From IMG/VR virus record IMGVR_UViG_3300045988_136506: DNA of 41,850 bases; one strand, given 5' to 3'. The translations under genes and the position numbers were made by a program. Under the pieces are notes generated by a model. That model was not told where the DNA came from. It did not search any database and worked only from the letters and a program-made list of their open reading frames with translations. Source of the DNA: a virus. This document shows positions 1 through 41,850 of the stretch, piece after piece. Positions within the stretch are counted from its first letter, which is position 1, and every line of letters starts with the position of its first letter.

Positions 1-190
1 TAAAATCTGCTTCATAAAGTTCTATATCTTCTTTAGGAATTGCATCCATCATATTCCAGATTGATTCATATCCTGGAACTGTCATGCAGTAATATTCATA
101 AACCTTTTGCTTTTTTTCATCTTTGAAGGTTCTCTTAGTTGAACTCTTTTCACCAAAGATAGCTTTTAATAACCTTTCTTCTGGTGTCAT
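1..190 (-). CDS. N-terminal part of the wrap-around ORF (the same gene as 41484..41850); hypothetical protein, about 145 aa when the circle is closed
   Basis: A minus-strand ATG at 190 (MTPEERLLKAIFGEK...) is in frame with the internal Met at 85, which is the first residue of the 110-aa track ORF 41484..41816. Positions 1-119 are identical to 41732-41850, so the ORF continues across the junction. It starts 4 nt after the stop of the upstream gene, which ends at 194. Confidence 0.5.
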   Translation of the reverse strand, partial: MTPEERLLKAIFGEKSSTKRTFKDEKKQKVYEYYCMTVPGYESIWNMMDAIPKEDIELYEADF

Positions 191-193
191 AAA

Positions 194-658
194 TTAGTCC
201 TCAAATATATCAGTTATTTCGTATGTATTATAGCCTTTGTTATTAACACCGTACTTTAATGCATAAGATAATTTTTGTTGATCACAAGCTTCAGCAACAT
301 CCAGTAACATATTATTGTATTGGGCGTAATCTTCAAAGCCAATTTCAACTCCAGTATCTAAAGACTCTAAGAATTTATCCATTATATTAAGTTGGAATCC
401 TTGAGTTATAACTTGGTTCATGAATATAAATTGTCCTTTATATTCGCCTTCTTGAACTTTGAACCATAATGTAGCCATTGGATCACCATTCTTAGTTGCT
501 TTAACTTCAGCTTTTGTTAATTTAACTTCATATGTGTCATTAGCTGGTACTTCAACATAGTTACCACCTGTGTTTTCAGATGCACTTTTAATATCATCCT
601 TTAATCCATTTAAGTCGATTGACTTATTCCATTTTTCAAAAATATTTTCGTTTGCCAT
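194..658 (-). CDS. hypothetical protein; possibly an ssDNA-binding or recombination accessory protein (DUF669-like), given its position after the AAA_24 ATPase
   Basis: 154-aa ORF lying last in the leftward recombination block (AAA_24 ATPase, two small ORFs, then this). The family assignment comes only from context and composition; no motif is firmly recognised. Confidence 0.35.
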   Translation of the reverse strand: MANENIFEKWNKSIDLNGLKDDIKSASENTGGNYVEVPANDTYEVKLTKAEVKATKNGDPMATLWFKVQEGEYKGQFIFMNQVITQGFQLNIMDKFLESLDTGVEIGFEDYAQYNNMLLDVAEACDQQKLSYALKYGVNNKGYNTYEITDIFED

Positions 659-676
659 TTTAATTTCTCCTTTTCA

Positions 677-976
677 TTAATTTTTACTATATAGGCAATA
701 GTTTTGTTCTATTTTATCAAGTTTTCTTTTAGAAACTAGAGGTTTACGGATTTTGAATTTTCCCCTTATACAATCTTGTGTTGGGAATAAACTATCTGGT
801 TTTATAATCATATATCCATTTTCTCTTAAGTAAATATGATAGTCTTCTCTTAAAGCTTCCTTGATATCATCGTTGTTTTTAAATTTTTCAAACGCTTCTC
901 GCATTTGATATCCATCCATATAATATTTTTTAGTCATACAATTAAATCTCAATATCCAGTACTTCATCAACTTCAT
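677..976 (-). CDS. hypothetical protein
   Basis: 99-aa ORF collinear with the early genes; no recognisable motif. Confidence 0.4.
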   Translation of the reverse strand: MKLMKYWILRFNCMTKKYYMDGYQMREAFEKFKNNDDIKEALREDYHIYLRENGYMIIKPDSLFPTQDCIRGKFKIRKPLVSKRKLDKIEQNYCLYSKN

Positions 977-1160
977 CAGTAAACTCAGTAGGATTTTCGT
1001 TAATGTACTGAATTATATCTTCAGTAGTCCATTTTTCAGGGAACATTTCACTATCTAATTTAAATCTAATTGTTACATAACCATTAATTTCTTGAGCATT
1101 ATCATCAGGGGATGGATAATCTCCCACTGATAATGTATCTGAACTATCGTAGGTGTCCAT
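942..1160 (-). CDS. small, highly acidic hypothetical protein
   Basis: 72 aa, very rich in D/E (MDTYDSSDTLSVGDYPSPDDNAQE...EFTDEVDEVLDIEI). Its start overlaps the stop of the upstream nuclease-ATPase gene at 1160. Confidence 0.45.
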   Translation of the reverse strand: MDTYDSSDTLSVGDYPSPDDNAQEINGYVTIRFKLDSEMFPEKWTTEDIIQYINENPTEFTDEVDEVLDIEI

Positions 1161-2884
1161 TATTCAGCACTCCTAGATCTTCTAACTCTTCTAACTGGTG
1201 TAGCTACTTCAACAGGTGTATCTTCACTGTGAGCTTGAACTTCTTCAGCAGTTGGTTCTGGTCTTGGTTCAATTTTAGGCTCTTCAGTTCTAATTTCGCC
1301 ATAAGTACTTGAGTTTACAATTTTACCTGGTTGTTCACTATGAGCTTTTTTAAACTCTTCAACCTTATTCATATGAGCAGTGTTAGGTTTTTGGGCGTTT
1401 AGAGCTTCTTTATAAACTCCCATTAATGAATCCCAATTAAGCGGACATTCAGTTGTCTTAACGCCTTGTAAACGACCACCGCCAAAGATTACTTCATTTG
1501 GTTTAAATGTAAGCTTTCTAGTTCCATCACTTTCAACAACAACTCTACAAACCAAGTCAACCATACCAGCTATCTTATTTCTTAACTTTTCTTGTAAGTT
1601 AGGTGTAATAGCAGTGATCTTCTTATCCTTGGTCATAATATCTCTTGAAGTATCTTCATGTGATATAAGTACGATATTATAAGGTAAGTTGAGTAATCTC
1701 TTAATTGTTCTTAAAAACTCCGAACGAACTATATCGTAAGCTTTGAATGAATCATCACTTTCGTGCTCCCATCCGTTTTTATCACACATATATACACGGC
1801 AATAATCGTATTCATCTTCTAGTAAATCAACTACTATGGTTTTAAAATCTGAGCCTTTTTCAAGCTCGCTGATAGCTTCAGTAAATACTTCCCAAGCGTA
1901 TTTACGCTTTGTAATTCTTCCAGTAGTAGTTACTTCATCCTTGATTGGTAAACGTGGCATAGTAACGTATTTAACGTTTCCATCACTGTTTAAGTTAAGT
2001 GGTGTATCGGACTTATCAGCTAATGTAGTCTTTCCACTAAATGGTGCGCCATAAATCCATAATTTTACAAAGTTGCTTTGCGCAATGGCAACTCGATTTG
2101 TGCTTGGTAAATTCATATTTATTTCCTCCTTTATGTTCAATGAATCTCCATTTATACAGAATTCTTTAAACTCGCAAAAATCACACAATCTTGTTTTGTT
2201 TTTGGGATATTCTTTAGAATTTGTAATTTGATTTGTTAAATTTAGATATGATTGTAATTGTTCTTTATTATACGGAACATTTTTACATTCAATTGATTTA
2301 GAATTGAGCGTTTCAATAATACGCTTTCTGAATTGGCTTAATGTTTCAGTTTTCTTTTGTCTAGGTGCAATTTTAGGCAAGAACATGAATGTAAGTTGTG
2401 AAACTTTGATATTAAGTACTCTCTCACAATAGTATTTGTAAACGTGTAATTGTTTAGATTCCATATATCTATCTATGGCGTTTGAGTATTTAAAGTCAAT
2501 TATTCCATATGTTCCATTACCAACTGGATATAAATAGTCAATATATCCAACAAACGTTGGTGTTTCAATTTTTACTTCGTGTTTTCCATTTGGATAATTT
2601 GTTTCTAAGATTTGTTTTACTCTTGGAATTAAGTACTCCAGCTTAATAGCTTCTTCGATATGTTTATCGCTAATTACTGGATATGAGTTGTAATATTCTC
2701 GAATTGCTTCTTTTGGGTTGGTTTCAATACCTTTATGAATGGCAGTTCCTAGAATTAATGGTGATTGTGGATCATAATCATCATAAGTTTTAAGCTTATC
2801 AATATATCTTAGTTTGAATTGATAATTACACTTAGAATAGCAGTCAACTTTTGAATATGAGAATTGCATATTAGGAATATCCAC
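1160..2884 (-). CDS. fusion protein: N-terminal Cas4/RecB-like PD-(D/E)XK nuclease with a 4-Cys cluster, plus C-terminal AAA_24 (Sak4-like) P-loop ATPase
   Basis: Cys at aa 15 and 19 (CYSKC) plus C-x2-C-x5-C (CDFCEFKEFC) is the typical Cas4 Fe-S arrangement. The C-terminal half carries a Walker A motif, IYGAPFSGKTTLADK. The ORF is 574 aa and is preceded by the RBS GGAGTGG. Confidence 0.7.
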   Translation of the reverse strand: MDIPNMQFSYSKVDCYSKCNYQFKLRYIDKLKTYDDYDPQSPLILGTAIHKGIETNPKEAIREYYNSYPVISDKHIEEAIKLEYLIPRVKQILETNYPNGKHEVKIETPTFVGYIDYLYPVGNGTYGIIDFKYSNAIDRYMESKQLHVYKYYCERVLNIKVSQLTFMFLPKIAPRQKKTETLSQFRKRIIETLNSKSIECKNVPYNKEQLQSYLNLTNQITNSKEYPKNKTRLCDFCEFKEFCINGDSLNIKEEINMNLPSTNRVAIAQSNFVKLWIYGAPFSGKTTLADKSDTPLNLNSDGNVKYVTMPRLPIKDEVTTTGRITKRKYAWEVFTEAISELEKGSDFKTIVVDLLEDEYDYCRVYMCDKNGWEHESDDSFKAYDIVRSEFLRTIKRLLNLPYNIVLISHEDTSRDIMTKDKKITAITPNLQEKLRNKIAGMVDLVCRVVVESDGTRKLTFKPNEVIFGGGRLQGVKTTECPLNWDSLMGVYKEALNAQKPNTAHMNKVEEFKKAHSEQPGKIVNSSTYGEIRTEEPKIEPRPEPTAEEVQAHSEDTPVEVATPVRRVRRSRSAE

Positions 2885-2888
2885 TCCT

Positions 2889-2912
2889 ATTTGTCACTAT
2901 ATTTGTCACTAT
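2889..2912 (-). repeat. two perfect tandem 12-bp direct repeats (TTGTCACTATAT x2 on +; ATAGTGACAAAT x2 on -) between the promoter and the RBS of the nuclease-ATPase gene
   Basis: Read directly: tttgtcactatatttgtcactatatt. The units contain a GTGACAA/TTGTCAC half-site resembling the switch-operator half-sites. Confidence 0.6.
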
Positions 2913-2963
2913 ATTTTCTCCTTTCTAGTATCAATTAATATAAATTAATATCAACTTTTGTAA

Positions 2964-2996
2964 ACTAATTATATAAAATGTTATTTATAATGTCAA
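2964..2996 (-). promoter_or_regulatory. consensus sigma-70-type promoter (TTGACA-17-TATAAT) driving the Cas4-AAA_24 operon
   Basis: Minus-strand read: TTGACA (complement of 2991-2996), a 17-nt spacer ttataaataacatttta, then TATAAT (complement of 2968-2973). Confidence 0.6.
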
Positions 2997-3398
2997 TAGT
3001 TTTTCACACAAACTTTTAAATTGTTCAAAATCCCAAACTGGTATGTGTTTATATTCAGGATAAGTGTTTTTAATCCAATTGATTAACTTTAGTTTAGTTT
3101 CATATTTTTCTACTAATATAAATCCAATAGATGATTTAGTAATTAGATCTAAATTCTTAAGTTGCAACAAAGATGGTTTCCCATTGGGTGCTTTAAGTTC
3201 AGCTTCTATTGAGTTACCATGCAGAACTATGTGTAGGTCTGGTAATCCAGCTTTAGCAAACTGTCCACCACCCCAACGCTTCTCCCAGTAACCTGTAACA
3301 GGTAAGGTGATATCTTGATTAGGCGTGCCAAAGTTATAGCATCCAATAGTTGTTAAATAATCTTTTACTTTATTCTCGAATCGTTTCTCCTGAGCCAT
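2985..3398 (-). CDS. VRR-NUC domain nuclease (PD-(D/E)XK)
   Basis: 137 aa carrying the motif GLPDLHIVLHGNSIEAELK (G-x-PD ... E-x-K). It lies directly downstream of the SNF2 gene, the usual phage SNF2/VRR-NUC pairing. Confidence 0.7.
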   Translation of the reverse strand: MAQEKRFENKVKDYLTTIGCYNFGTPNQDITLPVTGYWEKRWGGGQFAKAGLPDLHIVLHGNSIEAELKAPNGKPSLLQLKNLDLITKSSIGFILVEKYETKLKLINWIKNTYPEYKHIPVWDFEQFKSLCEKLLTL

Positions 3399-3408
3399 TA
3401 ATTTCCCC

Positions 3409-3738
3409 TTAACGAATTAATAAAATTAGTGTATGAGAATTTTCCATAACTGTAAAATAGATTTTAGTTGCATCTAAATTAAACATTTTTAACTTATGTA
3501 TTAAAGCGTAATAAAAAGTGTTATCTTCTCCAATTGAATATACACCAATAAATGGATTTGATCGTTTTGGATTAATCATATCATATAAAATAACGGAACT
3601 GACTTGTTTAATCATTGTATCAAGAAAATAATACTGGATATCATTAGGTAACATTGGAAGTGATAATAAACGTATTTCTCCAGCTTCATAATCGTTCCAT
3701 ATTTCAATAGCATTGTTTTTACTAGCGTATGTTTTCAT
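3409..3738 (-). CDS. hypothetical protein
   Basis: 109-aa ORF in the early operon. Confidence 0.4.
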   Translation of the reverse strand: MKTYASKNNAIEIWNDYEAGEIRLLSLPMLPNDIQYYFLDTMIKQVSSVILYDMINPKRSNPFIGVYSIGEDNTFYYALIHKLKMFNLDATKIYFTVMENSHTLILLIR

Positions 3739-3949
3739 ATTTACTTACCTTTATATCTAATTCTCTATATTTTTCAAATAAAGCATGATATGCACTTTCT
3801 AATCTTTCTAAATAATCTAATGTACTTTTTAATTTATTATATAAAATTTCATTTTTAGTTTTTGGTACTTGATTATATAAATTATCTAAAGCTTCTCTAT
3901 TTGTCATTTTCTTTAACATCCAGCCAGTCAATAACTTCTTCAATATCAT
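3722..3949 (-). CDS. hypothetical protein
   Basis: 75-aa ORF whose start and stop overlap its neighbours, suggesting an operon. Confidence 0.35.
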   Translation of the reverse strand: MILKKLLTGWMLKKMTNREALDNLYNQVPKTKNEILYNKLKSTLDYLERLESAYHALFEKYRELDIKVSKYENIR

Positions 3950-4295
3950 CTAAAATTTCATCTATTGTCCTCTGTATACCATAAATATTTATATTAGGCG
4001 AATAATCATCATAATGTCCATAATCCCAACCAACATATTTCTTAGATAAAATATCTTCGTATTCAGGAAACTTGTTTAGCCAATGTAATAATGTATTATA
4101 AAAAGTAAATCCACCATGAGCTGGTTCATCTCCATTATTATTTTCATAATAATTAATATTTGATTCAACATATGCACATGGGTGCAAACCTCTAAGATTT
4201 AAAATTACAAAAGTCTTTCCTTTATAGTCTCCCATTGATAAAATTTCAACTTTATCATTTCCATAGTGCATCTCGTTTTTAAATTTAATGTTCAT
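3897..4295 (-). CDS. hypothetical protein
   Basis: 132-aa ORF that overlaps the SNF2 stop by 11 nt. Confidence 0.4.
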   Translation of the reverse strand: MNIKFKNEMHYGNDKVEILSMGDYKGKTFVILNLRGLHPCAYVESNINYYENNNGDEPAHGGFTFYNTLLHWLNKFPEYEDILSKKYVGWDYGHYDDYSPNINIYGIQRTIDEILDDIEEVIDWLDVKENDK

Positions 4296-5574
4296 TTTTC
4301 ATTTCCTCCTTAAATAAATCTTCTGTGTAATTTTTTCTTTCCTCCAACGTATTGTAAATACTCCATTCAATACCACTAATTAATTTATAGTAGATGCAGT
4401 TATCTACAGTTCCAATTCTATGAATTCTCTTCTTGGATTGCTCAAATAACTCACTACTTAAAGTTGGGCTAAAATAAATAATCTTGTTGCACTTTTGTAA
4501 GTTATGCCCCATTGAACCACTTTGATATTGACACAGTGTAATTGAGTTAGATTCGTTCTCATAAGCTGTTTTATCCTTAACCTTGCCATTGATATAGGAT
4601 ATTGGTCTATCCTCAGGTATAACGCTTTTAATGGCTTCTAACTCGATATCGAAGTTGTAAAAAATAATAAGTCTATCTTGAGTGGATTCAATTAAATCTT
4701 GTAAGGCTTGAATTTTATCAGGATTATATGCACTCGATAATTGTCTCGCATATAATAACTTATTAAGAGTTGTATCACCGACTAGCTCTTTACCATCTAC
4801 TTCAACTAAAGAGTGTTTCATAAAATTTTTATAAAGTTTGGTTTCTTTAATTGCTTTAGTAATAAATCTTTGTTCTGGTAAGTCTATAACTTCATCCGTT
4901 CTTTTAAAGAAACATCCATATTCTCTTAATTTACGTTTTAAACGTTCAACGTTTTTATATCCAACTATTTTAGGGAATCCATCTTCAGTATATTCATATA
5001 TACAGTATTGGCTTTGGAATAGCTGTTTTGAAATACTCCATCCAAGTAAATGGATTTGAGATAATAGATTTTCATACTTTCCACCAACTGGTGTTCCAGA
5101 TAATAATATTACGTTGGTTGGATTAAGCTTTTTAAGTATGAATTTTGAGCGTTTAGAAGTGTCATTTTGAATTAGGGATGATTCATCTAGCATGAGTGTA
5201 AAGTCCGTTAGAGTGGCTAATTCAGGTCTTCTCCAAACTAAATCATAGTTGATAACAAATACATACAACGATTTATTATGCAAATCATTCTTTGAAGTTG
5301 GATCATTACTGAACGCTAACCAATCAGTTTTATCCCATTTAGTACAATCGTAAATCATTAAGTTATTTTCTAACTCATAATGTTCAGTAAAATGGTCTAC
5401 CCAGTCATCAACTTTAGACTTCTGACATATCACCAAAATGTTTTTGTGTAGGCTCACTGCTTTCTCTGATCCAATAAAAGTTTTTCCAAGTCCCATATCA
5501 TAATAGTAAGCTACCTTAGTTAAACCTTTAGATTCTTCAAGTACTTCAGCTTGGTGCTTCATGAGCTTAACCAT
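4285..5574 (-). CDS. SNF2-family (DEAD/DEAH-like) ATPase/helicase
   Basis: Motif I MGLGKTFIG, motif II LMLDESS, and a C-terminal helicase block SMGHNLQKCNKIIYF...SKKRIHRIGT. Total 429 aa. Confidence 0.75.
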   Translation of the reverse strand: MVKLMKHQAEVLEESKGLTKVAYYYDMGLGKTFIGSEKAVSLHKNILVICQKSKVDDWVDHFTEHYELENNLMIYDCTKWDKTDWLAFSNDPTSKNDLHNKSLYVFVINYDLVWRRPELATLTDFTLMLDESSLIQNDTSKRSKFILKKLNPTNVILLSGTPVGGKYENLLSQIHLLGWSISKQLFQSQYCIYEYTEDGFPKIVGYKNVERLKRKLREYGCFFKRTDEVIDLPEQRFITKAIKETKLYKNFMKHSLVEVDGKELVGDTTLNKLLYARQLSSAYNPDKIQALQDLIESTQDRLIIFYNFDIELEAIKSVIPEDRPISYINGKVKDKTAYENESNSITLCQYQSGSMGHNLQKCNKIIYFSPTLSSELFEQSKKRIHRIGTVDNCIYYKLISGIEWSIYNTLEERKNYTEDLFKEEMKNEH

Positions 5575-5593
5575 TTATATCACCACCTTTCTA

Positions 5594-5785
5594 TTATTCA
5601 GTTTCAATTTTTTGTATTAATGTATTTAAATTCTCAATGTGAGTACGCATAGCCTCAGAATACCCATGAAAGTAATTTATATCACTATCTTTATAAAAGT
5701 TACTATGTAAAACAGTATGTGTGATTCCATCCTTACATAATTCAACTAAATAATTTAATTCTTTAACTATTTCTTTGTTTGTCAT
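5594..5785 (-). CDS. hypothetical protein
   Basis: 63-aa ORF. Confidence 0.35.
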   Translation of the reverse strand: MTNKEIVKELNYLVELCKDGITHTVLHSNFYKDSDINYFHGYSEAMRTHIENLNTLIQKIETE

Positions 5786-5930
5786 TAATATATTCCTCCA
5801 GTTTGTCTTCTCTAATTTTAATTGAGCCGATTTTAACAGCTTCTAAGTTTCCCTTTTTAATCTCATCATAAACAAAGTTACGATTTACTTTTAACATTTT
5901 GGCTACTTCAGTAACAGTGTACAGTAACAT
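5760..5930 (-). CDS. small HTH DNA-binding protein (excisionase / MerR-type HTH_17-like); not in the ORF track because it is under 60 aa
   Basis: Hand translation gives MLLYTVTEVAKMLKVNRNFVYDEIKKGNLEAVKIGSIKIREDKLEEYINDKQRNS. An AGGAGG RBS lies 5 nt upstream. It starts 1 nt after the Cro-like stop. Confidence 0.55.
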
Positions 5931-6134
5931 CTATTCCTCCTCAAAAAATAAAGTCCAGTCAAAACCTAAATAGTTTGCAATAGCTTTGGCACTTCTAATT
6001 GATGGCTTTATAAGTCCAATTTCAATAGAGCCAATTGTAGATCTAGTGATAATACCTAATTCATCAGCTAATTTTTCTTGAGTTATTCCAGCTTCTTTAC
6101 GTTTTGAAATCATTAATTTAACGCCTTTTGTCAT
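5931..6134 (-). CDS. Cro-like XRE-family HTH regulator; first gene of the leftward early operon
   Basis: HTH motif EAGITQEKLADELGIITRSTIGSIEIG. The start is most likely the second Met (MTKGVK) at 6134, behind the RBS AAAGGGGGTGA. The protein is a 67-aa HTH-only product, which favours Cro over CI. Confidence 0.6.
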   Translation of the reverse strand: MTKGVKLMISKRKEAGITQEKLADELGIITRSTIGSIEIGLIKPSIRSAKAIANYLGFDWTLFFEEE

Positions 6135-6148
6135 CTTTTCACCCCCTT

Positions 6149-6313
6149 TCATTGAATAATTTTTTCAATATGTAAAATACCTAGAAAACGTTTAATGTTT
6201 TCAAGGGTATTACATCTCTTAGAAATGTTTACGAAAATCTCCCCATTTGATTTTTTGATAACAAAATAGTTATCATTAGATATGCAGTCAACTATATACT
6301 TTTGTGTGTTCAT
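6149..6313 (-). CDS. small hypothetical protein (54 aa) immediately upstream of the Cro-like gene
   Basis: Hand translation gives MNTQKYIVDCISNDNYFVIKKSNGEIFVNISKRCNTLENIKRFLGILHIEKIIQ, behind the RBS AAGGAGG. It is under 60 aa and so absent from the track. Confidence 0.4.
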   Translation of the reverse strand: MNTQKYIVDCISNDNYFVIKKSNGEIFVNISKRCNTLENIKRFLGILHIEKIIQ

Positions 6314-6370
6314 GATTGTGCCTCCTTGTATATGTTTTTTTAACTGTCACGTGTTATTTGCAATAACCCC

Positions 6371-6414
6371 TTGACAGCTTTTATTATACCATTTACAATG
6401 ACATTGTCAATAAC
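6371..6414. promoter_or_regulatory. genetic-switch region: rightward promoter TTGACA-17-TACAAT overlapped by the palindromic operator TGACATTGTCA, with a divergent leftward promoter on the other strand
   Basis: TTGACA at 6371-6376, a 17-nt spacer, TACAAT at 6394-6399. The perfect inverted repeat TGACA-T-TGTCA spans 6399-6409 and is followed by TTTGTCAA. On the minus strand TTGACA (complement of 6405-6410), 16 nt and TATAAT form a face-to-face promoter. Confidence 0.55.
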
Positions 6415-6477
6415 ATTTGTCAAAAATAATAACAATTTAGAAAAAATTAGTTGGGTTTTTGAAAGGTGGTGATAAAT

Positions 6478-6936
6478 ATGGAAACCAACAAAAAATTACA
6501 AGAACTAAGAAAACTCAAGGGTTATAGTCAATCAGAGCTAGCTAAGTTAGTTGGTGTATCCAGAAGTGCAATCGCTGGATATGAAAACGGCTACACTCAG
6601 CCAAGCTTAGAGATACTTTGTAAGCTATGTGAGATATTCAATATATCCATAGATTCATTAATGGATTTTGACAATGTAAATCCTGATAAAGATAAAGTTT
6701 TAAAAAGGTCAAATATAAGAGCTATCAAACCTAAAAAAGTACGTAAAGATAGATCAACCAAAATTAAACAAGTTGTTGTTGTAGAAGTAGATAAAGTTTT
6801 AGATAATCTATATGAAGAAATGATTAAAGCCAACAAAGTCAGTATTAATAAAAAAGATTTAACCAAGGAACAAAAAGAGTTTGTCTTAAAAATAATCAAA
6901 AACACTAACCAATTACTAAGTGAGCTTTATGCTTAG
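6478..6936 (+). CDS. CI-like repressor: XRE HTH N-terminal domain with a ~90-aa C-terminal extension
   Basis: HTH motif LKGYSQSELAKLVGVSRSAIAGYENG. The RBS AAAGGTGGTGA precedes the ATG at 6478. The protein is longer than a Cro and sits on the same strand as, and just upstream of, the integrase, which is the classic repressor-int lysogeny arrangement. Confidence 0.6.
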   Translation: METNKKLQELRKLKGYSQSELAKLVGVSRSAIAGYENGYTQPSLEILCKLCEIFNISIDSLMDFDNVNPDKDKVLKRSNIRAIKPKKVRKDRSTKIKQVVVVEVDKVLDNLYEEMIKANKVSINKKDLTKEQKEFVLKIIKNTNQLLSELYA

Positions 6937-7304
6937 GTAAGGGTTGGTAAGGATTGGTAAGGGTTATTTTGATAAACCCTTACCTTAAAAAAAACCTATT
7001 TTTAGGGCTTTTTTAACAAAAAGGTAAGAGGTAAGTGTTAATAGTTAATTTCTTTTATATATTATTTATAAAACTATTAAATTATGGAAATCATTATAAT
7101 GAATACATATATAATATAAATAATAAAGAAATATATAATAGTAACTCTTACCACTTACCTTTTTTTATCAAAAATCGGACTTTTTTGGCTTAAAAAGGCT
7201 AAAAATTGACTAAAAATATCATTTTTTTAAGGTAAGAGTTCGTATAAAAAACACTTACTTTAACCCTTACCGAACACTTACCAACTCTTACTAACACTTA
7301 CTTT
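6936..7304. repeat. repeat region A: 14 copies of a GGTAAG(G/A/T)GTT decamer (both orientations) flanking an AT-rich ~100-bp core, directly upstream of the int RBS
   Basis: Forward copies at 6936, 6946, 6956, 7023, 7030 and 7231. Reverse copies (AACNCTTACC) at 6975, 7144, 7153, 7251, 7262, 7274, 7284 and 7295; the last five are phased at about 10-12 bp. An inverted pair GGTAAGGGTT-9nt-AACCCTTACC lies at 6956-6984. The AT-rich core is 7040-7140. Confidence 0.8.
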
Positions 7305-7323
7305 TAAGGAGGTTTTAATAAAA

Positions 7324-8436
7324 ATGGCACAAATATCAACACGTAAGAGAGGTAATACATGGGAGTATAGTTTTGAAATAGCATCTGTTGATGGAAAACG
7401 TAAAAGAAAATCAAAAGGTGGATTTAGAACTAAAAAAGAATGTTTAGAAGCTGGAACTAAAGCTAAAGCTGAATATGACAGTTGTGGAACAGTTAATAAT
7501 GAAACAATGATGTCAGTTAGTGACTGGTTAGATATTTGGTATAAAGATTGTATTGATAAAAGATATAAACCAGCTACTAAAGAAACTTATAACTCAGTTA
7601 TTAGACAGATAAAAAGACAGTTTGGTAATTATCGATTAGCTTCTTTAACACCACTTGCAATAAATAAATGGTTCAATGAGTTAATTGATGAAGGTTATGC
7701 TACTAGTACTGTTAGAAATGTTAGAAGAATCTTAAATGGAGCTTTAAATTATGCATATCAAATGTGTGTTATTAAAGAGAATCCGTGCTCTAGAGTTAGA
7801 ATTAAAACTTCAGATTCAGAAAAATTTAAAAATACATTAATAGTTACACCTGATTTATTTGAAAAGATATTAAAAAAATTTGATACTAAAGTAACTTATT
7901 ATAGAATACCATTTCTTATTGGTTGGTTCACTGGTATGAGAGGTGGTGAAGTATTAGGTTTAACTTGGGATGATGTTGATTTTGAAAATAAAACTATTCA
8001 TGTATGTAAAACTCAAACATGGGCATTTAATCAAATTCATATACATTATCCAAAGACACCAAGATCAGTACGTGATATAGCAGTTGGAGATAAGCTTATA
8101 AATGAATTAAAAGCCTGGAGAGAGGTTCAAATAGACAACGCTAATAAATTAGATATGGAAGCTCCTAAATTCATTTGTACAAGAAATAATTTAACATTAT
8201 TAAGCGTTATTAATTTAAGACACCAAAGTATGTCAGTTGCTAGAGAATTGGATATAGATTTTCACTTTCATTGTTTAAGACATACTCATGCTACACTGTT
8301 AATAAAGAATGGAGTATCTGTTAAAGAAGTTCAAGCTAGATTAGGTCATACATCTATACAAACAACATTAGATATTTATACTCATATTAAAGCATCTGAA
8401 AGTATAAAATCAGTTGATGTTTTTGAAAATTTTTAA
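7324..8436 (+). CDS. int: tyrosine recombinase (phage integrase family)
   Basis: Box I: MRGGEVLGLTWDDV. Box II: HCLRHTHATLLIKNGVSVKEVQARLGH...LDIYTH, i.e. H-x-L-R-H ... Y. It has an N-terminal SAM-like arm-binding region and the RBS AAGGAGG. Confidence 0.9.
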   Translation: MAQISTRKRGNTWEYSFEIASVDGKRKRKSKGGFRTKKECLEAGTKAKAEYDSCGTVNNETMMSVSDWLDIWYKDCIDKRYKPATKETYNSVIRQIKRQFGNYRLASLTPLAINKWFNELIDEGYATSTVRNVRRILNGALNYAYQMCVIKENPCSRVRIKTSDSEKFKNTLIVTPDLFEKILKKFDTKVTYYRIPFLIGWFTGMRGGEVLGLTWDDVDFENKTIHVCKTQTWAFNQIHIHYPKTPRSVRDIAVGDKLINELKAWREVQIDNANKLDMEAPKFICTRNNLTLLSVINLRHQSMSVARELDIDFHFHCLRHTHATLLIKNGVSVKEVQARLGHTSIQTTLDIYTHIKASESIKSVDVFENF

Positions 8437-8665
8437 TGTTGACAAATGGTAGACAATTTAACAGTAATACAGCCTCGAAATAAGTAATTAACTTATCCCA
8501 AGGCTTAAATTTACTTTTCTTTTATATTTAAGTAGATTAATAACTAAGAGTATTCAAGTGTAACTAAGTGTTGAAATAATAAGTGTTACAGTTAATATAT
8601 TATATTCTATTATCATTATATGTATTCATTATTAACTTGCTGATTGTTGACAAAATGTTGGCACT

Positions 8666-8698
8666 GAGGGTAATTTTATTACCCTCTTTTATTTTGTT
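8666..8698 (+). terminator. rho-independent terminator downstream of int
   Basis: Perfect hairpin GAGGGTAAT-ttt-ATTACCCTC (8666-8686) followed by TTTTATTTTGTT. Confidence 0.65.
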
Positions 8699-8740
8699 AT
8701 ATTAAATTATCAGAAAATTAAAAATATTTTGAAAATGTTA

Positions 8741-8769
8741 TTGACAATGACAATTCAAAGAGCTAAAAT
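8741..8769 (+). promoter_or_regulatory. sigma-70-type promoter (TTGACA-17-TAAAAT) for the 8798-12776 operon, overlapping TGACAATGACAAT operator-like half-sites
   Basis: TTGACA at 8741-8746, the spacer atgacaattcaaagagc, then TAAAAT. TTGTTGACAAA-type sites also occur at 8448-8460 and 8643-8656. Confidence 0.55.
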
Positions 8770-8797
8770 ATGCGTGTAATCAAAAGGAGGTTACAAT

Positions 8798-9412
8798 ATG
8801 ACAACATTATTAGTAAATTTCACTGAAAGCGAAAAACAAGGAAGAAGATTTATTTATACAGACTATGAAGATATAGTTGTATATAAAGAAAACGAAAACG
8901 ATAGATTAGTTTTTGTTAAAGAAGTAAATCATAAGAAAAATTTATCATCTTTAAATATCAAAATGGAACTTAAAGGTAAAAGAACTAAAGAAGAATTATT
9001 AGAAGCTATTGAAAAAAGAGATAGAAAAATTATAAGAGAAGAAAAAGCTAGAAAAGCTTTAATTAAAAGGGATTTTAGAAAAGTTTTAAATCTTGTTAGA
9101 TACTCCAAAAAGTATGAACAACTATTAAGTATTTATGAAAGAATCTATAATGAAGAAAAAAGAAACGAAATTTTAAAAACATTAATTACATTTAAAAAAA
9201 TTAACAAATCACCTTATTCAAATTCTTTCTATGATAGTGATAATATCGATTGGGATTCCAAACCTGAAGGTTCATTAAGATTGTCCGATCACTGGAACTT
9301 TTACTCTTGGGGAGAACAACACTGTTGCTTAGATTGCACAGATGAATATACTCAAAAATGGTTATTATGCCAATATCAAAATGGCGTTTATCACGTAGTT
9401 AAAGAACTTTAG
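8798..9412 (+). CDS. hypothetical protein (first gene of the int-adjacent operon); charged/basic middle region, Cys/His/Trp-rich C-terminus
   Basis: 204-aa ORF with the RBS AAAGGAGG. The C-terminus reads HWNFYSWGEQHCCLDCTDEYTQKW. No known family is recognised. Confidence 0.5.
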   Translation: MTTLLVNFTESEKQGRRFIYTDYEDIVVYKENENDRLVFVKEVNHKKNLSSLNIKMELKGKRTKEELLEAIEKRDRKIIREEKARKALIKRDFRKVLNLVRYSKKYEQLLSIYERIYNEEKRNEILKTLITFKKINKSPYSNSFYDSDNIDWDSKPEGSLRLSDHWNFYSWGEQHCCLDCTDEYTQKWLLCQYQNGVYHVVKEL

Positions 9413-9424
9413 GAGAAAATAAAT

Positions 9425-9814
9425 ATGTGGAAAAATATTCAAATCAACAAACAAAATATTAAAGCTGAAACTATGAAAGCAGTATTAATCCAGATGCCAC
9501 ACAATTCAAATTACGATGGTTTCAGTTTCTGGCATCCTTCAAAATTAGTAAGAACTGGCTACAATTCAAACGCTTTAAGTATTGGTTATAATGATGATTT
9601 TACTTTTAAATTAATTAAGCATGGTAAAGGTAAATATAATTCAAGAGATATTATAGCTGAAGAAGTAATAGGTGTTGAAGAATTTGAAGAAGCTTTTGGG
9701 GCAATGAATGAAAATATTACTGCCCCTCATACAAAAAATATTTATGAAACACACAAACCAGCTCCACTGGAAGTAAAAGAAGTTTCAGTATTGGATGAAT
9801 TGAAAGATGAATAA
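9425..9814 (+). CDS. hypothetical protein
   Basis: 129-aa ORF with an RBS GGAG 8 nt upstream. Its stop overlaps the start of the next gene (ATGAATAA). Confidence 0.5.
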   Translation: MWKNIQINKQNIKAETMKAVLIQMPHNSNYDGFSFWHPSKLVRTGYNSNALSIGYNDDFTFKLIKHGKGKYNSRDIIAEEVIGVEEFEEAFGAMNENITAPHTKNIYETHKPAPLEVKEVSVLDELKDE

Positions 9815-11021
9815 TCAAGAATTAGCAATTGCTAAATTATCCAAATTAAAAGTCGGTGCTTTGTTCATGGAAATGGGTACTGGTAAAACAAAAGTTGCAC
9901 TTGATTTGATAGCTTCTAAAAAAGATAAAATTAATTACATTCTTTGGATTTGCCCATTTTCAATTAAACAAGAAATCGAACAAGAACGCCTAAAGTGGCA
10001 TCCTGAGCTAAAAATAGACATTATAGGTGTTGAAACTATTTCACAAAGTAGTAAAGAATATTTGAGAGTTTTTAACAAAGTAATTGAATCAAAATCATTC
10101 ATTGTAGTGGATGAAAGTCTTAAAATTAAGAATATGACCGCCAAAAGAACTAAGCGGATACTTAAGCTTGGAAGCTATGCCAAGTACAAGCTTATCTTGA
10201 ACGGAACACCTCTATCAAAAAATGTCCTTGATTTATACCCCCAAATGGAGTTTTTATCCCCTAAAATACTCAATATGTCTATTACCCAATTCCGAAATCA
10301 GTATTGCGAATATTACCTTCAAGGAAGGCTTAAAAACAAGGTTAAAAAACAATATAACATTGAACATTTAGTTTCATTAATAAAACCATACATATTTGAC
10401 AGTAAACTAGATCTTGGCAAGGATAAGACTTACCACCAAATAAATTACTCAATCGAAGACCTGGAAGAATATGAAAACATTAAACATGGCTTTCTTGGAT
10501 TTGATAATGATATTGCGTTCTTCTCTTTGGCTACACTACTCCAGAAGCATTATTGCACTCAAAAAAGTAGACTTGAGCTAATGAGAAAAACAATAAATTC
10601 TATTGATGGGCAAGTGATAGTATTTGTTAAATATCTTGACAGTATCCCTAGTGAAGAAACTCACAAGATTATTGGTGATATGAGTAATTCTAAAAGAGAT
10701 ACTATCATCCAGGAATTTAGAGAAGGTAAATTTAAAACACTGTACATAACTTATGGTTGTGGTTCATTCGGTTTAAATTTACAAAATTGCAGAAACATTA
10801 TATTTGCTGATCATACTTTTGATTATTCCCAACGGATTCAAGCTGAAGCTAGAATATTCAGAATGGGGCAAGAATATGATGTTGATTACTATGATATGAA
10901 TTGCAATTGTGGATTGGATAAACTTATCCGTGGATGCTTAAACAAAAAAATTAAATTACTTGATGAAGTTAAAGAAGAAATTGAAAAGAAAGGAGTTGAA
11001 GAATGGCTAAAAACTATTTAG
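9807..11021 (+). CDS. SNF2-like ATPase/helicase; a short second paralogue of the gene at 4285..5574
   Basis: Motif I MEMGTGKTKVALD, motif II VVDESLKIKN, motif VI QRIQAEARIFRMGQ. The 404-aa ORF overlaps the downstream gene by 19 nt. Confidence 0.7.
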   Translation: MNNQELAIAKLSKLKVGALFMEMGTGKTKVALDLIASKKDKINYILWICPFSIKQEIEQERLKWHPELKIDIIGVETISQSSKEYLRVFNKVIESKSFIVVDESLKIKNMTAKRTKRILKLGSYAKYKLILNGTPLSKNVLDLYPQMEFLSPKILNMSITQFRNQYCEYYLQGRLKNKVKKQYNIEHLVSLIKPYIFDSKLDLGKDKTYHQINYSIEDLEEYENIKHGFLGFDNDIAFFSLATLLQKHYCTQKSRLELMRKTINSIDGQVIVFVKYLDSIPSEETHKIIGDMSNSKRDTIIQEFREGKFKTLYITYGCGSFGLNLQNCRNIIFADHTFDYSQRIQAEARIFRMGQEYDVDYYDMNCNCGLDKLIRGCLNKKIKLLDEVKEEIEKKGVEEWLKTI

Positions 11022-12277
11022 ATAAAAATGTATATCAGCTAGCACTAGAACGCATAGCTTATTTATTTAATGAGTTTGATAATGTTCTAGTGGCTTTTAG
11101 TGGTGGAAAAGATAGTACTGTATGTCTTGAGTTATGCTATGACTATGCTAAGGAAAACGGCTTATTAAACAAGTTGTCAATGTATCACTTAGATTATGAA
11201 GCTCAATACCAAATGACTACCGATTTTGTAGATGAAACGTTCAAGCGCTATTCTGATATTGAGAGATATTGGCTTTGTCTTCCAATTAAAGCTCAATGCT
11301 GTACTAGTATGACATCTGGGTATTGGATTCCATGGGAAGAATCTAAAAGAGCTATTTGGGTTAGAAAAATGCCTACATATGATTACGTTATTAATCAGCA
11401 TAATTGCCAGTTTGATTACCACGGCTTTGATTATGATGTTCAAGATAGATTTTGCGATTGGTTTAAATCAAAACACGGTAAAACAGCTGTTGTAATAGGA
11501 ATAAGAACGGATGAATCGTTAAACCGATTTAGAGCAATAGCGAGTGATCACGCTGTTAAATATAAGGGTAAATCATGGATTAATGGAAACAAGGCTTATC
11601 CAATTTATGATTGGCATGTTCAAGATGATTGGATATATTTTGGAAAGTTTGCTAAGCGATACAATAAGTTATATGATTTGTACTATCAATCTGGGCTAAG
11701 CGTTGACCAAATGAGAGTCGCAAGTCCATTCAATGATTGTGCATCAAACACCTTAAAACTCTATAAAGTTATTGATCCAAATAACTGGGGAAAGATGATT
11801 GGTAGAGTTAACGGTGTTAATTTTACCGCTATTTATGGTGGAACTACTGCTATGGGATGGAATAAAATAACTAAACCTAAAGATTTTACATGGAAGCAGT
11901 ATTGTTATTTTTTGCTCAATACTTTGGATGAAAAAACAAAGCAACATTACTTAAACAAATTAAACACTTCAATTAAGTTTTGGAAAGATAAAGGCGGTTG
12001 TTTAAGCGATGAAACAATTAAAGAATTGCAAAAAGACAACATTAATTATATAGATAAAGGCTATACCAGTAATTATAGTACCAATAAAAAAGTAATTGCA
12101 TTTAATGACTATTTAGATGATACAAATGTAACCAATTTTAAAGAATTACCAACATATAAACGTATGTGTATTTGTATAATTAAAAATGACTATTATTGTA
12201 AATATATGGGCTTTAGCCAAACCAAAAATGAAATAGAGAAAAGAAAGAGAGCTATAGAAAAATATGCAAAATTATAA
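11003..12277 (+). CDS. PAPS-reductase-family (PP-loop ATP pyrophosphatase) protein, IbrA-like
   Basis: PP-loop AFSGGKDSTVCLEL near the N-terminus. The 424 aa size with a long C-terminal extension matches IbrA-type proteins. It is translationally coupled to the downstream ParB-like gene. Confidence 0.7.
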   Translation: MAKNYLDKNVYQLALERIAYLFNEFDNVLVAFSGGKDSTVCLELCYDYAKENGLLNKLSMYHLDYEAQYQMTTDFVDETFKRYSDIERYWLCLPIKAQCCTSMTSGYWIPWEESKRAIWVRKMPTYDYVINQHNCQFDYHGFDYDVQDRFCDWFKSKHGKTAVVIGIRTDESLNRFRAIASDHAVKYKGKSWINGNKAYPIYDWHVQDDWIYFGKFAKRYNKLYDLYYQSGLSVDQMRVASPFNDCASNTLKLYKVIDPNNWGKMIGRVNGVNFTAIYGGTTAMGWNKITKPKDFTWKQYCYFLLNTLDEKTKQHYLNKLNTSIKFWKDKGGCLSDETIKELQKDNINYIDKGYTSNYSTNKKVIAFNDYLDDTNVTNFKELPTYKRMCICIIKNDYYCKYMGFSQTKNEIEKRKRAIEKYAKL

Positions 12278-12776
12278 ATCACCAGTTTACAATGTTAAAG
12301 CTGTACCAATAGAAAAGATACAAGCAAACGCTTATAACCCTAATCATGTTGCCGTGCCAGAAATGAAGCTTCTTTATAAGTCAATTCTTGAAGATGGATA
12401 TACTATGCCAATAGTGTGTTATTATCTTAAAGATCAAGATAAATATGAAATTGTAGATGGATTCCATAGATATAGAACAATGCTGGAACACAAGGATATT
12501 TACGAACGTGAAAATGGATGTCTTCCAGTAGTTGTAATTGATAAAGATTTATCCAATAGAATGGCTTCAACCATCCGCCATAATAGAGCTAGAGGTTCAC
12601 ATTCGATTGAATTAATGACTAATATAGTTGCTGATTTAGTTAAGAGTGGAATGTCGGATGCATGGATTATGAAAAATATAGGTATGGATGCTGAAGAACT
12701 TCTTAGACTTAAGCAAATAAGCGGACTTGCTGAGTTATTCAAGGATAAAGAGTTCAGTAAAGGTTGGGAAGAATAG
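12264..12776 (+). CDS. ParB/Srx-fold nuclease-domain protein, IbrB-like
   Basis: ParB N-domain motif VDGFHRYRT and the Arg-rich segment HNRARGSHS. The 170-aa ORF overlaps the PAPS-reductase gene by 14 nt. Confidence 0.7.
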   Translation: MQNYKSPVYNVKAVPIEKIQANAYNPNHVAVPEMKLLYKSILEDGYTMPIVCYYLKDQDKYEIVDGFHRYRTMLEHKDIYERENGCLPVVVIDKDLSNRMASTIRHNRARGSHSIELMTNIVADLVKSGMSDAWIMKNIGMDAEELLRLKQISGLAELFKDKEFSKGWEE

Positions 12777-12781
12777 CAAAT

Positions 12782-12818
12782 AAGCCCTAAAACAAACGTT
12801 CTAGGGCTTTTCTCTTAG
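12782..12818 (+). terminator. rho-independent terminator ending the rightward operon
   Basis: AAGCCCTA-12nt-TAGGGCTT followed by TTTCTCTT. Confidence 0.55.
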
Positions 12819-12878
12819 CATCTCGAATAATAACTCTATCAAGCGTTCTAAACGCTCTATGCGCTCTTTATCACTCAT
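12801..12878 (-). CDS. 25-aa micro-ORF (MSDKERIERLERLIELLFEMLREKP) with a strong RBS, lying between two terminators
   Basis: GAGGTGG lies 4 nt upstream of the ATG at 12878. The stop TAG (12801-12803) is embedded in the terminator stem. The peptide is predicted to be amphipathic and helical. Confidence 0.3.
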   Translation of the reverse strand: MSDKERIERLERLIELLFEMLREKP

Positions 12879-12904
12879 ATAACCACCTCATTTAGATTGT
12901 GGAC

Positions 12905-12947
12905 AAAAATAAAAAAGCCTAAACACTTAAGTTTAGACTTTTTTATT
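12905..12947. terminator. bidirectional rho-independent terminator (A-run / GCCTAAAC-acttaa-GTTTAGAC / T-run) closing the leftward late operon
   Basis: Stem 12917-12924 / 12931-12938, flanked by AAAAATAAAAAA upstream and TTTTTTATT downstream. Confidence 0.6.
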
Positions 12948-13014
12948 GAAAAATGGAGAAAATATAATCCGAAAGTAGTCTAACCACTGCTACTTATAAT
13001 TTAATTATACTCCT

Positions 13015-13326
13015 TTATTTTTTGGATTCAATCTTTTTAGTTTGTTTTTTAGCGTATTCTTCAATTTTATCGAAAGCCTTTTGAACTAACTTTTCTATAA
13101 AGTCTTTTGTAAAAATCATTTTATATGGAAGTGGTACTAATGAATAGAGATCATCAACTACACGCTTCATCTTCTCTTTACCATCGACTCCAGCTATTTC
13201 AGCATCATTAATGCTTCCACTAACACTGGATTCCAATTTTGCTTTAATCTTGAAGTAGTATGTTAGTAAAGTAATTATGATTCCTAATACGACTAATACA
13301 ATATTGATAATTTCATTTATATTCAT
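13015..13326 (-). CDS. holin-like protein with an N-terminal transmembrane helix and a charged C-terminal tail
   Basis: TM segment IINIVLVVLGIIITLLTYYF followed by a Lys/Glu-rich tail. It is the last gene of the late operon. Confidence 0.45.
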   Translation of the reverse strand: MNINEIINIVLVVLGIIITLLTYYFKIKAKLESSVSGSINDAEIAGVDGKEKMKRVVDDLYSLVPLPYKMIFTKDFIEKLVQKAFDKIEEYAKKQTKKIESKK

Positions 13327-13327
13327 T

Positions 13328-13639
13328 TTATTTTATCCCCAATCTGCTTAATAAATATCCTAATAATGCACCAACTAGTGTTGTGATAATTAAGCTTACT
13401 ATCTGTTCCCAACGCCTAGCTGGTTTAGCTTCTAATTCAGCAAGTCTCTTACCTTGCTCTTCTTGTTTTTCATTCATGGTGTTCATATTAATAGCTAATT
13501 CTTTAACACTCATAGCTAAGTTATTAATAGCTTTTGACTGCTCTTCAACTTTATCCATTCGCCTTTTAAGTGACTTAATATTCTCATCATGGTTTGTTAG
13601 TTCTTTTGTAATTTTAATTTCATTTATATTATTTTCCAT
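13328..13639 (-). CDS. XhlA-like (haemolysin XhlA family) lysis-associated membrane protein
   Basis: N-terminal coiled coil (IKSLKRRMDKVEEQSKAINNL...) and a single C-terminal TM helix (IVSLIITTLVGALLGYLLSRLGIK). This is the XhlA architecture of PBSX-type lysis modules. Confidence 0.5.
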   Translation of the reverse strand: MENNINEIKITKELTNHDENIKSLKRRMDKVEEQSKAINNLAMSVKELAINMNTMNEKQEEQGKRLAELEAKPARRWEQIVSLIITTLVGALLGYLLSRLGIK

Positions 13640-13648
13640 GTTATTCTC

Positions 13649-14320
13649 CTAAGTTGTGATTGTGATTAATTCAAGCGGATAATTTGAGAAATAGCCCCAT
13701 TCATTGGTTGCGACTTGATCAGCGACTGCTCTAAAGTATTCACTATCAGAAGTGCCTATTGTGCCTTGATTTGGAAATGCGTTTAAAACTAACTTGATAC
13801 TATTCCCACTTATATTATAAGATGCTCTAAATGTTTTTGCACTACCATTTGTGTCAATTACTCCTGTTTGTGATTCATCATTATATCTGTTAAATACATG
13901 GCTTGAAACAATACACATGTTATTAGGAAGTTTAGTGATACTGAAGTAACCATCATTCGTATTACTAAAACACACTAGAGATGTGAATGTAACACCTACA
14001 CTACCCATAGCTAAAGTAACTTCGTTTGGATAAACTAGTTCTCCATCATCATTTTCAGTTGCTTCAGGAACGGTAACATTAAATCCACTAAAACTACCAG
14101 CTGTTATAGCTTCACTAATTACTGGTGTATCACCACTACTACTCCCAGTTGGAATAGATAATATACACTGTGCTAAATTAGCTGAATTCTTATTTGTTGG
14201 TATAGATGTTGCCTTTTTAGTAATACAAGCGTTGTAAGCATTGCTAATATTGGATTTAAGCCCATTTATAGCCGTTTCTAGGCTTGTTAAATCAAAAGCC
14301 ATATATTTACACTCCCCCAA
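13649..14320 (-). CDS. tail-tip / receptor-binding-associated structural protein (hypothetical)
   Basis: 223-aa Ser/Thr/Asn-rich ORF overlapping the Tal-like gene by 14 nt. It shows no lysin motifs. Confidence 0.4.
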   Translation of the reverse strand: MGECKYMAFDLTSLETAINGLKSNISNAYNACITKKATSIPTNKNSANLAQCILSIPTGSSSGDTPVISEAITAGSFSGFNVTVPEATENDDGELVYPNEVTLAMGSVGVTFTSLVCFSNTNDGYFSITKLPNNMCIVSSHVFNRYNDESQTGVIDTNGSAKTFRASYNISGNSIKLVLNAFPNQGTIGTSDSEYFRAVADQVATNEWGYFSNYPLELITITT

Positions 14321-15734
14321 TCAAATTAGCCAGTCTATCAAACGCATTTTGAACATCAGCTTTTAAAGCGTATTTACTTAAATCAGTATCACTACCAGTA
14401 CCTTTTTGGCGGTTAAAGAAGTCTTTAGTCTTATTGTCAAAGTCATTATTTTTTACATAATCTTTTAACTTATTATCATAATCTTTAAACTCATTGTCAT
14501 AATCCTTAAAGTTATTATTATAATCGTTAAACTTTTTATCATAATCATTGAAAGTTTTTTTAGTTTCATCAATCTTTTTAGAAGCTGAACTATTAATATC
14601 TATTGATATTCTTTCTTCATCACCAAGTACAATAGTAGTTTTATCTGGTTGATTTATATTAATTGTCATTTTTTGGACTATCATATAATTATCATCCAGC
14701 TTGTGAACTAAACTATATACTTTTACTTTTTGTCCTACTCGGAATGATTCGATATTAACATCTAACAGGTGTAAATCAAAAGCGTTTAATTCTATGTTTT
14801 TGGCTAACTTTTTATAGTAGTTAAGCTGTTCTTTAGCGTTTTTAACTAATTGTTGTGTGTCTTTTTCGACTCCATCCCACACTAGTACTTTAAATATCTT
14901 ACCGTATGTTTGAACTGCTTTTTCATCGTAGATATAATCAGTACCTTTTTCATGCTTGATAGTTCCATCAGTAAAATCTTCAACATCCGTAATATCTAAC
15001 TTATACTCGACTTTTTCTTCATCCTTACCATCAGTTTTAGTTGTTGCACCTAAAGGAATAATAGCTGTGGCTATTTCTTCACCTTTAATAGTTCTAGTTA
15101 AAGTTAATAAGTTTTTACCAAATTGAATTATTTGATTATTGACTGGTAATTGTTTAGAAGTAAGATAATCCAAGTATTTAATATTGTTGTGAATTCTAGG
15201 TATTAAATAAGTGTGATTAAAAGTATTTATCAAATCTTCATTTAAAGTTGTTAAAGTATCATCATAAGAAGATATCTTATAAAATGTGGCGGAAGAATCG
15301 ACTTCAGTAACGTTACCTACACTGAACTGCTTATATTGATCTACTTGTGAATTGTGGATGTTAATAACATCAGTCAAGTAGTCTTTAATTTTAGTATCAC
15401 CTTTTAATGAATATGATTTGGCTCTTTGAACTGAGTCTAACAAGTATCCCAGCATACCTTCACAAGAAATAGTTTTAAAATTATAAATATCAGTTTCATC
15501 ATTTAAAACTCTTCCGCAAAAGATTACATCACCATCTTGGACTAAATAAACTTCGGATAAATGCTTTTTTATATCACTAAAATATGGATGTGTTGGACTA
15601 ATTTTAAAGCTGAGTGAGCCAGTCTTATTAAGCTCTAGCTCACAAACAGCATTTGCAACTTTTAAGTTGTTACTTCTCGAATCGTGAATAATATATCTTT
15701 CACCATCGTGGTTATCCATAATTATTTGATACAT
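14307..15734 (-). CDS. tail-associated protein (Tal-like; siphovirus 'prophage tail endopeptidase' family position)
   Basis: 475-aa ORF immediately after Dit, with its start overlapping the Dit stop. The C-terminus carries the reiterated motif (K/N)DYD(K/N)(K/E)F: NDYDKKFNDYNNNFKDYDNEFKDYDNKLKDY. Confidence 0.55.
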   Translation of the reverse strand: MYQIIMDNHDGERYIIHDSRSNNLKVANAVCELELNKTGSLSFKISPTHPYFSDIKKHLSEVYLVQDGDVIFCGRVLNDETDIYNFKTISCEGMLGYLLDSVQRAKSYSLKGDTKIKDYLTDVINIHNSQVDQYKQFSVGNVTEVDSSATFYKISSYDDTLTTLNEDLINTFNHTYLIPRIHNNIKYLDYLTSKQLPVNNQIIQFGKNLLTLTRTIKGEEIATAIIPLGATTKTDGKDEEKVEYKLDITDVEDFTDGTIKHEKGTDYIYDEKAVQTYGKIFKVLVWDGVEKDTQQLVKNAKEQLNYYKKLAKNIELNAFDLHLLDVNIESFRVGQKVKVYSLVHKLDDNYMIVQKMTININQPDKTTIVLGDEERISIDINSSASKKIDETKKTFNDYDKKFNDYNNNFKDYDNEFKDYDNKLKDYVKNNDFDNKTKDFFNRQKGTGSDTDLSKYALKADVQNAFDRLANLIGGV

Positions 15735-16378
15735 TATAGTTCACCACCTTGGTAAATGATAGTTGCAATTCCATTACCATTAAAGTGCAAAATATTTACA
15801 CCTTCTTTGATAAATAAATCTGGAATCTCATTTTCTCGATTAACTTTTAAGTTTCTATTTTCACCGTTAACAACTATTGTCATATCATTAGTAACTTTAA
15901 TTATTGGATTAACAGTCATTCTTTTTCCGTGGATTTTAACATATGTATCACCATTAATGTTAGCATTACTAATACAATTAGCACTTGTATATTTAAACGG
16001 TTCACAATCACATTGGATAACTATTTTACCAATTCTCTTATCGCTAACCCATTGGTTGATTTGGCATCTTCCAACATAATAGTAACTTTCATCACTATCT
16101 AATATAATTTTTAATTTTTTACCATGAAGATAATTAGCTATTTCAGTAACTAAATCGTTAAATTCTTCATAGTCAGTTGTCATGGTAAATTCAAATTCAA
16201 GAATTCTATTATTAAATTTAATTTCACCACATAGAACTTCTGAAGTATCAATTACCCCATCAGCTCCTTCAATATCTACACTTGAAGTTTTAGGGGTTGG
16301 GAGTCCTAACGCTTTGTTAGTTAGGACTAATCCCCAGTCATCATATGTATGCTTAGTTCCAAAAGTTATTCCGTTCAT
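15734..16378 (-). CDS. distal tail protein (Dit)
   Basis: 214-aa ORF in the canonical position directly downstream of the tape measure gene. Confidence 0.55.
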   Translation of the reverse strand: MNGITFGTKHTYDDWGLVLTNKALGLPTPKTSSVDIEGADGVIDTSEVLCGEIKFNNRILEFEFTMTTDYEEFNDLVTEIANYLHGKKLKIILDSDESYYYVGRCQINQWVSDKRIGKIVIQCDCEPFKYTSANCISNANINGDTYVKIHGKRMTVNPIIKVTNDMTIVVNGENRNLKVNRENEIPDLFIKEGVNILHFNGNGIATIIYQGGEL

Positions 16379-16381
16379 AAC

Positions 16382-18493
16382 TTACCCCCTAAATCTACTT
16401 TTTCCATAGGCTAAGTCACCTAGTTTTGTATCCATTTTTGAAGCCATAGCTCCAACTAATTGTCCACTATCTAGTACTATTTGTTGACTCATATTATCTT
16501 TTATATCAGGTAAATAAGTGCTTAATAAGTTGATTAGTTTATCAAAGTAGTAATTTAATCCGTCAACTTCGTTTTTAACTGCTTCAGATACATATTGTTG
16601 AAGTGTTGAAATCGGGGTGATTGCTTCAGCTCCAGCTTCTCCACCTATCATAGCATTACCAGTCATTGGATTGTAACCAAAGGCGGTCGGTCTATTCATG
16701 ATACCACCTTCAGCGTACCATTCAACACCTATTTTTGGCATACCATGTTTGAACCAGTCAACTGGATTTAATGAACCATTAACTGTGAAATGTGGTACTT
16801 TGAAAATTGATTTAAACCAATTACAGAAATTGTTCCATAAATCAGCAATGTTATCAATGATATTACCAAAGAAGCTTCTAATTGAATCAAAGTGTTTAGC
16901 AATTTGTTGGACTGCTGTTTCAAAAGGATTGACAATAAATGAAATGATAGTTTTCCAATTGTTTTTAAAGAAATTAAGTACTTTTGGGAAATTAGATTTT
17001 ATGCCATCTAGTAAACGATTAATTAACGACCCACCAGCATTAAATAATTGAACTGCACCATTTACTAATCCAATAAATAGTTGTTGCACTATTTGCGCAC
17101 TAGCTTTTAATACGCTTGGAATCGACTTTATAATACCTTCAATTAAAGCTGATATTAATTTAATACCAACATCAATAATAACTGGCAAATTGTTAATTAT
17201 TGTATTAACTATAGCTTCCACAATTCTAGGAACATATTCGATTAGTTTTGGTAAAGCATTAATTAATCCCTCAGCTAAAGCTAGGATTAATTGCACAGCC
17301 ACTTCTATTAATAAATCGATATTGTTTATTAAAGTGTCAACTATTTTGAGTATTACATCTACAATTATTGGTACTAAAGTTGGTAAAGCTTCGATTAAAC
17401 CTTCTCCTAAGCCAACTATAAGTTGAAATCCAGCATCTATAATTAACGGTAGATTCTCTATTAATGCTTGAGTAACTGTTAATATACATTCTACTGCCAA
17501 AGGTACAAACTCTGGTAATAACTTAACTATTGCATCAATTACTTTAGTGATCAACTCTGTAAAAGTTTGAATGAGTGTAGGTAACATTGACTGAACCGCA
17601 TCAATCAAAGCATCCATAACTGTTGGAAGTACTGCCACCATGTTATTAATAACTGGTATAACATTTTGAACTGCTCCATTAATACCTTTAGCCAAGTTAT
17701 CTACTAACTTTTTCATATCAGCATCAGGATTACCTAAACCAGCTATAAAGTTTTGCCATGAAGCGCCTAATGAGTTAAATGAACCTTCGATGGTTTCTCC
17801 AGCTTCTTTTGCGGTTGTACCAGTAATACCTAAATCTTGTTGAATAACGTGGATAGCTTGATATACATCATTTAAGTTGGATATATCATACTTAACACCA
17901 CTCAACTTTTCAGCATCAACAAGTAAACGCTCCATCTCGGTTTTAGTACCACCATAACCAAGTTTTAAGTTATCCAACATGGTATAGTTTTGCTTTGAAA
18001 AACCTTGATAAGCGTTTTGGATATCTTGCATATGAGTACCCATTTTGTTGGCGTTATCTGCCATATCACGGATAGCCATATCTGCACTATCACAAGCTTT
18101 TTCCGTATCACCATCTAAAGCTTGAAGTAAAGATGCGCTGAAGCTAGTAACTTGCTCCATATAAGTATTGGCATCAATACCAGCTGTTGTATAAGCGTTA
18201 TTAGCGTTATCAATGACCTTTTGGGCTGAGTCTTTGAATAAAGTCTCAATACCACCAATTGATTGCTGTAAACGCCCATATGAAGATGAAACGTTTTTAA
18301 CTAGCCCAACTGCCCCAGTGGCAACCGCTCCAGTAGCAACTAGTACTCCCTTGCCAACTGTTTTAGCAATTGAGCCTATTTTACTGAGTTTGCTTGAAGT
18401 CTTTTCAGCTTCATCACTTACATCTGTTAATTCTTTTTTAGATTTTGCAACGCCCACTAAAGCAAGCGTTCCGAATATTTTAAATAATTCCAT
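16382..18493 (-). CDS. tail tape measure protein
   Basis: 703 aa with a Gly/Ala-rich helical N-terminus and a long internal run of ~33-aa hydrophobic repeats (LIEALPTLVPIIVDVILKIVDTL...). It follows the chaperone pair. Confidence 0.85.
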   Translation of the reverse strand: MELFKIFGTLALVGVAKSKKELTDVSDEAEKTSSKLSKIGSIAKTVGKGVLVATGAVATGAVGLVKNVSSSYGRLQQSIGGIETLFKDSAQKVIDNANNAYTTAGIDANTYMEQVTSFSASLLQALDGDTEKACDSADMAIRDMADNANKMGTHMQDIQNAYQGFSKQNYTMLDNLKLGYGGTKTEMERLLVDAEKLSGVKYDISNLNDVYQAIHVIQQDLGITGTTAKEAGETIEGSFNSLGASWQNFIAGLGNPDADMKKLVDNLAKGINGAVQNVIPVINNMVAVLPTVMDALIDAVQSMLPTLIQTFTELITKVIDAIVKLLPEFVPLAVECILTVTQALIENLPLIIDAGFQLIVGLGEGLIEALPTLVPIIVDVILKIVDTLINNIDLLIEVAVQLILALAEGLINALPKLIEYVPRIVEAIVNTIINNLPVIIDVGIKLISALIEGIIKSIPSVLKASAQIVQQLFIGLVNGAVQLFNAGGSLINRLLDGIKSNFPKVLNFFKNNWKTIISFIVNPFETAVQQIAKHFDSIRSFFGNIIDNIADLWNNFCNWFKSIFKVPHFTVNGSLNPVDWFKHGMPKIGVEWYAEGGIMNRPTAFGYNPMTGNAMIGGEAGAEAITPISTLQQYVSEAVKNEVDGLNYYFDKLINLLSTYLPDIKDNMSQQIVLDSGQLVGAMASKMDTKLGDLAYGKSRFRG

Positions 18494-18502
18494 TTGATCC
18501 TC

Positions 18503-19188
18503 CTAATTTTGAGGTTGGAAATTGCTCAAAATTTCATAAGATTTTTTAACGGTTGTTTTAGCTTCTTCTACATTCATTTCATCAGTTTGAGCATCTTGAT
18601 TATGAATTTTTGAAGTGAATTCAGAAAATGACTTATCATAAACTTTGTGTAGCCATACTTTAAGCTCTAAGTCTTCGTTATTCTTTTCAAGTAAAGTATC
18701 TATAAAGCCAGAAAACATATCATTTTCTATTAATTCATCTAATAATGAAAAGGGATTTGAATACCTTTTGAATACCAAATCCCAAAATTCATTACATCCT
18801 AGTTGAACGATTTTAAAACAACCTTGATAAAATCCACGAACTCTGGCATTTTAATTATTGCAATTGCCATTTCCATAAAGTCAGCTGGCGGTAATACTTC
18901 AATTTCTTTAACTTTTAAACCACTTAGATTTGACATAAATTTAATCAATGGTTCTTGAATATCTTCAAGTTTTTCTAATACTAAATCACAAATTGAAGTT
19001 ACTACCATAAGTCCAACTTGTTCATAGTCAATATTAGTATTTTCTTTTTTAGCCTTAGCTAAATTTTTAATCTCTTCAATTTCTTCATTATTAAAGCATT
19101 TTGTAATATTTTTAACCCCAATAGCTTTAAAGATTTTACTTGCAACAAATACATCAGTTGCCCTTGGTTTTCTTAATGTGTATTCCAT
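18503..19188 (-). CDS. tail assembly chaperone -1 frameshift fusion product (gpGT-like)
   Basis: The minus-strand heptamer T_TTA_AAA (complement of ~18811-18818) sits 4 codons before the gpG-like stop. A -1 slip reads ...FKIVQLGCNEFWDLVFKRYSNPFSLL..., which is the 91-aa track ORF 18503..18778. Confidence 0.55.
18799..19188 (-). CDS. tail assembly chaperone (gpG-like)
   Basis: 129-aa ORF between the major tail protein and the TMP. It ends in the slippery site U_UUA_AAA. Confidence 0.6.
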   Translation of the reverse strand: MEYTLRKPRATDVFVASKIFKAIGVKNITKCFNNEEIEEIKNLAKAKKENTNIDYEQVGLMVVTSICDLVLEKLEDIQEPLIKFMSNLSGLKVKEIEVLPPADFMEMAIAIIKMPEFVDFIKVVLKSFN

Positions 19189-19226
19189 AAAAAATCGCCC
19201 TCCTAGTTTTCATTAATTAATTTTTA

Positions 19227-19817
19227 TTAAGATCTTTTTGGATAGTAAATATGGTAAGGTAAAGTTGTTAAGGAAGTTTCAGCATCAGCGTGGCACTCGA
19301 ATGTGTATTTGCCGACACCTTCTTCTTTATTTTTACCTTCTAATGATAAACCGCTTGTACAGAGTGCGTTATCTAAAATTACAATGATATTTTTACCATC
19401 TAAAGTTTCACCGACAAAAGCGATATTTTCCCAATAATCACCTTCAGCGATAGAATCTTTGGATTCAATTACATCATAACCAGTTGAATCAGCACTAGTT
19501 CCATCTTTACCAACAACTGCTGACTTGATTAAATCCTTAGTTAATTCTAAGAAGTTAACTTCAAGCGTTGCAGTTTCTCCAACTTTGCGTTTAAAGTCTT
19601 TAATTGCAACTGTAGATCCATCAGGTTCAACTGAATAGAACTCAGGTGTGATTGTTAATGTTGAGCCACCTTTTGTTGCACCAACACAAGAATCATCAAA
19701 GTTCCAAGAACCACTACCTGTGTTACTGGTATACTTTAAACCTTTATGGATTGTACCAGCTCCAAATACAATGTTTTGAACTGTTGCACTTGAAACACCG
19801 TTATTACCTTTTTTCAT
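19227..19817 (-). CDS. major tail protein
   Basis: The real start is MKKGNNG, with GGGAGGAAG 4 nt upstream of the ATG at 19817. The 196-aa Gly/Thr-rich beta protein occupies the MTP position. Confidence 0.6.
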   Translation of the reverse strand: MKKGNNGVSSATVQNIVFGAGTIHKGLKYTSNTGSGSWNFDDSCVGATKGGSTLTITPEFYSVEPDGSTVAIKDFKRKVGETATLEVNFLELTKDLIKSAVVGKDGTSADSTGYDVIESKDSIAEGDYWENIAFVGETLDGKNIIVILDNALCTSGLSLEGKNKEEGVGKYTFECHADAETSLTTLPYHIYYPKRS

Positions 19818-20185
19818 TATTCTTCCTCCCACAAATATATTGTGAATTTAATTTGAATTCTTTTAATGTTGGCTATTTCAATTGGAATAGTTATTGTACT
19901 ATCATAACTAATTATGATATAACCACCATCACATTTAATTTTTTTAGATTGTTTATATTCTTTTTTAAGTTTTTCAGCATAGTTGTATAAATTAGAATAA
20001 GTTTCAACATCTTCTCCTGTTAAAGTGAATGAAAACTCACTTTTACCATCTTCATATGGGCTTTCTACTTCATCAAGTTCACCAACAAAGAATGGAAGTA
20101 CAACATCACATTCCCACTTATCATATGCATAAGGTATTTCAAGGCTTTCTAGCTCACTTTTAATAGTCTTTAATACATTTATCAT
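19817..20185 (-). CDS. tail completion / tail terminator protein (gp11-like position)
   Basis: 122-aa ORF; its stop overlaps the MTP start. Confidence 0.45.
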   Translation of the reverse strand: MINVLKTIKSELESLEIPYAYDKWECDVVLPFFVGELDEVESPYEDGKSEFSFTLTGEDVETYSNLYNYAEKLKKEYKQSKKIKCDGGYIIISYDSTITIPIEIANIKRIQIKFTIYLWEEE

Positions 20186-20604
20186 AAGTCTTTGAATTTC
20201 TCCTTAAAATAGCTCTCAATACTGTTTTTAGTGCTATTAAATGCACGTTGTAATGCTTTACGTGGTTTCTTACCACTTGTTCTATGCCATTTACCTTGTT
20301 CATCTCTATAAACCCACGGTACATCTTTTCTACCATTACCATGTTGAGCGTAAATACCAGTACCGAACTCTTCCCATATGGCATTATCATAGTTAGAGCC
20401 AACATAAGCTTCACTTTTTTTAGAATCTACTTTGTGTTGCCAACTGGCTTTTGTTTTACCAGTTTTAACTTTAGTATTTTTCTTAGTTTGGCTTTCAAGC
20501 TCTCCGATAGCTTCTTCTAATGCATTTTCAATTGCTCCATCTAGTGCATTACATACTTTGTCTAGTTTTATATCAATTTTTATATTATTTTGCATTTGCA
20601 ACAC
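20182..20604 (-). CDS. HK97 gp10-like head-tail joining protein
   Basis: 140-aa ORF in the head-tail joining position, overlapping its neighbours by 4 and 20 nt. Confidence 0.45.
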   Translation of the reverse strand: MLQMQNNIKIDIKLDKVCNALDGAIENALEEAIGELESQTKKNTKVKTGKTKASWQHKVDSKKSEAYVGSNYDNAIWEEFGTGIYAQHGNGRKDVPWVYRDEQGKWHRTSGKKPRKALQRAFNSTKNSIESYFKEKFKDL

Positions 20605-20923
20605 CTAGTAAGTTTAATGTAATTTCTAAATGGTCGTGAATTTCCATTGGATCATCTATGAATTTTACTTCATAAATTCGGTTGTTAATTTTGAACCTAC
20701 ACTGAGTAATATCAAGATCTCGTACAGTAGAATCGTAATCAGAAATGAAAACGTGAGTTGAATCTTCCGTTTTTGTGTTATGAGAATAAGTAGAAGTGCC
20801 ACTTGATAAGTCTAACCAACCATTTAATACATATTTATCACTCCAAGTTAATACATTCTCGCCTAAATCATTGGTAGAAGCCGTTTTAACCTGGATAGTA
20901 GCCTTTAAATTACCACCAATCAT
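20585..20923 (-). CDS. head closure / head-tail adaptor protein
   Basis: 112-aa ORF. Confidence 0.45.
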   Translation of the reverse strand: MIGGNLKATIQVKTASTNDLGENVLTWSDKYVLNGWLDLSSGTSTYSHNTKTEDSTHVFISDYDSTVRDLDITQCRFKINNRIYEVKFIDDPMEIHDHLEITLNLLGVANAK

Positions 20924-21459
20924 AGGAAGTTCCTACTTGCCTTAGTGTATCTCTTAAGTCCTGTAAATAAATGAATTGGATACCCATTATATGAGTTTTG
21001 GTCATTTTGTGAGAAGTAACTTACTGAGTGTCTACCGATTGACTCACTTTGAATACCCATTTTAGAACCAAATTGTTCATCCCATTTAAGGATATTAATT
21101 ACCATTGATATAATATCTTGTGGATATTCAACTTTAGTAACAGTACATTCTTCACAATCGAATAAGTTCTTATCTAATTTAATTTTATTTGCTGTAATTT
21201 CTTCGATTAAATATAAACCATCATTAATTTTAGAATTAGTTATTTGAATGGTGTCCCCCACCTTTAAGTAAGGGGACATGCCAACCAAATAATTGTCAAC
21301 TGAGGGACATACTATTCTAATATTTCTATTTTGAAAATTATTATTTGTTTTACTTCTAATAAGTGCTTCTAAACCATCTAATTTAGCTTGGACTAACTCT
21401 GTTGAGGTGTCCGCAAATAAATGATAGTAATCAACCACTTCTTTAACACTAATAATCAT
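20920..21459 (-). CDS. head-tail connector protein (gp6/gp15-like)
   Basis: 179-aa ORF directly downstream of the MCP. Confidence 0.45.
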   Translation of the reverse strand: MIISVKEVVDYYHLFADTSTELVQAKLDGLEALIRSKTNNNFQNRNIRIVCPSVDNYLVGMSPYLKVGDTIQITNSKINDGLYLIEEITANKIKLDKNLFDCEECTVTKVEYPQDIISMVINILKWDEQFGSKMGIQSESIGRHSVSYFSQNDQNSYNGYPIHLFTGLKRYTKASRNFL

Positions 21460-21486
21460 TTTATCCCTCCAATTTTTAATATTTTA

Positions 21487-22476
21487 TTAAGCCTTAAACT
21501 TAGCTAAAACTACTTTAGCAGCGTTTGTTAATGCAACACCATAATATTTTGATGCAACAATTTCGTGAGTTTGAGAACGTGACTTCCAATCATGATCAAC
21601 TTGAATATCTTTCTTTAAGAAGATACTTATAGCTGTTAATTCATCTTCTGTATATTCAGTTTCAGCTGAATCTGGTTCAAGTTTGATAACTGGACATACA
21701 TAATATTGTGAAGCTTTAGCAATTGCTTTAAGACCATTTCCAACTTCAAGTTTAACGGTTGGATCAACTTTAGCTTGATATTCAGCTAAGTTATTAGCAT
21801 CGATAGTAACTGTACTGCCTGACTCAACTTTTTCATAAGTAACAAGTCTAACTTTCTTGGACTTTTTAACCCAAGCACCAGCGATTTTACCGATAGAACC
21901 ATTAACTGCAACACCAGCTTGATATTTATCAGCTGAGATAAAGTTACTATCTTTTAAGAGTGTAGCTTCTTGAGCTGGGTGAATAAACATAACTTTATCA
22001 ATTCCGTCTTCTTCATCTTCAAACTTACAGTTAGCATCAACGATACCACTATAAGAGATGTTAGATGTACCATCACCACTTACCATAGTTGCTTCATAAA
22101 CTGCTTCTAATACATCGTTATCAAGTTTACCAGCAATAGATTGAGCTAATTGAGAACCAGCTTGTCCAACTGGGTCGCCATAACCAGAGTTAATAGCTTC
22201 TTGTGTAATTCCAACAGCTTTCATTACTTTTTTAATAGTGAAGGTAGTGCTTGAAGCGGTCATTTGAGTTAATCCAACTTCAACACCTTCAGCAACATCT
22301 TCAGCATCACCAATATAATTCCAAGATGGTACTGTTTTTGTATCCCCTGGGACACCAACTAAAGTTGTATCGACTTTAGCATATGGTGTTAATTTTAATA
22401 GTGCTTCAATTTTTGCATTGATCATATCACCCATGACTTGTGGGTTGATCATTTGATCCATTGTTGTAATTGCCAT
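21487..22476 (-). CDS. major capsid protein
   Basis: 329 aa, the size typical of siphovirus major capsid proteins. It follows the scaffold gene and has a strong RBS. Confidence 0.7.
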   Translation of the reverse strand: MAITTMDQMINPQVMGDMINAKIEALLKLTPYAKVDTTLVGVPGDTKTVPSWNYIGDAEDVAEGVEVGLTQMTASSTTFTIKKVMKAVGITQEAINSGYGDPVGQAGSQLAQSIAGKLDNDVLEAVYEATMVSGDGTSNISYSGIVDANCKFEDEEDGIDKVMFIHPAQEATLLKDSNFISADKYQAGVAVNGSIGKIAGAWVKKSKKVRLVTYEKVESGSTVTIDANNLAEYQAKVDPTVKLEVGNGLKAIAKASQYYVCPVIKLEPDSAETEYTEDELTAISIFLKKDIQVDHDWKSRSQTHEIVASKYYGVALTNAAKVVLAKFKA

Positions 22477-22495
22477 AATTTAATTTTACCTTTCA

Positions 22496-23116
22496 TTAAT
22501 TTTGTTTTGTTAATTCTTCGTATGCCTCTTGATTTTCATTGAATAACTTTAAGCGTTCTCGATAACTCATTTTTTTAAAATCATCCTTAGTAACGCCTTT
22601 ATTATCACTATCACTCGGCAACTTCATTTCTTTTACCTTTGACTGAACACTAGCGAATTGTGTCGGCAACTGAACTTTTAAATCATCCAATAACTCTTTA
22701 GTTCCTGTTAAATTACCTTTATCATCAAGTTTTAATTCAGTTCCCTTTTCTTTGATTTTGAATTTAACATAATCCACATCTTGAACATTAGCTTCTAATA
22801 ATACTCTATCTAAAGCTGATTCAAGTCTTTGTTCTTCATTGGTTTTCTTAAGATTAGCGATTTGAGTTTCATAGTCTTTAATCTTACCTTGTAATTCTTC
22901 ATTACCTTTATTACCTTTTTGCAATTCATTGATTAAAGCTTGAGACTTTGCTAATTCTTGTGCGTTTTGCTCCGATTCCAATTTAAGTTTGTTATATCTA
23001 ACATCCATGTTTTCCTCACTTGCAAGGTAAATCTTATTGGATTTCATTTCAGCTGAGATTTTAACAATCTGTTCATCAGTTAATCCTTGAGCCTTTAAAA
23101 CTTCTGTAAAATTCAT
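22496..23116 (-). CDS. scaffolding protein
   Basis: 206-aa protein that is highly charged and has coiled-coil character (KLKLESEQNAQELAKSQALINELQK...). It lies upstream of the MCP. Confidence 0.6.
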   Translation of the reverse strand: MNFTEVLKAQGLTDEQIVKISAEMKSNKIYLASEENMDVRYNKLKLESEQNAQELAKSQALINELQKGNKGNEELQGKIKDYETQIANLKKTNEEQRLESALDRVLLEANVQDVDYVKFKIKEKGTELKLDDKGNLTGTKELLDDLKVQLPTQFASVQSKVKEMKLPSDSDNKGVTKDDFKKMSYRERLKLFNENQEAYEELTKQN

Positions 23117-23231
23117 TTAATAGTCCTCCATACAATTTTTACGTGTTATGTCACGATTTGAATTTTTTAATTGAACTAGTTTTAACGACTTTTCTTTGTC
23201 GATTTTTATTAATAGTATTACTACTAATTAA

Positions 23232-24602
23232 TCATTGTTTTGTTCCATTACCTTGTAACCAAGTAAGTAGATCCCCAGTAGGTGATGTAGCGAAGATAAC
23301 TGTGCGGTAAGCTTCATTTGTCCACGCATGGGAGTTAACTTCATATACATTCGTTGTTCCGTATACCAAATATGCAGCCATCGGACTAGAAAAATTATAG
23401 CTAAATTTGCTATACGAATTTCCATTTGACGTAAAGTTAATATCGTGTGACCAACTTTTAACTCCAAAGGTTAAGTCTGCATTCAACACCCAAGTTTCGC
23501 CTGTACTTGGTTCTTCACTGCTTGATTTTTCAAACACAACTCCACCATCCAAATAAAACTTACTTACTTCATTTCCGTTATAAATAACCTTTTTAACATT
23601 GTTATAAGTAACTCCAAAGAGTGAAATGTTATAAATAGTTTTGCCAGTGTCTATTGCTAATTTTAGATATTTACCATTAGCAAAATCTAAATCGGTTAAG
23701 TTATATTTAGATTTATTTTCATCATCAATTAAAGTGATGAATTCTTCTTGAGTAACTAGCGTATCACTATCACTTGCATAATCTTCATAATTAAATGTTG
23801 CACCATTCCATATTTTTCTTGAATTATTGTTTGTAAAGCTAGATGTTTCAGTTAAATATTTAGAGCAACTAGTACAAGTAGTTTTACTTGCTCCACTTAT
23901 TGATACAGCACTAGCACAATAATTATGTGTACTGCTATAAATATGAGGGCAAAATCCACCAATATTGAAATATTGCTCACCACTTTTTTCTTGTACTGCA
24001 ATAGTACCAAAAGCAAAGCATCTGTATAATTTAGTGTATCTTGAATAACCAATAAATCCACCAACATATATACTTCTACTAGAACCAGTTATATTAATAT
24101 TTACATTACTTATACAGTCTTTAAATGTCATATAGTTGGAGTCACCATAGCACGAACCTATAAAGCCACCAACACCTCTAAAAGCATATTGAGTGTATAA
24201 GTAGTTATGTGTAACATTTATAGTTCCTTGAACAGATACATTTTCAATTTGTGGTGCTTTATAATAAACTCCACCAGCTAAAATACCAGTACAGTTATTA
24301 TAACCAGTTGAATTAATAGTTGCATTTTCAAATACTAGATTTTTAATAGTACAATCACCTAACATTCTAAAGAATCCAACCAAGTTATTATCATAAGTAG
24401 AATTAATAGTAATAGTCATATTTTTAATTTTGTGACCATTACCATTAAGAGTTCCATTAAAACTTACATTAACATCTTCTGGTGTTCCAATAGGTGTCCA
24501 TTTTTCTAAGCTTGATAAGTCAATATCACAACCTAACTCATAATCGCCTGTTAAATCGTTTTGGATTGCTTGTAAGCCTTCAACTGTTGTAATAGTTATC
24601 AT
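23232..24602 (-). CDS. right-handed beta-helix (pectate-lyase-like) protein; putative virion-associated adhesin or glycan-degrading protein
   Basis: N-terminal signature LQAIQNDLTGDYELGCDIDLSSLEKWTPIGT...FNGTLNGNGHKIKNMTI, followed by N/T/G-rich repeats. The 456-aa ORF overlaps the upstream gene by 4 nt. Confidence 0.5.
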   Translation of the reverse strand: MITITTVEGLQAIQNDLTGDYELGCDIDLSSLEKWTPIGTPEDVNVSFNGTLNGNGHKIKNMTITINSTYDNNLVGFFRMLGDCTIKNLVFENATINSTGYNNCTGILAGGVYYKAPQIENVSVQGTINVTHNYLYTQYAFRGVGGFIGSCYGDSNYMTFKDCISNVNINITGSSRSIYVGGFIGYSRYTKLYRCFAFGTIAVQEKSGEQYFNIGGFCPHIYSSTHNYCASAVSISGASKTTCTSCSKYLTETSSFTNNNSRKIWNGATFNYEDYASDSDTLVTQEEFITLIDDENKSKYNLTDLDFANGKYLKLAIDTGKTIYNISLFGVTYNNVKKVIYNGNEVSKFYLDGGVVFEKSSSEEPSTGETWVLNADLTFGVKSWSHDINFTSNGNSYSKFSYNFSSPMAAYLVYGTTNVYEVNSHAWTNEAYRTVIFATSPTGDLLTWLQGNGTKQ

Positions 24603-25726
24603 GAGGATGCCTCACTTGTTGTAATAGTTAATGTTCCAGTAGTGGAATCAAAAGTTACGGTTGGGGTAATAGCTTCATAAGTACCAATTACGCCACCTAT
24701 ATCAATGTCTTTTTTAATGTTTCCAGGCGTTAAAGTGGATGGTTTAGTAATAGTTACTTGGGATAGTGTTTTACCGCTTGTAGGGGTGATTACTTGATTA
24801 CCAGTAGCCATTGATAAATCAACTGTCTTAGTCTCTTCAACTGGAGCTGAAGCACCTTCATATGTTCCAGTAACTCCACCGATATTTACACCACTTTTAA
24901 CATTTCCAGCGGTTAAATTTTCAAGCCCTTGTAATGTGTAATTACTACCAGCAAATATAATAGTGTTTCCATCATTTTGTAAGTCAATAACGTTGTCTTG
25001 GTCGACAATTATTCTAGGCTTATTAATTGGTGTGTTAATATAAATACTTGCATATTGTGCAGGTAAACCATCTTCAAGTTGTATTTGGTTTGTGGTTAAA
25101 GTTAAGCCAGTTAGGTTTATATAACTATTTGGAATAGCTCCAACAGTTACTTTAGATAAGTATTTTCCGCTATCAGGCGTGATTTCTTGAATTGAAGTAC
25201 TTGGGGTTGCGGTTTTTTCTTGAGTTTGTGGGGTTTCACATACATGAGTACCAGTTAATTTAGTACCGTTTACATATGCTGTTTTACCACTCAATATGTC
25301 CGATTGTGTAGCATCTGCATCAGAAGTATCAACTTTAGATCCACCTGAGCCACCACTTCCATTAGAGTTGAGTGTATTTTTTATACTTGTAAGTTTTGTG
25401 TTGGTTTGTTCTAAAGTTTCATTGTTATTTTGTAAAGCTGTGTTTATTTCTACTTTACTGGTAGTGATTGTTATAGTATCAGAAAAGCTTGAACTTTGTG
25501 AAAAAGTATTATCTGTAAAAGTGATTTCTCCTGAAGTTGTTGAAACTACGGAATTTACAACATATCCAGGTTTTAAAGTTATAGTAAAAATAGTGTTGCC
25601 TTGAATAACTTGGATGCTTTGTCCACTTTCAGTCCAATCAGAAACTATTCCGCTTCCGTTATACGAACCTTGGACTTTTTGTACACCATTATCAAAATTA
25701 ATAGTTACTTGTCTTGTTACTGGCAT
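24599..25726 (-). CDS. fibre-like protein with a GSGGSGGS linker and 2-3 internal ~55-70-aa repeats
   Basis: The repeats read ITP(D/T)SGK(Y/T)LS(K/Q)VT...N(I/V)...(I/G)GGV(T/I)GTYE(G/A). The protein is 375 aa and Thr/Ser-rich. Confidence 0.45.
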   Translation of the reverse strand: MPVTRQVTINFDNGVQKVQGSYNGSGIVSDWTESGQSIQVIQGNTIFTITLKPGYVVNSVVSTTSGEITFTDNTFSQSSSFSDTITITTSKVEINTALQNNNETLEQTNTKLTSIKNTLNSNGSGGSGGSKVDTSDADATQSDILSGKTAYVNGTKLTGTHVCETPQTQEKTATPSTSIQEITPDSGKYLSKVTVGAIPNSYINLTGLTLTTNQIQLEDGLPAQYASIYINTPINKPRIIVDQDNVIDLQNDGNTIIFAGSNYTLQGLENLTAGNVKSGVNIGGVTGTYEGASAPVEETKTVDLSMATGNQVITPTSGKTLSQVTITKPSTLTPGNIKKDIDIGGVIGTYEAITPTVTFDSTTGTLTITTSEASS

Positions 25727-25779
25727 ATGTCTTTATCCTTTCATTAATAATTTATACCCATTTTATTATTTTTTCAATA

Positions 25780-27153
25780 TTAAGTTGTCTCAGAAACAAC
25801 TAGTGTTTCTCCAGTATTAACATTTACCCAATTGCTATCGCCTTCATCATACAAATAAGCTTCTGCAAATTGTGCAACATTATTGCTATCTCCTATGTAA
25901 ACTCCTTTAACTGGAATAGTAGCTTGATTACTAATCAATTCAAACGAATAATTATTATTACCATGAGAATAAATTAATACATTATTATTGTCTAAAGTCA
26001 TTCCACTAGGTGTAAACATATATATTGCGGTACTATATGTTGAACTAGCGCTTTTACCACCAAATATATAAATCTTTCCATTCACTTCACTACAGCATGC
26101 TTGTGATAATCTAGTAGGTAATCTTATATTTAAAGTAGTAAGTGTTTCAGTTGTTGGGTCAAATTTATAAATAATATTTTCATATGAAGCATAACTATAT
26201 CCACCAAATATATAAATCTTTCCATTCACTTCACTACAGCATGCTTCACTTAAGCCATTACTCGCAGGAATTGTTGCACTTAAAGTCGTGATTGCCTCAG
26301 TTGAGGTGTCAAACTTTTGTATAATTTTACCTTGAGTTTTATAGTTAGCACTACTTTCTCCGCCAAATATATAAATATATTTGCCTGATCTCGCATAACA
26401 TGAATTACTCGAACCATATTGCAATGTTGCGCTTAAAGTTGTGAGCGTTTCGGTTGTTGTATCAAATTTATAAATAGTTTTATAGTAAGTACTACCCAAA
26501 TAACCACCAAATATATAAATATTATTTCCAAATTTAGCACACTTTGGTCTATATATATTAGGAAAACTTACTGTTATTTCTTCAATTGTTTCAGTTGTTA
26601 TATTAAATTTGTGAATTGGATTATTAGGTGGGAATATATAAATATAATTTCCTACTAACGCACAAGCTCCAGAAGCGCTTGTGCTTGTGGCTATTGTGCT
26701 TAAAGTTTTGGTTATAGTATTAAATTTATAAATTATACTACCAACTGGTATATAAATATAATTACCAGCTGTAACGCAACTTAAGTTACTTAATTGAGGC
26801 ATTACTTGAGTTAAAGTTTCAATAGCTTCATTAACAGAACCATTTAACTCACTATCTACTTTAAATGTTAATTCAGTACTATCATTTAAAATACATAATT
26901 TTTTATGGTTAGCTGTTAGAATATCATTTGCGTTGCTAGTAACAAGTATATTGTCTGTAATATTAGCACCAGTTGATAAATTCTCCACTAAAGTTTCAAT
27001 CTCTTCAACTAGCGCCTTATTTTGGTTAACTAAATCAGTGTTTGAACTAACTAAGCTTTCACTTACTGGATCAGCGCAATCGGCTGGTAATTCGATTAAT
27101 TTATTATTAAGAGTTATTAATTTTCCATCAACTGATAAATATCTTTTTGCCAT
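25780..27153 (-). CDS. Kelch-repeat beta-propeller protein
   Basis: About six ~50-aa repeats, each carrying G(K/N)(Y/I)IYIFGG...IYKFD..TETLTTL, which matches the Kelch motif. Total 457 aa. Confidence 0.65.
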   Translation of the reverse strand: MAKRYLSVDGKLITLNNKLIELPADCADPVSESLVSSNTDLVNQNKALVEEIETLVENLSTGANITDNILVTSNANDILTANHKKLCILNDSTELTFKVDSELNGSVNEAIETLTQVMPQLSNLSCVTAGNYIYIPVGSIIYKFNTITKTLSTIATSTSASGACALVGNYIYIFPPNNPIHKFNITTETIEEITVSFPNIYRPKCAKFGNNIYIFGGYLGSTYYKTIYKFDTTTETLTTLSATLQYGSSNSCYARSGKYIYIFGGESSANYKTQGKIIQKFDTSTEAITTLSATIPASNGLSEACCSEVNGKIYIFGGYSYASYENIIYKFDPTTETLTTLNIRLPTRLSQACCSEVNGKIYIFGGKSASSTYSTAIYMFTPSGMTLDNNNVLIYSHGNNNYSFELISNQATIPVKGVYIGDSNNVAQFAEAYLYDEGDSNWVNVNTGETLVVSETT

Positions 27154-27156
27154 ATG

Positions 27157-28191
27157 TTATACCTCATAAAATGGAATTAATAGTGAAACTATAATAACAT
27201 CATCCACATTTGTAGTTGGAATTGACAGTATATGTGTTTGAGTGTGATATGTTCCAGGATGTCCTGTTTCATCAAAATCCAAATTATGAAAAGTGAATAA
27301 TCCACTAGTAATTTCCTCAGCACTATTACGCTTATGATAGTAGTATAAACCTGATTTAGTAAGTGTCACATAATAGCATTCTGGTTCTTCTTCTGAGTCA
27401 AACGCACCAGTTAATACTGTGTTAATAGATTTTACTTTAGTAACATCTGCACTAGTTAATACTGTGTTAATAGATTTTACTTTAGTAACATCTGCACTAG
27501 TTAAATCTAAAGCTGGAATAACAGTATTATCAACTGCGGTTGTTTCAGCAATAGCAATTTGAACGCTATATGTTGCTCCATTAGTAAATGTGAAAACTAA
27601 ATTTCCGCTTTGGTCTTTACTTAATCCAGTGATAACTGCACCTTCAACTATAAGTCTCCACTTAGTTGTATCAGTTGGTAATATTCCAGTAATTTCAGCA
27701 TCACTAATACACATGTAAGAGGAATAGTTGTAATATACAATGTTAGGTCTTTTATAAGCCTTTGTTGAGTCATAATCACTTACATAAAGTCCATTTAAAA
27801 TAGCTTTAGCTTGAAGCTCTATTTCTTCAATTTCGGCTATTTCTTCATTACTTGGTTGAGTGTAATTGGTCGGTTTTAATCTTGGAATAATTGGAATTGT
27901 AATAGATTTGATAGTTTTATAGGTTAAGCCAGTATTTGTATAGATATAGGCTAGAATATCGTATTTTTCACCTAGAAGTGTGTTAGGAATTGATACTTCA
28001 CAAGTTCCATCATTTTTAAGTATGCCTTGAACTGCTAAAGCTTCAATTGATTTCTTATTGCAAAAATGTACTTTTGGGCTAACAGCTTCAAAATCAATAC
28101 CGCTTATTACAAGTGTTTGGTATGAGTCCCATTGGTAGAGGTTCTCGGTTGTTAAATCGTTTATCGATTCATTAAATTCAGCTTTTATCAT
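27157..28191 (-). CDS. hypothetical protein translationally coupled to MuF; contains a perfect 15-aa tandem duplication
   Basis: 344-aa ORF overlapping the MuF gene by 14 nt. The peptide SADVTKVKSINTVLT occurs twice. Confidence 0.5.
   Translation of the reverse strand: MIKAEFNESINDLTTENLYQWDSYQTLVISGIDFEAVSPKVHFCNKKSIEALAVQGILKNDGTCEVSIPNTLLGEKYDILAYIYTNTGLTYKTIKSITIPIIPRLKPTNYTQPSNEEIAEIEEIELQAKAILNGLYVSDYDSTKAYKRPNIVYYNYSSYMCISDAEITGILPTDTTKWRLIVEGAVITGLSKDQSGNLVFTFTNGATYSVQIAIAETTAVDNTVIPALDLTSADVTKVKSINTVLTSADVTKVKSINTVLTGAFDSEEEPECYYVTLTKSGLYYYHKRNSAEEITSGLFTFHNLDFDETGHPGTYHTQTHILSIPTTNVDDVIIVSLLIPFYEV
27411..27500. repeat. perfect 45-bp x 2 tandem duplication inside CDS 27157..28191
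   Basis: 27411-27455 is identical to 27456-27500 (ttaatactgtgttaatagattttactttagtaacatctgcactag). A degenerate partial third copy follows. Confidence 0.85.
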
Positions 28192-29113
28192 TTGTTACCC
28201 TCCAAAATTCTCTTTTGAATTCTTCATAGTCTTCTTTATTTTTAAATTCCATAAGTTCATTATCTTCACCATTCATTTTAGTGAATGATTTATCAAGATT
28301 CCATTTTGCTCTTTGGTTAACCACACAACGGCAATTAATATCTTCACTTGGAATTCCAAAACCACCTGGATACATGGCTTCATCACCATCAGCATTTTTA
28401 AATGGTTTATCAATATCAACTACTTGTCCATCTAAGAATCTGTGATTTGATCTAGTTTTTCCATCCAGTGTAGCGTCCCATTCTCTTACAATATTAGCGC
28501 CTTTTTTCTTGGCTTTAACTTGAGCGTTATAAGTTGATTCTTGGGATATTCTATGTCCCTCAGTTCTTGCAATTCTTAATGAGTTATTGTAAGTATTTTG
28601 GCTTGCGTTTCTAATTAGGCTTGCCATTTTTTCATAGGAATAACCTTGACTTATTCCACGTGATACCTCACTTCTAATTATACGCTTTAAATCCTTAATT
28701 TCAATACCTAAGCTATCGTATAAACTCTTGGATAACTTAGTATTTAATTGGACAGCTTTAACTACTTGTTCTTGGTCTATTGGGAATATTAAGGGTATGC
28801 CTTGATTTTGTAAGTCGTACAGTGTACCAATCCAAGATTCTTCATAGCATTTAGTAAGATATTCACTAATAGTAGTAAAGTTTTGAGTGTGTAATCGGTC
28901 TAAAATAGCTTCTATTTGCTTTTTTAGAGCTTTTTGATATTCCACTTGATAAATTATACTTTGTAAGTTTTGCGTGTCCGTACGTGCCTGTAAATCAACT
29001 ATTTTAACCATTATATCTTGAAGTGCTTTTTCATAAGTCTTAGTTATTTCTTCAATAAGTTCAGCTTCATTTTTAAGCACTTGCTTTTGAACTCTTTTTT
29101 GGTATCTATTCAT
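28178..29113 (-). CDS. head morphogenesis protein (MuF / SPP1 gp7 family)
   Basis: Conserved RIARTEGHR motif. The 311-aa ORF lies immediately downstream of the portal. Confidence 0.75.
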   Translation of the reverse strand: MNRYQKRVQKQVLKNEAELIEEITKTYEKALQDIMVKIVDLQARTDTQNLQSIIYQVEYQKALKKQIEAILDRLHTQNFTTISEYLTKCYEESWIGTLYDLQNQGIPLIFPIDQEQVVKAVQLNTKLSKSLYDSLGIEIKDLKRIIRSEVSRGISQGYSYEKMASLIRNASQNTYNNSLRIARTEGHRISQESTYNAQVKAKKKGANIVREWDATLDGKTRSNHRFLDGQVVDIDKPFKNADGDEAMYPGGFGIPSEDINCRCVVNQRAKWNLDKSFTKMNGEDNELMEFKNKEDYEEFKREFWRVTNDKS

Positions 29114-29115
29114 GG

Positions 29116-30537
29116 TTATTCACCACTTAACAAGTTTTGAGCTTCTTGGTTTAATTCAGCTTCACTTTTAGGTAGCTTATCTTTAATTTCTTCATAATCG
29201 ATATCGAGGACTTTACATATATTTTGTAAAATGGTCTCTTTATCAATTACACTAGCCACATTAAGTAAAGTATTAACCATTACAGCTTTAGTATCAGCTT
29301 CAACTTTTTCAATATTAGCGTTATCAGAAGCATTGGTCATTACTTCACGGTCAAACTCAAAGTAAACATCTTTTAATGAATAAGCTGTTTCATTACCAGT
29401 TGAGTTAATTTCATCAAGTACAACTTGAACTATCTTTGATAAGAACGCTCTTAATTGCTTTTCAAACTTATTACATTTTAGATCCAACAAAGCATACCTT
29501 GATTTAATTACAACATTAGTGATATTTCCATCACCCAATTGGCAACTATTGAAGCCCATACCAAATCTATAAATGTTTTTTTCATCAAGTTCAAGCTTTG
29601 CAACTCTTGCTTGATACGGAATATTAATTGTTTTAATGTCTACACTTCCACCTTCACCAACTCCAACTGTCTTTTTAGTTTTAAAGTTAGTAATTAATTC
29701 ATCTAAGTTATCACCTTGGAATCCACTTACAGCATAAATAGGGAAGTCAAAGTCTTGAATATTATTTGATAAGCCACATGCCATTAAATCGTAATCATCA
29801 ATTAAAGGCTTAATAGCGTATAAATCGGACATTTCAAACTTGTTATTTTTAAGCTTAAAGAATGGAATATAGCCTAGTGAAGCGCCATATTCTTCGCCTT
29901 TACGCTCATAAACAACATGCGGTCTAGGATTTAATTCAACGGATTCATCAATAGTGATTTTACCTTCGCCATCTTGGACATAATAGTAAACAAATTCTTT
30001 ATCCCATACTTGGATTTTAGTAATCTTTTCTTGGTTTTTGCCAATTCTTTCAATGTAATGATAGATAACATATTCGCAATTATCATCACTTTCAGTTTTT
30101 CTAACTTCAACAACGTTCATGGAATCAGCGCTTAAGAATTTAGTTCTACCTTCGCTTGATTTATAAGCGTACATATAACCAAATCCACGTGATTTACAAT
30201 CAGTACCAGTATTAACTAATTCGTTGATAAATTCAGCGTTAAAGTAATTATCTAATTCTTCTTGAAGCTCTGGAATTTTGGATTTAACAATCTTTTCACC
30301 ACTAAACATATATTGAATGCATTGATCAACAAGTTCAGTAAAGAATGGATGTGCAATTTTAATGTTGCTTCTATACTTATCTTCAACCAAATTACCATCA
30401 GCATCATAGTAAAACATTCTATAATTTCTTATATCATGAACTCCACGGTAATAGTCATCACCTTTTTTAGCTTTAGTTTTTACTTCTGAAGTTTTATCAT
30501 TAGTAATTAAAGTTTTAATTTCTTCTATTTTTAACAT
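29116..30537 (-). CDS. portal protein
   Basis: 473-aa ORF between TerL and MuF, with the size and position of an SPP1 gp6-type portal. Confidence 0.75.
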   Translation of the reverse strand: MLKIEEIKTLITNDKTSEVKTKAKKGDDYYRGVHDIRNYRMFYYDADGNLVEDKYRSNIKIAHPFFTELVDQCIQYMFSGEKIVKSKIPELQEELDNYFNAEFINELVNTGTDCKSRGFGYMYAYKSSEGRTKFLSADSMNVVEVRKTESDDNCEYVIYHYIERIGKNQEKITKIQVWDKEFVYYYVQDGEGKITIDESVELNPRPHVVYERKGEEYGASLGYIPFFKLKNNKFEMSDLYAIKPLIDDYDLMACGLSNNIQDFDFPIYAVSGFQGDNLDELITNFKTKKTVGVGEGGSVDIKTINIPYQARVAKLELDEKNIYRFGMGFNSCQLGDGNITNVVIKSRYALLDLKCNKFEKQLRAFLSKIVQVVLDEINSTGNETAYSLKDVYFEFDREVMTNASDNANIEKVEADTKAVMVNTLLNVASVIDKETILQNICKVLDIDYEEIKDKLPKSEAELNQEAQNLLSGE

Positions 30538-30570
30538 TTTTCACCTCTTAAATAATTACATACAATGTAA

Positions 30571-31938
30571 TTAGTAAAGCCATTGTCCTATTGGCTGATT
30601 ATGTTCATAAACACCTGTTACGGCATCTGGACAGTCATCATGTGCGTTTTTACCTTCTTTTTGATACCTTATCATCATATCCGCAAACTCAGGATATTTA
30701 TCAATCCAGTTATGAGGGTAAAACACATGAGCCATAACTGAAGCGCTGTTTGAAAATATTCTAGCTTGCTTATTTTCACTTTGGTGAAACCATTGGATAT
30801 TCGTATGAGTGTTTTTTAATTTTTGACATTCAGTTTTTACATTTCTTGCAAAACTTCGACCGCCATTATTAGATTCAATAATAGCACAACCCACTTTATC
30901 TTTAGTTACCATTTTAGCCACCATTGGTTCAGTTACTTCCATAGGCTCTTTAGTACAAACTATATCAAGTATGTAATAATCTTCTCCAACAACTAAATAA
31001 TCAATTGAGCATAAATAGTCTTCTCCAGTATCAGCCGTATCAGTGTAATTAAGAATATATTTATAATTCTTTGGTAATTCGGTATAAGTTTTGAATTGAG
31101 TATATAAGCGACCTTTAATATCGATTGGCTCTTGTTGATAGTTAGCTTCAACTATCTCCTTACTCATTGACTTAGTTTTAAATAAAAAATCTTCTTTGTT
31201 TAAAATTTCATCACATAGCATTGAGCCGTTTTCTTGAAGTGCTTTATAGTTGATATGTCTACATGGATAGTTATCTAGTATATAGCCAGCTAAGTCTTTT
31301 TTAGCCCATCTAGTCATGATTATGATTAACTTAAATCCACTCTCAGTACGTGATAGCATTGTGTCCGTAAACCAGCTTATATGCTTATTTAGCGTGTTTT
31401 CGTTAAAAGCTTCTTCACTTGATTTAATCAAGTCATCAATAATCATAATGTTACAACCAAATCCAGTTGCAGTACCATTTGGTGATGTTGCCAGATAGTT
31501 CGTTTGTTGAGAACCTTCCAAAGCCCATTTATTAGCGCTTGATTCACCACGCTTAACTTTTGTATCAGGGAATATATCAGAATAAGACAATATACCTTGT
31601 GTTTTTTCTTCAAGAATTGCATCACGGACTTGTTTAGCAAAAGTCATAGATAATGTTTCATTGTATGATCCAGTCATAACTTTGTTGTGAATAGATTGAC
31701 CAAATAACCATTTTACGAATTGTGTAGCAGTTCTACTTTTTCCGTGTCTCGGTGGTAAATTGATTACCAGGATTTTTTCATCCGATTCGTAGAAGCTTTG
31801 AAGCTGATAGCACATGTCTTTTAAGAATGGTCTTGACTCTCTATAAAAATCTGAAGCAGTTAATTTACAAAATTCCCAAAAATCCCTACGTGCTAACTCA
31901 AGCTTAGCTTGATAAATTATTTCACTTGGAATCCCCAT
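30571..31938 (-). CDS. terminase large subunit
   Basis: P-loop PPRHGKS; the ATPase is followed by a nuclease domain. The ORF is 455 aa and follows TerS with a 17-nt overlap. Confidence 0.85.
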   Translation of the reverse strand: MGIPSEIIYQAKLELARRDFWEFCKLTASDFYRESRPFLKDMCYQLQSFYESDEKILVINLPPRHGKSRTATQFVKWLFGQSIHNKVMTGSYNETLSMTFAKQVRDAILEEKTQGILSYSDIFPDTKVKRGESSANKWALEGSQQTNYLATSPNGTATGFGCNIMIIDDLIKSSEEAFNENTLNKHISWFTDTMLSRTESGFKLIIIMTRWAKKDLAGYILDNYPCRHINYKALQENGSMLCDEILNKEDFLFKTKSMSKEIVEANYQQEPIDIKGRLYTQFKTYTELPKNYKYILNYTDTADTGEDYLCSIDYLVVGEDYYILDIVCTKEPMEVTEPMVAKMVTKDKVGCAIIESNNGGRSFARNVKTECQKLKNTHTNIQWFHQSENKQARIFSNSASVMAHVFYPHNWIDKYPEFADMMIRYQKEGKNAHDDCPDAVTGVYEHNQPIGQWLY

Positions 31939-32353
31939 TGTCGATAAGTTTCTTTAACTCTTCAGTTGTTAAGTCTTTCAAAGGATTTTTAACTTCAGCA
32001 TTTACATTTACATTTTCGGTCGGTTTATCGCCTATAGAATCACGTATGTATTGAGCGCTTGCTAAATCACCATTTAAAGCTCTTTGGACTTGTCTTAATT
32101 GAATTGCTTCATTAACTGTTATATTCTTACCTTTTAACCCTTTAAAGCTCTTTATTTCTTCAATATCAGCTTCTTTACGCTTTTCTAATGGCATTGATAA
32201 GAATATCTCAAGTATTGCTTTCGTGCGTTTTCTTTTACGCATTACTTCAACTGATTTTTTTCCACCCTTGGATGAATTGACTCTTCTTTCTTCAGCAGTA
32301 AAGGTCTTTCCAAAGTTCTCAGGTGGATTTCCTCTACTTGGTTTAGTAGCCAT
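31922..32353 (-). CDS. terminase small subunit
   Basis: 143-aa basic protein with an HTH, located directly upstream of TerL. Confidence 0.6.
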   Translation of the reverse strand: MATKPSRGNPPENFGKTFTAEERRVNSSKGGKKSVEVMRKRKRTKAILEIFLSMPLEKRKEADIEEIKSFKGLKGKNITVNEAIQLRQVQRALNGDLASAQYIRDSIGDKPTENVNVNAEVKNPLKDLTTEELKKLIDNGDSK

Positions 32354-32361
32354 AATATCAC

Positions 32362-32478
32362 CTACTTTCTTTTAACTGTCTTTTTTGTTGGTTTTGGTCT
32401 AGGGTGTGTACCATTCATTTTATTGGCAGTTTCTTTGTTCATTTTTTCAAATAGTTTATCTATTTCTTTATCTGTCAT
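32362..32478 (-). CDS. 38-aa Lys-rich micro-ORF (MTDKEIDKLFEKMNKETANKMNGTHPRPKPTKKTVKRK)
   Basis: RBS AAAGGAGA. The stop lies 8 nt before the TerS start. Its C-terminus is paralogous to the 37-aa peptide at 33297..33410. Confidence 0.35.
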   Translation of the reverse strand: MTDKEIDKLFEKMNKETANKMNGTHPRPKPTKKTVKRK

Positions 32479-32493
32479 AATTCATTCTCCTTT

Positions 32494-33297
32494 CTACCAT
32501 TTATTGCTTCCAGCTTTAATAGTTTTACTCATTGTTATAGCATTTCTACTTAAGATATTATAGTAACCCCCACCGCTAGTAATTACATTATACCCTTTTG
32601 CCATAGCATATATACTAACTGCTGATGATTGATCACATTTACGTAATGCTTTACCTAACTTTGAACCACTTCTCATTTCACTTAGCATACCACTAGTTGC
32701 TTTACTATAAGTAATTATCTTGGCATTGGAATTTAATTTAGCTCTAACAACAGCTGTTTTCTTAATATTACCTCTAGTATTACCATAAAGGTTTGATTCA
32801 CCATAATCATCGGCAAAATAAATACCTCTACCATAAACTGAACCACCACTATCAGATACTCTAGTAACTGAACCACGTTGAACTTGTGATGCGATTGTAT
32901 CAGCATCCCACCTCATTCTATTTGTGCTATCATTAACTGAATTGACTGTTCTGAATAGTTCAGTTCCATTCATTGTATCAAGTACATTGTCATCTACTAA
33001 TTGAGGTTTGTCGTTTAAGCCCAAATTATACGTAAATTTTTGGAAGTCATTATCAGCTAAGAATACTGGGGCATCTTGAGATGCTAAATTTGATATTGCA
33101 TCAGCTTTTTGGTCATCACTCATATCCATAAAATTATTATAGTTTGTGCTAAATGATTGAGCTTGTTGGGTTGTATCAACTTGTGGTTGGGTTTGTTGTA
33201 CCTGAGAATTTTGAGGATTAACTTTTTGTGTAGCTGCATTAACAGTTGATGCAGATGATCCAGCGGTTCTCTTTCCCCCACGTGATGATTTAGCCAT
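32494..33297 (-). CDS. ADP-ribosyltransferase-like protein (PARP-like GIYFA motif) sharing its N-terminus with the upstream ART
   Basis: N-terminus MAKSSRGGKR followed by a Q/S/T/N-rich linker. ELFRTV supplies an Arg; YGRGIYFADDYGE supplies a PARP/ART-like G-I-Y-F-A motif. 267 aa. Confidence 0.4.
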   Translation of the reverse strand: MAKSSRGGKRTAGSSASTVNAATQKVNPQNSQVQQTQPQVDTTQQAQSFSTNYNNFMDMSDDQKADAISNLASQDAPVFLADNDFQKFTYNLGLNDKPQLVDDNVLDTMNGTELFRTVNSVNDSTNRMRWDADTIASQVQRGSVTRVSDSGGSVYGRGIYFADDYGESNLYGNTRGNIKKTAVVRAKLNSNAKIITYSKATSGMLSEMRSGSKLGKALRKCDQSSAVSIYAMAKGYNVITSGGGYYNILSRNAITMSKTIKAGSNKW

Positions 33298-33410
33298 TAC
33301 TTACCACGCTTCACTTTCTTAGTACTAGGTTTTTTGGTAACTTTTATTCCAGTGTTACCATTCCACCTATCATAGTCTTTTGGACTTGATTTTGTTTTTG
33401 TGTTTGCCAT
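33297..33410 (-). CDS. 37-aa Lys-rich micro-ORF (MANTKTKSSPKDYDRWNGNTGIKVTKKPSTKKVKRGK)
   Basis: RBS GGGGTGA. The stop TAA overlaps the ATG of the downstream ART-like gene (TAATG). Confidence 0.35.
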   Translation of the reverse strand: MANTKTKSSPKDYDRWNGNTGIKVTKKPSTKKVKRGK

Positions 33411-33422
33411 ATTTATCACCCC

Positions 33423-34169
33423 TTAAAATGTTTCAACATCTAAAATAACTCTTGGTCTTGAGCCTTTATTTCTAGGTGTTGCATATGTTCCATCATAATG
33501 AATACCTGTAATTCTTAAATTAGTGCCTTTATTCATTACAATTTCACTTTGAGCTTTAGCCCCTAAAACAACTTTACTATTGCTAGAAGCTTTAATATTC
33601 ATCACCACTTCTCTACCACCACCTAAAGGTTGATTAGGCGCAAATGGTGATTTACTAGCGTTATATGAGGTACTCATATATGCTGTTGTTTTTAATTCAG
33701 TACCAATTAATTTTGATTGTAATTGTGAATCGCTTAATTTTGTATAATCGCTAATACCGCACTTTTGTAAAATATCATCATGACAGTATCTTACTAAGTT
33801 AGTATCTTTACCTAAATCGTGCATACCGTTTTGTAGATTATCATTAATCCACCTTTCAGTTGCATTTAAAGGTAATCCATTATCCAATTTGTAATTCATA
33901 GATTGTGAATATGAATAGCCTTGACTATCTACCGCATCTGATATGTACATTTTTTGAGCTGATACAAAGTCAGGGTCTTGATATGAATCAGCATTAGCAC
34001 TAATAATTGCTTGTGCATCATTATCATCCATATTTTGATATGATCTAGTTTGAGTTGTGTTTATATTACCAGTTTGTCTAGCTGGTGTATTAGATTGAGC
34101 TATTGAAGCCCCTCTTCCTGGGTTTGGTGCAACACCACCTCTTCTTCCACCTCTTGAACTTTTAGCCAT
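33423..34169 (-). CDS. R-S-E class ADP-ribosyltransferase (C3/iota-like motif spacing)
   Basis: N-terminus MAKSSRGGRR. Arg region LVRYCHD, STS motif YMSTSYN about 40 aa later, and Q-x-E (AQSEIVMN) about 40 aa after that. The spacing matches binary-toxin/C3 ARTs. 248 aa. Confidence 0.55.
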   Translation of the reverse strand: MAKSSRGGRRGGVAPNPGRGASIAQSNTPARQTGNINTTQTRSYQNMDDNDAQAIISANADSYQDPDFVSAQKMYISDAVDSQGYSYSQSMNYKLDNGLPLNATERWINDNLQNGMHDLGKDTNLVRYCHDDILQKCGISDYTKLSDSQLQSKLIGTELKTTAYMSTSYNASKSPFAPNQPLGGGREVVMNIKASSNSKVVLGAKAQSEIVMNKGTNLRITGIHYDGTYATPRNKGSRPRVILDVETF

Positions 34170-35190
34170 TATTCCACCTCTTGCTTGTAAAACTTTCTAT
34201 AAACTCTATATTGCCTTTTAAGCCATCTACTTTACTTCCATAAACTAAAATCTTACTAGGCTTTAGAGTTTCAATCATTGTGTTATATTCACGCTTGAAA
34301 TAGTCTTTTAATTCTTGTGAATTAGTCCACATACTTGATATAGCAACTATTCCACCTTTAGGTTCACCCTCTAAATAAAACTCTAGTGAGCGTTCATCCG
34401 TTGAAGCTTTAATACACGGTATTATATTTACTCCACGTTCTTGTAAATATTTAGCTACCCAATGTTTACGATAATGATTAAATATTTGAGTTGCCAATGG
34501 CATATCACCATAAGGACTAAAATCTGGTGCAATTACTGCGCCATATTCACTTAGCTTCTTTACATATGCATCTGGATTGTTCCAAATTCTTATAAACTGG
34601 TAATCATCAATAAAGAAATGTACACCCTTATTTTTACTAGGTGCTTTATCGGATAGTACATAATTAAATCCTATCCACTCGGTTATATCAGGTATGCTAT
34701 AGACTGGCTCTAATGGTGGTATATCATATTTGCCCACTCCTGGGAATTGAGCTATCTCTAAGTTTAAAATATTAGCAACTCGCTTTTGAGTCTTACTTTG
34801 TTCCTCTTTATGTTCCTCTTCTTCATCCACAAATTCAAAACCAAATTGTCCCATATCAATATTGATATCTTCCAATTCTAGTTCTATCATATCCCAATCA
34901 AACTCGGATTCGGCTACTTTATTATGAGCTAAAGTATATGCTTTTCTTTGTTCATCGGTGAGATTATCCAAGCGGATGCAAGGGACTTCAGTCATGCCTA
35001 ACTTTTTACAAGCTAGATATCTACCGTGTCCCTCAACGATTATATTGTCTTTCCCCCATATGCCTATTGGATCATTCATTCCAAATTCCCTAATTGAGTT
35101 CATAATCTCTTCAACTTGCTTCTTAGGGTGTTTCTTGGCGTTATTCTTATAAGGGGTTAATTTTTCAATGCTTATATTTTCAATTTTCAT
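34162..35190 (-). CDS. ParB/Srx N-terminal nuclease-like domain fused to a C-terminal DUF4417-like domain
   Basis: N-terminal ~95 aa (KLTPYKNNAKKHPKKQVEEIMNSIREFGMNDPIGIW...EGHGRYLACKKLG) are closely similar to the N-terminus of the ParB-MTase at 40230..41411. 342 aa. Confidence 0.6.
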   Translation of the reverse strand: MKIENISIEKLTPYKNNAKKHPKKQVEEIMNSIREFGMNDPIGIWGKDNIIVEGHGRYLACKKLGMTEVPCIRLDNLTDEQRKAYTLAHNKVAESEFDWDMIELELEDINIDMGQFGFEFVDEEEEHKEEQSKTQKRVANILNLEIAQFPGVGKYDIPPLEPVYSIPDITEWIGFNYVLSDKAPSKNKGVHFFIDDYQFIRIWNNPDAYVKKLSEYGAVIAPDFSPYGDMPLATQIFNHYRKHWVAKYLQERGVNIIPCIKASTDERSLEFYLEGEPKGGIVAISSMWTNSQELKDYFKREYNTMIETLKPSKILVYGSKVDGLKGNIEFIESFTSKRWNNG

Positions 35191-35224
35191 CAGTTAGTCA
35201 CCACTTACTTACTTTTTACTTACT

Positions 35225-35274
35225 TACTTAAGAATGTAAAAGACTGAACACAAAGGAGGTACAAAAACATCAGT
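35225..35274. repeat. perfect 14-bp inverted repeat (ATGTAAAAGACTGA / TCAGTCTTTTACAT) with a 22-nt loop containing AAGGAGG, in the late-operon leader
   Basis: Read directly. In the minus-strand late transcript the loop carries CCUCCUUU. It is flanked at 35206-35232 by (ACTTACTT)n repeats. Confidence 0.6.
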
Positions 35275-35345
35275 CTTTTACATGTCAAGAAAGGAGGTTG
35301 TAAGAGCACCTTAACTCTTACTACTAAATTATATATTTTTTATTA

Positions 35346-35374
35346 AAATTATACAATATCAACAAATATCAACT
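35346..35374 (-). promoter_or_regulatory. putative activator-dependent late promoter: tandem TTGATATT(T)G direct repeats immediately upstream of TATAAT, no -35
   Basis: Minus-strand read: TTGATATTTG TTGATATTG TATAAT. It lies just downstream of the ArpU terminator and upstream of the packaging operon. Confidence 0.45.
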
Positions 35375-35375
35375 T

Positions 35376-35407
35376 TTATAAACAAAAAGACTAGGAATAA
35401 GTCCTAG
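35376..35407 (-). terminator. rho-independent terminator after the ArpU-like gene
   Basis: CTAGGA-ataag-TCCTAG, followed on the minus strand by TCTTTTTGTTTAT. It overlaps the ArpU stop codon. Confidence 0.5.
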
Positions 35408-35706
35408 CCTTGGTTATAAATATTCAATAATTCTTCCATGCCTTTAGTATGTAACTTGTTGATCCACTGATATGACATTTTCATTCTCTTAGCCACTTCT
35501 GTGAAACTATAGCCGTTTATGTACCTCAACATCATACACATTCTAGCCCCCTTATGAGTAATCTTGTTAATGTTAATTCTAAGTGACATCACACGCTCAG
35601 TTAAATCATTCAAATTAACATCATCATTCAAATCCTTAAGTGAATCAGAATAAACTTCATAGGTCAACGCATCATCCAATAATCTCTTCAATTCTTCATC
35701 TGTCAT
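35404..35706 (-). CDS. ArpU/RinA-family late transcriptional activator (sigma-70 region-4-like)
   Basis: 100 aa from MTDEELK, with GGAGGA 6 nt upstream. The C-terminal HTH YINGYSFTEVAKRMKMSYQWINKLHTKG resembles sigma region 4. It lies immediately upstream of the packaging operon. Confidence 0.6.
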   Translation of the reverse strand: MTDEELKRLLDDALTYEVYSDSLKDLNDDVNLNDLTERVMSLRININKITHKGARMCMMLRYINGYSFTEVAKRMKMSYQWINKLHTKGMEELLNIYNQG

Positions 35707-35738
35707 TGCTGTTCCTCCTGGTATCAAAAAATCAAAAA

Positions 35739-36035
35739 GGTAAGAGGTAAGGGTTACTATATATATATTCTTTTATATTTTATATTTTTACTATTTTTTC
35801 TTAATTTTTATATATTTTTATATATTTTTTACTAAATATAAAAGAAATTTGCCTTTGAACTCCAACCCTTACCTTTTTGTTAAAAAACCTAGTATTTAAG
35901 GCGTTTTTTGAGGTAAGGGTTTGTCTATTTAACCCTTACCAACTATTACCCAACCCTTACCTTTTTAACAATTTTTAGGTAAGAGGTAAGTGTTCAGGTA
36001 AGTGTCGGTAAGTGTTTATTCAACGAACCCTTACC
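35739..36035. repeat. repeat region B: 12 copies of the GGTAAG(G/A/T)GTT decamer in both orientations around an AT-rich core; homologous to region A
   Basis: Forward copies at 35739, 35746, 35912, 35978, 35985, 35997 and 36007. Reverse copies at 35864, 35931, 35941 (degenerate), 35952 and 36026. It shares the 17-mer GGTAAGAGGTAAG(T/G)GTT and the GGTAAGGGTT-9nt-AACCCTTACC inverted pair with region A. The AT-rich core is 35760-35860. Confidence 0.8.
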
Positions 36036-36045
36036 GCTAAAAGTG

Positions 36046-36240
36046 CTATATTTTTGTTATATTTGTGAATGTAACTTCGACACCAAATAACTCTTTCATA
36101 TTCTTTTTATAGTAGTCTCTTAATAATAAATGTTCACCTGTTTTTAAATTAAAAAGCTCTTCCTTTTCCCACTTTGAATTAGGAATTCTATTAGCTAATG
36201 TTGATATAAAATCAATCAGTTTTACGTTGTGATCATCCAT
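36046..36240 (-). CDS. hypothetical protein
   Basis: 64-aa ORF. Confidence 0.35.
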   Translation of the reverse strand: MDDHNVKLIDFISTLANRIPNSKWEKEELFNLKTGEHLLLRDYYKKNMKELFGVEVTFTNITKI

Positions 36241-36241
36241 T

Positions 36242-36418
36242 TTATAAATAACTCCATAACATAATAAATACTATTTCAAAAAATATAGATGGTAATAATT
36301 GTAATCCACCTATAGCGACTACATCATCGTCAAAGTAATAGTGTCTTACAAATATGTATAGAATAAAAAGTAATTCTATAGATTGCATTATTGTTGCCAT
36401 AATAACTAAATATTTCAT
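36242..36418 (-). CDS. small two-TM membrane protein (58 aa, MKYLVIMATIMQSIELLFILYIFV...)
   Basis: Hand translation. It is below the track threshold and abuts the downstream ORF. Confidence 0.3.
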   Translation of the reverse strand: MKYLVIMATIMQSIELLFILYIFVRHYYFDDDVVAIGGLQLLPSIFFEIVFIMLWSYL

Positions 36419-36459
36419 AACATGATATATCCTTTCTTCAATTTAATATTCTAATAAGT

Positions 36460-38364
36460 TCATTTTAAAAACACACTGTATACCTTTCCATCAATTTTCT
36501 TTTGTGTAGTTTTGAGTTCAAACACCTTGCATAATCTCTTACTGAAGCTGAACTTATTAAGGGCTGACTGACTACTAGTAAGTGAACTAGTATATCTCAG
36601 ATAAACTTCTTGAGATGTTTTGTTTTCAAAGTCTTCAGCATTTAAGCCATTAATAAATTGTAAGAAGTTATCATTCTCTATTTCATAATCTTTTAATTGT
36701 TCAACACATTTATCTGATTCAGTAAAAGCATTATGTTCAAGAACTCTCTTTAGTCCCTCAATACCAATTTTAATAAAGTATTCCAAGCATTGTTCTTCAA
36801 GTAGTTCATACTTAATAAACGGTCTATAATCTGGGTCATCCTTAGTAAACTTGGCATCACAAGGAATTATTACAAGTCTTCTAATTACTGCTCCTGTTTT
36901 ATCACGCATCTTAGGTATTTCATTAGCACTGAAAGTAAACTTAGTATAAGGGTTAAACTCGAATGGATCTAATCCCTTACGTTCAGCTTTTACTCTATCT
37001 CCAGTTACTAACTTTTTAAATATTGCAACCGTACTACCGCTTAAAAATTCATCTCCTATATCATCACCAATATTAGCTAATTTGCCACATAACATGGCTG
37101 TATTAAATCTATCTTTAAGCTCTGATATATCAAGTGCTGAAGTATTTTCATAACCCAATATGGCGTTCATAACGTTTAAGAATGTTGATTTACCGTTAGA
37201 CTTATCACCTGTAAATATAAACGCCTTACCAAGCTCATTACGCCTATAAAAGTTATATCCGATATATTCCTCGAATAAAGCTCTGACTTGGCTGTCTTGG
37301 CAAGCTATCTTATTTAAAGTTTTATCAGCAAGTTCAGAATAAGCACTTGGATTATAATCGTGTGGGATTTTATTTGTTATAACTATATCTGGTGTGTAAG
37401 GCTCTAAAGTATCTGTAACAATGTTATAAATTCCATTATTGAAAGCTATATAGTTAGCGTTGGCTACCTCTTTAACTGGTGCTATAAGCTCAAGATACTT
37501 AAGTACTTCTTTTCTTTGAGTGTCTTTTAAGTTAGGGATTAATTCAATCATAGCTTTTTGAATTTCTTCATATCCAAATTGATAATATCCATCTTTATAG
37601 ATGTGCAATGCACCATTTACTTTATAAATATGCTTCTCACTTTGCAAGTATCTAGCGAATCGGTCAAACAAAAACGTTGTTTTATCAAAAAATATTGGTT
37701 TCTCAAAAGCGCCATCTCTAAGTATTGTATCTAGCTCCGAATCGCTTAATGGTTTTTCCAAAATATACTTATTAATAATCCTTATACACTCTCTAGCTTC
37801 TTCTTTAGTAAATCCATTAGATTGTAATGTAAGAATATAATTAAATAGTTTTTGGTTTCTTCCATCTCCTTCATTGAGATTAATAAAATCATTGTTAGAA
37901 ACGTAAGAAAGCCACTTAGGACACGTATCATACTCGGCTTGCGGGTCTTTATCCCACAAGACAAAACGCTCCTTATTATCGATTTTAAGCACTTCATATG
38001 AGCTTGTACCAACTTTGATATCACTAGGTATTCCACAAGCTAGTGTTTTATCAGTAATACATTTTTTATGCACTTCATTATTTTTAAATAATAAATGTAT
38101 ACCCCCTCTTGACTCATGGATACGGCAATTAAGCTGTAAATCTTCAACTATATCAAGTAATACATCTGATATCTTTCTACCTCTAATTTTGCCGTATTTA
38201 TCATCTATATCAACTAATACAGTGTTATCATTAAGAACTCCAGCATATTCTGGTAGGTCTTTAACTTGGTCATAAGTTAATAATTCATTATTTTTAAACT
38301 TCATAGTGGATTTTTTATCTTTGGTGATAATAAATCCACGGTAGAATTCTTTTAAGTTCATCAT
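36460..38364 (-). CDS. primase-helicase (N-terminal PrimPol-like domain, C-terminal D5/P4-alpha-type SF3 helicase)
   Basis: N-terminal VLVDIDDK ... HLLF (DxD/His primase-polymerase motifs). C-terminal Walker A FIFTGDKSNGKST. The 634-aa ORF overlaps the PolB gene by 4 nt. Confidence 0.7.
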   Translation of the reverse strand: MMNLKEFYRGFIITKDKKSTMKFKNNELLTYDQVKDLPEYAGVLNDNTVLVDIDDKYGKIRGRKISDVLLDIVEDLQLNCRIHESRGGIHLLFKNNEVHKKCITDKTLACGIPSDIKVGTSSYEVLKIDNKERFVLWDKDPQAEYDTCPKWLSYVSNNDFINLNEGDGRNQKLFNYILTLQSNGFTKEEARECIRIINKYILEKPLSDSELDTILRDGAFEKPIFFDKTTFLFDRFARYLQSEKHIYKVNGALHIYKDGYYQFGYEEIQKAMIELIPNLKDTQRKEVLKYLELIAPVKEVANANYIAFNNGIYNIVTDTLEPYTPDIVITNKIPHDYNPSAYSELADKTLNKIACQDSQVRALFEEYIGYNFYRRNELGKAFIFTGDKSNGKSTFLNVMNAILGYENTSALDISELKDRFNTAMLCGKLANIGDDIGDEFLSGSTVAIFKKLVTGDRVKAERKGLDPFEFNPYTKFTFSANEIPKMRDKTGAVIRRLVIIPCDAKFTKDDPDYRPFIKYELLEEQCLEYFIKIGIEGLKRVLEHNAFTESDKCVEQLKDYEIENDNFLQFINGLNAEDFENKTSQEVYLRYTSSLTSSQSALNKFSFSKRLCKVFELKTTQKKIDGKVYSVFLK

Positions 38365-40205
38365 ATTATTACTCCAAAATCATTAAGTCTTTTCTTAGCT
38401 AAATCTATGTAATATTGTTTATCTAATCTATTTGGGATTTTGGTATTCTTAATATCTCCATTTAAGATAAACATGTGATCTGGTGTGTTAGCGAATTTCT
38501 CCAGTGTAGCATCATAGTCTTTCATCTTACCAATGTATCCATCTTCAGGATCAGTGGAAGCGAATACCCTAAATGTTTTATCATCCAAAACTTTATGAGG
38601 TTTAGATTCAACCATTGTATATTCAGCTTCAAAACATTTAGCTCGTTTAGGGCATTTATAAGGACATAACTTACCAAATTTTGAACATGTACCCCGTTCT
38701 TGGTATTTACATTTGTTAACAGTGTTACTTTCTTTTAATCCATATCCAATAGCACCTAATTTATATTTACTAGATACTCTAACTATCTTTTGGAACTGTA
38801 TTAAATCAGTACATTCATTAATAGTTTTTTCTACTGGGATATTATAAGCCATATAATTAACTAAAGCTGTATTCAATATTGGTAAGTCATTGTCTAACCT
38901 GGATGCTTCTTTAACATAAGCACCTTTACGCTCTAGCTTGTTGTCGGTATCTATAAATATATAATTGTTTACATCTTTTTGATATATTTCTTTAATATAA
39001 TCAAATCCTAATCCCATGCCAGTTCTACTTTCCCACTCATAGCAAATATCATCAACCTGGTTAAATGCATAATCAGTATCAGGAATTCTAATGATTAAAC
39101 CATCAGTGTTAGATTGTATAAGTTCAAATCCATCAATAACTTCTAACTTCTCAATTAAATCAAGTAATAGCAATTGTCCATTAATACAAACGTTATTAGC
39201 TTGTCTTGGGTCATAAGCTGTACTGTACTTATCTTTGCAGATACCATAAGTACCGTTTAAAACGATTTTATAAGGTGCTTGTTCTTTCTTCTTACCTTCT
39301 TTTTTAAGTTGAACACGCTTATCATATATTTCCTTAAACTTCTCAGGATGCTTACAATTTCTAGTTAATAAGTTATATTTAATCATTAAACTTGGATAGT
39401 AAGAAGTAACATCAACGTGGATTATTAAACCCTTGCCATGATATTTTTCTTTTGCACCGTGTAAGCCACCCCAACCAAATACATGTGGAACTCCAGCAAC
39501 AGTAGTTTCAAGATTCTTTGTGTAGTCCCCTTTATTGTTCAAGAACCAATCTTTAACATATGAATATTTGTTTAATCTAAGCGTTGGAACTATTGAGATA
39601 TCCCATTCATCATTTCTTTGTTGTGGTTCACATTCTAGGATTAAAGCACTCATTTGAGCCTTTGTTTTGGATATGTTAGATATGTTTAGATTAAATGTTT
39701 TAATTAAGTCCATAGCGCTATTAAAATCGTTTATACGCTCAATAAATACCTCTATTAAGTTATCAACATCATCTTCACAATATTTGAACGTCTCTTCTAT
39801 TTCTGTGGCTGTGAGCGGTCTTTTTATGTCGAATGGAACGGATGTCTCATGGATGTTATTGCCCATATACCCCTCAAGTTGTTTAAGTGAGTGCATGGTA
39901 GTCATTACATCATAATTTAATACTGGGAACTCTCTCATCATAGAATTGAATTGCCAACCTGATTTGCCTTTAAAGATTATCCAATCGTTCATTTTTTTAG
40001 GATTGAATCCACATAGAATTGATTTTAATATGAATTGGTCATAACTCCTTGAGTTGTAACCTACCCATATATCATTTTTATTATTTTCATAATAGTTTAA
40101 TAACACATGTATATCATTATGTATTTTAGTTGTAGTTTTGTTTTCTGGATTTTTAAGCACAACTAACCAATCATACTCAAAAGTTTCAAAGTCATAAAAT
40201 ATCAT
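38361..40205 (-). CDS. family B DNA polymerase with 3'-5' exonuclease domain
   Basis: Exo I FYDFETFE, Exo II YNSRSYDQF, Exo III YCEDDVDNL. Pol motif A DVTSYYPSL, motif B KIVLNGTYG, motif C SNTDGLII. It also has a C4 cluster, CKYQERGTCSKFGKLCPYKCPKRAKC. 614 aa. Confidence 0.75.
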   Translation of the reverse strand: MIFYDFETFEYDWLVVLKNPENKTTTKIHNDIHVLLNYYENNKNDIWVGYNSRSYDQFILKSILCGFNPKKMNDWIIFKGKSGWQFNSMMREFPVLNYDVMTTMHSLKQLEGYMGNNIHETSVPFDIKRPLTATEIEETFKYCEDDVDNLIEVFIERINDFNSAMDLIKTFNLNISNISKTKAQMSALILECEPQQRNDEWDISIVPTLRLNKYSYVKDWFLNNKGDYTKNLETTVAGVPHVFGWGGLHGAKEKYHGKGLIIHVDVTSYYPSLMIKYNLLTRNCKHPEKFKEIYDKRVQLKKEGKKKEQAPYKIVLNGTYGICKDKYSTAYDPRQANNVCINGQLLLLDLIEKLEVIDGFELIQSNTDGLIIRIPDTDYAFNQVDDICYEWESRTGMGLGFDYIKEIYQKDVNNYIFIDTDNKLERKGAYVKEASRLDNDLPILNTALVNYMAYNIPVEKTINECTDLIQFQKIVRVSSKYKLGAIGYGLKESNTVNKCKYQERGTCSKFGKLCPYKCPKRAKCFEAEYTMVESKPHKVLDDKTFRVFASTDPEDGYIGKMKDYDATLEKFANTPDHMFILNGDIKNTKIPNRLDKQYYIDLAKKRLNDFGVII

Positions 40206-40229
40206 AATGTTTTGTCCTCCTTTCTGTTA

Positions 40230-41411
40230 TTACCCATTGAGCAATACTCCTTTACTTCCTGTCATATTCTCCCAACGATTTATTATAGTATCAACGTATC
40301 TTGGATCTAATTCCATTATTCTAGCGTTACGGTCTAATTGTTCACTTACCATTAGAGTTGTACCGCTACCTCCGAATAAATCTAATACTATATCACCTTT
40401 TTTACTACTATTAAGCATGGCTTTTTCTACAAGCTCAACTGGTTTCATAGTAGGATGTAAATCATTCTTTTTGGTTCTTTTTATATCCCAGATATCAAAG
40501 TTACTTCTATCTCCATAAAAGTTGTGTTCATTAAACCAACCATATACAATAGGTTCATATTTACTCATATAATCACTATTAGATAAAGTGTGATTTCCTT
40601 TGTTCCATATTATTAAGGCTTTATATCGATTATCTAGTGTGTCTAAAGCTCTAAATATATAATCTAGTCCTAATCTATAAAAACAAACATAATAAGCCCC
40701 TTCATTAAAGTTTTTTATCATATTAAATGTATCTAGTATGAATTTATCTCCATCTTCTCGACTCATTTTATCATTTTTTATAGCACCGAACTTAGCATTA
40801 TGGCTTTTAGTTCCATCACCATGAACATTACCTTCAAATCCCATTAAATAAGGTGGGTCAGTAAATACCATATGTGATTTTTCACCATTCATTAGTTTCT
40901 CAACATCATTAATATCCGTACTATCTCCACACATCAAACGGTGGTTTCCTAGCTGGTATATATCACCGTATTTAGCTTTGGGTTCTTCTGGAACTTCAGG
41001 TACTTCATCTTCTATCACTTTTGGTTCTTCTTCATCAATTGACAAATCGAATCCAAAATCCATCATATCTATATCAACAATAGAATTTAATTCTTCAGCT
41101 AATATTTCAAAGTCCCATTCACTCTCAGCACTTTTATTGTGAGCTAGTGTGTAGGCTTTCCTTTGTTCTTCACTCAGATGATCCAATCTGATTATTGGGG
41201 CTTCTTTATAACCCAATTTCTTTAAAGCCATTAATCTTCCATGACCTTCAATTATTAAGTTATCTTCTCCCCAAACTCCTATTGGGTCGCACATCCCAAA
41301 TTCTTTTATGCTGTTTGCTATTCTTTTAACTTGTTCTTTAGGATGCTTTTTTGCATTTTTATGGTATTTCTTTAAATCATTGATATTTACATATTCAATT
41401 TTTAAATTCAT
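40230..41411 (-). CDS. ParB/Srx N-domain fused to a beta-class N6-adenine/N4-cytosine DNA methyltransferase
   Basis: ParB N-terminus (HPKEQVKRIANSIKEFGMCDPIGVW...EGHGRLMALKKLG). MTase motif IV FTDPPY comes before motif I DLFGGSGTT, the beta-class order. 393 aa. Confidence 0.75.
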   Translation of the reverse strand: MNLKIEYVNINDLKKYHKNAKKHPKEQVKRIANSIKEFGMCDPIGVWGEDNLIIEGHGRLMALKKLGYKEAPIIRLDHLSEEQRKAYTLAHNKSAESEWDFEILAEELNSIVDIDMMDFGFDLSIDEEEPKVIEDEVPEVPEEPKAKYGDIYQLGNHRLMCGDSTDINDVEKLMNGEKSHMVFTDPPYLMGFEGNVHGDGTKSHNAKFGAIKNDKMSREDGDKFILDTFNMIKNFNEGAYYVCFYRLGLDYIFRALDTLDNRYKALIIWNKGNHTLSNSDYMSKYEPIVYGWFNEHNFYGDRSNFDIWDIKRTKKNDLHPTMKPVELVEKAMLNSSKKGDIVLDLFGGSGTTLMVSEQLDRNARIMELDPRYVDTIINRWENMTGSKGVLLNG

Positions 41412-41483
41412 AAGATAAAAACTCCTTGTGTTTGTATTTTTATATAAATAAGGGCTAGAGTTATTCTAACCCTTATAATTTAA

Positions 41484-41850
41484 TTATTTGTTTTCTTTTT
41501 CAACAATCTCCTTAGATTCTTCTTGAAGAATAGGTTCGTGAACTTCTTTGATTTCTTCTTCAGTCAATTTAAAATCAAATAGTTTAATTACTTTTTCAAA
41601 GAACATTCTATATTCATACTCTTCGATAACCTTTGGCATATTTAATTCTTTAAGTCTTAAGATTCTTTTAGCGTATATTTCCAATAAACCATATCTATCG
41701 TAAGCCTTAAGTAAATTTGATTGAACGTTATTAAAATCTGCTTCATAAAGTTCTATATCTTCTTTAGGAATTGCATCCATCATATTCCAGATTGATTCAT
41801 ATCCTGGAACTGTCATGCAGTAATATTCATAAACCTTTTGCTTTTTTTCA
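41484..41850 (-). CDS. hypothetical protein; C-terminal 110+ aa of the wrap-around ORF, whose true start lies beyond the window end at the position equivalent to 190
   Basis: Track ORF 41484..41816. Positions 41817-41850 are identical to 86-119 and continue the reading frame upstream (see feature 1..190). Confidence 0.5.
   Translation of the reverse strand, partial: EKKQKVYEYYCMTVPGYESIWNMMDAIPKEDIELYEADFNNVQSNLLKAYDRYGLLEIYAKRILRLKELNMPKVIEEYEYRMFFEKVIKLFDFKLTEEEIKEVHEPILQEESKEIVEKENK
41732..41850. repeat. 119-bp exact terminal repeat of positions 1-119, marking the closure of a circular/permuted 41,731-bp genome
   Basis: Compared directly: taaaatctgcttcataaagttctatatcttctttaggaattgcatcc... 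is identical at both window ends. Confidence 0.9.

Follow-up and report, generated by a model that had tools for sequence, protein, structure and literature searches.

The window analysed here is a 41,850-nucleotide stretch of viral DNA (IMG/VR record IMGVR_UViG_3300045988_136506) that was assembled as a circular phage genome. It encodes a CI-like repressor, a 55-amino-acid excisionase-like protein of the HTH_17 type (TIGR01764, 39.9 bits against a cut-off of 28.8), a tyrosine integrase (Int) whose arm-binding domain was recognised by PF14657 (E = 2.5e-7; 30.6 bits, cut-off 22.3), and a P4-family primase/SF3 helicase (TIGR01613, 180 bits, cut-off 108.7). No tRNA and no Rfam family were found in the window. 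The spacer 3' of int (8437-8797) contains two pairs of direct repeats, a phased array of short units, a candidate recombination core, a hairpin, an intrinsic terminator and a promoter, and two regions elsewhere, named modules A and B, contain arrays of the decamer RGTAAGNGTT (Table 1).

Table 1. Features of the int-distal spacer, the decamer modules, the late leader and the associated genes.
Feature	Coordinates	Strand	Remarks
Excisionase-family HTH protein, candidate recombination directionality factor	5763..5930	-	TIGR01764, phrog_66
Module A, origin-like iteron module between cI and int	6930..7310	+	14 iterons; 103-bp core 7040-7142, 9.7% GC
Tyrosine integrase with N-terminal arm-binding domain	7324..8436	+	PF14657, PF14659, PF00589
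Int-proximal pair, putative arm-type Int sites (TGTTGACAAAT GGTAGACAAT)	8437..8457	+	Contains GTTGACAAA; conserved in L011 and L090
Hairpin AGCCT..ATAAGT-aatt-AACTTAT..AGGCT, then T-rich run	8470..8504	+	Read from sequence
Candidate core CTTAAATTTA-cttttcttt-TATATTTAAG	8504..8532	.	Between the arm pairs, the best inverted repeat with a short spacer
Phased array of four YAAGWG units (CTAAGAG, TCAAGTG, CTAAGTGTT, ATAAGTGTT)	8544..8587	+	Spacing 10/10/15
AT-rich segment, reverse complement resembles module A core and one inner iteron (7095-7150)	8575..8633	-	15-nt exact match ATAATGAATACATAT
Int-distal pair, putative arm-type sites (TGTTGACAAAATGTTGGCA)	8645..8663	+	Contains second GTTGACAAA copy; conserved repeats
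Predicted intrinsic terminator, 9-bp stem GAGGGTAAT/ATTACCCTC and T-run	8666..8696	+	Would close the int transcript
Predicted cargo-operon promoter: TTGACA 8741, 17-nt spacer, TAAAAT 8764	8724..8769	+	11/12 consensus positions
(GTAAGTAA)n element beside the ParB-DUF4417 RBS	35203..35230	-	Stop codons in all three frames
Late-leader 5' hairpin GUAAGAG-UUAAGGUG-CUCUUAC	35300..35321	-	One arm is the AACTCTTACT site 35313-35322
GTTGATATT direct repeats upstream of TATAAT, candidate late promoter or activator site	35355..35373	-	Conserved in L115 and L224
Module B, putative origin downstream of the primase-helicase gene	35728..36045	-	12 iterons; 108-bp core 35756-35863, 12% GC
P4-family primase/SF3 helicase, putative iteron-binding initiator	36460..38364	-	TIGR01613, PF08706, PF19263

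The decamer RGTAAGNGTT was found 21 times in the window, against 0.89 copies expected in shuffles, and 19 of the 21 copies lie in modules A and B, with two outside. The modules are paralogous and mutually inverted, and they are 12.6 kb apart around the circle. Inner iterons of opposite orientation flank the AT-rich core in both: in module A they start at 7023 and 7030 (+) and, beyond the core, at 7143 and 7150 (-), and in module B at 35739 and 35746 (+) and at 35864 (-), the last accompanied by one degenerate unit. All 26 module copies have the G at position 2 of the iteron. Module A lies between cI and int and not directly downstream of the helicase gene. A megablast search with both regions against 50,697 phage records returned no match. 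A module is placed directly after the helicase gene in L224, L287, L195, L204, L206 and L215, and in unrelated viral contigs SF3 primase-helicase genes are directly followed by this architecture, the iterons being GGTAAC or GGTAAG. Among the relatives of the helicase, five C-terminal sequences pair with the iterons GGTTACRGTT, TACGGTT, GTAACGG, ATGTGTAA and GGTAACAGTT; in a qualitative comparison, the iterons differ along with the C-termini in L224, L235/L287, L267, L253 and L296. In the genome of one relative, the iteron is altered identically in both modules. In L011 and L090, the equivalent of module A precedes int with different iterons, the decamers beginning with GGTAAG in the window, TGTATAAG in L011 and GGTAAC in L090, while the N-terminus of Int is nearly identical in all three.

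SaPI origins are located just downstream of rep and are bound by the C-terminal winged helix of Rep (PMC9371898), and the origins of SaPIs and other PICIs have an AT-rich centre with at least two short iterons per side in opposite orientation (PMC9371898; PMC6092414). Module B resembles these origins in its position downstream of a primase-helicase gene, in its AT-rich centre and in its opposed iterons. The putative initiator is likewise an SF3 helicase, and it matches SaPI5 PriRep5 (PDB 7OLA, E = 1.6e-35) in the core and, weakly, in the C-terminal domain. A profile of the C-terminal 120 amino acids gave weak matches to 7OLA residues 659-747 (E = 1.5e-3) and to RFX winged helices (E = 0.26-0.5), and a single-sequence AlphaFold model of this part, in which a terminal beta-hairpin comes after helices, was not of usable quality (pLDDT 47.6). 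We propose that a winged-helix domain at the C-terminus of the P4-family primase-helicase (about residues 515-634) would bind the iterons. Unlike SaPIs and PICIs, the window represents not a satellite but a temperate phage (41.7 kb) that encodes a DNA polymerase of its own, its iterons are 10-mers present in 12-14 copies per module, and two small ORFs separate the helicase gene from module B, which starts 415 bp past the helicase stop codon. Furthermore, the window has two complete inverted modules, the second of them in the lysogeny module ahead of int.

Phage P4 encodes the alpha protein and possesses an iteron-bearing ori and a distant cis replication region, crr, which it needs. With P4 the window shares a P4-family primase, a putative C-terminal origin-binding domain and two separated iteron regions; PMC2777425 cites the winged helix of the alpha protein. 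In contrast to P4, the N-terminal part of the window helicase is D5_N-type and not DnaG-type, and the iteron sequence is unrelated. Module A also appears to be dispensable, unlike crr, as a natural deletion variant without module A exists (a 39.6-kb contig of ERR11569245). Judged by this architecture, the decamer is the iteron of two putative origin modules of the SaPI/PICI/P4 type and not an operator code, and the best annotation for the decamer arrays of this uncultured gut phage would be replication origins of a SaPI/P4-type primase-helicase. Many viral contigs have, beside an SF3 primase-helicase gene, an AT-rich core with inner paired iterons of other sequence; therefore, origins should be easy to call in such phages.

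Three half-sites of the decamer had been proposed to lie at about 8560-8600 in the int-distal spacer. Two exact TAAGTGTT copies are indeed present (8565-8572 and 8580-8587), but the third is CAAGTGTA at 8555-8562, and a fourth unit, CTAAGAG, is found at 8544-8550. The YAAGWG motifs in these units start at 8545, 8555, 8565 and 8580 on the same strand. Four-unit clusters of this kind were seen in 0 of 20,000 shuffles, and elsewhere in the window such clusters are formed only by the tandem iteron arrays. Each spacer unit agrees with the iteron at 6-9 of its 10 positions, and all four lack the G at position 2. TAAGTGTT as such occurs 11 times in the window (3.49 expected in shuffles), five times outside the modules. 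A position weight matrix (PWM) was built from the 26 module copies, the lowest of which scores 11.8; the TAAGTGTT sites of the spacer score 5.99 and rank at about 44 outside the modules. The similarity of the AT-rich segment overlapping the array to module A has a score of 48, against 31.7 +/- 5.2 in shuffles, a value reached by 1% of them. In L090 and L011 the array has no counterpart, and the similarity between spacer and module is not significant.

We distinguish this array from the iterons. It would be part of the distal arm of a phage attachment site (attP) and resembles, in a lineage-specific manner, the 3' eight bases of the iteron without its G. Most likely it provides sites for an attP accessory protein, either excisionase-like or a bending factor, or it is a decayed piece of an origin module. 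Given its non-random arrangement beside a segment that is similar to the module A core, the array may be linked to the iteron system. Cox of P2 and Apl of 186 are excisionases that recognise phased direct repeats, both at attP and in a switch promoter. They would be the closest precedent if the HTH_17 excisionase-like protein bound both the spacer and the tandem arrays; however, in other phages the module architecture follows the helicase gene and not an excisionase gene.

Alternatively, the replication initiator itself could be the coordinator, with the helicase winged helix also binding the attP array and two sites in the late leader at low affinity, and with the modules gating int and the late sigma-like gene. 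The array is phased like the tandem iteron arrays, includes two exact matches to the 3' 8-mer of the iteron and adjoins the core-like segment; the order of a module followed by a late regulator recurs in many relatives, and the module ahead of int is kept across three iteron specificities. All of this is consistent with such a role. Nevertheless, we consider it unlikely, since a G that is never missing from the iterons is missing from four of four spacer units, and relatives with other iterons have no counterpart in spacer or leader. Scanned with their own PWMs, the spacers and leaders of these relatives gave top scores of 3.7, 0.8 and 0.8, compared to module minima of 13.8 and 15.0; in the relative with GGTAAC iterons, neither the attP spacer nor the late leader held a matching site (3.7 and 0.8, module minimum 13.8). 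Moreover, the closest relative, L115, which has the same iterons, lacks the consensus at both leader sites. It is also conceivable, albeit improbable, that the origin-binding domain of the primase-helicase sets the timing of the phage, module A gating int, module B gating the late sigma-like gene, and the attP array and leader sites acting as graded low-affinity sites. If so, the concentration of the replication initiator would time integration or excision as well as late transcription. This proposal retains the idea of the initial annotation that one protein coordinates all processes, with a different protein in that role. The module ahead of int and the degenerate iteron-like array in the putative attP both suggest that the replication initiator may be connected with the integration module.

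According to the reading that we favour, the spacer is probably composed of an attP, a terminator and a promoter, and the decamer belongs to two replication origins and not to a genome-wide regulatory code. The sequence architecture, the homologies and the presence or lack of conservation in relatives are observations, whereas protein binding, origin firing and recombination are deduced from them throughout. That the int-distal spacer is the site of attP had been suggested from its position, and this suggestion is supported by the comparison with relatives. In the whole window, exact GTTGACAAA occurs only at 8438 and 8646, once in each repeat pair, and the proximal pair begins one base past the int stop codon. 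Relatives whose Int shares 45-48% identity have kept paired repeats with GTTGACAAA. Where relatives retain the TTGACAA repeats but differ in their iterons, they have almost the same Int N-terminus, MAQISTRKRG(N/S)TWEYSFEI. Variants exist in which the second unit of the distal pair reads TTGACA, and L089 is identical to the window up to the distal pair, apart from single-base differences, and diverges directly after it. In a sister clade of Int (38% identity), each end of the spacer bears an analogous pair in free phage contigs, whereas prophages beside trkH/trkA/hisS carry the int-proximal pair only and diverge about 80 bp past it. The integrated prophages L012 and L025 retain an analogous GGTGGCAAAT pair. 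The candidate core of the window is situated 47-75 bp from the proximal pair; in the sister clade, the crossover boundary is found about 80 bp from that pair. The core remains a candidate because attB of the window phage was not found.

In lambda-type attP sites, arm-type and core-type Int sites are combined, with Xis sites in the P arm. The window has an arm-binding tyrosine Int, putative arm-type repeats on both sides of a central crossover region and an excisionase-family gene, and its phased direct-repeat array is positioned between candidate core and distal arm. Unlike in lambda, the putative arm sites are tandem pairs at the extremities, with about 190 bp between them. A lambda-type attP would extend from about 8437 to 8663, with a pair of Int arm-type sites (GTTGACAAAT-like) at either end and the crossover site within the AT-rich centre. 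The hairpin at 8470..8504 is possibly the int terminator; L011 has a clearer terminator hairpin at the equivalent position. The terminator at 8666-8696 would close the int transcript, and the promoter at 8724-8769 would drive the downstream cargo operon. The -35 region of this predicted promoter has about 30 bp in common with the early leftward promoter at 6392-6427 (inverted repeat I4). We suggest annotating the int-distal spacer as attP and not as part of a regulatory network.

Neither attB, attL or attR nor an integrated form of the window phage was found in the collections, the species-representative genomes or the metagenome scans; therefore, integration is proposed on the basis of relatives only. 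The exact Int and its exact 204-amino-acid neighbour were detected solely on contigs that are shorter than 50 kb and arranged as in the phage; the collection blocks covered numbered 53 and 58. Among species-representative genomes, the closest Int is 48% identical and located on a 3-kb contig. A metagenome scan for the proximal arm pair gave no match, and a scan for the 20-mer at 8495-8514 gave five chance matches without extension. This lack of integrated forms, together with the circular assembly, would also fit a phage that does not integrate and uses Int and the repeats of the spacer to resolve dimers or to circularise in a Cre-lox-like manner, with the spacer as the resolution site. We regard this as unlikely in view of the arm-binding domain of Int, its excisionase-family partner, the CI-like repressor, and the sister-clade elements of the same spacer design that reside in bacterial chromosomes.

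In the initial annotation, the decamer was interpreted as a dispersed regulon, in which one ParB/KorB-like or CI-like protein reads the motif at int, the late activator gene, the spacer and the packaging leader and thereby coordinates integration, replication and late transcription. Outside the modules, the core was thought to recur only in non-coding leaders. This is not the case, as PWM sites are present in coding DNA at 22075 (score 16.1), 26137 (13.4), 39428 (12.7) and 15145 (12.0), in addition to those at 35313 (13.2) and 35200 (12.1) in the late leader. Whether non-coding DNA outside the modules is enriched varies with the definition of the motif. Full sites are found twice against 0.19 expected, and the two full-consensus sites in the 213-bp late leader correspond to P about 0.02 against the coding rate. 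The half-site TAAGNGTT is found five times against 0.62 expected, which is nominally significant, and a permissive PWM threshold gives about 4 against 2. The copies of TAAGNGTT outside the spacer lie in a terminator loop (12922) and in hairpin arms (35313 and 41468).

The sequences given in the initial annotation, those of the late leader included, do exist, at positions that deviate by 1-3 bases. ACTTACTT repeats are present at 35203, 35207, 35218 and 35222 and not at 35206-35232. AACTCTTACT occurs twice as an exact copy, at 35313-35322 and 7283-7292, and not at 35311-35320 and 7284. In L115 and L224, the (GTAAGTAA)n element is conserved with the motif AGTAAGTAA(A/G)AAGTAAGT, although the iterons of L224 are GGTAAC; that is, the leader repeat remains GTAAG / GTAAGTAAG in a relative with changed iterons. 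The late-leader hairpin is also kept in L115 and L224, with different stems, and L115 retains both hairpin and repeat element without the decamer consensus. The supposed extra copies would accordingly represent three unrelated things, namely the YAAGWG array of attP, one arm of a conserved leader hairpin and a conserved (GTAAGTAA)n element before the first late gene.

KorB of RK2 and other ParB-type global regulators act at dispersed operators. The window is similar only in the recurrence of one short motif at several genome positions. The decamer arrays abut the RBSs of int and of the sigma-like gene, and this, like the two leader sites, would be expected of a regulon. However, 19 of 21 copies are confined to the two modules, and the dispersed spacer and leader copies are not conserved in relatives. 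The window encodes three ParB_N proteins, with ParB_N alone or joined to a DUF4417 or a methylase domain, and none has a partition-type DNA-binding domain in Pfam; two of them were scanned against TIGR00180 and scored 31.4 and 23.0 bits, below the cut-off of 58.45. Among 80 ParB-DUF4417 loci the decamer was found in the same phage species only; therefore, the motif is not tied to that protein. Candidate operators for CI belong to another motif type (TTGACAAT). For the sigma-like protein, a scan of viral contigs yielded no confirmed relative. A regulon under a ParB- or CI-like protein is thus very improbable, and the decamers are better explained as iterons of the putative origins.

It was also considered that the decamers are sites for the arm-binding domain of Int or for the excisionase, in which case attP would really be module A and the int-distal spacer no more than a region with a terminator and a promoter. 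An arm-binding domain is indeed present in Int, and its gene is abutted by inverted arrays on either side of an AT-rich centre, but we rejected this highly unlikely possibility because the decamers differ in relatives (GGTAAC, TGTATAAG) whose Int N-terminus and TTGACAA repeats are unchanged; in addition, the second module lies beside the helicase gene, phages without an adjacent int have such modules after their SF3 helicase genes, and the junction of the sister Int clade is downstream of int.

As a further observation, a complete second origin-like module is located directly ahead of int in three lineages, with three iteron specificities.

Copies of the decamer RGTAAGNGTT are gathered mainly in two paralogous, mutually inverted modules, A and B, with 12-14 copies in each. 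The inner iteron pairs, with 7 bp spacing, face each other around a core of ~105 bp with 10-12% GC. In SaPI origins, iterons lie immediately 3' of rep, at least two per side and in opposite directions around an AT-rich centre, and are recognised by a self-loading SF3 helicase through the winged helix of its C-terminal domain (PMC9371898; PICIs, PMC6092414). Modules A and B match this published SaPI/PICI layout in their paired, opposed iterons and AT-rich core. The helicase of the window clears the P4-family primase model and matches SaPI5 PriRep5 (PDB 7OLA) with an E-value of 1.6e-35; its last 120 residues, used as a profile, match the PriRep5 C-terminal domain (E 1.5e-3). A scan with the inner-pair pattern showed that unrelated viral contigs share this architecture; in several it stands directly 3' of SF3 primase-helicase genes ending in a similar ...K-I-D/N-G-x-x-Y... 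motif. Eighty helicase relatives were fetched, and all five inspected in detail share the layout 3' of the helicase gene, while their iteron varies with the helicase C-terminus (GGTTACRGTT, TACGGTT, GTAACGG, ATGTGTAA). IMGVR_UViG_3300045988_142655 (helicase 89%, Int 45% identical) has both modules at the same places, both with GGTAACAGTT. We conclude that the decamers are origin iterons, and we infer that they are bound by the helicase domain. A non-iteron element, AAAC..(C)ATAAATA..GG, is conserved between outer and inner iterons whatever the iteron sequence, and may bind a second, conserved factor.

The initial annotation had proposed a dispersed regulon under a ParB/KorB-like coordinator. 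The regulon is not supported, and the proposed coordinator is contradicted. The listed motifs do exist, at positions shifted by 1-3 bases: TAAGTGTT at 8565 and 8580 in the spacer, ACTTACTT at 35203, 35207, 35218 and 35222 in the late leader, and AACTCTTACT at 35313-35322 and 7283-7292. Two of the three half-sites reported in the spacer are exact TAAGTGTT; the third is CAAGTGTA at 8555. When scored with a matrix (PWM) from the 26 module iterons, two late-leader sites (35313, 35200) reach the lowest module score, 11.8, as do four sites in coding DNA (22075, 26137, 39428, 15145), so that the core is not restricted to non-coding leaders. At 5.99, the spacer copies come about 44th in rank outside the modules. 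Motif counts beyond the modules stay near those expected from shuffles, with 2 vs 0.89 for RGTAAGNGTT and 5 vs 3.49 for TAAGTGTT. Comparison of intergenic with coding DNA was mixed: full sites number 2 against 0.19 expected (P ~0.02) and the half-site TAAGNGTT 5 against 0.62 expected. Beyond the spacer there are three such half-sites, two within hairpin arms and one within a terminator loop.

The late leader was compared with those of L115, the closest relative with the same iterons, and L224, a relative with GGTAAC iterons, and four elements are conserved. The 5' hairpin is conserved with a different stem in each phage (GTAAGAG/CTCTTAC, GTAAGGGTG/CACCCTTGC, GAGGGT/ACCCTC), and the leader AACTCTTACT is one of its arms. 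The counterpart arm in L115 has departed from the iteron consensus, with C at position 1 and G at position 10. The L224 repeat element is still GTAAG despite the GGTAAC iterons, and the L224 leader reaches a top score of 0.8 with its own PWM, vs a module minimum of 13.8. Therefore, the leader copies are not iteron-family sites. An AGTAAGTAA(A/G)AAGTAAGT element is shared by all three phages, as is the (GUAAGUAA)n run, which gives stops in all three frames just 5' of the RBS. The leader RNA carries two ACCUCCUU stretches, one of them inside the loop of a 12-bp hairpin; both match the anti-Shine-Dalgarno at the 16S rRNA 3' end. The fold z-score is -2.9, and the leader may be an element that controls translation or stability. 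The GTTGATATT repeats are candidate sites of the sigma-like late regulator, which matches models of sigma-70 region 4 and none of ArpU.

The proposal that the spacer 3' of int is attP is supported by comparison with relatives. The window has exactly two copies of GTTGACAAA (8438 and 8646), each being unit 1 of a tandem pair. Both pairs are kept in relatives with 45-48% identical Int and the intervening sequence is not; the Int N-terminus (arm-binding domain) is nearly identical among relatives sharing both pairs. Comparison with the nearest diverged relative shows only single-base differences between the int stop and the second pair, with divergence setting in directly after 8663. A sister clade (38% Int identity) has the same design built from GGTGGCAAAT pairs: its free phage contigs have both, and its contigs with int followed by trkH, trkA and hisS have the proximal pair only and, beyond TTTTAACAAAGCCTTA, ~80 bp away from it, no longer follow the phage form. 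Together with an excisionase-family gene, the paired repeats and these junctions support the spacer as a putative attP. Among inverted repeats with a short spacer, the best one between the pairs is 8504-8532; it lies at the expected distance and is a candidate core only. No attB or integrated copy of this phage was found in contigs with exact Int, species-representative genomes or metagenome scans. Further downstream, the -35 region of the cargo promoter repeats ~30 bp that belong to the early leftward promoter, at 6392-6427.

Within the spacer, four YAAGWG units on one strand (spacing 10/10/15) form a non-random cluster; 0 of 20000 shuffles reach four, and elsewhere in the window only the tandem iteron arrays cluster comparably. 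The units match the iteron at 8, 6, 9 and 9 of 10 positions; the position-2 G is absent from all four and invariant in 26/26 iterons. The spacers of L090 and L011, relatives compared at this locus, have no counterpart of the array. Thus, these G-less units are a lineage-specific, iteron-like feature of the distal arm of the putative attP. In reverse complement, 8575-8633 is similar to the module A core together with one inner iteron (including a 15-nt exact match; score reached by 1% of shuffles), a likeness absent from L090 and L011. With the candidate core on one side and the distal arm pair on the other, the array occupies the position that corresponds to that of the Xis sites in lambda attP. 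Potentially, the array may provide sites for an accessory protein, be a decayed fragment of an origin module, or serve as a weak initiator site.

A complete origin-like module between repressor gene and int is present in three lineages with three iterons (GGTAAG, GGTAAC, TGTATAAG). In a natural variant (ERR11569245; L219 3250-4050), 6465-8405 (cI, module A, int) is precisely deleted at a 23-bp microhomology (6442-6464 and 8406-8428). The variant retains the attP spacer and all else and looks like a virulent derivative; since it still assembles, as a 39.6-kb contig, module A seems dispensable for lytic growth. Possible roles of module A are those of a second origin, of an element akin to P4 crr, or of a gate for int expression. 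The phage features are of already known kinds; two that deserve experimental work are the origin-like module 5' of int and the G-less array of the putative attP.

The first 119 bases (1-119) are identical to the last 119 (41732-41850), so the window is a circular assembly of ~41.7 kb, with one ORF divided between its ends. The phage is AT-rich (31% GC) and temperate-type, and megablast of two of its regions against 50,697 records found no close match among deposited phages. In the viral contigs L195, L196, L204 and L207, the same origin architecture, of GGTAAC type, is flanked by genes for a 752-aa DUF5906 primase-helicase and a Q-type antiterminator; the origin-then-late-regulator order thus recurs across very different phages.

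Features of the phage genome and conserved elements in relatives
Feature	Position	Remarks
Excisionase-family gene	5763-5930	
Divergent promoter	~6330-6430	early genes leave leftward, crossing origin of circle
CI-like repressor	6466-6936	opposite strand to early/late genes
Module A	6930-7310	CI/int strand
int	7324-8436	same strand as CI-like repressor
Spacer		361 bp, between int and cargo operon
Proximal pair TGTTGACAAAT-GGTAGACAAT		begins one base past int stop
Distal pair TGTTGACAAAATGTTGGCA		~190 bp further downstream; unit 2 TTGACA in variants
Intrinsic terminator	8666-8696	remainder of spacer
Cargo operon promoter, near-consensus	8724-8769 (8741/8764)	remainder of spacer
Cargo operon	8798-12776	same strand as int
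Terminase gene	30571-31938	late block; tail genes follow, block reaching 13015
ParB-DUF4417	34162-35190	first late gene
Late leader	35191-35403	minus strand, 213 bp
Second hairpin	35236-35281	minus strand; ACCUCCUU loop, 12-bp stem; conserved in L115, L224
GTTGATATT direct repeats	35355-35373	just 3' of sigma-like gene's terminator, 5' of TATAAT; kept in L115, L224
Sigma-region-4-like regulator		107 aa; after module B, ahead of leader
Module B	35728-36045	after helicase gene
P4-family primase / SF3 helicase	36460-38364	leftward early block
DNA polymerase	38361-40205	leftward early block
Methylase		within leftward early genes
AAAC..(C)ATAAATA..GG	6990-7012, 35885-35908	also L011 120-140, L090 2705-2730
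AAAC..(C)ATAAATA..GG		L235, L253, L267, L287, L296; 3' of helicase gene

The cargo operon sits between attP and the lysis genes and encodes two unknown proteins, an SNF2 helicase (ZorD/DpdE/DrmD-like), a PAPS-reductase + DUF3440 protein that is weakly DndC-like, and a ParB_N-only protein; it looks like a defence-type or DNA-modification-type moron. Two ADP-ribosyltransferase-like genes, one weakly PARP-like (32494-33297) and one exoenzyme-type (33423-34169), lie within 32494-34169, between the terminase genes and ParB-DUF4417. In-gene tandem repeats were observed in the late-gene block at 27404-27504 (45 bp x 2.2 copies, 98% identity) and, inside the Prophage_tail gene (14307-15734), at 14451-14558 (21 bp x 4-5 copies).

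Follow-up and report, generated by a model that had tools for sequence, protein, structure and literature searches.

Introduction

Phage-delivered enzymes that modify the host are known from Alt of phage T4 and have been inferred for the MuF polymorphic toxins and the polyvalent proteins, and to our knowledge little has been learnt, for phages other than T4, of the way in which free-standing effectors are chosen for delivery. In T4 itself, Alt and the internal proteins (IPs) enter the prohead during assembly and reach the host together with the injected DNA (PMC5512222, PMC7697877). The domains found fused to MuF include ADP-ribosyltransferase (ART) and metallopeptidase domains (PMC5576092), the polyvalent proteins contain ART, MPTase and RadC/JAB domains (PMC5512222), and head packaging has been inferred for ARTs that are encoded beside terminase and portal genes (PMC9503650).

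The window analysed here, that is, the whole stretch of DNA under study, comprises 41,850 nucleotides from a virus (IMG/VR record IMGVR_UViG_3300045988_136506), and the two ART-fold genes that it carries upstream of terS, ART-A and ART-B, belong to a gut prophage. The locus resembles Alt and IPI-III of T4, with their N-terminal capsid targeting sequence (CTS), in that a short conserved N-terminal peptide heads small, mutually unrelated proteins, an ART among them, and in that its genes read as late-expressed. With the MuF polymorphic toxins (PMC5576092) it has in common a constant N-terminal part combined with a variable C-terminal toxin domain, the use of ART and metallopeptidase domains, a small ORF after the toxin gene, a location in the packaging module and a proposed delivery with the phage DNA, whereas with the polyvalent proteins (PMC5512222) it shares a vocabulary of ParB-like, ART, MPTase and RadC/JAB domains and the prediction of early effectors delivered with the DNA. 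We propose, at a confidence that falls slightly short of even, that the region is a two-cargo case of a leader-tagged effector slot in the late operon of temperate Firmicutes siphophages, the cargos of which would be packaged and injected.

Operon structure of the locus

The genes lie on the minus strand in the order ParB_N-DUF4417, ART-A, mu1, ART-B, mu2, terS, terL and portal, and all the features of the preliminary description were recovered on that strand at their coordinates. The elements of the locus are as follows.

35387..35411, minus strand: terminator-like hairpin (10-bp stem, then a T-run), 3' of the gene for a sigma70-region-4-like regulator
34162..35190, minus strand: ParB_N + DUF4417 protein, 342 aa, first gene of the operon (PF14386, 158.6 bits; PF02195, 28.5 bits)
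33423..34169, minus strand: ART-A, 248 aa, predicted C3/iota-like R-S-E ADP-ribosyltransferase fold
34140..34169, minus strand: ART-A leader, MAKSSRGGRR, a conservation island
34035-34139, minus strand: ART-A linker, residues 11-45, disordered and variable
33789-33791, 33666-33674 and 33543-33551, minus strand: ART-A motif codons for R127, STS and QxE, respectively
33297..33410, minus strand: mu1, 37-aa basic micro-protein, cognate of ART-A, MANTKTKSSPKDYDRWNGNTGIKVTKKPSTKKVKRGK
32494..33297, minus strand: ART-B, 267 aa, stand-alone protein with a predicted PARP/DT/RES-like ART fold
33268..33297, minus strand: ART-B leader, MAKSSRGGKR
33148-33267, minus strand: ART-B linker, disordered, Q/T/N/S-rich
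32950-32952, 32806-32832 and 32545-32547, minus strand: ART-B motif codons for R116, GRGIYFADD and the invariant R251, respectively
32362..32478, minus strand: mu2, 38-aa basic micro-protein, cognate of ART-B, MTDKEIDKLFEKMNKETANKMNGTHPRPKPTKKTVKRK
31922..32353, minus strand: terS, 143 aa (phrog_2412), downstream limit of the slot
30571-31938, minus strand: terL (phrog_30251, E 3.9e-165), overlapping terS
28178-29113: MuF, a separate gene of 311 aa

The hairpin marks the upstream limit of the late/packaging operon. No second terminator-like site was found on the minus strand between it and terS, and the genes downstream of it overlap or sit tightly spaced. The operon was read as late on account of the position of this hairpin after the regulator gene and of the tight gene run into terS, terL, portal and MuF. 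The N-terminus of TerS (MATKPSRGNPP) bears a loose likeness to the leader, and no prohead protease able to cut off a targeting sequence in the manner of T4 was recognised in the window.

Two families with an ADP-ribosyltransferase fold

ART-A carries R127 in LVRYCHDD, S166-T167-S168 in YMSTSY and Q207-S-E209, and the R, STS and QxE motifs that had been picked out at intervals of about 40 residues are indeed separated by 39 and 41. R127, S166, S168, Q207 and E209 are invariant, and T167 nearly so, in 36 homologues of 58-93% identity. The Pfam match is marginal (PF03496 ADPrib_exo_Tox, 24.0 bits against a cut-off of 23.4). The AF2 model (pLDDT 82.5, below 50 for residues 1-25) places R127 in strand 123-129 and STS in strand 165-168, and a predicted strand begins at residue 209, in the QxE of the ARTT loop. 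Foldseek matched this model to CDTa, C3bot, C2-I, VIP2 and iota Ia (E 1.6e-9 to 3.6e-8, probability 1.0, TM about 0.55-0.69), with 137 matches at E <=1e-3, and so bears out, at E of about 1e-9 against C3/iota-type enzymes, the ART fold proposed earlier. By modelled fold and motifs, ART-A is best placed within the R-S-E clade of ARTs (C3/iota/VIP2), and analogy with C3, pierisin and Scabin suggests a C3-like R-S-QxE mono-ADP-ribosyltransferase, the acceptor of which is probably not arginine. The protein has the fold, the strand-1 Arg and the strand-2 STS of the C3 and binary-toxin enzymes (CDTa, C2-I, iota Ia, VIP2), as well as the ARTT-loop QxE of C3, but it is only about 15% identical to them, has neither a secretion signal nor a binding-component adaptor domain, and is phage-encoded and leader-bearing.

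The PARP/ART-like core proposed for ART-B stands in part. The model supports an ART fold, and F115-R116 and GRGIYFADD (residues 156-164) are present as described; by its sequence, however, the protein does not appear to be a standard PARP. Strand 1 carries R116 instead of the PARP-type His, and no invariant acidic residue is found in the strand 5 region among the aligned relatives. In 39 sequences of 25-55% identity, G156 and Y160 of the strand-2 GxGxYF(A) motif are invariant; most have R at position 116, one divergent member having H and another N. At position 250, D is found in many of the divergent members and N in most of the closer relatives, and the window protein has S. The residue that we align with E988 of PARP1 varies among the relatives, and we know of no counterpart to the invariant R251. 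No Pfam model reaches threshold on ART-B. The ART core fold is that of PARP, diphtheria toxin and the RES toxins (MbcT, ParT), and the GxGxYFA motif on strand 2 is that of the PARPs, from which ART-B differs by R for H, the lack of a conserved Glu at the position equivalent to E988, a helical insert and the leader. The strand-1 Arg and strand-2 Tyr recall the RES proteins, with their R-Y-N active site (PMC9503650). In our reading, ART-B combines a PARP/RES-like fold for NAD+ binding with an R-Y active site that lacks the canonical Glu; it could be a mono-ART, an NADase/NAD+ phosphorylase or a pseudo-enzyme, and it may be inactive, given that the canonical catalytic acid is missing.

Neither protein follows the H-Y-D pattern of the polyvalent-protein ARTs (Tox-ART-HYD2), ART-A being R-S-QxE and ART-B R/H-Y with D, N or S at position 250. 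Searches of 50,697 GenBank phages by megablast and tblastn with the region and both ARTs returned no match, PDB sequence and profile searches gave nothing significant for them, and PHROGs, PADLOC and NCBIfam held no match for ART-A, ART-B, mu1 or mu2. ART-A, ART-B and all the listed relatives are stand-alone proteins of 200-300 aa, with no fusion to MuF, portal or any other virion protein. A match of ART-B to a pre-ejectosome protein of cyanophage A4 was kept as a lead only, because the corresponding paper gives that protein no ART domain.

The micro-proteins mu1 and mu2

The mu1 gene encodes 37 aa from its ATG and 40 aa from the GTG start chosen by the ORF lister; a GGGGTGA Shine-Dalgarno site serves it alone, and its stop codon overlaps the ART-B start in TAATG. 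The mu2 gene has an AAGGAG Shine-Dalgarno site and a stop codon 8 nt before the terS ATG. Both are kept in relatives, with pN of 0.12-0.35 against pS of 0.45-1.0 (dN/dS of about 0.1-0.3 where computable), and are real genes under purifying selection. As far as their reality and the coupling of mu1 to ART-B are concerned, the preliminary description of two micro-ORFs of 37-38 aa was right; the paralogy that it read into them is ruled out by their different cores (SPKDYDRW..GIKV.KKP in mu1 against IDKLFEKMSRE.AN.MNGTHP in mu2), a generic Lys-rich tail being all that they have in common.

The two micro-ORFs had also been tied to the genes that they precede, ART-B and terS, and here the relatives point the other way. 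The mu2 gene still follows ART-B where terS is displaced (locus L004), where terL belongs to another family (L008) and where ART-A comes next (L144 and L145), and mu1 keeps its place immediately behind ART-A in loci with the opposite gene order. The reversed order in L144 and L145, together with L004 and L008, rules out a role of mu1 and mu2 as leader peptides of the next gene, and each micro-protein is the partner of its upstream ART, not of the gene downstream. Stop-codon read-through from the ARTs into the micro-proteins, which are in frame in the window, was likewise rejected: the frame is lost in L004, L006 and L008, so that the in-frame pairs of the window are a coincidence. Micro-proteins of 33-52 aa follow many other cargos and are built in the same way, a core of about 20 residues that is specific to the cargo being joined to a poly-lysine tail of generic type; a 133-aa family and the ExE ART of L056 have none, and a glutamine-deamidase cargo is accompanied by a separate acidic ORF of 73 aa besides its Lys-tailed micro-protein.

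A shared N-terminal leader

Among the ORFs of the window, only ART-A and ART-B start with MAKSSRGG(R/K)R, and the near-identical starts and ensuing linkers reported previously turn out to differ sharply in conservation, as the consensus residue is present in a fraction of 0.84-0.89 of the sequences across the leader but in 0.46-0.51 across the linker; the domains stand at 0.77. The leader codons differ between the two genes (AGT TCA AGA GGT GGA against TCA TCA CGT GGG GGA), which argues for conservation at the protein level and not for a recent DNA duplication. An RNA or Shine-Dalgarno-like element was rejected as the cause of this conservation, since synonymous codon variation points to a protein-level constraint; the set used for codon variation was chosen by motif, and the unbiased support for the leader comes from alignments A1 and A2. 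[quoted passage not shown] Leaders take the form MAK(S/G)SRGG(K/R)R or MGGRG(S/A)SSG, and both types are found on ART-A and on ART-B. Leader type tracks phage lineage and not cargo family, the pattern expected of a signal that co-evolves with a phage-encoded receptor.

The first 60-70 residues of ART-A and ART-B hold no hydrophobic stretch (Kyte-Doolittle maximum <=0.4 over an 11-residue window in the first 70 residues), and there is no Cys in the first 60. A Sec, Tat or lipoprotein signal, which the preliminary description had named as the competing explanation of the shared N-terminus, is therefore ruled out, for want of an h-region and of a lipobox Cys.

In four variants, an L27/Prp-type cleavage motif stands directly before the leader (MKLDIQLF|GGRG, MKLNIQLF|GGRG, MTFDLQFF|GGNG and MPEFDLQLF|SGNG), on the strength of which the leader appears to need a free N-terminus. 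The L27 cleavage motif is MLxx(D/N)LQ(F/L)F'A(S/H)KK (PMC9405229). Prp cleavage has been shown for the capsid and scaffold proteins of 80alpha, and the motif has been noted in the capsid protein of phage 80 and a tail protein of phi13, so that the phage proteins reported to carry it are virion proteins (PMC5744158). The four leader proteins share with L27 and the 80alpha proteins the (D/N)(L/I)Q(F/L)F motif at the extreme N-terminus, but they are a minority among leader proteins, their sites are predicted ones and G or S takes the place of A at P1'.

A polymorphic slot tied to DUF4417

In the slot behind DUF4417, about 25 families that are unrelated to one another start with the leader or its MGGRGSSSG variant, and the tagged proteins form 27 sequence clusters. 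A scan of IMG/VR with the back-translated leader returned 49 loci, about 34 of which are real, the remaining 15 or so matching a rough chance estimate; in 33 of the 34 the tagged gene lies directly after ParB-DUF4417 and before terS, and most of the cargos are not ARTs. An equivalent DNA-pattern scan for the MGGRG leader was dropped because too many chance matches were to be expected. In a second set, of 77 loci chosen by DUF4417 alone, 49 have a Gly/Arg leader on the nearest downstream ORF that reaches 80 aa.

The slot opens with the DUF4417 gene, which in the window is joined to a nucleotide-binding ParB_N domain. Behind it come between one and four genes for small enzymes, each 100-290 aa long, and each cargo consists of a Gly/Arg leader of about 10 residues, a disordered linker of 15-45 residues and a catalytic domain of toxin type. 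Besides ARTs such as the ExE enzyme (PF03496, 69.8 bits), the cargos include a glutamine deamidase (Gln_amidase PF15644, 53.8 bits), HExxH peptidases resembling Tox-MPTase2 and JAB-like proteins, a toxin-like repertoire that overlaps with the MuF-fused and polyvalent-protein domains. The IP loci of T4-like phages are likewise hypervariable.

The linkage of leader and DUF4417 holds across three terminase types, namely TerL of the T7-RNaseH type, Terminase_3 (L008) and HNH + Terminase_4 (L143-L145), with a stand-alone DUF4417 in the same role in the last group. It is also present in Streptococcus prophage Javan377, and the slot ORF of phage MM1 has an internal GGGRG stretch ahead of a JAB motif. 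The leader is spread over hundreds of phages from the gut and from streptococci, and some of these can be induced in culture. Part of the link with DUF4417 could be synteny inherited within one broad phage group. The arrangement that had seemed unusual for a pair of ARTs is peculiar neither to ARTs nor to this phage, but exemplifies a polymorphic slot that is widespread and linked to DUF4417. Finding one leader on about 25 cargo families that are unrelated to one another but occupy a single genomic slot also supports the earlier suggestion that the shared N-terminus acts as a common functional signal, and hints at a so far undescribed signal for protein trafficking, the purpose of which is probably virion loading. 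The ParB_N part of the anchor protein resembles NTP-binding/kinase-type folds, such as SerK and Srx; a likeness of DUF4417 to the SdeD phosphodiesterase was discarded, as the single-sequence match (E 0.19) was not reproduced with a profile.

Alternative explanations

The cargos might instead be late toxins that stay unpackaged inside the cell or are released by lysis, acting in the producer (host shut-off, superinfection exclusion) or on its neighbours, with the micro-proteins as antitoxin or immunity factors and the leader as an RGG/AT-hook-like nucleic-acid arm or as a target of regulation or modification by DUF4417. The small ORF after each toxin-like domain is reminiscent of toxin-immunity pairs (PMC5576092), fusions with virion proteins are absent among the cargos, the Gly/Arg-rich N-termini of leader proteins and TerS would suit a DNA-binding arm, and the resemblance of ParB_N to NTP-binding/kinase-type folds can be added. 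The one relevant virion proteome found, that of phage Str01, comes from a low-sensitivity study that lists 12 proteins and contains no slot protein (PMC6195288); in A25, however, the slot homologue in question has no leader. An immunity protein would nevertheless not be expected to end in a generic poly-lysine tail, the deamidase cargo has an acidic immunity-like ORF of its own next to its Lys-tailed micro-protein, and no secretion signal is available for export; moreover, the conserved free leader, the disordered linker, the strict placement in front of the packaging genes and the Prp-type motifs are left unexplained. We regard this explanation as rather unlikely, if worth keeping in mind.

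The four Prp-type variants, in which the L27 motif (PMC9405229) directly precedes a Gly-rich N-terminus, would also suit a leader that mimics the mature L27 tail (ASKKGxGSTxNGRDS after Prp cleavage) and directs effectors of translation to the ribosome or to the L27/Prp pathway, both N-termini being small, basic and rich in Gly, Ser, Lys and Arg. The likeness is compositional, however, with no alignment statistic to back it, P1' is not the Ala of L27 and most leaders lack the motif altogether. Since the known phage proteins with a Prp motif are structural virion proteins (PMC5744158), packaging is favoured over L27 mimicry, which seems to us very improbable. Lower still ranks a trivial origin of the shared N-terminus, by chance, recent tandem duplication, initiation context or a secretion/lipoprotein signal, with the micro-ORFs as non-coding spacers. 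MAK... starts are frequent in highly expressed genes and the AGAGGTGGA codons resemble a Shine-Dalgarno site, but the two leaders use different codons, the leader is kept in about 25 unrelated families and hundreds of phages, neither a hydrophobic segment nor a Cys is present, and the micro-ORFs have conserved cores under purifying selection, which already refutes such an origin and leaves its probability close to negligible.

A model for cargo delivery

We infer packaging from the operon position, the domain repertoire and the analogy with T4 Alt/CTS and the MuF toxins. Starting from the observed folds, motifs, leader conservation, slot polymorphism, cognate pairing and operon structure, a model of packaging and injection, with a leader receptor, enzymatic targets and a role for the micro-proteins, can be outlined. 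The cargos would be made late, alongside terminase, portal, MuF and scaffold, and a phage component would recognise their free Gly/Arg N-terminus, upon which they would enter the procapsid. The disordered linker would let the small domains exit with the DNA via portal and tail, and the delivered enzymes would modify their targets in the host right as the next infection begins. Each micro-protein may bind its cognate cargo, whether to inhibit it in the producing cell or to serve as an adaptor, and its lysine tail might contact DNA or an acidic capsid surface.

Such a process would differ from that of T4 in several respects. The Gly/Arg leader is unrelated in sequence to the CTS, no prohead protease or cleavage site is evident downstream of it, a host Prp-type site being found upstream in four variants instead, and the phages are Firmicutes siphophages, with another host and virion type. 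The leader is furthermore tied to DUF4417 and to Lys-tailed micro-proteins, and packaging, which is known in T4, is here a proposal. Unlike the MuF toxins, the constant part is a 10-residue leader with a disordered linker and not a MuF domain, which is absent as an N-terminal fusion from ART-A, ART-B and the listed relatives; the cargo genes lie after DUF4417 and upstream of terS, not after the portal gene, and the ORFs that follow them encode micro-proteins with poly-lysine tails. In contrast to the polyvalent proteins, separate small genes are involved, each with its leader, and not one giant polypeptide.

In its boldest form, which we consider unlikely but not far-fetched, leader, DUF4417 and Lys-tailed micro-proteins would together make up a new protein-delivery system of Firmicutes siphophages, with DUF4417 as a dedicated loader or modifier recognising the free N-terminus of the leader and the micro-proteins as cargo-specific adaptors, in which any small enzyme bearing the leader is encapsidated and injected. 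If so, the slot would be a modular polymorphic injection cassette and its leader a packaging tag for heterologous proteins.

Implications

The analysis defines two ART families that are poorly or not annotated in current databases, and the locus provides a concrete, testable signal in the form of a 10-residue leader common to about 25 enzyme families. If this leader is a packaging signal, it would explain the exchangeable virion effectors of temperate Firmicutes phages, give DUF4417 a testable function, reveal a new class of cognate micro-proteins and supply a tag for loading foreign proteins into the particles of Gram-positive phages.

Two leader-tagged ADP-ribosyltransferase-fold genes ahead of terS

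The genes concerned all lie on the minus strand of a temperate siphophage-type genome of approximately 42 kb, in which an integrase is also encoded.

Genes and signals around the ADP-ribosyltransferase (ART) genes, in transcription order
35404-35727, minus: sigma70-region-4-like regulator (PF04545)
35411-35387, minus: terminator-like hairpin, followed by a gap of about 200 nt
34162-35190, minus: ParB_N+DUF4417 protein (PF14386, 158.6 bits)
33423-34169, minus: ART-A, 248 aa; its start overlaps the ParB_N+DUF4417 stop by 8 nt
33297-33410, minus: micro-protein mu1, 37 aa, with its own Shine-Dalgarno site (GGGGTGA)
32494-33297, minus: ART-B, 267 aa, with a TAATG stop/start overlap with mu1
32362-32478, minus: micro-protein mu2, 38 aa, with Shine-Dalgarno site AAGGAG
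31922-32353, minus: terS, 8 nt beyond mu2
Downstream of terS, minus, in this order: terL, SPP1-type portal, MuF, four unassigned genes, scaffold, major capsid protein

No other terminator-like site was found on the minus strand between the hairpin and terS. Identical copies of ART-A are present on metagenomic contigs of 41.9-42.2 kb, and related sequences were found in Eubacteriales and Clostridia MAGs.

The preliminary description of ART-A as ADP-ribosyltransferase-like, with an R-STS-QxE site, is borne out by its Pfam score, its invariant residues, its structural model and the Foldseek matches. The protein scores just above threshold against ADPrib_exo_Tox (24.0 bits, threshold 23.4), and R127, S166, S168, Q207 and E209 are invariant, with T167 nearly so, among 36 homologues of 58-93% identity. 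In the AlphaFold model (pLDDT 82.5, disorder at residues 1-25), R127 lies on a strand, STS ends the next core strand and E209 begins the strand after a loop, which is the canonical R-S-E arrangement; Foldseek matches in the PDB comprise CDTa, C3bot1/2, C2-I, VIP2, iota Ia, Certhrax and Plx2a (E about 1e-9, probability 1.0). The presence of QxE instead of ExE points away from an arginine acceptor, C3 modifying asparagine and both pierisin and Scabin modifying guanine.

The same description had termed ART-B PARP/ART-like, a claim that holds for the ART fold, the GRGIYFADD segment and R116, but less well for the PARP affiliation. The Pfam PARP match falls below threshold (18.9 bits, threshold 26.7) and spans the GRGIYFADD segment only, and the model (pLDDT 80.6, disorder at residues 1-35) yields weak Foldseek matches. 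Across 39 family members of 25-55% identity, G156, Y160 and R251 never vary and R116 almost never does; D, N or S occupies position 250, and there is no conserved acidic residue in the place of the PARP catalytic Glu. Given these invariant residues, the missing conserved acid and the weak PARP and Foldseek matches, ART-B is an ART-fold protein with an R-Y site, closest in logic to Glu-less mono-ART PARPs or to RES toxins, which have been described as R-Y-N NAD+ phosphorylases (PMC9503650). For this predicted fold, ADP-ribose transfer, NAD+ degradation and inactivity are all three possible. The product of RES-type activity is ADPr-1''-phosphate. The relatives of ART-B gathered by an exhaustive HMMER search form 348 clusters (50% identity). 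Almost all are stand-alone proteins of 210-300 aa, and no fusion to MuF or another virion protein was found among these clusters.

Both proteins open with MAKSSRGG(R/K)R, and no further ORF in the window begins in this way. The near-identical N-terminus noticed earlier is confirmed as a conserved feature: in family alignments chosen on the catalytic domain, conservation reaches 0.84-0.89 in this leader and 0.77 in the domain, and drops to 0.46-0.51 in the linker that follows the leader. The leader is thus conserved as highly as the catalytic domain, the linker is not, and the codons of the two leaders differ. Profile-profile comparison of the ART-A and ART-B families aligns their N-terminal regions (1-143 with 1-150; 91.8% probability, E 7e-7). 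The ART-B relative P0148, in the ART-B family alignment A2, is a natural chimera: its residues 1-54 correspond to ART-A, from the leader through the linker to the start of the first helix, and are joined to an ART-B body. It shows the N-terminal module to be exchangeable between cargos. A secretion or lipoprotein signal can be ruled out because the N-terminal regions of ART-A and ART-B contain neither a hydrophobic stretch nor a Cys.

The N-termini of terS products are also Gly/Arg-rich. That of the window (32309-32353, MATKPSRGNPPENFGK) bears a loose likeness to the cargo leader, and Terminase_4-type relatives begin with M..G.GGAR.GAGRKKKP (loci L143, 6065-6601; L144, 3005-3538; L145, 3891-4421). 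This likeness could reflect a common binding partner or a common mode of DNA binding.

A polymorphic slot linked to DUF4417

A search of IMG/VR with the back-translated leader pattern identified 49 loci, about 15 of which look like chance matches, as roughly expected. The tagged gene directly follows a ParB_N-DUF4417 homologue and precedes terS in 33 of the 34 remaining loci; the other one is truncated by the locus edge. Non-ART proteins make up the majority of tagged products among slot loci, and the tagged proteins cluster into 27 families. As assessed by Pfam and motif inspection, other cargos include a glutamine deamidase toxin of the papain fold (PF15644, 53.8 bits), an ExE-type ART (PF03496, 69.8 bits), HExxH proteins weakly similar to Tox-MPTase2, JAB-like proteins with an HxHPx(n)SxxD motif and several further families without assigned function.

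IMG/VR contains at least 571 DUF4417 loci. Among 77 loci chosen by DUF4417 alone, 49 have a Gly/Arg leader on the next ORF downstream (ORFs under 80 aa not counted), in the forms MAKGSRGGKR, MPKGNRGGK and MGGRGASSG. The slot recurs in the Streptococcus prophage Javan377, where it holds two ORFs with an MGGRG leader; S. parasanguinis F0449 carries a prophage of the Javan377 type. A third phage backbone combines HNH, a stand-alone DUF4417 and a Terminase_4-type terS with as many as four cargos that bear the MGGRG leader, ART-B and ART-A among them; hence, the linkage is to DUF4417, and not to ParB_N or a particular terminase, and leader type tracks phage lineage rather than cargo family. The literature gives no function for DUF4417 (bioRxiv 10.1101/2025.10.10.680097), and no PDB relative is detectable by sequence. 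Among its residues, H, DD, S and D are invariant.

Some DUF4417 loci (L059, which is ORF29 of the pneumococcal Streptococcus phage MM1, and L120-L141) have no leader ORF directly downstream. In its place they carry a conserved stretch of 84-90 aa ('..GDY.IY..', '..LELY..'). This element either stands as an ORF of its own or forms the front of a fusion that continues with a GGGRG stretch, here internal, and a JAB-like domain; in the MM1 slot ORF, too, GGGRG is internal and lies ahead of the JAB motif. This element is an alternative front end of the same slot.

Cognate micro-proteins

Both mu1 and mu2 are kept in relatives with ARTs 45-75% identical, with pN far below pS and dN/dS of 0.1-0.3 where computable. 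Their proposed paralogy had to be abandoned, since their cores are unrelated and only the Lys-rich tails are alike. Each is associated with its own ART: mu2 remains with ART-B where other genes part it from terS (L004) or where terL belongs to another family (L008), and each micro-protein still stands behind its own ART where ART-B precedes ART-A (L144, L145). Further cargo families are paired with micro-protein families of their own that have a similar Lys-rich tail; behind HExxH cargos, for example, come Y.EP..Y.P...K-rich peptides. The deamidase cargo is accompanied by an acidic 73-aa ORF beside a 35-aa Lys-tailed peptide, which speaks against a simple immunity role for the micro-proteins. 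In the window, ART-A/mu1 (33410-34169) and ART-B/mu2 (32478-33297) are in-frame pairs that stop-codon read-through would fuse, but L004, L006 and L008 have them in different frames, and the arrangement looks coincidental.

Other gene groups in the window

Four large genes occupy an unusual location between MuF and scaffold (23232-28191, minus). They encode proteins of 344 aa, 457 aa (Kelch-repeat beta-propeller; PF24681, 158 bits), 375 aa and 456 aa (M26_N and GLUG motifs). The leader is absent from all four, which could be additional cargos or proteins associated with the head. Elsewhere, a tyrosine integrase adjoins a four-gene island (together 7324-12776, plus).

Integrase and adjoining island
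7324-8436, plus: tyrosine integrase
Island gene 1, plus: 129-aa protein (phrog_27058)
9807-11021, plus: SNF2-like helicase, with partial ZorD, DpdE and DrmD matches
11003-12277, plus: DndC/PAPS-reductase-like protein
12264-12776, plus: ParB-like protein, 170 aa

The last two genes resemble an IbrA/IbrB pair, and the island as a whole is possibly a module for defence or DNA modification that the prophage carries. This 42-kb phage encodes three ParB_N proteins, one stand-alone (12264-12776), one fused to DUF4417 (34162-35190) and one fused to an N6/N4 methyltransferase (40230-41411), and two SNF2-like helicases on opposite strands (4285-5574, minus; 9807-11021, plus), both with phrog_62 as best match.

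Proposed function of the slot

The best-supported reading is that of a polymorphic slot of late-expressed small effectors with a common trafficking leader. By analogy, its likeliest function would be to have the cargos loaded into the capsid and delivered together with the DNA. Matching systems are T4 Alt together with the CTS proteins, MuF toxins (PMC5576092) and polyvalent proteins (PMC5512222), and ARTs adjoining terminase genes have been inferred to be head-packaged (PMC9503650). Against packaging, no relative fused to a virion protein turned up in the HMMER search, and in the only virion proteome found for a phage with the slot, that of Str01, the slot protein is not among the 12 proteins (PMC6195288). 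The A25 homologue of that protein is devoid of the leader. The chief alternative would be a toxin/antitoxin-like role without packaging, in which the leader serves DNA binding or a DUF4417-dependent step.

Bearing on capsid loading, GGRG, GGNG or SGNG is immediately preceded in four leader proteins by a short extension whose last residues are (D/N)(L/I)Q(F/L)F. Judging from its sequence, this extension is a putative L27/Prp cleavage motif, defined as MLxx(D/N)LQ(F/L)F'A(S/H)KK (PMC9405229). As the motif sits directly before the Gly-rich leader, we infer that the leader would have to be a free mature N-terminus. In phage 80alpha, the capsid and scaffold proteins are cleaved by host Prp at this motif, and for other phages its presence has been reported on one capsid and one tail protein (PMC5744158). 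These known occurrences favour a virion-assembly context for the leader.

ARTs adjoining terminase genes and phage effectors with small downstream ORFs have already been described. In the literature searched, we found no description of the Gly/Arg leader, its strict DUF4417 association, the cognate Lys-tailed micro-proteins or the Prp-motif variants. The slot is of moderately high interest because it provides a simple hypothesis that is testable in culturable streptococcal phages.
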